Shown in pieces: positions 1 through 59,773 of a stretch of DNA of 59,773 nucleotides. The stretch is from Chiloscyllium plagiosum. Lineage: Eukaryota. A program made the position numbers and the translations under genes. How positions within the stretch are numbered: the first letter of the stretch is position 1; each line of letters starts with the position of its first letter. The stretch is from positions 73,927,828 through 73,987,600 of the forward strand of contig NC_057718.1 of the NCBI RefSeq assembly GCF_004010195.1. The letters run 5' to 3'. Below the pieces are notes generated by a model. The model saw only the letters and a program-made list of their open reading frames with translations. It was not told the DNA's origin and made no database searches.

Positions 1-368
1 GGGGTGGGGGCGGAGAGGTCAGGAAGAAGATTGCAGGTTAGGAAGGCGGTGCTGAGTTCGAGGGATTTGACTGAGAGTCTTCCTAACCTGCAATCTTCTT
101 CCTGACCTTTCCGCCCCCACCCCCACTCTGGCCTATCACCCTCACCTTAACCTCCTTCCACCTATCGCATTTCCAACCCCCCTCCCCCAAGTCCCTCCTC
201 CCTACCTTTTATCTTAGCCTGCTGGGCACACTTTCCTCATTCCTGAAGAAGGGCTCATGCCCGAAATGTCGATTCTCCTGCTCCTTGGATGCTGCCTGAC
301 CTGCTGCGCTTTTCCAGCAACACATTATCAGCTCTGATCTCCAGCATCTGCAGTCCTCACTTTCTCCT
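1..368 (+). mobile_element. Penelope-like element terminus (pseudo-LTR) with inverted segment
   Basis: 1-45 is the reverse complement of ~79-124; hammerhead-like core CTGAAGA-A-GGGC-TCAT-GCCC-GAAA at 243-266; same 3' end as the GIY-YIG-bearing copy at 51035-51902. Confidence 0.8.
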
Positions 369-709
369 CGAAGATCTTAACCTACTGCGAAACCTCTGTG
401 AAAGCATTGCATCCCTTTCCAGTCCATCATTGCAAAGGCACATTCCAAAATTGGTGGGTGACAGTCTCGGTGAGAGCAGTGTTGTTGACACAGAGTTTGG
501 GTGCACATGAAGGATCTAATGGAAAGACCCCTTTTCATCAACAGCCGTACCTTGATAATTATTAGTTCTGGCACTGTGGTATTCTGCCAACAGTTTGTTC
601 AAAGAATATTTGACAGGCTCTACCAGCTCTTTTTGCTGGAGGGCCTCAAAGATATTACTGATGGACTTATTGATGGTGGTCAAAGATAGTATTCTGGATA
701 AAAGTTTCC

Positions 710-1308
710 ATGATATGGCACTGTCCAGTCTCTCTTTTTTTCCCAGAGAGTTCGTAAAAGATAGACTTCAAAAAGTCTAGGCTTGAATGGGTTTTAGGGC
801 CAATTTGATTGTAGCTAACAGATATTGCCTCAGGAAAAATGCTATTAAGTTTTTCGAAGGAACACTTGTGCAGTGAAAGGGGAGTGGCCAGCTCTCCCAG
901 CTCAGCTTTACTCTGGTTTGATTTGGTTTTTGGCAGTCTGGCTATTCACTGAAAGGCAGCCAGCCAAAGGAGCAGGTCCATGCTGACTCACTCTCGGATA
1001 TCTCTTTTGTAAGACTGAGTTTGATTTTACCTTTTGTGCCAAGGGGTGTTTGTAGGGACTGTTGCAAGTATTTGGAACAGCATTAAGTTGGGATGATCTG
1101 TTGGGTTTTCGGATAGGTTACGTTATTTGGTATCCTGTTCTCTTTTCATTCAGTAATGTTATAAATAAGTTCTGTTTTGTTTAAAACTGGTTGACCAGCT
1201 ACTTCCCTCCTGTAATATCCGCATTACACCTGCTTAAACAACAAGCAAAGTTAGAGTCTGGGCTACTTTCTTGAAATGTTTTGAGGGGGTCTAGCCTGGT
1301 CCATAAAA
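710..1308. repeat. Possible solo LTR
   Basis: Imperfect terminal TGATATGG...CCATAAAA, internal AATAA and LTR-like composition; no TSD found. Confidence 0.3.
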
Positions 1309-2903
1309 GGCTAATATGATGAATTCTTCTAATTTGGTTTCTGTGAATCTAAATCTCTCTTCCCTCTCCCCAGTATATCAATACATATACAGAAGGTTTT
1401 GTTACTATAACACCTGATAGGGTGAAAATGGAATCCCTGTTGATCAAACGTAGCCTCAAGAAAATCTTAAGAAATCTCAGGGAGGAGGAAAAAATAGTGA
1501 CCTGAGCTGAAGTATTCTGTGACAATGTGTTCAGACTCATCCTTTACAGCATTGGGCACAGGTAGAACTTCAATTTGAAGTGACATTTGGTGTTATCAGA
1601 ACTTGCCGTGCTTGCACGCAAAGGAGGCTGTCAGAATAAATACAAAGCTGGGAGCATATTCAACCCCTCTCTCTCTCGTTTTGCTCATGGTGTCCCTGCA
1701 GACATAATAACATCTTTGACAATCCAGATAAAAAGGCTGTAGGCCCAATCTGTGCCATGTACAGCAATACTGATAGCATCTCAGACCTGATGACAAGATT
1801 GTTACCAGTAATGGAAAGGGTGTCACTCCTGTGTTTCCAGTTTCTGTCTCATCTTGGCTATGTGTTCATTCTAAATTTCAGTTAATGCTCTGGACTTCAA
1901 CCATTTCCTCAATACCCTTAGGTAATTTGCCTTGACAATGAAAGGAAGAAAGAATTGACCAGCCTCAGCTCAAGGGTAGTTATGGATGAGCAATAAATGC
2001 TGAGGCCCAGTCAGCAAAGCACACATCCCATGAATTAAGAAATAATTAGTTCTCCCATATTCTTCCTCAACTATTTTATTTACCTTTTGTGCTATCTTCA
2101 ATGATCTGTGGGCATGTAATCCAAAATCCCTCTATTCCTGTATAAGGTTTAGGTCAGTAGGTCCTATAGTTTAAGTTCTGTTTTAATGTTGCCGTTTTAA
2201 TGGGACCAATATGTACGCTTGAGCATCGGTATTTCTGATTCTTGAATTGATTTGCAGCAGTTAACCCGATGCAGGTGAGCCCCTTGCCACCATTTTGAAG
2301 TAACTTATCCAGATCACTGACCCTCTCCTGAGCTCTCAGTCATAGCAACAAAGTGGGGAACAGGAAGGTCAGTGAACTGGACAATTTATTTTGATTTACT
2401 ACTTCTGTATAGACAGAAAGTAGATAATGTAGAGTATTTAAATTTGTAGTGCAGTGCTAGAATGACATTAAATCATTATAAAGTTTCAACAAAACATGAC
2501 TACTGCTTTTACATTGGCCCTAATTGGATGATCTGATTCACTTAATATTTGATATAGGTATTGAGAAATGATACTATGTTAAGTGTGTCTTACCATTTAT
2601 CGTCTACCTTCTGGCCTTGTTTGTCCTTCTCAGATGGATTGTTTTTAGAATTTTTGTGCACTGAATGATTTCACTGTCGTATGTGAACGAAGGGAGCACA
2701 TTTAAGTTTAAGCAGAAAAATTGTTTTTTGTATGGTGGGTACGTGTTTGGTTTTCCATGCGCCAAAACATAGTTTTTAGTGGAGTTTGCAGTGAATGTAT
2801 TTTTCTTTCATTATTCCCACTTGCATCTTCCTTCAAATAAAAAAGCTACAAAGGTTGTTTCTGGGTAATATGCTGCTTCATAACATGTGTTATCTGTTGT
2901 TAG

Positions 2904-2982
2904 GGCCACACTGCTGTTGGAAAACTACCAGCCGTGGCTGGGTTTGACAATTAGTTCAAAGGTGGATGCTTCTCTGTCTGAA
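2904..2982 (+). CDS. SNX14: SNX14 internal coding exon A (just before/into PXA domain)
   Basis: ttag|G...GAA|gtaagt; reads (R)[26 protein letters not shown], matching recalled vertebrate SNX14 [24 protein letters not shown]; 79 nt. Confidence 0.95.
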
Positions 2983-3051
2983 GTAAGTTCTCCTTCATTC
3001 TTCACACACACATTGCATGTTTTATGTTTATTCGAATTTATTTGGACTAAT

Positions 3052-4443
3052 TAGAGTCATAGAGATGTTACAACATGGAAACATACCCTTTGGTCCAACT
3101 CATCCATGCCGACCAGTTGTTCCAGCCTAATCTCATTCCATTTGCCTGCACTTGGCCTGTATCCCTCTAAATCCTTCCTATTCATGAACTCATCCAGATG
3201 CCTTTTAAATGTTGCATTTGTACCAGCCTCCACCACTTCCTGTGGCAGCTCATTCCATACACTCACCACCCTCTGCATGAAAACGTTGCTTAGTTCTTGT
3301 GTACATCTTTCCCCTCTCACCCTAAACCCATGCCCCCTCTTTCTGGACTCCCCCACCCCAGGACAAAGACTCTCTCTTTCCCTAATCCATGCCCCTTATG
3401 TTTTTATAAATCTCTAAAAGGTCACCCCTCAGCCTCTGACGCACCAGGAAAACAGCCCCAGCCTATTCCTATAGCTCAAATCCTCCGACCCTGGCAACAT
3501 CCTTGTAAATTTTTTCTCAACCCTTTCATGTTTCACAACATCCTTCTGATAGGAAGGAGATCAGAATTGAATGCAATATTCCAAAAGTGGCCTAACCAGC
3601 GTTCTCTACAGCTGCAACATGACCTTCCAACGCCTATATTCAGTACTCTGGCCAATAAAGGGAAGCATACCAAACGTCGTCTTCACTAACCTCTCTACCT
3701 GCAACTCTACTTCTAAGGAGCTATGAACCTGCACTCCAAAGTCTCTTTGTTTAGCAACACTTATCATTAAGTGTTAAGATTTGCTTTCCCAAAATGCAGC
3801 ACCCCACATTTATCTGAATTAAACTCCATCTGCCACTTCTCAGCCCATTGGTTCATCTGATCAAGATCCTTTATAATCTGAGATAACCTTTTTCGCTATC
3901 CACTACACCTCCAATTTTGGTGTAATCTGCAAGCTTACTAACTATACCTCTTATGCTCACATCCAAATCATTTTATATTAATGATGAAAAGTAGTGGACC
4001 CAGCACCAATCCTTGTCACACTCCACTGGTCACAGGCCTCCAGTCTGAAAAACAACCCTCCACCAGCACCTTCTGTCTTCTACCGTTGAGCCAGTTCTGT
4101 ATCCAAATGTCTAGTTCTTCCCTGTATTCCATGAAATCTAACCTTGCTAACCAGTCTATCATGAGGAACCTTGTTGAACGTCTGACTAAAATCCAGATAG
4201 GACGCATCCACTGCTCTGCCCTCATCAATCCTCTTTGTTACTTCTTCAAAAAACTCAATCAAGTTTGTGAGACATGATTTCCCACGCACAAAGCCATGTT
4301 GACTATCCCTAATCAGTCCTTGCCTTTCCAAATACATGTACATCCTGTCCCTCAGGATTCCCTCCAACAGCTTGCCCATCACCAGCATCAGGCTCACTGG
4401 TCTGTAGTTCCCTGGCTTGTCCTTACCACCTTTCTTAAACAGT
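3052..4443 (-). mobile_element. CR1 LINE, 5'-truncated ORF2 RT region to 3' tail
   Basis: PGNYRPVSL, QHGFVRGKSCLTNLIEFFE, SGV(PQGLVLGPLLF), WNELPQEVVEAG; CTCTATGACTCT tail. Confidence 0.93.
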
Positions 4444-5313
4444 TCATCACTTTTCCTATATATCCCTTTGTCTCTTTCCTCCTTCAGAACGCCCTGCAGC
4501 TGTTCAGTGATATTGCTGACTTTGGTACTGGGAAAACAGTATATCATTCTGGAGTCTCTTTTGCAATCACCAAAATCTGGTCCCTTACAATTGAATTCCA
4601 TACCACTCTTGCCCTCCGTATAGGTTTTTCTTTCCCTGTTTTGCAGCAGATGCCACATAGTTGGCTGTTATTGCTTTCCCCTGTACAGTTATCTCCCCGA
4701 GCAGTATCAAAAATTTGTTTGAAAGCGGGATGGCCACAGGGGCTCCTGCTCTAACTGCCTTCCACTAATCTGCCTGATGCTCACCTATGCCCTTTCTACC
4801 TGTTCAGTCTGCACCTAAGGCCTGACCACCTCACTGAATGTGTTATCCATGACTTGTTAAGCATCATGAATGTTCTGCAGTGAATTCGCCTGTAGCTGCA
4901 GCTCCGAAATGTGGTTCAACTGGACATCCTGCACATGTATTCACCAGGGACATCTGACGTTCCTGTGATTTTCCATGCACCACAGGGGGAGCATATGATG
5001 GTGTGAGCTCTGCTGCTGTAACTTCTTTTAAGCCCCTGAATAACATTCTTTTCCTAAAAAATAGCTCATGTAAGAATACTGTTAACTTGCCTTACTCTAT
5101 CTGTACTTCCCTTGCACTATTTCACTTATGTTGCTTTACTGTATTGATCCTGATTTTGACTTATTCCTGTTGACTCTCACTTCATCCCTTCTTCCTTAAT
5201 ATTTCCATGAAAAAGGGTTTCTGTGTGAAATATGTGCACGTACGTCAAGCAATTCTAAATATGCTTGAGCAAAATCATGTTTTGTATTAAATGTAAAATT
5301 TTGCCTTCTGTAG

Positions 5314-5357
5314 ATACTGGAGCTGGTGATTGAAAACTTTGTGCACCCTTGGTACAG
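5314..5357 (+). CDS. SNX14: SNX14 coding exon B (PXA domain)
   Basis: tag|ATA...AG|gtagga; ILELVIENFVHPWY(R); 44 nt, phase-compatible with both neighbours. Confidence 0.95.
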
Positions 5358-5554
5358 GTAGGATATAATTCATTTGATTGGAATTTTATGAAATAAAATA
5401 TTTTAAAGGCATTAATTTTGATAAAAATGTTTTCTGCTCCTGAAGCATATTATGTAAATTTAAATGTGCTACTTATTGATTCAAAGCTTTTTTTTATTCA
5501 TCCGTGGTGTCACTGACTGGCCAACATTAAATGCCCACCCCCATTAATTGCCTA

Positions 5555-6630
5555 TGAGAACATCGGACATAGAACAATACTGCGCAGTACAGGCCCTCCA
5601 GCCCTCAATGTCATACCAATCTGAAGCCCATCTAACCTACACTATTCCATGTATGTCCATATGCTCGTTCAATGACAACTTAAATGTACTTAAATCTATT
5701 ACCGTTGCAGGCAAAGCATTCCATACCCTTACTACTGTCTGAGTAAAGAAACTACCTCTGACATCTGTCCTTATCTATCCCCCTCAATGTAAAGCTATGC
5801 CCCCTTGTGCTCGCCGTCACCATACTTGGAAAAAGGCTCTCCCTGTCCACCCTATGTAACCCTCTGATTATCTTCTATGTCTCTATTAAGTCACCTCTCA
5901 ACCTTCTTATCTCCAACGAAAACAGCCTCTTCATAAGACCTTCCCTCCATACCAGGCAATATCCTAGTAAATCTCCTCTGCACCCTTTCCAAAGCTTACA
6001 CATCCTTCTTATAATGCGGTGACCAGAACTGTACACAATACTCCAAGTGCGGCCGCACCAGAGTTTTGTACAGCTGCAGCATAACCTCATGGTTCTGGAA
6101 CTTGATCCCTCTAATAATAAAAGCTAAAACACTTTATGCCTTCTTTACAACCCTGTCAACATGGGTGGCAACTTTCAAGGATCTGTGTACATGGACACCG
6201 AGATCTCTCTGCTCACCTACACTACCAAGAATCTTACCATTAGCCCAGTACTTTGCATTCCGGTTACTCTGACCAAAGTGAATCACCTCACACTTGTCTG
6301 CATTAAACTCCATTTGCCACCTCTCATCCCAGCTCTGCGGCTTATCTATGTCTCTGTAACATACAACATCCTTTGTCACTATCCACAAATCCACCGACCA
6401 TAGTGTCGTCTGCAAATTTACTAACCCACCTTTCTACGCCTTCATCCAGGTCGTTTATAAAAATGACAAACAGCAGTGGACCCCCATCAACCCTTGCAGT
6501 ACACCACTAGTAACTGGACTCCAGGATGAACACTTTCCATCAACCACCACTCTGTCTTCTTTCAGGAAGCCAATTACTGATCCAAACTGCTACATCTCCC
6601 ACAATCCCATTCCTCCGCATTTTGTACAAT
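5555..6630 (-). mobile_element. CR1 LINE 3' fragment
   Basis: WQMEFNADKCEVIHFG, QRDLGVHVH, RRLRGDLIE. Confidence 0.9.
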
Positions 6631-7292
6631 GGTGGTGGTTAGGTGCCTTCTTGAACTGCTGTAGACGATGTGCTATAGGTAGACCCACAATGGCAGTAGG
6701 GAGGAAATTCCAGGATTTTGACCCAATGACAGTCAAAGAACAATGAGGTATTTCCATGTTAGCCTGGTGAGTAACTGCGAGGGGAAATTGCAGGTGGTGG
6801 TGTTTCTGCTGTCCTTGTCCTTGGAGGTGGAAGTGGTTGTAGGTTTGGAACTTACTGTCTGATAATCCTTGGTGAATTTTTGCACTGCGTATTGTAGATA
6901 GTATATGTTGCTGCTATTGACCATTGATGTTGGAGGGACGAGTGGATATGGTGCCAATCAAGTAAGTTGATCTTTCCTGGATGTTGTCAAGCTTCTTGAG
7001 TGTTGTTGCAGCTGCACTTATTCCGCCAACTGAGGAGTATTCCATCACATTCCTGACTTGTGCCTTGTAGGTGGTGGACAGTCTTTTGGAGAGTCAGGAA
7101 TTACTTATTGCAGTATTCCTAGCCTCTGAACTGCTCTTGTAGCCACTGTATTTACATAGTGAGTCCAGTTGAGTTTCTTGTCAGTGGTAACTCCCAGGAT
7201 ATTAATAGTGGGAGATTCAGACCACCGTTGAATGCTATGGGCAATGGTTATGACTGGAGTTGGTCATAGCCAAGCATTTGTGTTGTCCAAAT

Positions 7293-8655
7293 GTCAGTCT
7301 TATGTCTGTGGTCAGCAAAGTTTTGGAAAGAATTCTGAGGGATAGGATTTATGACTATTTGGCAAAGCATAGTGTGATTAAAGGCAGTCAGCATGGCTTT
7401 GTGAGGAGCAGTTCATGCCTCACAAATCTTATTGAGTTCTTTGAGGAGGTATCAAGACAGGTCGACGACGGTCGAGCAGTGGATGTGGTGTATGTGGACT
7501 TCAGGAAGGCATTTGTTAAGGTTCCCCATGGTAGGCTTGCTCATAAAGTCAGGAAGTATGGCGTTAAAGGGAGATTTGGCTATCTGGATTCAGAATTGGC
7601 TGGCTGACAGAAGGCAGAGAGTGGTTGTGGATGGAAAGTATTTTGCCTGGAGGTCAGTGTTGAGTGGGGTCCCGCAGGGCTCTGTTCTTGGGCCTCTGCT
7701 CTTTGTAGCTTTTATAAATGGAGGAGGAGGTTGAGGGGTGGGTTAATAAATTTGTGGGTTGTGGGTGTCATCGATAGTATAGACGGCTACTGCAGGCTGC
7801 AATGCGACATAAACAGGATGCAGAGCTGGGCTGAGAAATGGCTGATGGAGTTCAACCTGGATAAATGCGAAGTGATGCATTTTGGAAGGTCGAACTCGAA
7901 TGCTGAATATTGGATTAAAGACAGGATTCTTGGCAGTGTGGAGGAACAGAGGGAACTGGGTGTGCAAGTACATAGATCCCTCAAAGTTGCCACCCAAGTG
8001 GATAGGGTTGTTAAGTAAGCATATGTGGTGTTTTGGCTTTCATTAATAGGGGGATTGAGTTTAAGAGCTGTGAAGCTTTGCTACAGCTCTACAAGTCCCT
8101 GGTGAGACCACACTTGGAATAGTGTGTCCAGTTCTGGACGCCCTACTTTCTGAAAGATACAGAGGCTTTGGAGAGGGTGCAAAGAAGGTTTACCAGGATA
8201 CTGCCTGAACTGGAGGGCTTGCCTTATGAAGAAAGATTGAATAAACTCGGACTTTTCTCTCTGGAGAGAAGGAGGAAGAGAGGAGACCTGATCGAGGTGT
8301 ACAAAATAATGAGTGGAATAGATAGTTAATAGCCAGAGACTTTTTCCCCAGGGCAGGATTGACTGGTATGAGGAGTCAGTTTGAAGATATTAAGAGGAAC
8401 GTATAAAGGAGACACCAGAGGTTGGTTCTTTATGCAGAGAGTTGTGAATGCATGGAATGCGTTGCCAGATGTGGCAGTGGAAGCAGAGTCATTGGGGACA
8501 TTTAAGTGACTGCTGGGCATACACACGGATAGCAGTGAGTTGAGGGGTGGATAGGTTAAGTTATTATATTTTACATTAGGATTAAATCTTGGCACAACAT
8601 CGTGGGCCAAAGGGCCTGGTCTGTGCTGTACTTTTCGATGTTATATTTTCTATGT
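7293..8655 (+). mobile_element. CR1 LINE 3' fragment
   Basis: QHGFVRSSSCLTNLIEFFE, SGVPQGSVLGPLLF, MEFNLDKCEVMHFG, TTCTATGTT tail. Confidence 0.92.
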
Positions 8656-9437
8656 TCCTTGCAGATTTTCAGCCTAAGCCTGGGTATTGTCCAGATTTTG
8701 TTTTATTTGAACATGGATTGCTTCAGTATCCGAGGAGCTGCGAATGGTGCTTGTATTGTCCTCAAGATAGATTCATTATTGCCCTGACGTACTTTATAAT
8801 TTTACTATTTAACACATCATGAATTATGTTTCATAATTTATATCGTGATTTTACTTTATGGATTCTTCTAGTCAGTTTATCGGCAATGCAGATTTTAAAA
8901 AAATGTTTGTGAGCATGGATATTTGAAAGATTGCATAGGTGATAATTCAGCGATGGGAACAGTGGTTCAGGACTTTGAAAGTAGTGGCTGAATCAATGAA
9001 TGTGCAAACCATTGGCTGTGAGAATTCTACTGTAACTGTTGGTTGCACCAGAGATCTGCAGGAGTTTAGGGTAAAATGCCTAACAATGATCCAGACACAT
9101 CTTTGCTGAGTCTGCAAAGCAAAGGGGAATGCACTGTAGGAAACAGTTACTTTTTGTTTCTTAGTAATTGACCTAACCATGGATGGAAAGCTTGCTCATG
9201 AAGGAACCAAGAGTGCAGCTATCAGTTTGTCTATGCACAGTGAATCATGACAGCCATTTGGCGGTTTGCTGCTGTGCACGGTGTAGTTGATTTACTGGGA
9301 CAGAATGTAAATCCAATTTTTACTTCAAAATTACAATGACATCCATTGATTTGAATGTCTGTGGATCCCAGTGTTTAGCTTAAAATTTCCAATTTTATTC
9401 AAACTTTGTTTTAAGAGCCCTCTTTATGGTTTTGCAG

Positions 9438-9525
9438 GGACTTGACTGATGATGAAGCCTTTATTGATGAACTAAGAGTAACTTTGCACTTCTTTGCTGC
9501 TGTTCTAGTCCGCCGAGCACAGAAG
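9438..9525 (+). CDS. SNX14: SNX14 coding exon C (PXA domain)
   Basis: tttgcag|G...AAG|gtgaga; [29 protein letters not shown]; 88 nt. Confidence 0.95.
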
Positions 9526-9981
9526 GTGAGAAAGAATCAAAATCTCTAGTACCAAGCTGCAAATGGACATCTATGTATATGAGGCTTGAAACTATTTCTC
9601 TATTGACTGCCACAGTTGGATCTCTCCAAAGTACACACTGCAGTAAAATTAAATAAAAACCGTATTAGTAGATGTGATGTTCCAAAGGGACATTCTAAAA
9701 GGATGCATAAGATTTGATTTTGTTTTTGCACTGCTTTGTGAAACAAAGTGCTGAAGTGTGATATGGAACTTGGATCACATTGCAAAGAGTATGTTTTGTT
9801 TTAAAACTATGACTGTATTGAACTCTGCATATAATCGCTAAATTACATTAAGCTCTAAGGTACTGACTAACATGCTAAAACTGCACTGAATGTAATATTG
9901 TTCATGTTTTTGTCGGTCTGCATAGCTGTGATGGAACTTTTGTGTCGGCCAAATATAGAAGTATTGTCTCAATTTTGATTT

Positions 9982-10336
9982 CATAGAATCATAGAACCCC
10001 CTCCAGTGTGAAACAGGCTATTCAGCCCATGGCGTCCACACCGAGCCTCTGAAGAGCAATCCATCCAGACTCATCCCCCAGCCCTAACCCTGTAACCCTG
10101 CATTTCACATGGCTAATTCACCTAATCTGCACATTCCTGTACACTATGGGCAATTTAGCATGGCCAATCCGCCTAACCTACACATCTTTGAACTGTGGGA
10201 GGGAACTGGAGCACCTGAAGGAAACCCATGCGACATGGAGACAATGTGCAAACTCCACGCAGTCACCCAAGGCTAGAATTGAACCCAGTCTGTGGCGCTG
10301 TGAGACAGCAGTACTAACCACTGAGCCACCATGCCG
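9982..10336 (-). mobile_element. HE1-type SINE
   Basis: Same tRNA head (CATGGTGGCTCAGTGGTTAGTACTG, GGGTTCAATTC) and CR1-like TTCTATGA tail. Confidence 0.85.
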
Positions 10337-12993
10337 ATTGAATGAACTACTGTGTGCTGTGATGCCTTCAGTTGGGTCACAATGAGCCTCAGCACATCAA
10401 GGAAAGTGAAGTCCGAGAAAATCAGTTCTTTATGCTTAATCCCTCTCCAGTCCACATCTCTTTCTCTGCTGTATTCGGACAAGAGGCCATAAGCAAGCAA
10501 AGTGAAAAATCAGTAGAAATCTTGTTTGTAAAGGTTTATTTCAAGAAATTATATTGCAGGAGTCTGAAAAGCTTTCTGGGAAACAAGGAAAAGGACCTAA
10601 GGGAATAATAACCCCTGGTCTGAAAGCTAATGGCAAAACTTTGTAGATGAATTGAAGTTAAATCTTTGATATGACCTTCAGATGATTAGTTGCACCCATT
10701 TTACCAGCTTGACCTTTACTGTCAGTTTGAACTTGTTCTGTATGAAGCTATAAGGCTGGTCTTTCATACCAAGTAAGCAGACGCCCAGTGCCCTAATTTT
10801 CATTATGTTAATTCATTTCACTCTGAGGATTACTGGAAGCTATAGGCAGGATAGAGCATTGAAAATAGTTTTGTGTCACTAAATTGCTGAGGACTGTATG
10901 GGTGGCAGTCGACTGTTTGTGACTGTCTTACAGCTAATGACTTGGACCTTTCGATCTGCCATTGAAAAAGTGACTACCTCCTCTTGTCTGCTGAACCAGG
11001 TCAATGTGCACAGAAATGACAAAACATCTGTAGTACACTGTATAGAATTATTGTGTAGACCAAAGTCATTGCCTTCAGTCGCTGTCACAAACTTTCTTCC
11101 TTAATCATCAGTCCTTTCCCTATTAGTTATCTGAGCCTGAACCAAGTTTCAGATTGTCTATCATGTTTGACCCTGAGATGAAGTTCTGACATAAGTTGCA
11201 CCATTCCACATCTGCAACATTGCCCAACATCTCCATTACCCTGGCACATCTGCATTTACTACCTTTAGACTATTTTAATCCTCTCCTGCCCAGCATCCCA
11301 CATTCTACCTTCTGCACACTTGGTCATCCAGATCTCTGCCCTTGTCCTAACTTGTGCCAAGCCTCATTCACCTGTGATCACTTACCTAAGCCACTTTGTT
11401 AAATTTTTATTTTTAGTTAAAGTTCCTCTATGGCCTCATCCCTCCCTAAAACTGTGATCATCTTTAGTAAGATTTAAAGTACCTGCGCTTCTCCAAATCT
11501 GGTATCTTAGAGTCAAAGCGATCTATAGCACAAAAACTGGTCCTTCGGCCTATTGGGCTTGAGCTCATCAAAACAATCAAGTAACAATCATAGTTCTATG
11601 CTAAGCACTTAGTCCACGCTTTGTATGCCTTGACCTCACAAGTGTACATCTGAATACTTAAATGTAATGGTTTCTGCCTTTTACTGCCCTTCTAGGCAGC
11701 ATGTTCCAGAAATTTCTAATTTAAGTTGTTATATGATTGATTACCATTATTTTAGTTGCCAAGCCTTCAGCTCTACAAACTCTTTGCAAAAACTTCCTTG
11801 TGCCTCTTCTTTTCTGTTCTCATTTTAAGATATTCCACTTTTTCTTTGACCCAAGTGTTTGGCTATCTGCTGTATTGCTCCTTCATGTGCTCAGTGTCAA
11901 AACTCTTTAGTTGTGTTCTTGAGAACCATTTTGGAGATGTTTTACTCCGTTAAAGACACAATTTAAATGCAGTTTATCTTCTCTGTTTTCATAATTTCCA
12001 ATGGATTTGGAATTAGAATAGTTGTTGTTTTTTAACAGACATTGATGTGATAGGTTGAAGGTCTTATCTCTGTGCTGTTGATCTGTGACCTGCAGACCCC
12101 TCCCCATAATAGTACCCTCTTGTGCCTGTAGATCACTTTTTCTGCATAAATGTGCTTTCACTGTACCCGCAGACATTTAGTTCCACATTAGTACCCTCTT
12201 GTCTTTGTGAGTGCCCAGATCCATGTCAAAGCTCCTCACCTGTATCTACAGACTCCTTCACTTCTCACTCTAATTGTACTTTCTGATGCTAGATTTGTGG
12301 AATTTCTTTTACATTAATGCTCTGTCTCACTTCTGCATTATACTTTTCCTGACTATTCCTGCAGGCACCTGTCCCATGCCAAATGTTTTGCTATACATGA
12401 AGCCCATTGCCTCCATTAAGGCTCATCAACGTTTGTCAGTGCTGGCTTTACCTGCATGATGCTTCCACTGTGCCAATAGATTCCAATCTTTCTGTTATTT
12501 TCCTCCTCTCTGTTAATAGTCTCATTAAACCACTGGCTGTGTAGCAATTCAGAAGCAAAATTCCACAGTTACTGCAAATCATAAATTATTAAAAAAAGTG
12601 CTGGAAACACGCAATAGATCAGACTGCATCTGCAAATCGAAAATTCTTAACATTTCACCTTAATGTCCTTTTTTAGCATTTTGTTTGTTTTCAATATATC
12701 TCTATATTAATGTTTTTTCCTGTCTCTGTGGAACATTTCAAAAATGAGCTAAGAAAAAGCCAGGGTGCTATAGACCACTGTTGCTTCATATGAAATTCAC
12801 TTTAAATCTGTGCTCCTCATTGTTTATTCTTTTGATTGTGAACAACATCTCTCTGTCAGCCCACTTGTGATTTTGAAAGTTCCTTTCAAATCTCCCCTCA
12901 GCCACCTTCTCTATAAGGAGAGCAGTCCCACTTACTCAATTTATTCTCATAACTGAAATTTCTCATTCTTGGAGCCATTCTTGTAAATTGTTT

Positions 12994-13295
12994 TGTGCGA
13001 GATAAGCGGCTGTCCGGCCCCATCTCCGGCACTTTTATTTCCCTTCCCAGGAACAAAGACACGGAGGAGTCTGTCCAAGACTTTTCATTCAACTTTGCAT
13101 TTCCTTATATGGATGATGTTGTACAACTGTGGTTAAGGGCGGTCTCTCAACTATCGAGGAAAGCTGTTACAATTGTTTCATTCATAAAAACATGGGGGAG
13201 GTCCAGCAAGAGTTTCGAGTGTCTGCTTGTGTTTACTATAAGGTAGAAAAGACTAAAATGCAGCTAACCGTTTAAAAATTACACTACCCCCTACA
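12994..13295 (-). repeat. ERV 3' LTR (302 bp, internal 193-bp deletion)
   Basis: Matches the 5' LTR apart from loss of the 20465-20657 equivalent, about 4 substitutions and a 1-bp indel; preceded on minus strand by polypurine tract AAGAAAAGACACGGGGGATT (13296-13315). Confidence 0.95.
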
Positions 13296-13329
13296 AATCC
13301 CCCGTGTCTTTTCTTACGGCCTGTAATTT

Positions 13330-15248
13330 TTAAACCGTAAGTTTCTTCAGGGCGTTTAATAACTCCCGAGTTTGTTCAGCAAACTGCCCGTCTCTAATAC
13401 TACCCCCGCTCAAGAGGGATTCACGTTGTTCCATCTCGAGATTCATTCGTTCAACCTGCCCATAGGGAACATCCCTCTTAGTAAGGGCGGTTTCGATCAG
13501 TCGTTGAGTTAATCCCCGGACGCAGGGAATAACGCAACACCCAAGGGCAGTGAGTACCCCTGCCGCCACTATACATGAGACAAGAAAGGGAACGACCACC
13601 CCCGTCCATTTACCGAACCAAGCTTCCAACCAGTCCGTGTGGCCAGAGTCGATGCCCGAGTTTTCGGCCAGTTGGTCCGCCAATGTGGTGAGTCCATCCA
13701 GGGAGCGGGTGATGGACCCATCAGGGGCTGTGTTGTTGGGGATGAAAGTGCAGCACTGAGTGCCTATCATGACACAAACACCCCCCTTCTCTGCCAACAT
13801 CATGTCTAAGGCCAACCTATTTTCCCACGCCATCCTACTGGTGGCGTCCAGTTGTTCTGCTATTCCTTTCACTGCATCCCGGGTATAATTAATGAACCTC
13901 TGCTGATTGTAGTAAATATAATTAATCCAATCCACGTTCTTATTGATGGTCACCCACCAGAACAGTGACGACTCAAAACCCGCCGCTATCTGGTTCCTAG
14001 CCTTGTATTTGTCAGGAACACCCCTGGGGACCCCTATGGATCTAAATATATGTTATCATCGAAAGAGGTCTCCAAAGCTCTCTGTTTTTCCACTGGAACG
14101 GGGTTGCTCTTGTTTTTCGAATGCCAGGGTGAATGGGATGGCCAATTGAACGATTGCACAAGTGCCCGTCCATTTTTGGGGCAGGGTCGGTCGCAGAACC
14201 CTCCCACCACAGTACCACCAGAGGTCTGCCCTAGGCACATGAATGTGGGAGTAATTCCCGCCCCCGGTAGTTTCATTGACCAGCCGAATTGATCCGCTGC
14301 ACTTGTCAAATGTTCCCACATCGTTGTCCCACTGTAGTCCCGTCCGAGAGCCGCAGGCCTGGTGCGTACCCGTTACCCCTGAGAATGATGGCGGGCGGGG
14401 CGCCCCCTCAAACCTGACGGGGGGAAACTTCAAACTCAAGGGTCGACAAGTGGAGTCGTTCCAGGCCTCTCGGTCCTGGTACAGTCTTATCATGCAGTCC
14501 AAGGCTCGTGGGTGTTTCTCCCATCCCAGCGGGAATGGGACCACCTGAGGGTTAGGGCGGGCACTCGTGCATGCGTAGCAATCACTCTTTTTCATGCTCC
14601 TCACAGTATATTTGACCCATTCCATCCAGGCATTCGCCTCCCCGTATCCCTTCTATTTCAAAGGTCTTTTCCAAATCCGTCACCTCAATTATTCTAATCT
14701 TTTCCTGCTCATCGGTGGCCGATGAGCCCCCAGACTCAGCTTCAATGACCGTGATATACGTGCAGCACAGCTGCAACCCCTCCTGTCCTGCCTGGCCCCC
14801 AACCCTAATACCCAGTATTGTTCCATTAAGGCTCGCCCCGTTGTTTCCCAAGTTCTTTATGGTCAGAGCGGATTGCACTGATTCTGCCCACAATCCTGTC
14901 CAGGGGTGATGGGATCACGGACAACTGACACCATAGCCTGGACCCCGGGGGCTGGAGGCCTATTTATGCCTTCCCTACCATGCAATTGTAATACTAACAT
15001 CTGACCCTGGAATCCCCTTTCTCTCTCTAGGTTCCGCTTAGTTTGATACAGTTCACCTTTAGTCCTACAGGGCACCAACCCACATAGGTCTAAGCTAAAT
15101 GTCTGTGTTGGCTTGTTGGCAAGCACGGAGATGGAGAACCACTGACGGTCCTCTGCTTGTTTTTTCCGGAGGCCAAATTGGGTAACACGCACACTATGAC
15201 CCAGCCAAGGATAATGGCATAGCAAGTTAACAATATGATTGACCGCAT
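13330..15248 (-). pseudogene. env: ERV env (gamma-type SU/TM, ERV-Pb1/PABLB-like)
   Basis: Signal peptide MRSIILLTCYAIILGWVIVCV; CYAC (CXXC); LWWYCGG; IGVPRGVPDKYKARNQIAAGFES; ISD ENRLALDMMLAEKGGVC; CX6CC CVMIGTQCC; TM helix; several frameshifts in SU, open from ~14037 to 13330. Confidence 0.95.
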
Positions 15249-15316
15249 TTTGTCGCGACACCTGTAGCCAGAGGGCACAGTTCCTTTAGACTCGCCAAAG
15301 TCCGATTAGTTTGTTC

Positions 15317-18300
15317 TCAGGGTCTCTGTTCCATAGATGCCTTTGTCAGAGAGGTTCGTTCGTCCTCCGTCGGTTGTGGCACTGGTCCCTTGACTCGAGT
15401 GTAGTGTGTCCAGCCCTTTTCGGTAGTCAAAAGTACCAGGAAGGGACTGTCCCAAGTTGGTTCGAGGGTACGTTGCTTCCAGCTTTTAATCAGGACCCAC
15501 TGACCCGGCTTGACGGTGTGCACCGCAAACTCGAGGGGCGGCGTCTGTGCCAAAAGTCCCTGTTGGCGTAAACGAAATAGAGCAGACCCCAGAGCCACCA
15601 CATATTTTTGCACAAACATATCCCGAGACTCGAATAAGGGAGGTTCTCCCTTCGGCCCATGGAACGGGAGGCCAAACAGCATTTCGAAAGGGGAGACGCC
15701 CAAATCCCGCCTTGGCTGGGTGCGAATTTGCAACAGGGCGAGGGGTAGGCATTTGGTAACTCTCTTCAGCCCCTGCCTCCCTTCCCAAGAGATGGGGTAT
15801 TGGTGCACTCTGACGTCGGGGCTCTGGGGCTTTAATTTTACCTCCACAGGTCGAACTGCGAGCCCCCCTCCGGTTCCCTTTGGCGACCCAAACCCTAGGG
15901 TCTATCTCTGTCAATCGGGACTCACTAAGGTATGACATGGTAATGGCTAATTCTTCCTCTTCTCCCACTTCTATTCGTAATCCGAAACGGACTATCAAAT
16001 CCCGTCCCAACAACCCATAGGGAAGGTGCGGGAGGTGAAGGAGTTCCACTTAGAGCTCCTCCTCCTCCAGCCGCAAGGGCTGTGGTTCAAATATTCTTGC
16101 ACTGAAAAGCTGGCGGCCATCGGGTAAGGTCCACTTCCCTTCCCTATCCTTTGTACCCCCCAGAGACGCAAGGAGAGTTTCTTCTTTTTCAGTAAACGTG
16201 GGCACTTCGGTAATTTCGGATATCTGGGGAATCCTTACCAGGCAGTTTATTACTTCCTTCCCCCTCCCGGCCAATTTTGCCTGTTCATCTGCCAATTGGT
16301 TCCCCAGGGTCTCTATTTTATCGTCTTTCTGGTGCCCTTTCACATGTACTACAGCAATCTCTTGTGGCAGCAACAAATCCTCCAAGATCATGGCTACTAG
16401 TTCCTCGTGCACCAACTTCTTTCCTCTGCTATTTATCATTCCCCTTTCCTTCCAGATCTTCCCAAAGGTGTGTACTACCCCAAAGGCATACTTAGAGTCA
16501 GTGTATATTGTCCCGGCTATTCCCTTTAAATTCCTCAAAGCCCGGTGCAAGGCGTACAATTCGCACGTTTGTGCGGGCCAGGCATTCGGTAGCCGTCCAC
16601 TTTCCACTAATTCCCAACCAGTCTCACTAATGACTGCATAACCGTTGTGTCTTTTCCCATCTATCACTCGAGAGGACCCGTCAATGTACCACCGCCTTCC
16701 TGCATGTAAGGGGGTGTCCCTCAGATCTTCCCTCACTTTACTCTGGTACTCTATTATGTCTGAACAGCAGTGTTCCAGTTCCTCCTCCCCTTCCCCTTTC
16801 CAAAGGAAGTCCGCCGGGTTCTGGCAGCCCCCGACTTCTATTCGGAGGTCCTCTCGGTCTAACAGTATGGCTTCATATTTCAGAATTCTCGAATCAGTCA
16901 GCCACCTTCCAGCCTTCTGATTCAGGATAGTTCTAACCTGGTGGGGAGTAGTGACTGTCAAGGGGGCCCCGAAAGTCAACTTCCTGCTTTCCTCTACCAG
17001 CTTTGCCGTGGCTGCCACCGCTTGGACACACTCCGGCCACCCTCGGGAGACTTGTTCCAGAATTCTTGACAGGAAAGCCACGGGCTTCCTTTTTCCCCCC
17101 CAATCCTGGGTCAATACTCCAAGAGCGGTTCCCTTCCTGGAGTTTACAAAGAGACGAAATGTCTTACTAAAATCCGGCAAGCTTAAAACAGGTGCGGTCA
17201 TCAATTTTTCTTTTAGTATTCCAATTACCTTTTTCTCCTCCTCCTCCCATTTTATTCTGTTGGGTGCCTCCTCAATGAGTTTTAGGTCCAAGTCTTTAGT
17301 AAGGGGGGCATAGTCGTCTATCCATAACCGACAATAGGCTAAGAGTCCCAAGAACTTCCGCAACTCCCTCTTGGTTGTTGGGAGGCCTAGTTCGATTATT
17401 GCCCGCACTCTTTCCGGACTTATTCGTTTCTGTTCCTGACTTATCAAGTGTCCCAGGTACTTAACCTCTTTCTCGACATATTGGAGCTTCTTCTGACTCA
17501 CTCTTAACCCCTTCTCAGCTAGGTAATTTAAGAGGGCATTAGTCCCAAGTAGGACGTCCTCCTCCGTGGGTCCGGATAAAAGGAGATCGTCCACGTATTG
17601 TTTAAGCTTAAGGGCCGGGGACAAGGTTAGTCCTTCCAATAATTGTTCCAGAATCTGCCCGAACAGAGTCGGGGACTCAGTGAATCCTTGGGGGAGCACG
17701 GTCCACCTGTACTGCTGTTTTCTGCCAGTATCAGGATCCTCCCATTCGAAAGCAAAAAGATCCCTACTGTCCTTGTCCAGGGGACACGCCCAGAAGGCAT
17801 CCTTTAAGTCTATAACACTAAACCAGCCGTGGTCCGGGGGTATTCGCCCCAGAATAGTGTATGGGTTCGGTACCACAGGGTGCCGTACTTGGACAATTTT
17901 ATTTATTTCCCTTAGGTCTTGGACCATTCGGTAGCTCCCGTCCGACTTCCGGACTGGCAGGATGGGGGAATTGTATCGTGACATACAGGGCTCTAACAAT
18001 CCATCTTTTACTGGGTCTTCCATAACTGTCTTCAGGCCCTGCCTCCCTTCCCAAGAGATGGGGTATTGGCGCACTCTGACGTCGGGGCTCTGGGGCTTTA
18101 ATTTTACCTCCACAGGTCGAATTGCGAGTCCCCCCGGTTCCCTTTGGCGACCCAAACCCTAGGGTCTATCTCTGTCAATCGGGACTCACTAAGGTATGAC
18201 ATGGTAATGGCTAATTCTTCCTCTTCCACTTCTATTCGTAATCCGAAACGGACTATCAAATCCCGTCCCAACAACCCATAGGGAAGATGGGGGAGGTGAA

Positions 18301-18556
18301 GGAGTTCCACCTGGAGCTCCTTCTCCTCCAGCCGCAAGGGTTGTGGTTCGAATATTTTCGCACTAAAAACCCCACCCTTAACTCCTGAAATGTTTAATGT
18401 TTTAGCTTGGAAGCCAACCCCCCTAGGATGGAGGGGAATTGGGGACCTGCCGGCGCCTGTGTCAACTAAGAAGGTAACATCTTGTCTAAATGGGCCCACC
18501 CGTAAATTTACCAGGGGTTCTTGGTAGGCCCGTGTTCCGATCCTCCCCTGACTTCC
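15317..18556 (-). pseudogene. pol: ERV pro-pol (protease, RT, RNase H, integrase C-terminal remnant)
   Basis: FLVDTGA protease; LPQG and YVDD RT motifs; RNase H DGSS/TDSKYAF/HVKGHQ/GNQLAD; frameshift in a G-run ~18130-18135; IN HHCC and DDE region replaced by 15757-16108; IN C-terminus LPLALLQIRTQPR...SPFEMLFG...WDSPF retained. Confidence 0.95.
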
Positions 18557-19616
18557 CTAATCCATTTGTTCACGCTCCATTTCAGACATCCCATCCCTTT
18601 TAAACTCGGGACAATCCCTTTTGAAGTGTCCCAGTTTCCCGCAATGGTAACATCCGGCCATCGGAGGCCGCTCAATTCCATAAGATCCTCCTCTCTCACT
18701 TCTGCCCCGTCTCGCTTCTCTCCCCCTCCAACTTTTCTTCGACATTCCTCTTTCCACCCCATAACCTCCCTCCCCCATTCCGGTGGACTTACAAGCATCC
18801 CGTACGGCTGCCACCATCATTTTTGTCTTATGTTTCACCCTTATTACATCCCTCTGAACGTACACCTTCTGTGCTTCCCGTAATAATTCTGCAACATCCT
18901 TTTCAGCCCAATCCTCCACTTTCTGTAATTTCTTCTGAATGTCAGGCCTTGACTTAGTCACAAAGTGCACCTTAAGCATGCCCTTGCCTATTTCCCCATC
19001 GGGGTCTAAACCTGAATACTTTCGCATGGACTCCCGCAAACGGTCTAAAAACTCACTCGGGGATTCATCCTTTTTCTGTCCAACTTCGAATGCTTTCGCT
19101 AAATTCCGCTGTTTGGGCACGCAGGTTTGGATCCCCCTGATTATAAGGCTTCTGAGATCTGTCATATTGGCCCGTCCCCCCGCGTCGTTATGATCCCACC
19201 GTGGGTCCTCTAAGGGGTATTTCTGCTCTCCACGCTGAGGGCCGTCCTGATGCTCCCTATCCCAAATGGCCATTGCACTATTCCGGATCATAACAATTTC
19301 ATCGTAATTAAATAGTATTCTCATCATGGCCTGCAATTAGGCTCTTGTGTATATACTGGGCCCCAGAAATTGATCCAGTTGTATTCCCACACTGATGGCG
19401 TCGTCCAGTAGACGGGGTAGTTCATTACGGAGTTGCCGGATATCCCCAGAATTTAAAGGTTGTACTACGAACCCAGTCCGTTCGTTCCCAAACGGCACCT
19501 CTCGTAAGGGGTTCAGCTGTTCAATATTGTCACTCCTACCAGCTCTCAATTCCTCTTCTCGACCTTTCCGCATCTCGAGTCGGACTGATTTCCTAGTGCC
19601 TGGGGTGGGTCCTGCG
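18557..19616 (-). pseudogene. gag: ERV gag (CA-NC part; N-terminus lost in N gap)
   Basis: Major homology region QKKDESPSEFLDRLRESMRKY, single CCHC knuckle CYHCGKLGHFKRDC; one in-frame premature TAA at 19337-19339; ends at TAG 18557-18559. Confidence 0.93.
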
Positions 19617-19908
19617 NNNNNNNNNNNNNNNNNNNNNNNNNNNNNNNNNNNNNNNNNNNNNNNNNNNNNNNNNNNNNNNNNNNNNNNNNNNNNNNNNNNN
19701 NNNNNNNNNNNNNNNNNNNNNNNNNNNNNNNNNNNNNNNNNNNNNNNNNNNNNNNNNNNNNNNNNNNNNNNNNNNNNNNNNNNNNNNNNNNNNNNNNNNN
19801 NNNNNNNNNNNNNNNNNNNNNNNNNNNNNNNNNNNNNNNNNNNNNNNNNNNNNNNNNNNNNNNNNNNNNNNNNNNNNNNNNNNNNNNNNNNNNNNNNNNN
19901 NNNNNNNN
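19617..19908. other. Assembly gap (292 N)
   Basis: Run of N between ERV leader repeats and gag. Confidence 0.99.
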
Positions 19909-20060
19909 GTCCTGGTCTTAGACGCCCAAAGCGTTTTCACAGATGACCGTCAAACCACAATTTCCCGTGGTTTATCTTCGGTCCTGGTCTTAAACGCCTA
20001 AGACGTTTTCACAGATGACCGTCAAAACCACGTGGCCAACAAGGAAGAACAAAAAAAATC

Positions 20061-20070
20061 TCTTACCTTG
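20061..20070 (-). promoter_or_regulatory. Probable ERV splice donor for env mRNA
   Basis: Minus strand CAAG|GTAAGA in the leader between PBS and gag. Confidence 0.6.
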
Positions 20071-20337
20071 TTCCGTGCACGGAGTTGTCTGGCCTTTTTA
20101 AATGTGTGTACCCTCGTGTATAGTCACTAACCGGTCGTCCCAACACTCGTCCGTGTGTTCCTTTTCCAGGATTCAAAATTATTTTTAAATAAGCCGGGTC
20201 ACATCCTCTCTTGGCCGACGGCCGACGGACCAAGCTGATCAGTGAGAAGTATAAATATATACTAGACGCGTCTTTGTTGTGATCAGGCTTGATCCGTGAG
20301 CCGAAGAGACTGCCCCCCCCCCGGCAATAATTATTTC

Positions 20338-20355
20338 ATCCCGGACGAGCCCCCA
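20338..20355 (-). promoter_or_regulatory. ERV primer binding site, tRNA-Pro
   Basis: Minus strand TGGGGGCTCGTCCGGGAT, the canonical 18-nt tRNA-Pro PBS (as in MLV), 2 nt from the LTR end. Confidence 0.97.
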
Positions 20356-20357
20356 AT

Positions 20358-20853
20358 TGTGCGAGCTAAGCGGCTGTCCGGCCCCATCTCCGGCACTTTT
20401 ATTTCCCTTCCCAGGAACAAAGACACGGAGGAGTCTGTCCAAGACTTTTTCATTCAACTTTGCAAAGTCGGGTGTTGTTCCCGTAGGTACACACACAAAC
20501 ATAGTAATCTCCACGCATTATATACACGTATATGTGGGCTGGGTCGCCTACTGCTGTCTTGACCAATGAGTGCTAGGGTTCCCCACTGTTTTCCTTATTT
20601 GGTGCCTGCGATTATTTTGTTATTCACTTGGCCAATTAGTGTTCAAGCTCCCCGTTCTTTCCTTATATGGATGATGTTGTACAACTGTGGTTAAGGGCGG
20701 TCTCTCAACTATCGAGGAAAGCTGTTACAATTGTTTCATTCATAAAAACATGGGGGAGGTCCGGCAACAGTTTCGAGTGTCTGCTTGTGTTTACTATAAG
20801 GTAGAAAAGACTAAAATGCAGCTAACCGTTTAAAAATTACACTACCCCTTACA
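20358..20853 (-). repeat. ERV 5' LTR (496 bp)
   Basis: Direct repeat of 12994-13295; minus-strand TATATAA (~20518-20524), CCAAT-type motifs, AATAAA (20398-20403); followed by PBS. Confidence 0.95.
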
Positions 20854-22309
20854 GTTTCGCACACACTCAAGTATGTTCACATCTCTGCTGTAATGTGGCA
20901 CCCATAGCTGTGCACAGCGTTCCAGCTGAGGTCTAACACATGTCTTGTACAAGTCCCATATAGCTTCCTGCTCTGATACTCTGTCTTTATTAATAAAGTT
21001 GAGAATTCCAGTTTGACTGTTCTTTTCATCTGTCCTGCCATCTTCAATGATCAGTGCCCATTTACACCTGGGGCTCTCTGTTCGTGCACCCACTTTAGAA
21101 TTGTACCCCTTATTTTGTATTGTCTTTCAATATTCTTCCAACCAAATTCATCAGCTCACACATGTGTATTGAACCTCATCTGCCACCTGTCTGGGCACAC
21201 CAGCTCCTTTGGATCTATTAAGAGTTAATGAACGTAACTCGCATGAAGGTTTTGCTCAAATATTTTGTTTCTGAAATGATTTCAGATGTTGCTTTTTCTA
21301 TCCAAACATGACTGCATTCCCTCTCGACCAGTGTATACATGATGCATGACCAAATGGTACATGACCAAATACGATCCATAATTTGGATCCTAACATGCGC
21401 AATTCAGGTTGTGAATTGTGCCTTAATGAGCAACAGTACATCAGTGGTCAAGCGCCTCTTCTATGCATCATACGCATCTTTTGCTTTATGCCATTCCCAT
21501 TTCAATTTTTTTTTCTTTGGGGACATGAAAAAAAAACACTGGCTGGTAAGATTGGGGAGAATCCCAAGATATTGTATAAGTGTATTAAAAGTAACAGAAT
21601 AACCAGAGAAAGAATAGATCCATTAGGGACCAAGGGGACAATTTTTGCATGGATCTGGAGGACATTAGTAGGGTGTTCAATGCGTACTATACATCTCTTT
21701 CATGGGACTTTGTTGAAAGTCTTTTGAAATTAATCTCATCCACTGTCTCTGCCTGATCAACTCTTAATTACATCTTCAGAACAATTGTGTAGATTTGTCA
21801 AGTGTAATTTCCTTTTTGTAAATCCATGCTGACTGTGTCTAATTCTACCACTGTTTTCTAAGTGTTCTGCTATAAAATCCTTGATAATGGACTTCAGTGT
21901 TTTCCCCGCTACTGATTTCTAACTTGGTGTTCTATAATTCCCTTTTTTCTCTTGCTCCCTTTTTAAATTGTGGGCTTACATTAGCTACCTTCAAATCTGT
22001 AGGAACTGATCCAGAGTCAAAAGATGACTACCAGGATGTTGCTTAGGGTGGAGCAGTTTAGCTATGAAAAGGGACTGGATAAAGTCAGTTGTTTACATTG
22101 GAGCTGATTAAGGAGCATGGACAGGGTGGATAGGAAGCAACTGTTTCCCTTCGTTGAAGGCAATTGAAGATTTTATTATTAGAACTTAAATTTCACCAGC
22201 TGCAATAGTGGGATTTGATTCGCTCTCCCAGAGGTTTACCTAGGCCTCTAGATTACTAGTACTCTGACATTACTACACTGCCACCAACACCCCTGAGTGC
22301 ACACTTGAG

Positions 22310-22440
22310 ATTCCTGATGAAGGGCTTATGCCCAAAACATTGACTCTCCTGTTCCTTGGATGTCGCCTGACCTGTCGTGCTTTTCCAGCACCACACTCTC
22401 GACTCTGATCTCCAGCATCTGCAGTCCTCACTTTCTCCTT
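22310..22440 (+). mobile_element. Solo Penelope pLTR end (another at ~58221-58312)
   Basis: Homologous to 239-368 with degenerate hammerhead core. Confidence 0.75.
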
Positions 22441-22751
22441 CCTGAACACTTGAGAAGCCAAGGTGAAATTCATTATCTTGATTTAAGAATATTTGGTTAA
22501 AATGTGACATAAGTTTGAAAAAAACGCTTCTTTTTTCAACCTGAACATTTGAAGTTGTCTGAAGAGTTATGAGAAGTGTATCTGAACTGCTGCCATGCCC
22601 ATTTCACAGTTAATTTTATAAGTTATATAATAACAATGCAAATTCTTGGAAGATGATGCCTGGGATTGAGCAGTTTAGCTTTGAAGAGGGGCTTGAAGCC
22701 CAGTTTTAAAATTGCTAAATTACTTTTCAGTTGTATTTGTCTTTTTATTAG

Positions 22752-22836
22752 ATTGATGTTCCAGTCCTCGTAAACCAGAAGTTGTTAAAAGCAGCAATGA
22801 AGCATATTGAAGTTATATCAAAAGCAAGGCAAAAAG
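22752..22836 (+). CDS. SNX14: SNX14 coding exon D (PXA domain)
   Basis: ttattag|ATT...AAAG|gtatta; [28 protein letters not shown]; 85 nt. Confidence 0.95.
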
Positions 22837-25039
22837 GTATTAAAAATACATCTTTCTCTGAAAAGTTCACCTCTGCAAGAAAAGTACAGATTTTTAAATT
22901 CCGAATAGATGTCCTCAAATAGAATTCTAGAAGTTTTTTTTTCCTTTAATGAAAGAATTGTTAATTATTAGGTTAAAAATGGTATTCAATTTCTGCAACT
23001 GTAATATTGTGTCCCATAACTGTTAACTAATTTTGGTTATTCACTATTGACAAGTTGATTTTTTCACCATGATAGTAGTTTGTAATGTTTTGTCGACTGT
23101 TCTAATTCCTGGATTGACTGGATAGTTGTAATCTTAGAATCTCATTAGAGATAATCCTATTGACTGGCAACTGTCACATGATAGGCTTGTATATTGAACG
23201 GTTAGAACTTAGTTAAATTTTTCTGAAAAAAAAGTACATGTCCACGGTCTTAAATTGTACCCAACATCAGATATGATTCTGTGATTGGACAACATTTATT
23301 AAATAATACTGAGTACACAAAGAATTATGCTGACAACCTATTTAAAATTCCATTGGGCTTGCAGTGTGGCACACAGTTGATTTTTAGGGTGTTTGTGATC
23401 ACAGTTTCTAATATTGGCAGATGACGATTTGACACAGATTTTCTGATAGTTTGAGTTTAAGAAGCAACAGTTTAGATCTGAGATATTAGTTAATTAGGCA
23501 AAGAAAGGATGCTTCACTTGTCCCGAAGCTGTTCTGTGCAATGGAGGAGTAGAGGCGGTGCACTTTCATGTTCCAGATGTCTTGCAGTCTTTCTTAGTCT
23601 TTGGTGGCAGCTGTCTCTGTTTTTCACTTGGGGTGATGTCGGGGAACTCCTGGTCTTCCTTGATAAACATGGTGACTTGACCCCCTGCTTTTGCTTATCC
23701 CCTCTCCACATATTTCTATTGATATAAATTATTTTGGAGGCTGGCTATTTCTGATTTGTCAATATCCTGTCTAACCCTCTCTCAGTGATCATGGGCAGCT
23801 ACTCATGCTGCCACGATGACTGATGTCCCCTAGTCCACCTCCATTTGAAGCTTATTTTTCATTCCTTTTAAGAACAAAATCTTGTTTTGTAAAAACATTG
23901 TACTCAATAGGGAAATGTGCTTGATAAATCTTTTGTTTATCCTTGTGGAAAGTGAGTAACTAATATGATACAATTAAGTGAAGTTGCATGTTACATAGGA
24001 ATACCAAATATGGTTAAGGGGGACCTCCATTTCTAATAGTTCTTGCACATGCTGGAAAATTCCAATTAGTATTTGTATACAAGAAGAGCATGTACATTTA
24101 TTCTGATTTAAGCCAGGCAAATTGATCTGATTGATCAAGGCATTGCTCTGGACATCAACCATTTTTTGCTGCGATTGTTTTGTTCAGGTAAAACTAGTGG
24201 TTCATTTTACCAGCTCACCATGGATCACATGTGACTTCTCTTTCACTATCAGCCTGCCATGAGGGACCTTGTCAAAGGTCTTTCTATAATCCATGTAGAC
24301 AACATCCATTGTATTTAGCTTTCTCCCAGTTTAGTACTTTCACCTGATGATGACTATTATTCTTATCCATAAGTAATTTAAAATTTATGGAATTCCCAAA
24401 ATGCTCCCTCACTGAAACTTCACTCATCTGGCCAGGCCCATTTCCCAATACCAGGTCTCGTGTGACCGCTTCCTTAGTTGGACTTTTTACATGTTGCTTT
24501 AAGAAATCATCTTGGATGCATGTAACAAATTCCACCCCATTCCAAGCACCTGACGCTAGAGGAGTCCCAGTTAATATGTGAAGTTAACATTTGTCAATCA
24601 CACAAACCCTGGCGTTTTTACATTTTTACATATTTTACATGTCTGTCTACATACATGACTTGACCTGTCCATGCCAGCATTTATGATGTACTTGAGCTTT
24701 TTAACATTTATCAACTAAATCCATCAGAATGACACTTGGTTCCTTTCTCCCCAGTGCTTGTCTATTTCTCATCCAATATATTCCCACCAAATTTGAATGC
24801 AGAATACAGGGTTAAAGACGGGATTCTTGGCAATGTGGGGAACAGAGGGATCTTGGGATTCATGTCCATTGATCCTTCAAAGTTGTTAGAGTTGTTAAGA
24901 AGGCGTATGGTGTGTTGGCTTTCATGATCGGGGGATTGAGTTTAAGAGGTGCAAGGTTATGCTGCAGTTCTATAGAGCACCAATTAGACCACACTTGGAA
25001 TATTGTGTTCAGTTCTGGTCGCCTCATTATAGGAAGGGT

Positions 25040-26597
25040 TTGTGAGAAGATTTGTAGCTCAGGTGCTCGTTGCTGTGGTTCTGTTCGCCGAGCTGGAAGT
25101 TAAACGTTTCGTCCCCTGTCTAGGTGACATCCTCAGTGCTTGGGAGCCTCCTGTGAAGCACTTTTCTATGGTGTTTCCTCCGGTATTTATAGTGGCCTGT
25201 CCCTGCCGCTTCCGGTTGTCAGTTTCAGCTGTCCGCTGTAGTGGCCGGTATATTGGGTCCAGGTCTGTGTGTTTGTTGATGGAGTTTGTGGATGAGTGCC
25301 AAGCTTCTAGGAATTCCCTGGCTGTTCTTTGTTTCGCTTGCCCTATAATGGTAGTGTTGTCCCAGTCAAATTCATGTTGCTTGTCGTCTGCATACACGTA
25401 TCTGACCCAGAGTTTGGGTTGAATTTCTGACCCAGAGTTTGGGTTGAATTTCTGACCCAGAGTTTGGGTTGAATTTCTGACCCAGAGTTTGGGTTGAATT
25501 TCTGACCCAGAGTTTGGGTTGAATTTCTGACCCAGAGTTTGGGTTGAATTTCTGACCCAGAGTTTGGGTTGAATTTCTGACCCAGAGTTTGGGTTGAATT
25601 TCTGACCCAGAGTTTGGGTTGAATTTCTGACCCAGAGTTTGGGTTGAATTTCTGACCCAGAGTTTGGGTTGAATTTCTGACCCAGAGTTTGGGTTGAATT
25701 TCTGACCCAGAGTTTGGGTTGAATTTCTGACCCAGAGTTTGGGTTGAATTTGTGGTAAGATTGTTTGTTCTAACCTTTGCATTACTGCTTCTGCTATGAG
25801 TCCCGGTGAGCCAATGCTTGTTCCGTTGATTTGTTCGTATATCTGGTTGTTGAATGTGAAGTGTGTTGTGAGGCACAAGTTCAGTAGTTTAAGTATGCCG
25901 TCTTTGTTGATGGGTTCAACGTCCTGTTGTCTGTTATGTCTGTTCAGCAGGTTGGCTATTGTTTCTCTGGCTAGGGCTTTGTCAATAGAGGTGAACAGTG
26001 CCGTTACGTCGAATGAGACCATGGTTTCTTCCTTGTCTATGTGTATATTTCTGATGATGTCCAAGAATTCCTGTGTTGATTGTAGAGAGTGTCTGGATCC
26101 GCTGACCAGGTGTTTCAGTTTCTGCTGTAGTTCTTTGGCCAGTTTGTATGATGGTGTCCCTGGCAGTGGAGGAGGTTTACCAGGATGTTGCCTGGTATGA
26201 AAGGAAAATCGTATGAGGAAAGACTGAGGCACTGTTTTTTCGCCAGTTTGTGTGATGGTGTCCCTGGTGGTGATACTATGGGTCTGAGTGGGATGTCTGG
26301 TTTGTGCACTTTAGGTAGTCCATAGAATCTGGGGGTATTGTTGCTTTCAGGTTCATTCTTTGTACGTCCGACCTGGTTATCTGTCCGTTTTTTTGTAGGT
26401 TCCTCAGTGTGTTGTTTATCCTATTGGTGAGCTGTGGGGTGGGGTCAAACTCCCTCTTTTGGTAGGTGTTGGTATCTGCAAATAGTTGTTGTGCTTTTTG
26501 GATGTACTCTGCTTTGTCCAGGATGACCGTCATTCTGCCTTTGTCTGCTGGTAGTATGATTTATGTTCTTATCGTTTCTTAGTGATTTTAGTGATTT
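25040..26597 (-). mobile_element. Penelope-like element (second family), 5'-truncated and internally deleted, nested in a CR1
   Basis: RT motifs [44 protein letters not shown]; endonuclease C-terminus HEFDWDNTTII...REFLEAWHS; TAGGAAGGGT TSD (25030-25039, 26598-26607). Confidence 0.92.
25401..25750. repeat. Minisatellite, 14 perfect copies of 25-bp TCTGACCCAGAGTTTGGGTTGAATT
   Basis: Counted directly; no spacers; unit is Penelope RT coding sequence (IQPKLWVR). Confidence 0.97.
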
Positions 26598-27879
26598 TAG
26601 GAAGGGTATGGAAGCTTTAGCGAGGGTGCAGAGGAGATTAACCAGGATGCTGCCTGGACTGGAGGGCATGACTTTAGAAGTAAGGTTGAGGGAGCTAGAG
26701 TTTTTCTCACTGGAGCAAAGAAGGCTGAGAGATGATTTGATAGAGGTGTACAAGATGATGAGAGGCATAGATGAGTGGATAGCCAGAAACTCTTTCCCAG
26801 GGTGGAAATGGCTATCACGAGGGGGCATAATTTTAAGGTGATTGAAGGAAGGTTTAGGGGAGATGTCAGAGGTAGGTTCTTTACACACAGCGTAGTGGGT
26901 GCGTGGAAAGCACTGCCAGCAGTGGTAGTAGAGTCAGGTACATTCGGGACATTTAAGCAACTCTTGGGTAGGCAAATGAATGATAGTAAAATGAAGGGTG
27001 TATATGTTAGTTTGATCTTAGAGTAGAATAAAAGGTTGGCACAACATCGAGAGCTGAAGGGCCTGTACTGTGCTGTACTATTCTTTGTTCTATCATTATA
27101 CTATTCTCTTCACTACATTAGAGTGTTTGACATTTTCAGTACTTCCTTGGTGAAGAGTTTCCTTCTAAATTCTCTGTTTGCTTTATTTTTGTGGCTGTCT
27201 TACATTGATGATCTCTCATTATGCCCTTCCCCATGAGTGGAAACATTCACTGTCTTCACACACTTAAACTTGTCATAATGTTAAAGACCTCTATTAGAAC
27301 GCATCTTTTGTGCTCTTCAATGTATTTCCTTTATCAAAACTGAATGCAATACTCTACCTCTGCTGTAATCAAGTTTTACACCAGATTAGTACACTTGCCC
27401 CACTTTCTAATCCAATTCCTTTAGAATTAAAGCCTGGTGCTTTCTTTATTGGCCTGTAGGACAATATTTAATGTAAGGTGCTTTTATACTTTAATATTCC
27501 TTTAATCATCATTCATTCTTGAACCTCTATCTGTTGTCACTTCCTTATTCTTATCAAAATGTATGATCTCTCGTTTAATCTTGTTGTCAAATATTTGCCC
27601 ATTCTGCAAGAGTATTAATGTCCTTTTGTAATCTGCTGCAGTACTTCTTAGTATTTACTCTTTTTCTCAACAATCTCTTCCTGCTACTGTCCCACAAATT
27701 CTCCAAATTGACAAAGTGTTTTTGAATCCAAAGTCACAAGTATTAATGTAAATTGTCAACAGAAGTGTTCCCAGCATTGATCCATTGGGAACGCCACTTC
27801 TTACCTTCTGCAACTCTGACTACACTTTGCTCCCAGACTTTGGTTTTTATCTTGAAGCCAGTGAGCAACTATGACAGAC

Positions 27880-28720
27880 ACATGGTTGAAGGAGGGACAG
27901 GACTGGTACCTTAATGGGGAGGCATGAGAGGAGAGGCAGTGGCATTTTTGATTAGGGAAAACATCACGGTAGTATTTAGAGAGGATATTCCTGGGGAATA
28001 ATCTAGTGAAACTGTACGGATAGAACTGAAAAATAAAAAGGAGAGGATCACTTTGATGTGATTGTACCTTAAGGCTCCCCCAATAGTTTGCAGGAAATTG
28101 AGGACCAAATATGTAGGGCGATAACTGTAAGAATAAAAGGATTGTAATCGGGGATTTTAACTTTCTAAACATAGACGGGGATTGCCATAGTGTTAAGGGT
28201 TTGGACGGGGAGGAATTTTAGTGTGTACAAGAAAACTTTTTCAATGAATATTCAGATAACCCTACTAGAGATGGGGCAAAAACGTGACCACCTCTTGTGA
28301 AATAAGGCAGGGCACATGACTGAGGTGTTAGTGGGGGACCAGTGACCACAATTCTATTACTTTTAAAATAATTATGGCAAGGGTAAGGCCTGGTCCACAA
28401 GTTAAACTTCTAAATTGGAGCAAGGCCAATTTCGATGGGAGGCTTTTAAAAGTGAGATCATGAGTTTCAGGAACAGCATTTTCCTGCTAAAGCTGGCAGA
28501 ATTAGGATACACTGATTGGAGATATTGAGGGTGTGGTCCAGATATAGACAGATGGGATAAAATGAATCCCTTGAGGATAGGAGTGTAGGAGTATACTGAA
28601 GAGGGAGATTAGGAGGGCAAAAAGGGGTCATGAAGTAGCTTTGGCAGAAAAGCTTAGGAGAATCCAAAAAAAATTGTACAAGTATTTTAAAGGTAAAAGA
28701 GTAACTAGGAGAGTCTCCCC
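27880..28720 (+). mobile_element. CR1 ORF2 endonuclease-region fragment, decayed
   Basis: RGGSGIFD-like, IVIGDFNFLNIDG, SDHNSITF motifs. Confidence 0.7.
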
Positions 28721-29877
28721 ATTCATGCATACTCTTATTCTGTAGTCCAGATGCATAGCATGCTGTGCCATATCTTGGGCTAACCATATTTTATTTACTA
28801 GCCCATTGCAACCTAAATAATTGTTTGAAATTTACTGATTTTGACAAAGTTACAATATACATTTATCACAACCAAATCACGTTTGTTTAGAACTCCGATG
28901 GAAGTGCAAGTATCTTGCTAATGATGGTTGGCTAGTCCAATGTTGTAATGTACTGTAGAATGGAAATCTTTTTAAAGCATGACCTCAGTGGACCTGATGT
29001 TATGTTATATCAAGAGTTTGATTGTTGGTTAATCGATACGTCCATTCAATTTTGTAAATATGGACGCAGATGGAGAGGGCTCTTGTGGTTGTGTCACAGG
29101 GATAGCAAGCCAAACCAAACTAGGCTCACTGTCCCTGGACTTACAACATTCAGTGACTCTTCAGTGCCCAATTATTCCTAGTGAAACTTTATGGATAACA
29201 AAACTTGGACACCAGGTTTTTAATTTAAATAAGAATTGACGCTATTATTAATCTTGCAACTTTTATAGAACACAAGCAAGGAAAGCAAGTCCAATCTCCT
29301 TTTGATCATACTCACTCCACTCTCTCATGCAGACAGCCACAGTTAAGGGATTACAAAGAAAATGAGAGTTGTAAATTGTCAGTTCAATGAACCGATTCAA
29401 GCAATGAATACTAGGTCTTCATGAAATCCTTACATGATGAGTTGTTCACAAGAAAGTAGAACTGCATATCTTTCTTGAAAACTGAAGTCACTGGTTAATG
29501 CAAATGGTTTCAGCATTTATTTATTTATTTATTTTAATAGACTGAGATTGCATTCTTAGAATAGTTAACAGTTCGATAGCTGAGAGATAGCAAAACAAAT
29601 CTCCTACCAAAAAATGGAACGGTTTTCTTTTTCTTTTCTTGATTGACTAATTCAACATCCAAACAACTGCCAACCCGGAGTATAGCAACAGCTCTGTGCT
29701 GATTCATCTCGAATGTCATTAGAGCAGTAATTAAATTGCATTATTTTCCAGGCCGATTCTCAACAGAAGACGTCCGTCTTTATTCTCTTTTCTCTCAAAA
29801 CAAATTGCTAATCAAGGTTCAATTTTTAACTTCAACTGTGATTCAAATGAAAAGATTAAATAAAAAACAATGGACTC

Positions 29878-29975
29878 TGAATGGTGCAGTGGCAATGTAC
29901 CTACCTCTGAGTTAGGAGTCCAGGTTCAAGCCTCACCTACTCCAGTGGTGCATCATGGGATCTCAGCAGGTTAAT
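29878..29975 (+). mobile_element. tRNA-derived SINE head, decayed
   Basis: TGGTGCAGTGG (A box) and GGTTCAAGCC (B box) at tRNA spacing. Confidence 0.5.
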
Positions 29976-32900
29976 AAGTAAATATCTAGACACAAATGCT
30001 CAACTTCTTAGAGTCTTGAAATATTATTTCTAATGCTGATACTTGTGTTTAAAATGTTGTCCCGTTACCACCCTTGACAGTAGTCATTGGCTTGGCACAG
30101 AGGAAAGGAGTCAAATCTATTATTAACTAACTGCTATCTTTAATTAGTTTAGTAAAAACAGACATTGAATTCATACCGTTTGGTTAAGAGGTTAATATAC
30201 ATGCAATTCATGCAAGGCTAAAATCTGTGTGCAAACCTACTAGGTTTCTATTACACTTCCTGAACAAAGAACTTAAAGACTAATACTCAGGAATGGCTCG
30301 TGCTGGCCAGGCAATTTCTCATGTCCTCTGTTATCTCCAAGCTTCCAAGCACAGTACCTTCAACTTCGCAAAGGTTGATATCTGGAGTTTTTTGCTGTCA
30401 GCAAGCCCAAAATCCTTAATTTTTATCCTTTTTCCTTCCCGAACTGTGGTGTCTTATTCTTCATTAGCTTCTTGCCATACTTGCCATGGGGCTCAGATAA
30501 CTTCAGTTCACAAGATGCTGTTTTGATGTGTGAGCAGCATTTGGCCAACATCCACACACCACCCTCCCCAATCCTCAGATCCAAAGACATTTATCTTAGG
30601 ATCATCATTTTCCTTTCGTTCTGCTAACCATTCATGGGATCGCCAACGACCCCCAGTGGGTGTGTGTTTTATATAAAAGAGGTCTACCTACTTAATTAAA
30701 AAGAGAGAACAACTGACTACCCAATTCACACAAACCCTTCTCTAACAACAATGGTCATTTCTGTTTTGTTAGAGCTTCAATTTCTATCTTTCCGATAATT
30801 TCATTTTTCCACCTTCTGAGCTGATACATTTTGAGTATTACAGTTACCAATTGTTATGACACTGGGTAAACCTTCCTGCTTAATTTAAAATCAGCAACAC
30901 AGAAAAGATTTATTTCGTGTAGTCATCTGCAAAAATTCGAGTGGTTGTGGAAAATCTTCGATGGACTTCGTCTTTGCGTTCATGGGGTCAACCTTCCGTA
31001 AAGTAAAAATTAACAACTTTATTTCTTAAAGTGTAACAGAGAATAATGAATTAACCACTATTTACAATTCCTTCCTCTAACCTAGCTTTTACCTTCCCTT
31101 CTATAATACTGGTCTGATAAAATTCCCAATTAAGATTTACAAAACCACACTTCTTATCTCAAAACCAGGCAGCTTTCATTCTCTTATACGGATCTTCCTA
31201 TGTCTTTTCTTCTTAGGAATTTCTTTGTCACGGGTTACTGATCGAAAAACTAATTTTAAGAGAGCTATTATTCAAGAAGTTTGTTTACAGGCTGGGCTTG
31301 GCAGTTCTCCTCTCAATCTCCCCTGGCCTTATACCCCCCCCAGAATGTCAACTGACTAAATTCAATCTGGATTGGAGTTTGATATTTCTTGGGGTATAAT
31401 TTAAATTGATTGGCCGAATTCAAATTTGTTTTTGTCTCCAGGCAATGAGCTAATAGAGTTGTTCGAGCAAGTGTTACATTGATACCTTATTGAGAACACT
31501 TGGTGCTGTGTCTGGTAATTCTGCTGCTTTAAACTCTCTTAAATTACACTCGCATCTTCTTAACACCTTCCCCCTTAAGAAAAAATGAATCATAATAATG
31601 AAAAGATGGCTTCATTTTTTTCTCTACTTTATAAACACCTAACCCTAACATACAGATAACTTTAATATAAGTTTACCTTGACTTCTTCCCATATACCTGT
31701 GTGTGTGTGTATAAATATATAAAAAACATTAAATAAAGGCAAATCTCGTTTAAAGTCTCTGTTAAATCCGCAATACAGCATCAGCGATTACATTCATCCA
31801 ACCGCAACATGTATGAGTTGTAAATTAAAAGTCTGTAACATAAGACTCCAACAGAATAGTCGCATTTTCTTATCTTTAAACTGTTCTAAGAATATAAGCA
31901 GATTGTGGTCAGTGTACAGAACGGTCTCTGCACCATTGTTTGTGACATATACATTAAAATGCTGTAAGGCCAGTACAAAACTCAATAGTTCCTTTTCGAT
32001 TGTGGAGTATTTCCTCTGGTGGATGTTGATCATCTTTGAAAAGTAACCAACTGGCAGTTCAATCCCATCCTCATCTTCCTGTGGGAGTACAGCTCCAATG
32101 CCAATGTCACTAGCATCAATTACGACTTTAAAATGTTTTGAAACGTTTGGTGTAGCTAAAACTGCTTTGGTGGTTAATATCAATTTTGAAATGGTCGAAT
32201 GCCACCTGGCATTGTTCAGTCCACCGAAATCTTGTGGTGTTCTTCAGCAAATCGGTTAACGGTGCCACTACACTGTTGACGTTTGAAGAAACATTCGAAT
32301 TGAATGTTTAAAGAGAATCGAAGCATCTCTTTCTTCAAGATTGGTTGTGGAAATTCCCCAATGGCCTTCGTCTTTGCGTTCTGTGGGGTCAACCTTCTGT
32401 GATTGATGTTATGTCCCAAGAATGTCACCGCTGCTTTCGCGAATTCAGTTTTATTTAAGTATATCACCAATATTGCTTCTCGGAGTCTTTCAAAGAGCTC
32501 TGTCAACTGTTCCATGTGATCTTTCCAGGATTAACTAAAGATCACTACTTCGTCCAAATAGTCTGCACAGTTTGTTAAACCAGCCCCAACTCTGTTCATG
32601 AGTGTTTGGAATGTGACGGTTGCGTTCTTCACTCCAAAGGGCATCACTTTAAACTGATATAGCCCACTCCCAAGTTGGACTTAATGCGTCCAAAATTTAT
32701 TTCACCGTCTCTGATAAAGGTACTTGCCAGTAACCATGCATTAAGTTCAACTTGGTGATGTAACTGCTTGTCCGACTTTCTTGATACCGTCCTCCAATCT
32801 CGGAATTGGATATGAGTCTGATTTTGTAACGGTGTTGACCTTCCAATAATCCATGCACAATCATGGAGTCCAGTCTGGTTTGGGAACTAAGACGATCGGT

Positions 32901-33386
32901 GAACTCCACTCGCTGTGGCTTGTTTTGATGATGCTCTCGTCAAGCATGGCGTCCACCTCCATCTGGACCTATCTGGCTTTGAAAAGATTAAGCCAACAGG
33001 GGTGTTGGTTTATTGGAACAGTATTTCCCACATCTACTTCGTATACAATAGCATTAGTCTTCCCCATCTGATTCTTACATATGTCCTTTTACTGTAATAA
33101 CAAATCTTTCAACTGCATTCTACGCTACTGAGACAGATAGCTTACTAATCTATCCCATTTCTCGAGGACTACTTCATTTTAAAATCTATTTTGAGGGACC
33201 TCAAAATCTATATCATCTGGATTTGATTCCTCACTCTGCAAGGCAGTAACTAATACCTGTTTCTCCAGTTCTCTCTCTCTCTAGAGTAATATGGTTTCGA
33301 CATGTTCACATGACACATCCGATAGATTTTTTTTCTATCTGGCATCTTTACTAGATAGTTCACCTGACTCAACCTTTTCTCAATTT

Positions 33387-33763
33387 TCTCAATACATATA
33401 AGATTATGAAAGAATTGGACACTCTGGCAGCAGGAAACATGTTTCTGCTGATGGGTGAGTGCCGAACCAGAGGACACAGCTTAAAAATACGGGGTAGACC
33501 ATTTAGGACAGAGATGAGGAGAAACCTCTTCACCCAGAGAGTGGTGGCTGTGTGGAATGCTCTGCCCCAGAGGGCAGTGGAGGCCCAGTCTCTGGGTTCA
33601 TTTAAGGAAGAGTTGGATAGAGCTCTCAAAGATAGTGGAATCAAGGGTTATGGAGATAAGGCAGGAAGAGGATACTGATTAGGAATGATCAGCCATGATC
33701 ATATTGAATGGCGGTGCAGGCTCGAAGGGCAGAATGGCCTACTCCTGCACCTATTGTCTATTG
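33387..33763 (+). mobile_element. CR1 LINE 3' end nested in the Gmr1-like integrase
   Basis: RTRGHSLKIRG...FTQRVVAVWNALP ORF2 C-terminus, (CTATTGT)n tail, TCAATTT TSD. Confidence 0.9.
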
Positions 33764-34712
33764 TCAATTTGATAGGAACCACTAAACCTGGCTTTGAAGG
33801 GATCTCCTATCATTGGTAACAGTACTAACACATTATCCCCTTGGGCGAATGTCTGAGTCTCGGAGAGCTTTTATATGCCACCTGTTTCATTCTACATTGT
33901 GGTTAAAAACAATGACTGCAGATGCTGGAATGTGCTGGATGCACATTCTACATTGTGCCCTCTTTAGATGCTGTTTAGCTAACTCACCTGCTTTATTTAG
34001 TCTCTCCCTCACCTCCAATACTTTGGTCCTGTAAATGTTTTCTTTAATTAATTTCAAAGGGTCTCTCACTTCATGACAGAATATTAACTTGAAGGGAGTA
34101 AACTGAGTAGATTCATTTGGGGCATCTCTAATGGCAAACAATACAAATGGAATACCTTTTATCCCAATTATTCTGGTAACCTTGACAGTATGGTCTCAAC
34201 ATGGTCTTCAAGGTCTGATGCCACCGTTCAAAAGTTCCCTTGGATTCAGGATGATAAGAACTGGATTTAAAATGCTGTATACCTAAGCTATTCATAGCCT
34301 CCTTAAACAGCCTAGCTGTAAAATTTGACCCTTGGTCTGACTGAATCTCTCTGGGTAGCCCATACCATGTGGAAAAAAAGCTACTAACCCCTCTACTAGC
34401 CTTTTTGCCTTGATTCTCCGAAATGGATATGCCTCCGGAAATCTGGTAGACACATCCATTATGGTTAACAAGTACTGGTTTTCGGTAGGGGACCTACATA
34501 ACCAATTATAAACCCGAGTGAAAGGTTCTTTAAATGCAGGAATTGGCAACAAAGGTGCTGGTTTTATTAAGCCTGTGGCTTAGCTACCATTTGGCATGTT
34601 TGACACGTATGGCAAAAGTTAACCAATTCTTGTGCCTTACAGGCCCATACAAATGTTTTTGTACCTTAGCCTGAGTCTTTTGTACAGGTAGTTCATGTGC
34701 TACCTGTAACAC

Positions 34713-35180
34713 ATACAAGGATGTTGCCAGGGTTGGAGGATCTGAGCTAAAGGGAGAGGCTGAACAGGCTGGGTCTGATTTCCCTGGAGCGTCGGAGGCT
34801 GAGGGGTGACCTTAGAGGTTTACAAAATTATGAGGGGCATGGATAGGATAAATAGACAAGTCTTTTCCCTGGGGTCGGGGAGTCCAGAGCTAGAGGGCTT
34901 AGGTTTAGGGTAGAGGGGAAAGATATAAAAGAGGCCTAAGGGGCAACCTTTTCATGCAGAGGGTGGTGCTTGTATGGAATGAGCTGCCAGAGGATGTGGT
35001 GGAGGCTAGTACAATTGCAAAATTTAAGAGGCATTTGGATGGGTATATGAATAGGAAGGGTTTGGAGGGATATGGGTCGGGTGCTGACAGGTGGACTAGA
35101 TTGGGTTGGGATATCTGGTCGGCATGTACGGGTTGGACCGAAGGGTCTGTTTCCATGCTGTACATCTCTATGACTCTATG
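34713..35180 (+). mobile_element. CR1 LINE 3' end nested in the Gmr1-like element
   Basis: QRVVLVWNELPEDVVEA...FKRHLD, (CTCTATGA)n tail, ACAC flanks. Confidence 0.9.
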
Positions 35181-36487
35181 ACACCCTGTCTGTATGCTAC
35201 AGGCAACACAATCTGGTGCACTTTGGCCCATTTCTCCTCTGCAATAATCTGCTGTGGTCTCCATTTCCATCAGAGGATTCTGTCTTTCAGATAATAAACC
35301 TCAGGGATATTCTCTGCCTCCTTTTTGGAGTAGACATCCACATAAATATCTTTTATCGTCTTGCCTTGCTGTTGTAAGTCTCTTAGCCTTTCAGCACTAA
35401 GGTTGACCCTCTGCACCATTACATCAAACAGGGTATATGATAACTGAACCTCAACTCCTTCATCTTTCTCTTTACTTTTCACTTTGTACTGTGACTTTAT
35501 AATGGTTACCACACAGTCTGGGAAAATACCCAGGATTTTTGTATTTTAACTCCTCAGTTTCTTGGTCTTCCTTGGGCTTCTCCACAACAAGGGGTGTCAC
35601 TCCCACCTTGGATCCTGCCAAATCGTTCCCAAGAACGAACTGAATTCCTGGAACTGACACTCTGTCAATCACTCCCACTGTAACTTCCCCAGTCTTGACT
35701 TGGCACTCCAACCTCATCTTACATAGGGGAATGCTAAATTTCTGTCCATCTATCCCATAAATTACCACACTCTCTGGTAACAGATCAGAAAGAGTGCATT
35801 CCTTACTATCAGCGACTGGTTAGATCCTGTATCTCTCAAAATTATAACTTGTCCTTCTCGCCCTGTTCTTTCTGATTTAAACTTTAGATTAGATTAGATT
35901 ACTTAGTGTGGAGACAAGCCCTTCAGCCCAACAAGTCCACACCGACCCGCAACCCACTCAGACCCACCCACAGAGGCAAATTATTTTTAGAGATCAGATA
36001 CTCGCTCCATACCCAGCCCCTGCCTCGGCTGTGCACTCTCCTGCAACTTCTCAGCTCTTCTTAGGGTCTCCTTTACTACCTTCTCTAATGCCTCTGGCTG
36101 AGCTTCTTTTACCACATCTTTTCCCACAGTGCCTTTCTTTAATGACCAGGAATGTGCATTTAAGAATCCCACCTTCTGGCGGTGCAAATACCTTTTCCCA
36201 GTGCCTTCTCAAACCACTGACACTGTAATTTTCTGTGTTCCACTCCATTTCAGTGAAAACACCTGAGGCCTTTCACCTCCTTTTCCACCCTCTTGGGCTG
36301 CTTTTTTTATCCTGTGGTAAAATCTTACCAGTGCTCTCTAATGTAGTGTAGGATCTCCCCTTCTCCCAACTTATATCCCCCATAGGACGAAATTCTGGCT
36401 GGCAGCTTGTCTTATGCACCAGCATGTTCCCATCTGCTAATTCTGCTGCCCTTTTCACTTCCTGAACTTTCTGTTTCTCCACGTGAT

Positions 36488-36806
36488 TGATTAGATTAGA
36501 CTACCTACAGTATGGAAACAGGCCCTTCGGTCCAACAAGTCCACACCGACCCTCTGAAGAGCAACACACCCAGACCCAGTCCCCTACCCTATATTTACCC
36601 CTGACTAATATACCCAACACTATGGACAATTTAGCATGGGCAATTTAGTATGGCCACTTCACCTGACCTGCACATCTTTGGATTGTGGGAGGAAACCCAC
36701 GCAGACATGGGGAGAATGTGCAAACTCCACACAAGGTGGGAATCGAACCCAGGACCCTGGCACTGTGAGGCAACAGTGTTAACCACTGAGCTACCATGCT
36801 GCCCAG
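36488..36806 (-). mobile_element. HE1-type tRNA-derived SINE nested in Gmr1-like gag (a truncated copy also at ~35885-35968)
   Basis: Minus strand head GGGCAGCATGGTAGCTCAGTGGTTAACACTG...GGGTTCGATTCC with pol III A/B boxes, central GTGTGGAGTTTGCACATTCTCCCC, (TCTAA)n tail. Confidence 0.85.
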
Positions 36807-39800
36807 CAGAATAGTCTCTCTTAGAACCAAAATGTCCTATCTATGTTCAAGGCATGCACCCATAGATCAACACGACTGTTTGTTTAATTCTTTCAAACTC
36901 AATGTAAATCTGACCTGGTTCCTTCTTTGTTTTTGAATTGCTGTCTATATGCTTCTGGTACCAATTAATAAGCACTTAAGATAGCCTGTTTAACTTCTTC
37001 ATTATCTTTTGACACCTCATCTGACAGCGTGACAAATACCTCACTAGCTCTGCCTACCCGTTTAGTCTGAACTAGCATTACCCATAAATCCTCAGACCAC
37101 TCTATCTGCTTAGCCAATTTTTCGAATGGAACAAAGAAGGCTTCAACAGCTTTCTCGTCAAAATGTGGCAGAATTTTGACATTTAAATATCGCTACCTTC
37201 TCTTTTAATCTCCATCCTGTTAACTTGACTTTGCTGACTAAGTCACAATTTCTCCAGTTCAAATTCTCTCTCTTTGCTCAGCCAAGAATCTTGTTTCTCT
37301 CTTTTTCCTCTCTCTCTTTCTCTCTCCCTTTGTTTATCTTCTAACTTCATTTTCCTCTATTGTAATTTAACTTTTTATACCTCTACTGCTGTTTCTCTGA
37401 CACACCTAAGTGTTTGAGTAATTCTTATAATTTCAGATTTAGTTTTGTTTTTGGTTAAACCCAAATCTAACTTATTTGCTAATTCTAAACGTATGGCCTT
37501 TTTCTTTCCTTCTAAACTTTCTTGGCGAATTTGAGAATCATTTTTCAAATCCCAGAACCTCTTTAGCAATTTTAAGAGCCATTTCTTCTCACTTTTAATT
37601 TACTCAACCACAAGAAATTAAACAAAGTGTCTTACCTACGTTTTATTTAAAGATCTAGGACATTAACCTGCAAGTGTTTAAATCTGCTGGTATTTTTCGT
37701 ACCCCAAATTTATTCAAATCTGTCTAAACTAGTTCAAATCATGGACTCGAGCCCCCAAGCTGTTACGACATGGGATAGCCCTTCTGCTTAATTTAAAACC
37801 AGCAACACAGAAAAGATTATCCCATGCAGTAATCTGTAAAAATTCGAGGCACCATGGACTATTTGAAGCAAAAATTAACAACTTTATTTCTTAAAGTATA
37901 ACAGAGAATAATTAACTAATCACTATTTACAGTTTCGTCCTCTAACCTATCTTTTACCTTCCCTTCTGTAATACTAGTCCAATAAAACTCCCAATTAAGA
38001 TTTACATAACTACACCTCTGATCTCAAAACCAGGCAACTTTCGTTCTCCTATTCGGATCTTCCTGTATCATCTTGTCGTCGTCTTAGGAATTTCTACGTC
38101 ACAGGTTACTGATCGAAAAGTTACTTTTAAGAGAGCTGTTTACAGGCTGGGCTTGGCGGTTCTCCTCTCAACTGTTCAATTTTCCCCAGTCCTATACCCC
38201 CAAAGAATCTGATTGTGTCATTGACTTTTAAGATTGTCAATAGACTAAATTAAAACTGGATTGGAATTTGATATTTTTCAGGGTATAATTTAATTTGATT
38301 GGCCGAATTCAAATTTGTTTTTGTCTCCAGGCAATGAGCTAATTGAATTGTTCAAGCATGTGTTACATTGTTGCCTTATTAAGGATCACATGGTGCTGTG
38401 TCCGGTAGTTCTGCTGCTTTTAACTCTCTTAAAGTATACCTACATCTTCATAACACCAATGTACATAAAATCAACATATCTAATGACTGAAGAATTTCTC
38501 CTTAATTTGACATGAGCTCCAAGTATTAATTCTTAATTATTTATTGGTATAGCGGGCTAGCGAGTGAGCAAGTTTCCAGTATCCATGATGCCAAACATAC
38601 CTCAGCTAAATATTACATCTGTGGTCTGATCCTTGCCTGTTTTGTTGAACCAAAACCATGTATGCTCATGTGCATTAGTTTAACCTTCAGATCTGAATCC
38701 TTCTGTACCAGGAGCCAAAGCAGAGGTCCTCCCAGTCCCCTCTGCAGGATATGGATGCTTCTCCGTTAACTCAGCTGTCCCAGAGGCCGCTTGCTAACCA
38801 GAGCTCGGAGTCTTATTAACTATGTGTCAGTGTCAAATACATCAACATCAGGTTAATCACCTTTTGCTTAACCCTGGTCCAGTCCAATGACTTCTTGGGG
38901 TGTAATGAAATGAAATTCAGGTTCATGCTCCTTGTTTTTTTCATATCCTCCAGTTCTCTATCTGCACATCACCTTACTCAATAACTGTAAAATAAATCAT
39001 ACATAGACTCAATTTTCCCAGCTTTCTTATCTATCTTGAGGATACTTCTTCAATATGATTCCTTCCTTGCCAATTTTATGAATAATTTTATCTTTGAGTG
39101 GTAACTACCTCCATATGCAAGTACTCCCTCTGAGCTGCAATGTACATGGTATCAAATAATGCAGCCCTAACAAATTGCAATGCATTCATCAGGCTTTACC
39201 ATTTGTCCTCTTTCATTTTTTTCAGGGTATCCGTATGTTATCTGATCGGCCATTTCCCTCAGCTCACTATCATGCCTCCCATGTCCACATTCTTTTATTT
39301 CTGTAATATTTGACATAGTAGCCGATCACACCTTTTATTTTGATTTTTCTTTTACCTCCCAGTTTTGCTGTGTGTCGGTGTGTAATTGTTTTTGTGCTCT
39401 TCCAGGCCCCACACATCAATTTGTCGTTTGAGACCGATTCTTCAGTGATTTTTTTTTTAAACCATGAATTCCCTCATGTTTGTTACCTCCAAGATAACAA
39501 TCACTTTTGTACACTTAACATTGGTATCCAAAGATCATGTCACACATTCTTGACTCTTGTATGATCTTATCAAAGATCTATGAGGTTTCACTTGCCTCTG
39601 TGCATATAGTCCCAATGCCTTTGGCAGTGCCCCACCGGCAAGTTTAGTTATCTTAAAAGGAAAGACATGGACACAAACATCATCAAGATAAAAGTATTAG
39701 TTTAGTGCTTGCATCTAAACTTTCCTTTCACTAAAATGCATTTTAACCTCAATTGCTGTTACAACCCATTATTCTAATTTTATCTGTCTTCTGCCCCCAC

Positions 39801-39982
39801 TTAAGCACTTCCTCTCAATTAATTTTGTAATTCAGCTGTTACCTAATTTGGAACAATTTGTAGTCCAATGAAACATCAATCAATGATATCTTAAAACAGA
39901 AGTCAAACATTTCTGTTTGATTCAGGCAAAAATATATTTTTATTCTTTCACTAAAACTACCACTTTTTTATAGAAAAGGTAC

Positions 39983-40190
39983 TTAGTCATAGAGATGTAC
40001 AGCATGGAAACAGACCCTTTGGTACAACCCGTCCATGCCGACCAGATATCCCAACCCAATCTAGTCCCACCTGCCAGCACCCGGCCCATATCCCTCCAAA
40101 CCATTCCTATTCATATACCCATCCAAATGCCTTTTAAATGTTGCAATTGTACCAGCCTCTACCACTTCCTCTGGCAGCTCATTCCATCCA
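39983..40190 (-). mobile_element. CR1 LINE 3' tail
   Basis: WNELPEEVVEAGTIATFKRHLDGYMNR. Confidence 0.88.
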
Positions 40191-41222
40191 ATGATACATG
40201 AATTCAAACAGCAAAGGCAGTAACTGTGCAGTCTCTCTCTCTCTCTCTCTCTCTCTTGCAATGACCTCACCATGTGCTTCCTTTGCCTGTTCTTCTCCCT
40301 TTTAAAACTGCTGTTGTACTTGATAACTCATTCTAGAAATTTTGATATAGCTCTACGTAAATTTGTCCAAATTCTAAATTTTAATGATTGCCTCAAAGTC
40401 ACAATTTTTTTCTGCATTGAAACCACTGAGATTCTGTGCATGCATCCTATCATTTTGCTGAGTCCTTTCAAATTTTCAAGTGACTATTCCCTTTAAATGT
40501 TTTAGAATGTCAAACCATGTGATTCTTAATATAATTTTTTATCGCTATATGCTTAAGTGTATATATGCTTAATGGTTTTGAAAGTTCTGATAATCAGTAC
40601 CTATAATATTTTCACGGTAGTTCTCAATTGTTGAGATGCATTGTTAACAAATGGCTTGATTGGTTGAGGTTTCCTTATCCATCCCTCTGTTGATACATTG
40701 AAAGTCTGCAAGCAGTTGAGAAGTTTGAAGCCATTGGCAAAAACATTCAGTATCTTCAATTATCTGGAAAACAAACAGTATCCATCCAATCCACTTCAAG
40801 CAGATTGGGTCATTCAGTGGTGGTGTACTGCTGGTTGATAGGAGTGTAGTGAAAACTTCTGGATGTTATAACATCAACAACATCTCTTCCTCCAGTACAG
40901 AAATAAGTGCTTTATATTCAACAAAGGAAAAGCCTATCTCCTTTGTTAGAGTCCTCTCTTTTCCTTTTAAACCCCTTGATATAAGTTTTTTCAGATTTAG
41001 AACGTTATCAGATAATTTTGTTCAAAGAGAATTGCATTTCCAAAATTCCAGTTTCTCTATTACTTACATACTTTCCCACCAAAGTATTTGTAAGTTCACT
41101 GGCCAGAAAATGAAATTCCAAAACAATAATTTAAACCTAAAGTTTCTGAAATTAAATTTACCCAAGGTTCTTCCAAACACAACTCAGTACTGTAATTTTA
41201 GGAACGAGCACATAAGTTATAT

Positions 41223-41440
41223 CAGATATAAAAACAAATTCTGAAAAACCTCAGCATGTCTGGCAGCATCTGTGAGGAGAAATTAGAGTTGATGTTTCTG
41301 GTCTAGTGATCCCTCTTCAGAACTGGACCTGAAATGTTAACTCTGACTTCTCTTCATAGGTGCTGCCATATCTGCTGAGCTTTTCCAGCAACTTCTGTTT
41401 TTGTTTATAATTTACACCATCCGCAGTTTTTTTGGTTTTT
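41223..41440. mobile_element. Short palindromic Penelope pLTR-derived insertion
   Basis: Imperfect inverted arms ~41230-41304 and ~41325-41403; 13-bp TSD ACATAAGTTATAT (41210-41222, 41441-41453). Confidence 0.75.
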
Positions 41441-43295
41441 ACATAAGTTATATGTTTGACTGAATTTTACTTCTTTTTAATCAACTGTAGCTAATTCCAA
41501 GAGAGAAATGTTTGCCAAGTTTTAAGAACCAAATTTTAAATCAACATTTCGTAGCAGATTTTTCTCTTCACAGAACAACTATTCACTCACCATTCATGTT
41601 CCAAATTGATACAGGTACACATCACCCTTTCAAATCGCCACATTCTCAAAATGCAAAATAAACTCGGTATTCATCTCTCGAGTTCCAGGACACAAAATAT
41701 ACAAATTACACAAGACAACATTTAACAACCAGCAAATGAAGATGTGTACAAACCAGACCATAAAAATAGTTAAGTTAGTAGAGGGGCTATGGGTACTCTC
41801 TTTCGCATCCAGACAGGAAAAAGATATTACTTCAGGTAGACACAATAGCTGATATATATCTCTCTCGCTCTCAGCGAGAAGCACACAGCAGCTGCGCATT
41901 CCAAATGAACAGCCATACAGGGAATTTACCTTCATAAATCTCAGCTATGGCAACATTATTTCATGTCCAAATTCTCCAATTCTTTGGGAGATTATTCAAG
42001 TCGTATTTCAATTTTCTTCGGAATCTAACTGTCCATTTTTTCTTAGCCAATTTAATCTTATGGGGAGTGGCCTGTTCCTTGGTCTTTTTTCATTTTAAGA
42101 GTGATTTTTTTAATCATTTTTTGTATTCTCTTAACGAGTACTTCCTCTCTTCTGTTTTGATGGAAGTGGTCTCTTGAGATCATTTACTATCACCACATGA
42201 CATTCATGGGCTTCCCTTGGTAAATTAAATTATTTGCTAACATGGTGGTACTTTTAACCCTTTTTACATTATATTCCTCTCTGTAGCTTTGGGGGTCTAG
42301 ACTTTGGATGCAAGCTTCCCCCTGCATCTTCACACAATTGTGTTTGCTTTGGCAAAAGCATTTTGGTTTTCTGTTAGTATGGCTTTGACTGTTGAATCCT
42401 GGCTCATATGTATAGGGTTTACCCATATTTCTCCCACTATGCAAAGTCATTCCTTGTATTGATCGACTGATATTTCAGCGATGCACTATTCCTTGTTGTA
42501 ATTAGCAGCTGGCATGTTTGCCAAACCTCCCCAATCTCTATCATTACCTTTCCTTCCTATCTCAGGTCCGAAATCTCTCATTCCTGTCTGATTGGCCAGC
42601 TGGCTTTGTAGCTTTTCTATCCGTTTTGACATTTTGTATGGTTTCCGGTGTTACTTTTCTTCTCCTGATCTGTTCTATATACTGCATTCATAGCAGTATT
42701 CAAATGATTGCATTACTTTTACAGTACCCAAGATTTGGAATTCACACTGGCCAGGCAATTTCCCAAGTCCTTGGTGTTATCTTGAAGCGTCCAAGCATGG
42801 GATCCTCAACTTGAAGGTTGATCTCCGATGTTTTTGCTGCTGGTCTGCCCAGAATCCGTCACTTTTTAAATACTTTTTTCCTTTTCTTCTCGAACTGTGA
42901 TGTCTTATTCTTTATTGCATCTGGCTCATCTGCTGAGCCTTATTGTTTTCGTTATTGGCTCTGGCCCAAGGACACCAGTAGCATTACCTCATTACTCTTC
43001 CACCAAATGAGGATTTACACCTTGCCATCCCTCGAGCTCGCTCGAACTAGATCAGCTAAGCTAGTGGCTGGGGCTTGGGTAACCTCCGTTCACAAGCTGC
43101 TGTTTTTGTGTGAGCATCTCCTGGCCAACAAAAGTTGTTTGGTTTTCATTTCCAGAACAGTCCTCTGTGTGCAAATATCCTGGGTTGTTATCTACATATG
43201 GATAATGCAATACCAGCTGCAGATTCAGAATTGGAGTGAGAGATTATTCACTGGTGTATTTGAATGACTAATTTGAATGTTTCTTCCTATTTCAG

Positions 43296-43452
43296 TAAAA
43301 CATAGTGAGTATTTACAACAAGTTGCATTGGAAGAGTATGGACCGGATCTGCACCTAGCTCTGAGAAGCCGTAGAGATGAACTCCAATATCTTAGGAAAT
43401 TAACTGAATTGTTATTTCCATACATCCTACCACCAAAAGCAACAGAGTGCAG
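43296..43452 (+). CDS. SNX14: SNX14 coding exon E (PXA domain)
   Basis: tttcag|TA...AG|gtaata; (V)[51 protein letters not shown](R); 157 nt. Confidence 0.96.
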
Positions 43453-43879
43453 GTAATATATTTTCTTTTCTTTTGCATTCTTTTTGGAATGGGAAGAGTA
43501 CATTTAATGGCAAAGTTTTTTTAAAAATAAAATATTCTATAAACAAAATGATTTGCTAGGGATTTTTTCCATAAAACTAAAAGTCATTTTTCTGCACGGT
43601 TTCAATATTGTGAACTTTTTAACTTTAAATTCTGACCATATATTTAAATTGGGATGATCCTTTTTGATGTTTAATTGAAATTCTAAAATTTTAAGATGCT
43701 ACTTTTTCCTGAGTTTTTGTCAAAACTTTTCCAGTATTAATTTGCTATCTGTATCCACACCTCAAATGTAACTTTTGCATTTTTATGTTCTGACATGTTC
43801 ATGGGCTTTGCTCCTTTGCTATGATTTCTTCCTGTCCCATAATTCCCAAAATGCACATTCCTCGAATTCCAGCATCTCA

Positions 43880-44550
43880 AATGGACAAAAGTGGACAAAT
43901 GGAGTGTAATGTGGGAAAATGTACAGTTCATTTTGAATGGGAGAACAAAAGAACAGTATTATTTAAGTGAAGAAAAAACTAGCGAAAGCTGCAACACAAA
44001 GATATTTAGGGCGAAATGCATGTGAAACACAGGAAGCTAACACGGTTACACCAGGTAATCCAGAAGGCTAATGGAATGTTGTACCTTATTTCAAGGGGGT
44101 TGGAAGCTAAGAATGTTGCCTTACTGCAACTGTACAAGGTGCTGGTGAGACCACATCTACAGTAGTGAGGGCGGTTTTGGTCTCCTTATTTAAGGAAAGA
44201 TACCGTTTTATTGGAGTCAGTTCAGGGAAGCTTGACAGGGTAAATGCTGAGAGAACGTTTACTCACATTGGAGTTTCTAGGACCAGAGGACATAGTCTCA
44301 GAATAAAGGGATGTCAACTGAAGACACATGAGGAATTTCTTCTGAATCTTTGGCACAGTCTTCTTGTATGTGGGGTGAGGGAGGTGGTGGGGGAGAAGAG
44401 TGTGCAGAAACCTTGTGTGTATTTAAGATTGAGGTAGATTCTTTATCAGTATGGAAATCAAGGGTCACATAAAAAAGGCAGCAAAGTAGATGTGAGGAAT
44501 GCTAGATCAGCCATGATCCCATTGAGTGGCAGAACAGACTTGAGGGGCCA
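43880..44550 (+). mobile_element. Old CR1 3' fragment
   Basis: LYKVLVRPHL, RTRGHSLRIKG remnants. Confidence 0.75.
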
Positions 44551-45354
44551 GGAGACAGTAAGGGCTGCAGATGATGGAAGCTATTGTCAATAGATGTGAA
44601 GCTAGAAAAGCACAGCAGGTGAGGCTATTTCTGGGGAGGAGGAAAGACAATATTTTGGGCCGAAACAGCTTGTATCTGTTGCCATTTCTTATGGTCTTAT
44701 GCCTTTCACCCACCCACCTACACTGGCAATACCTGAAGAGCTGCAATTTATAAGGTTCAGGTATTCCTCCCCTAAAACACTTCTGTTTTTCATTTATTGT
44801 TCAGATGATCCTGAAATCCATCTTTTTCACCAAGCTTTTGATTATATTCTTCACTTTCTTCCTTAGTTTGGCATTCACGTTCTGCTTGGGGACAGTACCT
44901 ATGAAGTACTGGAAAGCTTTTCTCTATTATGGTTATGTATAAATGTAAATTGTTATAAAACTGCTTAATTAGTTTGAAATAAATTGCAATTCAAGTACAG
45001 TAGTGCAATAATAAATTCTGTACTCTCCATAGTTATGCACCTCATAATTACACTCGTGTAGCTGTCATAATGTGATCATTTCTTAGCTTAATCTGAAAGT
45101 TGGAACAATCCTAGGCTGTTGATTATTTTATTTAAATGTATCCTCAGGAGTTTACTATTTAGCAGAGGCCCTCTTAATTAGCAGAAAAAGTTTCAACTTA
45201 GTCCTCTATTTAATTTCTTTTTTAATCTAAATTTCTGGGCCATATGAAGGAATTTAGGGGAGAACTGTGCATTTGTTTTTCAGACTTTGATTCTATTTGC
45301 CCAGAAGTCTAATGCAGAATATACAATTTGATTCCCTCTTTGTTTGATATCTAG

Positions 45355-45430
45355 ATCTCTAACCTTGTTGATTCAAGAAATTCTAGCTGGGTCAGTGTTT
45401 CTTCCCTCTTTGGACTTCTTGGCTGATCCA
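45355..45430 (+). CDS. SNX14: SNX14 coding exon F (PXA domain)
   Basis: ctag|A...CCA|gtaagt; [25 protein letters not shown]; 76 nt. Confidence 0.95.
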
Positions 45431-45849
45431 GTAAGTATCTTTATTAAACTAAACTGATTAATTCTCTGACCAAAAGAACAATTTATTTTTTACAAAAAAA
45501 CACAACTTATTTCCAGAACATAATCTGATTGTAAATTGTACTCATAACATCTGACATGGCCATGTTTGCACAGGTGCTCCTTAACCTGCTGTTTGAAATT
45601 GAATTTAAATTTTGATATTGGCTTTTACTCCAAACTAGCAAACTGCTTCCAGCTGAGAAATGGGCCATGCGTTTAAACTTCACTTAAGTCTTCTCCATGC
45701 TTCACCTAACCCCATCACGATATCCTTCTCTTTCAAATGTTTATCTAGCTTCCTCTTAAATGTACCTGTGCTCATTGTCTTAGAGTTCTTGTCTTAGTCA
45801 ATTCCACATTCTTGCTATTTAGGTTATGAAGTTTCTCTGTAATTCTCTC

Positions 45850-46455
45850 TTTATAAAAATGACAAACAGCAGTGGCCCCAAAACAGATCCTTGCGTTACA
45901 CCACTAGTAACCCAACTACATTTGAACATTTCCCACCCTCTGTCTTCTTACAACGAGCCAATTTCTGATCCAAACTGCTAAATCACCCTCAATCCCATGC
46001 CTCTGTAGTTTGTGCAATAGCCTACTGTGGTGAACCTTACTGAAATCCATATACGCCACGTCAATCACTTTGCCCTCATCCACCTGTTTGGTCACCTTCT
46101 CAAAGAACTCAAGGTTAGTGAGATATGATCTGCCCTTCACAAAACTGTGTTGACTATCCCTAATCAATTTATTCTTCTCTAGATGATAAATCCTATCTCT
46201 TATAGCCTTTCCAACACTTTACCCACAACGGAAGTAAGGCCCACTGGTCTATAATTACTAAGGTTGTCTCTACTTCCCTTGAACAAGGGACAACATTTGC
46301 TATCCTCCAGTCTTCTGGCACTATTCCTGTAGACAATGATGACATAAAGGTCAAAGTCAAAGGTTCTGCAATCTCCTCCCTGGCTTCCCAGAGAATTCTA
46401 GGATAAATCCCAACAGACCCAGGGGACTTACCTATTTTCACACTTTTCAGTATTG
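45850..46455 (-). mobile_element. CR1 ORF2 RT fragment
   Basis: KSPGSVGIYPRIL, VPEDWRIANVVP, QHSFVKGRSYLTNL. Confidence 0.88.
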
Positions 46456-46559
46456 GCAGTTGGATTCTGTAGTGCTGCCACATGTACAATGTTCAAATTG
46501 AGTGGCTACAATAATAAGTTCCATCTAAACTGTCTGGAATTTTGATTCTTAAAGTTCTC

Positions 46560-49500
46560 CAAAAGTTACACCACTATTCACACTCATTTTACAGATTATA
46601 AGACGAGATGCTCCTCTTTGGGTGTTTCAGTTTTAATTCTCAGAGTGGGAGCCACCTCTGCTTTATCACAGATTGGGGGCTAAGGTCTGAGATTTGGAGG
46701 GATTTGAGCAGATTTAAACAGACTTGGGGACTAGTGTCCTAGATCTTTAAATTAAATTTAAGTGAGAAGTGGAAAATGCATTATAAAGCGAAGCCCCACT
46801 AAGAACTAAAACCAAATCGTCCAAAGACTAGCCTTGTGCCCTATAATTTGTAAAACAGTATGTGAAAATTCTCGAGCTGATGATCAGTATATACGTTTGT
46901 CTCAGACATATTACTGGCAATATAAAGATTGAATTGTTGCAATGTCAACACTAAGCTCAAGGCCTTCTCAATGTGGAATAGTTCTGTTGATGAGTATGCG
47001 ATTTTCTGGAAGAACACCTGATAGATCTTTACATCTTATCATTATCTTGCAAGAATACAGCACTAACACCCACGTGGCTCACATCGATAGCCACCTTGAA
47101 CGGCTTTGCGTAAATAGGTATGGCTAACACTTGCAGTGGTTGACACAGCTTTCAGACTGTCAAATGCCTTCTGACATTGCTCCATCCAGTCAAATGCCTT
47201 CTGACATTGCTCCATCCAGTCAAATTTTCTGCACTTCTTTAACAAATCAATCATGCAGCAACCATAGTGCTAGAATTCTGCACGAACTTCCGATAAAAAT
47301 CACTCAATCCTAGTAATCGTAGTACTTTCCTCCTTGTCTATGGTATCGGAAACTCCCCAATAGCCTTTCTTTTTACATCCCATGGTGACGTCCTTCCATG
47401 TGCAATGACATGGCCCTGGAACGTGACTTTGAACTTTTGCAAACTGACTGTTAGCTAGGTTCATCACCAAGCCTGCTTTCCGAAGTCAATCAAACAATTC
47501 TGATAGTTACTCCAAATGTTCCTTCCATGTGTGACTAAAAATCACCACGTATACACCCCACGATTGGGGAATCTCGAAATAACTTTATTGGTTAGTATTT
47601 GAAATGTGGCTAGAGCATTTCTCCTTCAAATGGCATGACTTTAAACTGAAACAGTCCATTTAGTGCTACAAAAGCTAGAACGTAATCAGTTATTTAACAC
47701 TAAACAATAATTGTTCCAATGTAGTAACATCCTATAATCACAACCTTGGCAAAGGCAAATTCTAGAAATTAGACTCTCACAGGCCATTCTCCAATCCAGG
47801 AGAAAAAGCATCAAGAGAAGACTTGGAGAAGGAGTAGTAAGGAGAGATCCCCAGCTTTTATCTGTAGCTGATAGAGGAACGACAGCTTCCACATTCAGCT
47901 TCAAGACTTCTGCTACCGATAAACCTAAGACTAAAAATCCGGGTTCTGTAGAAGCTTGACTGCATCCATTCAGGCTGCTTCTATTGTTCCAACTTAATAA
48001 AAAAAAACCCAAGGCCCCTCAAGCTGTTTATTTTGAGCTATCAATAGATAGCTTGGTACCTCTGACTTAAAATTTCTCTTCAAAAAATACCTGGGGCAAA
48101 GTTGTTGAGACATTGGGTAGAGTAATTGTAAATAGGGAGACAGGAAGTTAGAATTTGGTGTGTGTTTGTGAAATTGTAGCATTGTAAATGGGGAAAGTTT
48201 TGCATGGTACCTTTGAAATGATTGTTTTTTCTGTGCCCAGAGATTAAAATGGATGTAAGTGAGCAGCAGCTTGAGTTTGCTAATGCACTGAGAAATATTT
48301 GTATCTCAAGGCCATGCAGTTAGTAGGCCAAGCAAAAGTTTTACCAAGACAATAGGATTTTGAATTTAGTCAGTTAATTAGAACCAGGCACTTAGATACC
48401 AAAAAAAAATTACATTTAAATCTGATGGTTTTGACAACATAGGACCAATTCTATTTAAGAAATATTGATAAGTCATCATAGGTATAAAAGAAGAGGGCAG
48501 TCGGACAAAGATACCACAGCTAACTGCCAACCACCAGAGCTAACAGCGCTCAGCTCTCAAGAGAAATTGGCGCTCTCAGTCATCTACTTATTAGAGAAAG
48601 CACCATCTAAACGATAATGGTACGCAACAATTTTGCGTAGATTATCGTAAGGTCAACGCTGTTATCAAATCTGACTTGTATCCAATTCCAAGACTGGATG
48701 ATTGTGTGGAAAAAGTAGGACAAGCCACTTACATCACAAAGTTGGCCTTATTTTCCAGTTACTAGCAAGTGCCTTTGTTGGAGAGAGCAAAACAAATCTC
48801 TGCTTTTGTAACCATAAATGGCTATATCAAATTAAGGTAATGCCTTTTGGATTGAAAAACGCACCAGCCACTTTTCAGAGGCTTATGAACAGAGTTGTTG
48901 CAGGATTGACTAATTATGCTATCTATATAGATGACCCAGTGATCTTAAGCCATTTGTAGAAAGGTCACATGGAGTATTTGGCAGAACTCTTTGAGAACGT
49001 ACGGAAGGCAAAGTTGGTCATAAACTTGGGAAAAACAGAAGTGCAGAAGAACAGGTTACACCACTATTCGCACTCATTTTACAGATTATAGGGCAAAATG
49101 CTCTCTTTGGGTGTTTCGGTTTTAGTTTTTAGAGGGGGAGCCACCTGCACTTTATAACAGACTGGGGGGCTAAGGTCCGAGATTTGGATAGATTTGGGCA
49201 GATTTAAATAGACTTAGGGACTAGTGTCCTAGATTTTTACTTAAAATTTAAGTGAGAAGTGTAAAATGCATTATAAAGCAAAGCCCCACTGAAAATTAAA
49301 ACCAAAACCCCGTCCAAAGAGGAGCATCGCGCCCTATAATCTGTAAAAATGAGTGTGAATAGTGGTGTAACCTGCTCTTCAGCAATTCTGTTTTTGCTCA
49401 GTTTATGACCAACTTTGCCTTCCATAGTTTTTCAGAGTGCTCTGCCAAATATTCCATGTGACCTTTCCATAAATAAATTACGCAGTATAGTTGAGTACCA

Positions 49501-49965
49501 TTATTATTTTGATGGTGCTTTCTCTAATAGGGAGATGACTGAGAACTAGTTTCTCTCTTGAGAGCGGAGGGCAGTTAGTTCTGGTGGTTGGCAGTTACCT
49601 GTGGTGTCTTTGGCCCAATGTTGTCCAAACCATCAGATTAAAATTTAATAGGTTTGGTATATAAGTGCCTGTTTCAAATTGATTGCTTGTCTAATTTCAA
49701 AATCCTGTTGTCTTGTTAAAAACTGCTTCTTGGCCTACTAACTGTACAGCCTTTCGATACAAATGTTTCAGTTCCAGCTCTTTAGATACTAGCAAACTCA
49801 ATGCTTCTCACATATCCATTTTAATCTCTAAGCACAGAAAAAATGCAATCTTTTTAAAGGCACCATGCAATATTTTCCCCATTTACAATTCTACAATTGC
49901 ACAAACTAACACCAAATTCTAATTTCCTGTCTCCCTATCTACAATTACTCTACCCAACTTCACAA
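46560..49965. mobile_element. Rearranged Gmr1-like LTR retrotransposon remnants with fold-back structure
   Basis: RT/RH remnants minus strand ~46880-47680; RT remnant plus strand ~48630-49040 (VDYRKVNAV...MPFGLKNAPATFQRLMN...YIDD); two LTR-end/PBS/leader cassettes; inverted arms 48103-49159 and ~49270-49965. Confidence 0.8.
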
Positions 49966-50499
49966 AAAAGTGCACCTGTTAAAGCCATAGTGCCTTCACA
50001 GCAGAAGGAGGAACAAGGTTCTGAGGGAATATGCGCAACCACGGGCTAAATTAAAAAGCAGAACCAAAAAGGCGATTCTTTCCAGTTTACCACCTGAGGC
50101 ATGAACTCATTGGCACAGGGTCAACTGCATTCAAGAGGTAAATACATGCCTCAAAGATTGGTATGGGAGAATTGGTTCGAATTCATGGGACATTAGCACC
50201 AATACCTAGGAAGGAGGGAGCTCTTCCAATGGTACGCGCTCCACTTGAATCATGCTGGGACCAGAGCCTTAGCAAAGTGCACAAGTAGGGCTATAGATAG
50301 GACTTCAAGCTAAAATAGTGGAGGGAGGGTGTTTTCAATCGCATGGAAAATTAGAAAATTAAAGGTAAAAGAGAAGATAGGATTGCAGATTAACTATAGA
50401 GTTGATTAATACCATAAAATAACAGGTAGACACGGACTGTACGAATATCACATCACACCCAGGAGTCATAAAAGTGTTGAGAAATTTGAAAATAGAACA

Positions 50500-50795
50500 A
50501 ATCATGGAATCCCCTACAATGTGGAAACCGACACTCCAAAGAGTATCCCACCCAGACCTCTTCCCCTATCCTACTACTCTACATTTCTCCTGACTAATGC
50601 ACCTAACCTACACATTTCTAAATATAATGGGAAATTTAGCATGGCCAATTTACCTAACCTGCACATCTTTGGACTGTGGGAGGAAACTGGAGCATCCGCA
50701 GACATGAGATTGTGCAGACTCCATGCAGTCACCTGATGCTGGAATTGAACCCAGGTCCCTGGCGCTGTGAGGCAACAGTGCTAACCACTGAACAC
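50500..50795 (-). mobile_element. HE1-type SINE nested in a CR1
   Basis: CAGTGGTTAGCACTGTTGCCTCACAGCGCCAGGGACCTGGGTTCAATTCC head on minus strand. Confidence 0.82.
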
Positions 50796-51034
50796 CTATA
50801 AAGGCTTTGTATTTTAATGCATGAAGCATCAGGATAAAGTAGATGAGCTGATGGCGCAAACCAAGGTAGTGGTTAACAGATTTTTGGAATTAACAGAAAC
50901 AGGGTTAAACAGAGATCAAATCTGGTAACTTAACATTTTGGGATATTTGACTTTTCAGAGAGACAGAAGGGAAGGAAGTGGTGCGTTAGCACTGGTAATA
51001 AAAGGTGAAATGGGAGCTGAGAGATCATCTCGTC

Positions 51035-51902
51035 TTAGACGGTCCTCACCTTCCACCCCACTAACCTCTGGATACATCACATTATCCTCGGTCATTTCCA
51101 CTACCAACAATCAGACCCCACCACCAAAGATAAATTTCCCTCCCCACCTATCTGCAGAGACCATTCCCTCCATGACTCCCTTATTAATTCCATGCCCCCT
51201 ACCAATTCCACAATGGCACCTCCCCTTGCCACCACAAGAGGTGTAAAACACATGCTCACTATACCTCTGTCCAAGGACACAAAGGATCTTTTCACATCCA
51301 GCAGGAATTTTCCTGCACATCCATCCACCTCATCTACTGTGTCCGTTGCTCTCGATGTGGTGGTCTCTATATTGGGGGACCGGCTGCCAACTTGTGGAAC
51401 GTTTCAGGGAACATCTCTGGGACACACGCACCAAACAATCCCACCGCCCTGTGGTCGACCACATCAATTCCCCCTCCCTCTCCACCAAGGACATGCAAGT
51501 CCTGGGCCTTCTCCACCATTCCACCACCAAATCTCCCCTGTTCCCCACCTTATCTCAGTTCCAAGCCTCCAACTAGGCACTGCCCTCTTGATCTGTCCCA
51601 CCTATCCAGCATTTTTCCCACCTATCCTCTCCACCCTTCCCCACTGACCTATCATAATTACTCCCACCTGCTTTCACCTGTCGCCTTCCCAGCTACCTTA
51701 TCTCCCAGCCTCATCTCCCACCCCTTATTTATCTTCCCTCCTAATTATCTCTCAGCCTCCTTCTTCCAATCCACATTCCTGATGAAGGGCTTATGCCCGA
51801 AACTTAACTCTCCTGCTCCTCGGATGTTGGGTGACTTTTACTTTTCTAGCACTACACTTTTCGACTCTGACTCTCCAGCATCTGCAGTCCTCACTTTCTC
51901 TT
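51035..51902 (+). mobile_element. Penelope-like element 3' fragment (GIY-YIG endonuclease remnant plus pLTR)
   Basis: LIYCVRCSRCGGLYIG...VERFREHL...PVVDHINSP; CTGATGA-A-GGGC-TTAT-GCCC-GAAAC at 51779-51803. Confidence 0.85.
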
Positions 51903-54109
51903 CATGTAAAGTCCATTTGGGTGGAAGTAAATAATAGCAAGGGAAAGAAGACATCGGCGGGAGTAGAGTACTGACTCCCAAATAGTGGCTACATTGACAA
52001 CAAATAATTAGAGTATGTAAAAATAATGAGCACTAATTTTGGGTAATGTTCATTTTCGTGTAGATTGGATTAATCAAATTGGAAAGGATAGCTACAGCAA
52101 CAATTTATAGAGTACATTATGGATTGTTTTCTAGAGCAATATGTCATGGAGCCAACTGGGCACCAGGCTATCCTGGATCTGATAGTAGCTAATGAGGCAG
52201 GTTTAATAAATGACCTTCAAACAAAATCCCCTAGGAAGCAGTGATCATGACATGATTGAATTTAATATTCAGTTTGCGAGTGAGAAACTTAGGTTGGAAG
52301 CTATCATGTTTAATTTAAATAAGCCTGTACTGTGTTGTACTGTTCTGTTCTGTGTTCTATAAACCAACCATGGTTAACCATGCACAAGTCAGTGATAGCT
52401 CTAAAGACTGGGATAAATTCACAATCCAAAGAAGGCCTAAAAAAATTAATGAAGAGAGAATAAACTACGAGAACAAACCAGTAAGGAATATGAAAACTGA
52501 CAAGGAGAGTTTCTTTAAAGAAATAAAAAGAGAGAAGTCAAAGTGAACATAGGCCCCTTAGAAAATAAATGTGAGGAGGTAGTTATGGGGAACAAAGAAA
52601 TAACAGAGGGGTCTCTACAGTAAAATATGCTATGAAAATCCCATTATTCCTAATGAATGTGAGGAGAGAATTGAGTACCATCACTGTCTCTAAAGAAGTA
52701 ATGTTTTAAAAAATTGTGCGAAAGGCAGATAAATACCCTGACTCCTAGGATCCAAAAACAGATAGTGGATGCTTTGTTTATTATTTTCCAAAAATCCTTG
52801 GATTCTGGAAAAGTACAAGAACTTTCTATGTGACACCCGTATTTAAAAATGAGGGATGCAAGAAAACGAGTAACTATAGGCAGATTAGCCGAACATCTAT
52901 TGGAAAAATATTAGAATCGATTCTTAAGGAAGTAATTTCACATTTGGAAAAGTAGAGTCAGCGTGGTTTCATGAAAGGGAGTTTGTGTCTTAACTTACTA
53001 AAGCTTTTTGAGTAAGTCTCCGCTAGAATGGATAGAGGGGATCTAATACAATGGTTGTATTTTGACTTCCAAAAGGCTTTAGCTAATGTATCACAAAATC
53101 TTATTGCACAAGTGTTTGTGAAGTTGGTGGTAACATATATTAGTATGGGTTGAGAATTGGCTAACTAACAGAAAATAGTCAGAGTGGATTAATCACCACC
53201 TAAAGTTGGTGCATTAATGCACAATTGTGGTCTTACATTTTTGGAATCTATTTTAGTGACTTGAGTTGAGGAGGACCCCATCTGCAAAGGAATATAAATA
53301 GATAAACTGAGTGTGCAAAAAAAAAATCAGCAGATGGAATATATTGTAGATAAGTGTGAGGTTATCAACCATTGATAGGAAAAATGATAAAGCATAATAT
53401 GAAATAAGAGACCACAGAATTCTGCAGAGTTCTGGGTTTCTCATACATGAATTGTAAAATGTAACTGTGCGTGTACAGCAAGTAATTAAGAGGACAAATG
53501 GATGGTTGGCCTTTATTGCAAAAATGGAGAAGTATTACCACAGTTACACAGGGTGTTGGTGTGGCAAAAGTTAGAACAATGTGTGTCATTCAGATTTCTT
53601 ACTAAAGTCAGCCTAAACATCCATTGGTAGTAGTTCAAAGAAGGTGCGCTGGATGGTTTTCTGGGCTGAAGGCATTGTCTTACGAGGAAAGAGTTGAAAA
53701 GTAGCAATGTACTTGTCAAACATCATAACTCTTTTTCCCTACCTTTTGCCTTTGCTTTTCTGGAGGTTCGCAATCAATGCAAACAACACACTGGTTGAAG
53801 ATTCTTTTCTAATGCTCCATCTCTCAACGCATGTTATCCAGTCCTCAGCACTTGAAATTGACGTTTTTGGCTACATTTACTATTTCCACCTTAACTGGAA
53901 TCAGTTTCTGTGAGATCCTTCTTGCCACTGTCTCGAGACTAAAGGTTTATTGTGCTGCGTTTTTTAATATTTTTCAAAGATGATAACTATGTGACATTGA
54001 GTGTTAAATTTAAAGTTTTGGAAGTCTATTCTCTGGTTAAGTTTATTCCAACAAAGTAATCTGCCAACTATCTTGTTATTGATGTTCAAATGCTTTTCTC
54101 TTTTGTTAG

Positions 54110-54154
54110 GACACGGTGAACCATTTGTTGCTGATTTTCATAGACGATAGCCCG
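54110..54154 (+). CDS. SNX14: SNX14 coding exon G (end of PXA domain)
   Basis: ttttgttag|GAC...CCG|gtgagt; DTVNHLLLIFIDDSP; 45 nt. Confidence 0.95.
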
Positions 54155-55228
54155 GTGAGTATTATAGACCTTTGCACTTATTTCACAAGGAAAGCCTGAC
54201 TTGAAATTAAGTAGGAGTTGACATTCTAGCTACTTTCATCCAGTCTTAACCTAACTGCCAGTATAAGCAGCTGATCCTACTATTAGGGCACCTGCTGAAG
54301 TACCTAATAAAAGGGGAACAGCTACTATGTTGTTATACTCAGGAAGTTGAATGTTTCTGTCAAGCTGAGTGCAAGTTATGGTGTGTTTTGGATTGGCAAT
54401 TGGACTTTTCCTAGACATGTCTAGAGCAAATGCTGGCACGGCTATATTGCCTTAATGATGAGGATGAATTAAATAATTAACCTTCATTCCATACTCTAGT
54501 TCATAAGATTCCCTTAGGAAATTCAGAATGAACTTCTTTCCTGAGGCAAGAGTGAGAATGTGGGCTGCCATCTTCTCGGCCCCTGACTGACGGGCCATGA
54601 CAGGGAAATTGAGAAAGTAGGTGAAATGTCCATTTTAACATTGAGAGCAAAAGGTCAATTTTGAGAACATTGAGAGCATTGGATGACAGCATAAGATTAT
54701 TGCTATGACAGGCTGGCAGCCTATTTGCAATTATTACAATGCATTAACACCCTAATTTTACATCATCTCACTCTATTGATATGTCGATTCCTATGCTGTC
54801 ACCCGCTGTATAGAAACTAGACGGCAACAATTCCTGAGATTAAAGTCAGAATTGATACCTGATGACATCAGCTTGTTGTTTGCTCCTCCAAATGTCCATT
54901 GGTTACCAATATCTTGGAGCATGTTTCATGGGCAGCACAACTCTTAGTCCAGCCTGATGCAGTTGGCAAAGCTAACTTGTTACCACAGGAGTGGTTGAAG
55001 GAAATCATATGGATGAGGTTAAAGTGAGGTTAAGAATGTATGAAATGATGAAAAATAGTTGCTCATACTAACCAAATTAGATCAGGAAAGACAGGTGAAG
55101 CCTTAAGTTCTGCAGTGAGTGACCTGTTTCTGTTCTGCATATTCTTTTTAATCCATGTACAGTATGTTGAAGGTAAAAATTAAATATACTTGGTTATTCT
55201 GATTAAATATTTGTGCTTCTGTTATTAG

Positions 55229-55309
55229 CCAGAACCAGCAACAGAGCCTCCCTCGCCTTTTGTTCCATTTCTTCAGAGATATGCTGATGCAAGAAATAAA
55301 GCCCAATCG
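55229..55309 (+). CDS. SNX14: SNX14 coding exon H (PXA-RGS linker)
   Basis: ttattag|CCA...TCG|gtggga; PEPATEPPSPFVPFLQRYADARNKAQS; 81 nt; donor is weak but keeps frame with the next exon. Confidence 0.88.
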
Positions 55310-56049
55310 GTGGGAAAGTAACTTTTTTCCTTTGTTTTGTCTACTACATATTCCAAATGCAGTGTGTCTTATTCGTTTTTGCAGCTGTCACTTGAAAAGA
55401 TTAAATCCAACTAGCATTTTAAATGAAGTTTTTGTATTAATCAGAAGAATCTTCAAAGAACTTTACTGGCTACATCCCATCTCATCCCTCTCATCTGAGA
55501 GTAGTGATTCAGCATTTTCATCTTAGTCCATCAATGTTTATAAGCTTGTTAACCATACAAGGCTTAATTCTCCTCTCAATTGGATCCTGTCTGTCAAGAA
55601 TCATTAACAATTGGATGAAAGAATACAGACTGATATTCTTTCCACACTTTGTAGAGATTAGTTCATGCAGAGATCATACATTTCAGATCAAACTGGATAA
55701 TGATCTTGGGATTATCTGTTTTAGGGAGATGGGTTCGGATTAGGAGTAGGCCATTTAGGCCTTTATAACTGCTTCCCCATTTGATAAACTGATGGCTGAT
55801 GTGGCTTTTCTTGTCTGTACCATGACACTGGTCAAGCAGTAGTCGAACTGAGTCTTGAATTGATTCAAATATCCAGCATCCACTACCTTCCAGGAAAGAG
55901 ATTTCGGCACTCTTTAAAGAGTCTCAAAGTAAAATGTCCTCCATTTGTCTAAAAAGGGAAATGTATGAATTTTTGTATTATAGTCTACACCACAGAAAAA
56001 AGAATATCTAGGTATCCACCACATCCAGTCACATTCAGATATTATGTTT

Positions 56050-57655
56050 CTAGTCCTAGAGTCATAGAACTGTCACAAAGTGTGGAGTTGGAAAAGTACA
56101 GCCAGTCAGGCAGCATCTGAGGAGCAGGAGACTCAAAACGTTCTCTCTGTTCTTCAGATGCTGCCTGACTGGCTGTGCTTTTCTACCACCACACATTCTG
56201 AATCTGATCTCTAGCATCTGCAGTCTTCACTTCCTCCATAGAACTGTACAGCATGGAAACAGACCCTTTGATCCAATTTGTCCATGCTGACCATATATTC
56301 TAAATCATCCTAGAGCCATTTGCCAGCATTTGTCCCCTATCTCTCTAAATCCTTCCTATTCATATACCTAGCCAGATACCTTTTAAATTTTGAAATTGTC
56401 CCAGCCTCTACCACTTCCTCTGGTAGCTCATTCCATATACACACCACTCTGCATAAAAACGTTGTTCTTTAGCTCCCTTTTAAATCTTTCCCCCCTCACC
56501 TTCAACCTATGTTTTCTAGTTTTGGACCACCTTACCCTGGGATAAGACCTTTGTTAATTCACTCTATCTAGTCCTCTCATGATTTTGCAAACCTCTATAA
56601 AGTCACCCCTCAGCCTTTGACACTCCAAGGAAAAAGCCCCAGCCTATTCAGCCTCTCCCTATAGCTCAAATCCTCTAACCCTGACATCATCCATGTAAAT
56701 CTTTTCTGAATCCTTTCAAGTTTCACAATATCCTTCCTATAGCAGGTAGTCCAGAATTGAATGCAGTATTCCAAAAGTGGTCCTAACCAATGTCGTACAA
56801 CCGCAATATGACCTCTCAACTCCTATACTGTATCCACTGACCAATTAAAGCAAGCATATCAAATGCCTTCTTCACTACTCTGTCCACCTGCAACTCAACT
56901 TCCAAGGAACAATGAACCTGCACTCCAAGGTCTGTTTGTTCAGCAGCACTCCCCAGGACCTTACCATTTAGTCCTGTCCTGATTTGCCTTTCCAAAACGC
57001 AACACCTCATACTTAGCTAAATTAAACTTTAACTCCCACTCCTTGGCCTACTGGCCCATATGATAAAGGTTGTGTTGTGCTGTATGGTAATCTTCTTGGC
57101 TGTCCATTATACCTCCAATTTTGGTGTCATCTGCAAACATACTAATCATACCTCCTATGTTCATATCCAAATTATTTATATAAATGATGAAAAGTAGTGG
57201 ACCCAGCACTGATCCTTATGGCACACCACTGGTCACAGACCTTCAGTCTCAAAACCATCCCTCCACCACCACTACCACCCTCTGTCTTCTACCTTTGAGC
57301 CAGTTCTGTATCCAAATGGCTAATTCACTTTGTATTCCATGTGATCTAGCTTTGCTGACCAGTCTACCATGTGGAATCTTGTTGAATGCCTTACTGAAGT
57401 CCCTAAAGATCATGTCCACTGCGCTGCCCTCATCAGTCCTCTTTGTTACTTCTTCAAAAAATTCAGTTAAGTTAGTGAGAACAATTCCCCATGCAAAAAG
57501 CCATGTTGACTGCCTCAAATTAGTCGTTGCCTTTCCAAATACATATAAATCCTGTCCCTCTTAATCCCCTCCAACAATGTACCCATCATGGATCTCAGGC
57601 TCACCAGTCTGTAGTTTCCCTAGCTTTTCTTTATCATCTTTCTTAAATAGTGGTA
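56050..57655 (-). mobile_element. CR1 LINE ORF2 RT region to 3' tail
   Basis: LTNLTEFFEEVTK, DFSKAFNKIPHGRL, LEYCIQFW, LERIQKRF. Confidence 0.92.
56074..56236. mobile_element. Short palindromic Penelope pLTR-derived insertion in a CR1 tail
   Basis: Inverted arms CAGCCAGTCAGGCAGCATCTGA / TCAGATGCTGCCTGACTGGCTG; 11-bp TSD CATAGAACTGT (56063-56073, 56237-56247). Confidence 0.8.
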
Positions 57656-58493
57656 TCATGTTTCTATCTGACATGCATGTTGAAATTTTAAGGTACGCAA
57701 TGATTGATTTATGCCCATATATCAAATTTTATACTGTTTCAGACCCGGTTTGTTCTCACCTGAATAACAATGGAATTGCTATCATCTGCTCTGAAGCTGA
57801 GCCAAACACATTAGAAATGTTCTCTCAGCAAGTGCATGCATAGTAACAGCAAATGTTATTCTCCAAAGCTGTGGATAGTGTTTCTTGTGAAAAGGCAGAA
57901 TCAGTGATATTTGAATGCGGTATATGGTTTCATATATTGCATTATAAATAGAATGAAAAATTTGATGATACTGATGTTTCTTGACAGAAGATGGCAAATT
58001 ATGCCATACTGAAGTGACAAAGGAGTAATTTCTGATGGGAATTTTGAGTAGCCAGAGTTGATCAGAACAGTAGCACAAAAAAAGTTAAAAATTATAATTG
58101 AAGATTATTAGAACACCGTATTCGGCTTTGGAACAAATTATATAAATTGCTTGAGGTTGATAGCTTATATATTCACATCTGTTTATGTATATTTATGTAT
58201 AATTTGTCATAGAAATTGGTATTCCTGCTGAAGGGCTTATGCCCAAAATGTTGATTCCCTTGCTCGTCGGATGCTGCCTGACCTGACGTGCTTTTCCAGC
58301 ACCACTTTCTCTACTGTATATTATATTTATTTAATTAATCTGAGGATTAAACTTTTGCTGTGATAATTTTAAATACTTTCTTTTAAAGACAATATGTTGA
58401 ACAAGGCTATTATTAACTTCTGTTTAAATGCTTTGTAACGCTGATGGGCAATACACTGAGCACTTGCTTTTTTAATCTAACTGATCAATCTAG

Positions 58494-58608
58494 GCCCTAA
58501 AACTTGAGTTAAAGGAGATAAGAGAGCAACAGGATCTACTCTTCTGGTTCATGAACTTTCTGAAGCAAGAGGGTGCCGTGCATGTGCTGCAATTCTGTTT
58601 CACTGTAG
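58494..58608 (+). CDS. SNX14: SNX14 coding exon I (start of RGS domain)
   Basis: tctag|GCC...GTAG|gtaagg; [38 protein letters not shown]; 115 nt. Confidence 0.95.
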
Positions 58609-59111
58609 GTAAGGAACAAGCATTTGAGAAAGATTTATGCCATGTAACTATCTTTAATAGTCTAAGACTTATGTTGGTTGTACTCATCTGTATACTCACT
58701 CCGGTGTGCATTCTGGATCCTGTTGCCCCACCATTACAAACAGTTTGAATGTCAGTAGGGCTTTATTCATTGTAATTATTTTAACTTTTATTTTAACTAA
58801 TGATGCACCACAGATCAACATGCAGTGATGGTTGAATCTACTTCTTTGCTGATTTTATACATCTAATCTGTTTAATAGACGAGTAATAGAATTCCATTTT
58901 AAATTTAAATGCTTGTGTTGTATTCATCTTTAATACCTACAAAAGAATAAATCTGTTTTTGTGAAGAAGTCCACAATGTCATTATTTTTGTATTTAAGTA
59001 ATGACGAGGAGCAAAACAGGGTGGTGTGGTAACAATTTGAATTGTTTAAAATATTTAATTATGTTGTGGAAATATTTTGACTAACTGACATAAGTGTAGT
59101 GTAATATTCAA

Positions 59112-59773
59112 AGTTTGGGTGAAGATTTGTAGCTCGGGTGCTCGTTGTTGTGGTTCTATTCGCCGAGCTGGAAATCTTTTTTGCAGACGTTTCGTCCCCT
59201 GTCTAGGTGACATCCTCAGTGCTTGGGAGCCTCCTGTGAAGCGCTTCTGTTGTGAATATCCACAACATCCATGAACATCAACTAGCCATGAAATGCCACG
59301 ACCAGCTATCCTTAGTAGCCCCACACACAGACGACAAGCAACATGAATTCGACTGGGACAACACTACCATTATAGGGCAAGCCAAACAAAGAACAGCCAG
59401 GGAATTCCTAGAAGCATGGCACTCATCCACAAACTCCATCAACAAACACATCGACCTGGACCCAATATACCGGCCACTACAGCGGACAACTGAAACTGAC
59501 AACCGGAAGCGGCAGGGACAGGCCACTATAAATGCCGGAGGAAACACCACAGAAGCGCTTCACACTTTGTACACCTACGGGCGAGAGATGCTAAGACAAG
59601 CCAGGAAATGGGAATCCTGCGCTAACCGCCTCAGCGCCACATACGAACAACTCCGGTTCCTGCATGAATGCCGAAAGAATCGAATCCTTCCACCATGTGT
59701 CAGATACAGACCGCCAGTCAACAATCCACAAGCCAGAGACACAGCCAGACAGAACGGATTCAGGATGATCCAG
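59112..59773 (+). mobile_element. Penelope-like element 5' end (inverted pLTR, endonuclease C-terminus, ORF N-terminus), runs off window
   Basis: ~59112-59250 inverted pLTR of the same family as 25040-25160; 59250-59563 HEFDWDNTTIIGQAKQRTAREFLEAWHS; 59566-end open frame LYTYGREMLRQARKWES...LRFLHECRKNRILPPC. Confidence 0.85.
59183..59222 (-). ncRNA. Minimal hammerhead ribozyme motif in Penelope pLTR
   Basis: Minus strand GCA-CTGAGGA-T-GTCACCT-AGAC-AGGGGAC-GAAAC-GTC-TGC: both conserved core boxes, stem II, palindromic ACGT stem III, GUC cleavage triplet, 3-bp stem I. Confidence 0.75.

Follow-up and report, generated by a model that had tools for sequence, protein, structure and literature searches.

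Positions 12994-20853 of the window, the whole 59,773-nt stretch of DNA analyzed here, are occupied exactly by a provirus on the minus strand. By the sequences of both its Pol and its Env, it is assigned to the HERV-IP/HERV-ADP/ChiRV1 clade, as a defective class I gamma-like germ-line provirus of a bamboo-shark-type genome. Comparison of these sequences makes it fairly probable (roughly 0.6) that the lineage came to elasmobranchs through an old transmission between vertebrate classes, in the simplest case a single amniote-to-shark jump, and then diversified within them. From the 5' end of the provirus, the features are:

20854-20857, plus strand: target-site duplication on the 5'-LTR side, GTTT
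20358-20853, minus strand: 5' LTR, 496 nt, TG...CA ends, with CCAAT-like, TATA-like and AATAAA elements
20338-20355, minus strand: primer-binding site of the tRNA-Pro type, 18 nt, 2 nt past the LTR
19909-20337, minus strand: leader, with a 50-nt imperfect duplication (19909-19958 and 19981-20031, 90%)
19617-19908, no strand: assembly gap of 292 N, spanning the expected start of gag
18557-19616, minus strand: gag, with capsid p30 (PF02093, E = 1e-26), one CCHC knuckle (PF00098) and a terminal TAG in frame with pro
18104-18556, minus strand: protease (PF00077, E = 7e-10), in the same frame as gag and a different frame from RT
16101-18134, minus strand: RT, connection and RNase H (PF00078, PF00075), ca. 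678 open codons, YVDD
15757-16108, minus strand: copy of the pro/RT junction (18023-18369), 352 nt, in the place of the integrase zinc finger and core
15317-15757, minus strand: integrase C-terminal remainder (PF18697, MLVIN_C / GPY-F-type module)
13330-15248, minus strand: env, attributed to the ERVPb1/HERV-IP/ADP type (PF00429), broken, with four frame switches in SU
13298-13315, minus strand: polypurine tract preceding the 3' LTR, read directly from the sequence
12994-13295, minus strand: 3' LTR, 302 nt, TG...CA ends, with 193 nt deleted internally compared with the 5' LTR
12990-12993, plus strand: target-site duplication on the 3'-LTR side, GTTT

Paired TG...CA LTRs, a flanking 4-nt target-site duplication (chance match ca. 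0.005), a primer-binding site, a polypurine tract and the gag-pro-pol-env order are the marks of an integrated provirus, and the Pfam domains follow in retroviral order (capsid, one zinc knuckle, protease, RT, RNase H, integrase C-terminal module, gamma-type env). We conclude that the element was integrated by a retroviral integrase after tRNA-Pro-primed reverse transcription. The primer-binding 18-mer is identical to the site typed P (Pro, AGG) in supplements 1 and 6 of Vargiu et al. 2016 (PMC4724089). The LTRs are identical at 298 of 302 aligned positions (98.7%), with 4 substitutions and 2 indels; the 193-nt deletion removes the TATA-like box from the 3' LTR, which carries a further 1-nt indel. 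GC content is 50% in the provirus versus 40% in its flanks, and the CpG observed/expected ratio is 0.66 versus 0.28. The initial annotation had reported ca. 99% LTR identity over the shared length, ca. 680 uninterrupted RT-RNase H codons and characteristic RT and env motifs, and all three are present; the open frame (18134-16101) sits within a stop-to-stop frame of 702 codons. A neighboring LTR element has LTRs that are only 79% identical. Among 24 sequencing-run matches listed, 20 contain part of the window (3 of them at half of the words or more; 9 studies, three organism codes), and none is an RNA run with window sequence.

The description of the provirus as near-complete had to be abandoned. 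Gag contains a premature in-frame stop (19337-19339) and has the N gap at its 5' end, the pro and RT frames differ, and the 3' LTR is 193 nt short. Pol is 97% identical over 367 residues to a sibling protein from Chiloscyllium punctatum, P0040, whose residues 368-561 (ca. 194 residues, zinc finger and catalytic core of integrase) are absent from the provirus; the remaining GPY/F-type module differs from that of P0040 by one altered residue. Env is broken by four frame switches relative to the sibling env P0139, while its TM ectodomain, ISD, CX6CC and membrane anchor are open. P0139 itself diverges past residue 548 and is without a membrane anchor, and so is not a complete env either. Matches to proteins named from C. 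punctatum reach 96-97% identity, and on these the host is taken to be a shark. With at least eight lesions, the provirus is a defective copy, now unable to replicate by itself, and the locus is a dead copy without sign of function. In MLV, the TAG between gag and pro is read through; the in-frame gag-TAG-pro layout of the provirus is the same, and read-through is putative here. No match to dUTPase or G-patch was found in the nine provirus frames scanned with Pfam. By sequence, the SU piece matched no solved structure, and P0139 matched only TM cores of syncytins and similar proteins, the EnvP(b)1 receptor-binding domain not being matched.

The 352-nt insert that stands in for most of the integrase is 94% identical to the pro/RT junction (15 differences in 347 aligned positions). 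It is thus more divergent from its counterpart than the LTRs are from each other (4 in 302; Fisher p 0.033), and 9 of the 15 differences are synonymous, versus 28% expected (p 0.009, with the frame boundary approximated). A simple local tandem duplication was rejected as its origin because the insert is too divergent and too rich in synonymous changes. We infer that its pattern fits a piece derived from a different member of the family that was replicating. Through a template switch between genomes packaged together, part of the integrase would have been replaced with a pro/RT piece from this second member, in which case the copy probably integrated with proteins supplied in trans. The rearrangement could also be a chimeric assembly.

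The affiliation of Pol was studied by motif, identity and phylogeny. The RT motif DAFWACPL has only two matches in supplement 3 of Vargiu et al. (PMC4724089), the HERVIP and HERVADP consensus Pol; with respect to the HERVERI supergroup (HERVI in Vargiu's sense), whose Pol and env group with HERVE/HERV3, the motif was found only in the HERVIP and HERVADP sections, and the trees are without HERVERI rows. The best 120 RT-RNase H matches comprised 93 birds, 3 squamates, 1 turtle, 1 crocodilian, 3 elasmobranchs and 19 without a usable host name; the best 120 RT-core matches comprised 46 birds, 4 turtles, 3 catshark entries, 1 squamate, 1 mammal, MLV and 64 that were unnamed or doubtfully named. Among these 120 + 120 matches (19/120 and 64/120 without a usable host name), there was no named teleost or amphibian Pol. 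As references, we used seven proteins matched by motif to the published HERVIP (five) or HERVADP (two) consensus, although not named as such. RT-core identity to the provirus was 86% over 182 residues for P0381, 66-70% for catshark, 66% for HERV-ADP-type and 60-64% for HERV-IP-type rows, 47-66% for 134 bird rows (65-66% for the best bird and snake rows), 50% for MLV and 38% for stickleback.

From 323 rows with at least 160 residues, a 198-row FastTree was built, followed by trees of hand-picked sets of 64 rows (LG+G4) and 34 rows (mixture model). The provirus forms one clade with the HERV-IP/ADP-type, bird, snake, shark, skate and ray rows (100/100 with 64 rows, 100/97 with 34 rows). The clade has a long stem, and a gecko element is its next relative in both trees. 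Inside, the tree is star-like, with elasmobranch rows at three places; elasmobranch monophyly was not recovered (3 changes) and not rejected (p-AU 0.355). A split of elasmobranch plus epsilon-like rows from amniote rows, as expected from host co-divergence, was rejected (p-AU 0.00055), the epsilon-like outgroup consisting of one named stickleback row and unnamed rows, with no WDSV row. An identity as an epsilon-like fish ERV was rejected on this test and on the 38% RT identity to the named teleost element. By sequence and tree, Pol thus belongs with HERV-IP/HERV-ADP, as initially annotated. The special closeness to the human lineage that had been claimed was not borne out, since catshark rows and the best bird and snake rows are as close as the HERV-IP/ADP-type rows (60-66%) or closer.

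Full-length envs matching the TM piece were found in Mustelus (76-79%), Chiloscyllium (75-96%), Heterodontus (77%) and Scyliorhinus (77-80%). Further matches came from galliform birds and a gull (71-79%), the bilby (72%), three primates (70-71%), frogs (66-70%) and many teleosts (49-72%). These envs were sampled among the best 120 annotated-protein matches listed, where reptile env is absent. The primate rows have 664-666 residues, a range that equals the reported length of ERVPb1 (PMC8123466), and on length and monophyly they are taken as ERVPb1. Trees were built from 53 rows (52 of the 120 listed and that of the window) and, with a mixture model, from 28 rows without the long-branch P0238 and most teleosts. 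Both models gave the order (bilby,(primates,(birds,sharks))), with all four nodes starred. An amniote-only env clade was rejected with 28 rows (p-AU 0.0048) and, marginally and with a bootstrap not fully settled, with 47 named rows (p-AU 0.045). One clade (96/85, 98/94) unites nine shark rows of four genera and has two sub-lineages, both found in Chiloscyllium and Mustelus; a tenth, P0238, on a long branch, groups with teleost envs in the 53-row tree. Monophyly of mammal envs was not rejected (p 0.063).

These data support an env of the ERVPb1/HERV-IP/ADP type, as the initial annotation had it from sequence. The env motif, which it had read as setting the provirus apart from fish viruses, did not hold up as a marker: Astyanax and further teleosts have it too, as do frogs, and in one stickleback protein an env of this kind is linked with an epsilon-like Pol (38% RT identity), so the motif alone is non-diagnostic. 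A PABL-type env, the automated name of one match, was rejected on its ISD, since PABL has a different one in Vargiu supplement 2.

The LTR distance is 0.0134 (95% range 0.0036-0.034). With the mutation rate measured directly in the epaulette shark, reported as 7e-10 per generation (PMC10587355), this corresponds to ca. 9.5 million generations (2.6-24). The age is 30 million years (8-77) at 2.2e-10 per year, a rate given as the assumption of Han 2015 (PMC4422223), and 7 million years (2-17) at 1e-9 per year. The provirus is young relative to the shark genome, given its low CpG decay and the 79% of the neighboring element, without indicating present activity; the earlier label 'young' is kept in this relative sense. 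The label 'recently active' is unsupported, because at the slow mutation rates of sharks an LTR divergence of 1.3% takes millions of generations to build up. Wang and Han (2023) use identical LTRs and insertion polymorphism as the criteria of an actively invading ERV; here, 4 substitutions and 2 indels separate the pair.

Neither the Pol nor the env tree tracks host phylogeny, which supports cross-class transmission, and the presence of related envs in four shark genera and of related Pol in skate and ray indicates that the transmission was old. The passage between classes suspected in the initial annotation is supported, a recent one is not. The lineage would have reached elasmobranchs through this transmission, most simply once and from an amniote donor, after which it would have diversified and entered the germ lines of sharks and rays again, the copy in the window being one of the later integrations. 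The direction of the jump is read from env, Pol being star-like inside the clade; env recombines between lineages, and therefore its tree need not equal the virus tree. Birds are the nearest sampled env relatives and not necessarily the donor, because reptile env is unsampled and env moves between lineages. We regard as possible, and put forward tentatively, a more specific course, in which a single crossing from a bird or other sauropsid to a shark was followed by horizontal spread among shark and ray orders, with several co-circulating, recombining lineages that went on entering germ lines until recently. The horizontal spread among sharks is conjectural, since a host-congruent carcharhiniform env clade was not rejected (p 0.057).

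If elasmobranchs were instead an old reservoir, the marsupial, primate, bird and snake lineages would stem from several sea-to-land jumps. The three places of elasmobranch rows in the Pol clade agree with this, their mutual identity (59-70%) making them as divergent from each other as from amniote rows, and so does the rooting of the env family among teleost and frog envs. We consider it rather unlikely, because the shark envs nest as one clade among bilby, primate and bird rows, so that a reservoir needs three jumps from unsampled shark lineages versus one; the outgroups of the Pol clade, moreover, are amniote elements. Still less probable is that no transmission occurred and that the family co-diverged with jawed vertebrates over ca. 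450 million years, the present pattern being due to hidden paralogy and to losses from bony fishes and amphibians. Members of the clade in sharks, skate and ray and the failure to reject elasmobranch Pol monophyly fit such a history, but host-congruent trees were rejected for both Pol and Env, no named teleost or amphibian Pol appeared among the 240 matches listed, and shark-bird env identity over 346 residues (61-66%) equals that between shark lineages (62-75%).

That a currently active lineage has recently jumped to this shark from a bird or mammal is suggested by the 98.7% identical LTRs, the weak CpG decay and the long open RT-RNase H frame. We think it very improbable: the closest relatives are other shark elements (Mustelus env 75-79%; P0381 RT 86%), not amniote ones, the copy has at least eight lesions and an age of ca. 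9.5 million generations at 7e-10 per generation, and 46 orthologous ERV groups are reported as common within Chiloscyllium (bioRxiv 2021.11.23.469661). Finally, the draft state of the assembly, the N gap within the element and the internal duplication could raise the suspicion of contaminating amniote DNA or a wholly misassembled repeat. This is hardly credible in view of the target duplication, the exact LTR ends, the 96-97% identity to C. punctatum proteins and the relatives in four shark genera. An old cross-class transmission into elasmobranchs is thus the reading we prefer.

Among known systems, the provirus most resembles the HERVIPADP supergroup, for which Vargiu et al. 2016 (PMC4724089) list as markers the primer-binding site, one zinc finger, the GPY/F module and the ISD type (wENRiALD/wENRLALD), and to which ChiRV1 of chicken is related; they give primer-binding types P and I for HERVIP and F/H for HERVADP. 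The provirus shares the RT motif, a Pro-type primer-binding site, one zinc knuckle, a GPY/F-type integrase end, an ISD of the wENRLALD type, the lack of a dUTPase or G-patch match, the same starred Pol clade and 60-66% RT identity to the consensus-matched rows. It differs in its shark host, in what would be an LTR of its own and in LTR divergence (1.3% versus 10-19% in the human groups), and the human groups are no nearer to it than the members from birds, snakes or catsharks. HERV-IP or HERV-ADP proper is defined by 80% DNA identity to consensus and by LTR10/LTR71, whereas the likeness here is at the protein level, at 60-66% in RT. With ERVPb1/EnvP(b)1 the shark env shares the family (P0139 is 57-59% identical over 346 residues of C-terminal SU and TM; TM 70-71%) and the CXXC, ISD and CX6CC described for it (PMC8123466, PMC7683403). 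ERVPb1, however, is a co-opted host gene in primates, while the env here is a broken proviral one, to which bird envs are closer (61-66%).

HERV-related elements in sharks are not new, and the provirus adds a defective copy to a clade that is known and had been reported from this host group before. The original surveys that described the lemon-shark ERV reportedly appeared in J Virol in 1997-98. That element, as cited in Han 2015 (PMC4422223), is a close relative of a human ERV, with cross-transmission as its presumed origin. The likeness is thus a HERV-related element in a shark, already interpreted as cross-species transmission; the lemon-shark element, compared by description only, is a single sequence, whereas the provirus in the window offers a full proviral frame, LTRs and env included. 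In the accessible text of Chen et al. (bioRxiv 2021.11.23.469661), ERVs with gamma-type env are described in six cartilaginous fish, including ERV-GA.a-Cpu and ERV-GA.a-Ara (Cpu and Ara being, we infer, species codes), together with the 46 orthologous groups in Chiloscyllium. These ERVs belong to class I, are gamma-related, have an env of this general type and come from cartilaginous fish, and the data may include the family or even the locus of the provirus; that text differs from our analysis in drawing no link to HERV-IP/ADP or birds and in containing no direction test.

Epsilon-like fish ERVs and the elephant-shark CmiERVs, as presented in Han 2015 and as clade Mu in Xu et al. 2018, resemble the provirus in being class I. 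Some epsilon-like teleost elements have a related env, but their RT, in the named teleost element, is only 38% identical to that of the provirus. Xu et al. 2018 (PMC6001957) is on record with an exclusively amniote-infecting gamma-like clade and with frequent interclass switches. The accessible portions of PMC10435555, PMC7683403, PMC11089739 and PMC4977317 contain nothing on the HERV-IP/ADP clade in sharks, and in a search outside of which most subscription journals lie, no paper was found that sets shark HERV-IP/ADP-type elements or envs as sister to those of birds.

The broad idea of HERV-related shark ERVs has been in print for decades; what deserves pursuit is the picture for the family as a whole, in which elasmobranch elements make up a broad branch that nests among viruses of amniotes. 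With a full proviral frame and with relatives in four shark genera, skate and ray, the lone lemon-shark exception becomes a lineage, and the env tree gives it a testable direction, from amniote to shark, with birds nearest. If the more specific course with horizontal spread is true, gamma-like ('amniote-only') retroviruses would have a large, possibly still circulating elasmobranch branch that is sister to bird viruses. Already on the preferred reading, the co-opted primate gene ERVPb1 would be tied to a family of viruses that passed between land and sea.

Protein P0381 covers 297 residues from the protease active-site motif through to the RT YVDD motif. It shares 86% identity with the RT of the window and was its sister in all trees made. 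In the env sub-lineage of the window provirus, which includes P0139 (the Chiloscyllium punctatum env protein used as a reference), the database protein P0121 and the window env (14040-14100), only a minimal R-x-x-R is present at the SU/TM site; R-x-K-R is found there in the other shark env lineage and in birds. The N-terminal SU of this sub-lineage is also built differently from that of the other shark lineage and birds. P0139, whose cluster has 33 member sequences, contains 548 residues of open env frame followed by an unrelated tail, and the membrane anchor is absent. The tail could be a gene-model artefact, or P0139 could be a truncated, secreted env.

Several other repeats were observed in the window:

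31001-38457, minus strand: degraded, older LTR retrotransposon with paired terminal repeats and domain remnants
31794-32243: RNase H remnant of this element (PF17917)
34128-34493: integrase core remnant of this element (PF00665)
25401-25751: perfect tandem array, 14 copies of a 25-nt unit (100% matches)
59328-59554: one arm of a 227-nt inverted repeat (96%), the other arm overlapping the tandem array

The terminal repeats of the degraded element are ca. 79% identical, and the element appears Gypsy-like, judging by domain type. Dispersed repeats (65-90%) are numerous in the flanks (e.g., 3059-4412, 39988-40187, and 56237-57619) and are consistent with SINE/LINE remnants.

Two retroviral RT and env proteins in the comparisons, P0446 and P0224, are filed as bacterial (Klebsiella pneumoniae, Aeromonas salmonicida); these labels probably reflect host contamination of public records.

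In the stickleback protein P0167, an env of the broad family of ERVPb1, the related primate env gene, is fused to an epsilon-like Pol. P0167 is an example of env swapping among Pol lineages.

Follow-up and report, generated by a model that had tools for sequence, protein, structure and literature searches.

A shark endogenous retrovirus in which a segment likely derived from a pol-deleted subfamily stands in place of the integrase core, possibly through template switching

Retroviral deletions with insertions, on which the original paper is said to be that of Pathak and Temin in 1990, are among the closest described parallels to the provirus reported here. In these products, much as we propose below, a lost part of the genome is replaced by viral sequence via template switching (PMC3187697). 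The review in question describes both deletions with insertions and inter-molecular non-homologous recombination as template-switch products, and classes the former under intramolecular switches. A second parallel is provided by the mouse IAP 1-delta-1 elements, a non-autonomous subfamily that has been amplified, depends on helper proteins and has in common an internal deletion leaving an in-frame fusion (PMC6466679); in these respects they resemble the defective subfamily described below. Recombination between competent and defective RNAs packaged together, with normal target duplications, has been described for the C and D types of cattle ERVK[2-1-LTR] (PMC10924933) and for koala recKoRV (PMC6112702), and is likewise comparable to what we propose for the shark locus.

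The window, by which we mean the whole 59,773-nt stretch of Chiloscyllium plagiosum DNA that was analysed, contains one minus-strand provirus at 12994-20853. Its features, in the order in which the provirus reads, are as follows:

20358..20853, minus strand: 5' LTR, 496 nt, TG...CA, the family's type-1 LTR
20338..20355, minus strand: primer-binding site, tRNA-Pro type as judged from the sequence
19617..19908, no strand: assembly gap of 292 N in the leader/gag region, the sole gap in the window, within the provirus
18557..19616, minus strand: gag (Gag_p30, zf-CCHC), interrupted by a stop at 19337-19339
18023..18369, minus strand: copy B, the native C-terminal half of protease and start of RT
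16109..18158, minus strand: RT, tether and RNase H plus about 54 further codons, MLV-like (class I)
16108..16109, minus strand: junction J1, 1-nt overlap, in frame into protease residues, unique to this locus
15757..16108, minus strand: copy A, the inserted protease/RT-start segment, 352 nt
15756..15757, minus strand: junction J2, the in-frame pol deletion shared by a defective subfamily, 1-nt overlap
15711..15756, minus strand: interval of the putative homologous crossover returning to the full-length backbone
15317..15756, minus strand: integrase C-terminal part (MLVIN_C)
13330..15300, minus strand: env in broken pieces, with TLV_coat in its TM part, start approximate, type-1 (full-length) lineage
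12994..13295, minus strand: 3' LTR, 302 nt, with a private 193-nt deletion
12990..12993, plus strand: target-site duplication GTTT, 4 bp, partner at 20854-20857

The family to which the provirus belongs is a class I (gamma/epsilon-like), MLV-like group of endogenous retroviruses. The order LTR-gag-pro-pol-env-LTR, the primer-binding site and the target duplication, which had been correctly predicted to be of 4 bp, are features of class I, as are Gag_p30, the MLV-type integrase C-terminus and the gamma-type env TM; the primer-binding site (20338..20355) is presumably like that of MLV. Scanning of six frames with Pfam revealed Gag_p30, zf-CCHC, RVP, RVT_1, RNase_H, MLVIN_C and TLV_coat, the last of these at 25.9 bits, barely above its cut-off of 22.5. 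Comparison of the RT with solved structures gave an MLV-group p80 RT as the best match (E 1e-158), with a foamy match at 1e-49. A protein search with the whole pol frame returned 284 matches, and the top named relatives among the best 120 are ERV proteins of sharks, birds and reptiles. The single close relative among these best 120, P0015 from Chiloscyllium punctatum, is 97% identical over 367 residues and runs on into integrase at the point where the window breaks (J1). A tandem array with a 25-nt period is present elsewhere in the window (about 25326-25850), outside the provirus.

The LTR pair differs, as originally predicted, by four substitutions in 302 aligned nt (1.3%), but the prediction missed that 193 nt of the 5' LTR (20465-20657) are missing from the 3' LTR at 13099-13100, where the break is blunt with zero overlap. 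Analysis shows this deletion to be a later lesion or a mis-assembly at the window locus; it was found in no other LTR among the 40 scored from 255 candidates. Two further features of the family were observed. The leader contains a 73-nt tandem repeat (19909-20031 in the window; 7194-7496 in L038; 1161-1585 in L040) whose number of units differs from provirus to provirus and which adjoins the assembly gap, and arrangements of env, LTR and leader with doubled LTR starts (L043, 236-1202; L041, 81-599 and 8624-9005) suggest either tandem proviruses or mis-assembly.

The Pfam scan of six frames of the window provirus gave no match to the integrase zinc finger or core, in agreement with the predicted absence of the HHCC and DDE regions. 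Sibling proviruses have 566-591 nt between the anchors of the two junctions (591 nt in 5/9), and Integrase_H2C2 and rve were both matched in this inter-anchor part of two sibling stretches; in one sibling, all of the H-H-C-C and D,D(35)E residues precede the point at which the window resumes. Copy A stands in place of approximately 591 nt of integrase sequence encompassing HHCC and D,D(35)E. The break had been predicted to coincide with the end of RNase H. However, the Pfam RNase H match comprises residues 490-629 of a 702-aa frame and J1 lies in codon 684, about 54 codons beyond it, a position which we take to be probably within the integrase N-terminal extension rather than at the RNase H end. 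J1 has a 1-nt overlap and is in frame, and a stop 18 codons on (16050-16052) closes the frame. Relative to siblings, the retained integrase C-terminus is shortened by a small deletion, accompanied by the repeat of a 9-nt stretch (15415-15423).

The proposal that 15757-16108 is a second copy of the protease/RT segment is borne out by alignment: between copy A (352 nt) and copy B (18023-18369, 347 nt) there are 15 substitutions and a pair of indels, one of 2 nt (15869-15870) and one of 3 nt (15962-15964). The third-position bias noted near 16108 was also recovered, with 7/10 substitutions within 16026-16104 falling at third codon positions. The origin of each part was analysed with a set of 50 loci, of which 32 were used (two are the window itself and 16 are covered by longer stretches). 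Of nine diagnostic sites, seven have the deleted-subfamily letter in copy A, and eight have the full-length letter in copy B. In a tree of 30 rows, copy A groups with the six deleted copies long enough for inclusion (100/99), and copy B with 22 full-length copies; a tree in which A and B are constrained to one clade is rejected, at a borderline level (AU p=0.048). The diagnostic sites and trees support the prediction that copy A would be a foreign piece and not an in-place duplicate, and duplication in place was rejected because A and B do not group together.

Superimposing these lineages on the differences between the two copies is informative with respect to selection. Eight of the 15 A/B substitutions track lineages (seven synonymous, one non-synonymous), and seven are private or recurrent (two synonymous, five not; Fisher p=0.04). 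In protease, fixed differences between lineages are 9 synonymous to 1 not, compared with 28 to 81 for singletons (p=1e-4). The predicted source of copy A, a sibling virus under purifying selection, is thus right in that the lineage differences are mostly synonymous (7:1), and wrong in that the donor is a defective derivative and not a replication-competent strain. That signature of purifying selection was most likely left by the functional type-2 parent from which the deleted lineage derives.

The defective lineage was identified by searching the shark's own genome, in which seven other loci run directly from the protease/RT-start segment into the integrase C-terminus. A 23-nt pattern spanning J2, searched with up to two mismatches, occurs at eight genomic places including the window (reversed control, 0), and in all eight the break is at the same nucleotide, with a 1-nt overlap and the frame kept from RT start to integrase C-terminal part. 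Upstream, the gag-pro sequence of the deleted loci is ordinary; the pol sequence missing from them amounts to about 2.5 kb (2504 nt relative to L037). They form their own clade, with a mutual divergence of 0.9-3.7% over the shared segment, and one of them has both flanks and its own 4-bp target duplication. These loci are a non-autonomous subfamily, defined by the in-frame pol deletion of about 2.5 kb and devoid of RT, RNase H and integrase core. Variants shared within the subfamily (synonymous/not: protease 3/1, RT start 0/2, integrase C-terminus 0/1) are not numerous enough for selection after the deletion to be demonstrated. The LTRs of the family fall into two types that are 18-29% apart, and the internal stretches compared are about 85-96% identical; L045 and L046, both of them deleted copies, carry LTRs of type 2, which are 2-3% from those of a full-length type-2 copy (L049) and 18-29% from type 1.

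Because J2 was inherited from an existing deleted subfamily, the window provirus requires only one new non-homologous joint and one homologous crossover, contrary to the prediction that both junctions were made in one event. New formation of both junctions, each through a non-homologous switch to a replication-competent sibling strain, or duplication in place, would be in keeping with a piece that is foreign and diverged under purifying selection. Nevertheless, the identical nucleotide at which J2 occurs in seven other loci argues strongly against new formation, and the type-2 gag, env and LTRs exclude descent of all seven from the window provirus, leaving such an origin highly improbable.

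On the other side of J2, 34/34 diagnostic sites from 15710 to 14819 are of full-length type, and the window groups with type-1 full-length copies in the trees built from either flank. Diagnostic sites and trees together reveal that two distinguishable parental genomes contribute segments to the provirus, and the approximately 350-400 nt which replace the integrase N-terminal and core region are likely to come from the separate pol-deleted subfamily. An exact crossover at 15711-15733 was considered and dropped, given that a full-length copy (L064) has the window's letters at 15740 and 15734 and that donor-like letters are present at 15637-15638, where the window matches deleted copies and just 2/23 full-length ones, within a second donor-like patch (15637-15647). 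Since 1/24 full-length copies shares the letters from 15740 to 15687 and this second patch is present, the crossover is not narrowable within 15711-15756.

We propose, with a probability of roughly one half, that the window provirus is a recombinant that arose in a particle containing full-length and deleted RNA, by two template switches of which one was homologous and the other non-homologous. Minus-strand synthesis would copy env and the integrase C-terminus off the full-length RNA, switch homologously to the deleted RNA inside 15711-15756, and pass the inherited J2 into RT start and protease (350-400 nt). A jump at J1, with a 1-nt overlap, would then bring it back onto the full-length RNA, some 0.6 kb further on than the point of exit, and RNase H, RT, protease and gag would be copied from there. 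The product would be inserted by integrase that the particle already contained, with the usual 4-bp duplication as the result. Integrase is one of the proteins of the particle, and a clean target duplication is accordingly unremarkable; the suggested supply of integrase in trans is true but ordinary. The deleted subfamily, too, was able to integrate despite lacking genes for RT and integrase, and the same is to be expected of every retroviral genome that depends on a helper and has no working integrase gene.

Several observations favour this template-switching route: the donor subfamily exists, the insert carries its junction intact, the backbone is full-length on both sides, and the two lineages recombined before integration elsewhere in the family, in a provirus with its own target duplication (L031). 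Against it, a homologous exit was available at the native protease, which is 94% identical, the J1 overlap is merely 1 nt, copy A is a mixed tract, and the 193-nt LTR lesion lies at the same locus. Non-homologous switching is, in addition, at least 1000-fold rarer than homologous switching (PMC3187697). The mixed character of copy A is evident from full-length alleles at 15980 and 15996, and from the identity of A and B, apart from a 3-nt gap, over 15870-16025 (18134-18286 in copy B), three diagnostic sites included. This identity, over about 15870-16025, may reflect B-to-A gene conversion or homogenisation by the assembler. Forced copy-choice was rejected as the source of the mosaic within copy A, as it needs reciprocal alleles and A and B share the same ones.

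The singularity of J1 bears on two alternatives to template switching. Whereas a search for the junctions at other loci, as originally suggested, found J2 at its eight places, J1 is spanned by 1/40 scored genome matches, i.e. the window itself, with 32 ending on the RNase H side and seven on the protease side, and 11/11 siblings with the J1 anchor continue into integrase. A protein search with the 89-aa frame across J1, in a collection poor in short proteins of this family, returned one candidate and no scored match. Of the sequencing runs listed, 20/23 contain part of 15700-16500, at most 0.49 of the sampled words, and are uninformative on J1, which is known from one assembly.

J1 might, then, be an assembly chimera, the true provirus having an ordinary integrase and the gap being filled from an unassembled deleted-subfamily locus. 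The fragmented state of the assembly (101,977 contigs) and the position of the window's lone N gap inside the provirus are compatible with such an error, as are the occurrence of 6/7 deleted copies on contigs of about 1-4 kb, the sibling back-jumps that adjoin gaps, the uniqueness of both J1 and the 193-nt LTR deletion, and the homogenised middle of A and B. However, a 1-nt overlap would offer an overlap-based assembler nothing to join, the integrase core is normally assembled in 20 sibling stretches, and with about 32 full-length against seven deleted copies, a full-length copy would be the likelier filler. J1 is also in frame (1 in 3 by chance) and lies in gap-free sequence that is continuous with the unique left flank. 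We consider a chimera unlikely, albeit worth bearing in mind.

Repair after integration would similarly generate a junction unique to one locus. A break in the integrase gene would be followed by invasion of a deleted-subfamily provirus by one end at 15711-15756 and copying of about 400 nt through J2, the other end being joined nearly without homology (J1). The pair of junctions that such repair should leave, a single homologous one and a single near-blunt one, is the pair observed; private blunt deletions are common among siblings, with one in the window's own 3' LTR, and one-sided invasion with SDSA has been described in plants (PMC9299229). There is, however, no close donor among the seven deleted loci, from each of which copy A differs at 8-16 sites (3.2-4.3%), a divergence similar to or greater than that within the subfamily (0.9-3.7%), although the donor may be unassembled or lost. 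Nor is copy A younger than the backbone, with five private substitutions in 352 nt compared with 40 in 5965 elsewhere in the provirus (0.67%; P=0.09). The lack of a close donor and of any deficit of private changes fits an old event, and repair, too, seems unlikely to us.

Template switching between the two lineages is suggested independently by two other loci. L031/L055 (G000:C8:44918578-44926588) is a deleted-subfamily provirus with a type-2 interior, type-1 LTRs and 3' env, and the target duplication ATGT; its LTRs are type-1 at both ends and 2.3% apart, and this swap at both ends points to mixing by reverse transcription before integration. The same locus has a 767-nt back-jump adjoining an N gap. 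L008 (G000:C26724, 1-1232), known from a 1.2-kb contig, is a deleted genome in which a 319-nt RT piece replaces about 150 nt of gag, with overlaps of 9 and 15 nt, and is the reverse mosaic of the window. More speculatively, and on balance doubtfully, the pol-deleted lineage could be a 1-delta-1-like parasite, its in-frame protease/RT-start/integrase-C fusion kept since translation aids packaging, which moved from type-2 to type-1 helpers by recombination; the window provirus and L008 would then be reciprocal fossils of single particles with both genomes.

Provided that J1 is genuine, the locus preserves, in the germ line of a cartilaginous fish, a legible trace of a defective retroviral genome recombining with that of a helper. 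It also exposes a defective subfamily not found by title in the literature searched; no description of the shark family was found there by title either, and one may be catalogued in subscription journals or supplements. The locus extends known behaviour to a new host group and changes no model.

Compared with the deletions with insertions of the review (PMC3187697), the shark insert has a defective and recognisably different sibling as its source, the two switches include a homologous one, and the product is a germ-line fossil rather than that of a single-cycle vector. The IAP 1-delta-1 elements are class II and env-less, with a 1.9-kb gag-pol deletion, and a role in cis has been shown for their fusion (PMC6466679). 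The shark subfamily, in contrast, belongs to class I and retains sequence of gag, pro and env; about 2.5 kb has been lost from within pol, seven copies were found, and any role of the fusion is putative. Finally, recKoRV (PMC6112702) has unrelated elements as partners, whereas the partners in the shark belong to one family and the protease/RT start is doubled within one provirus.
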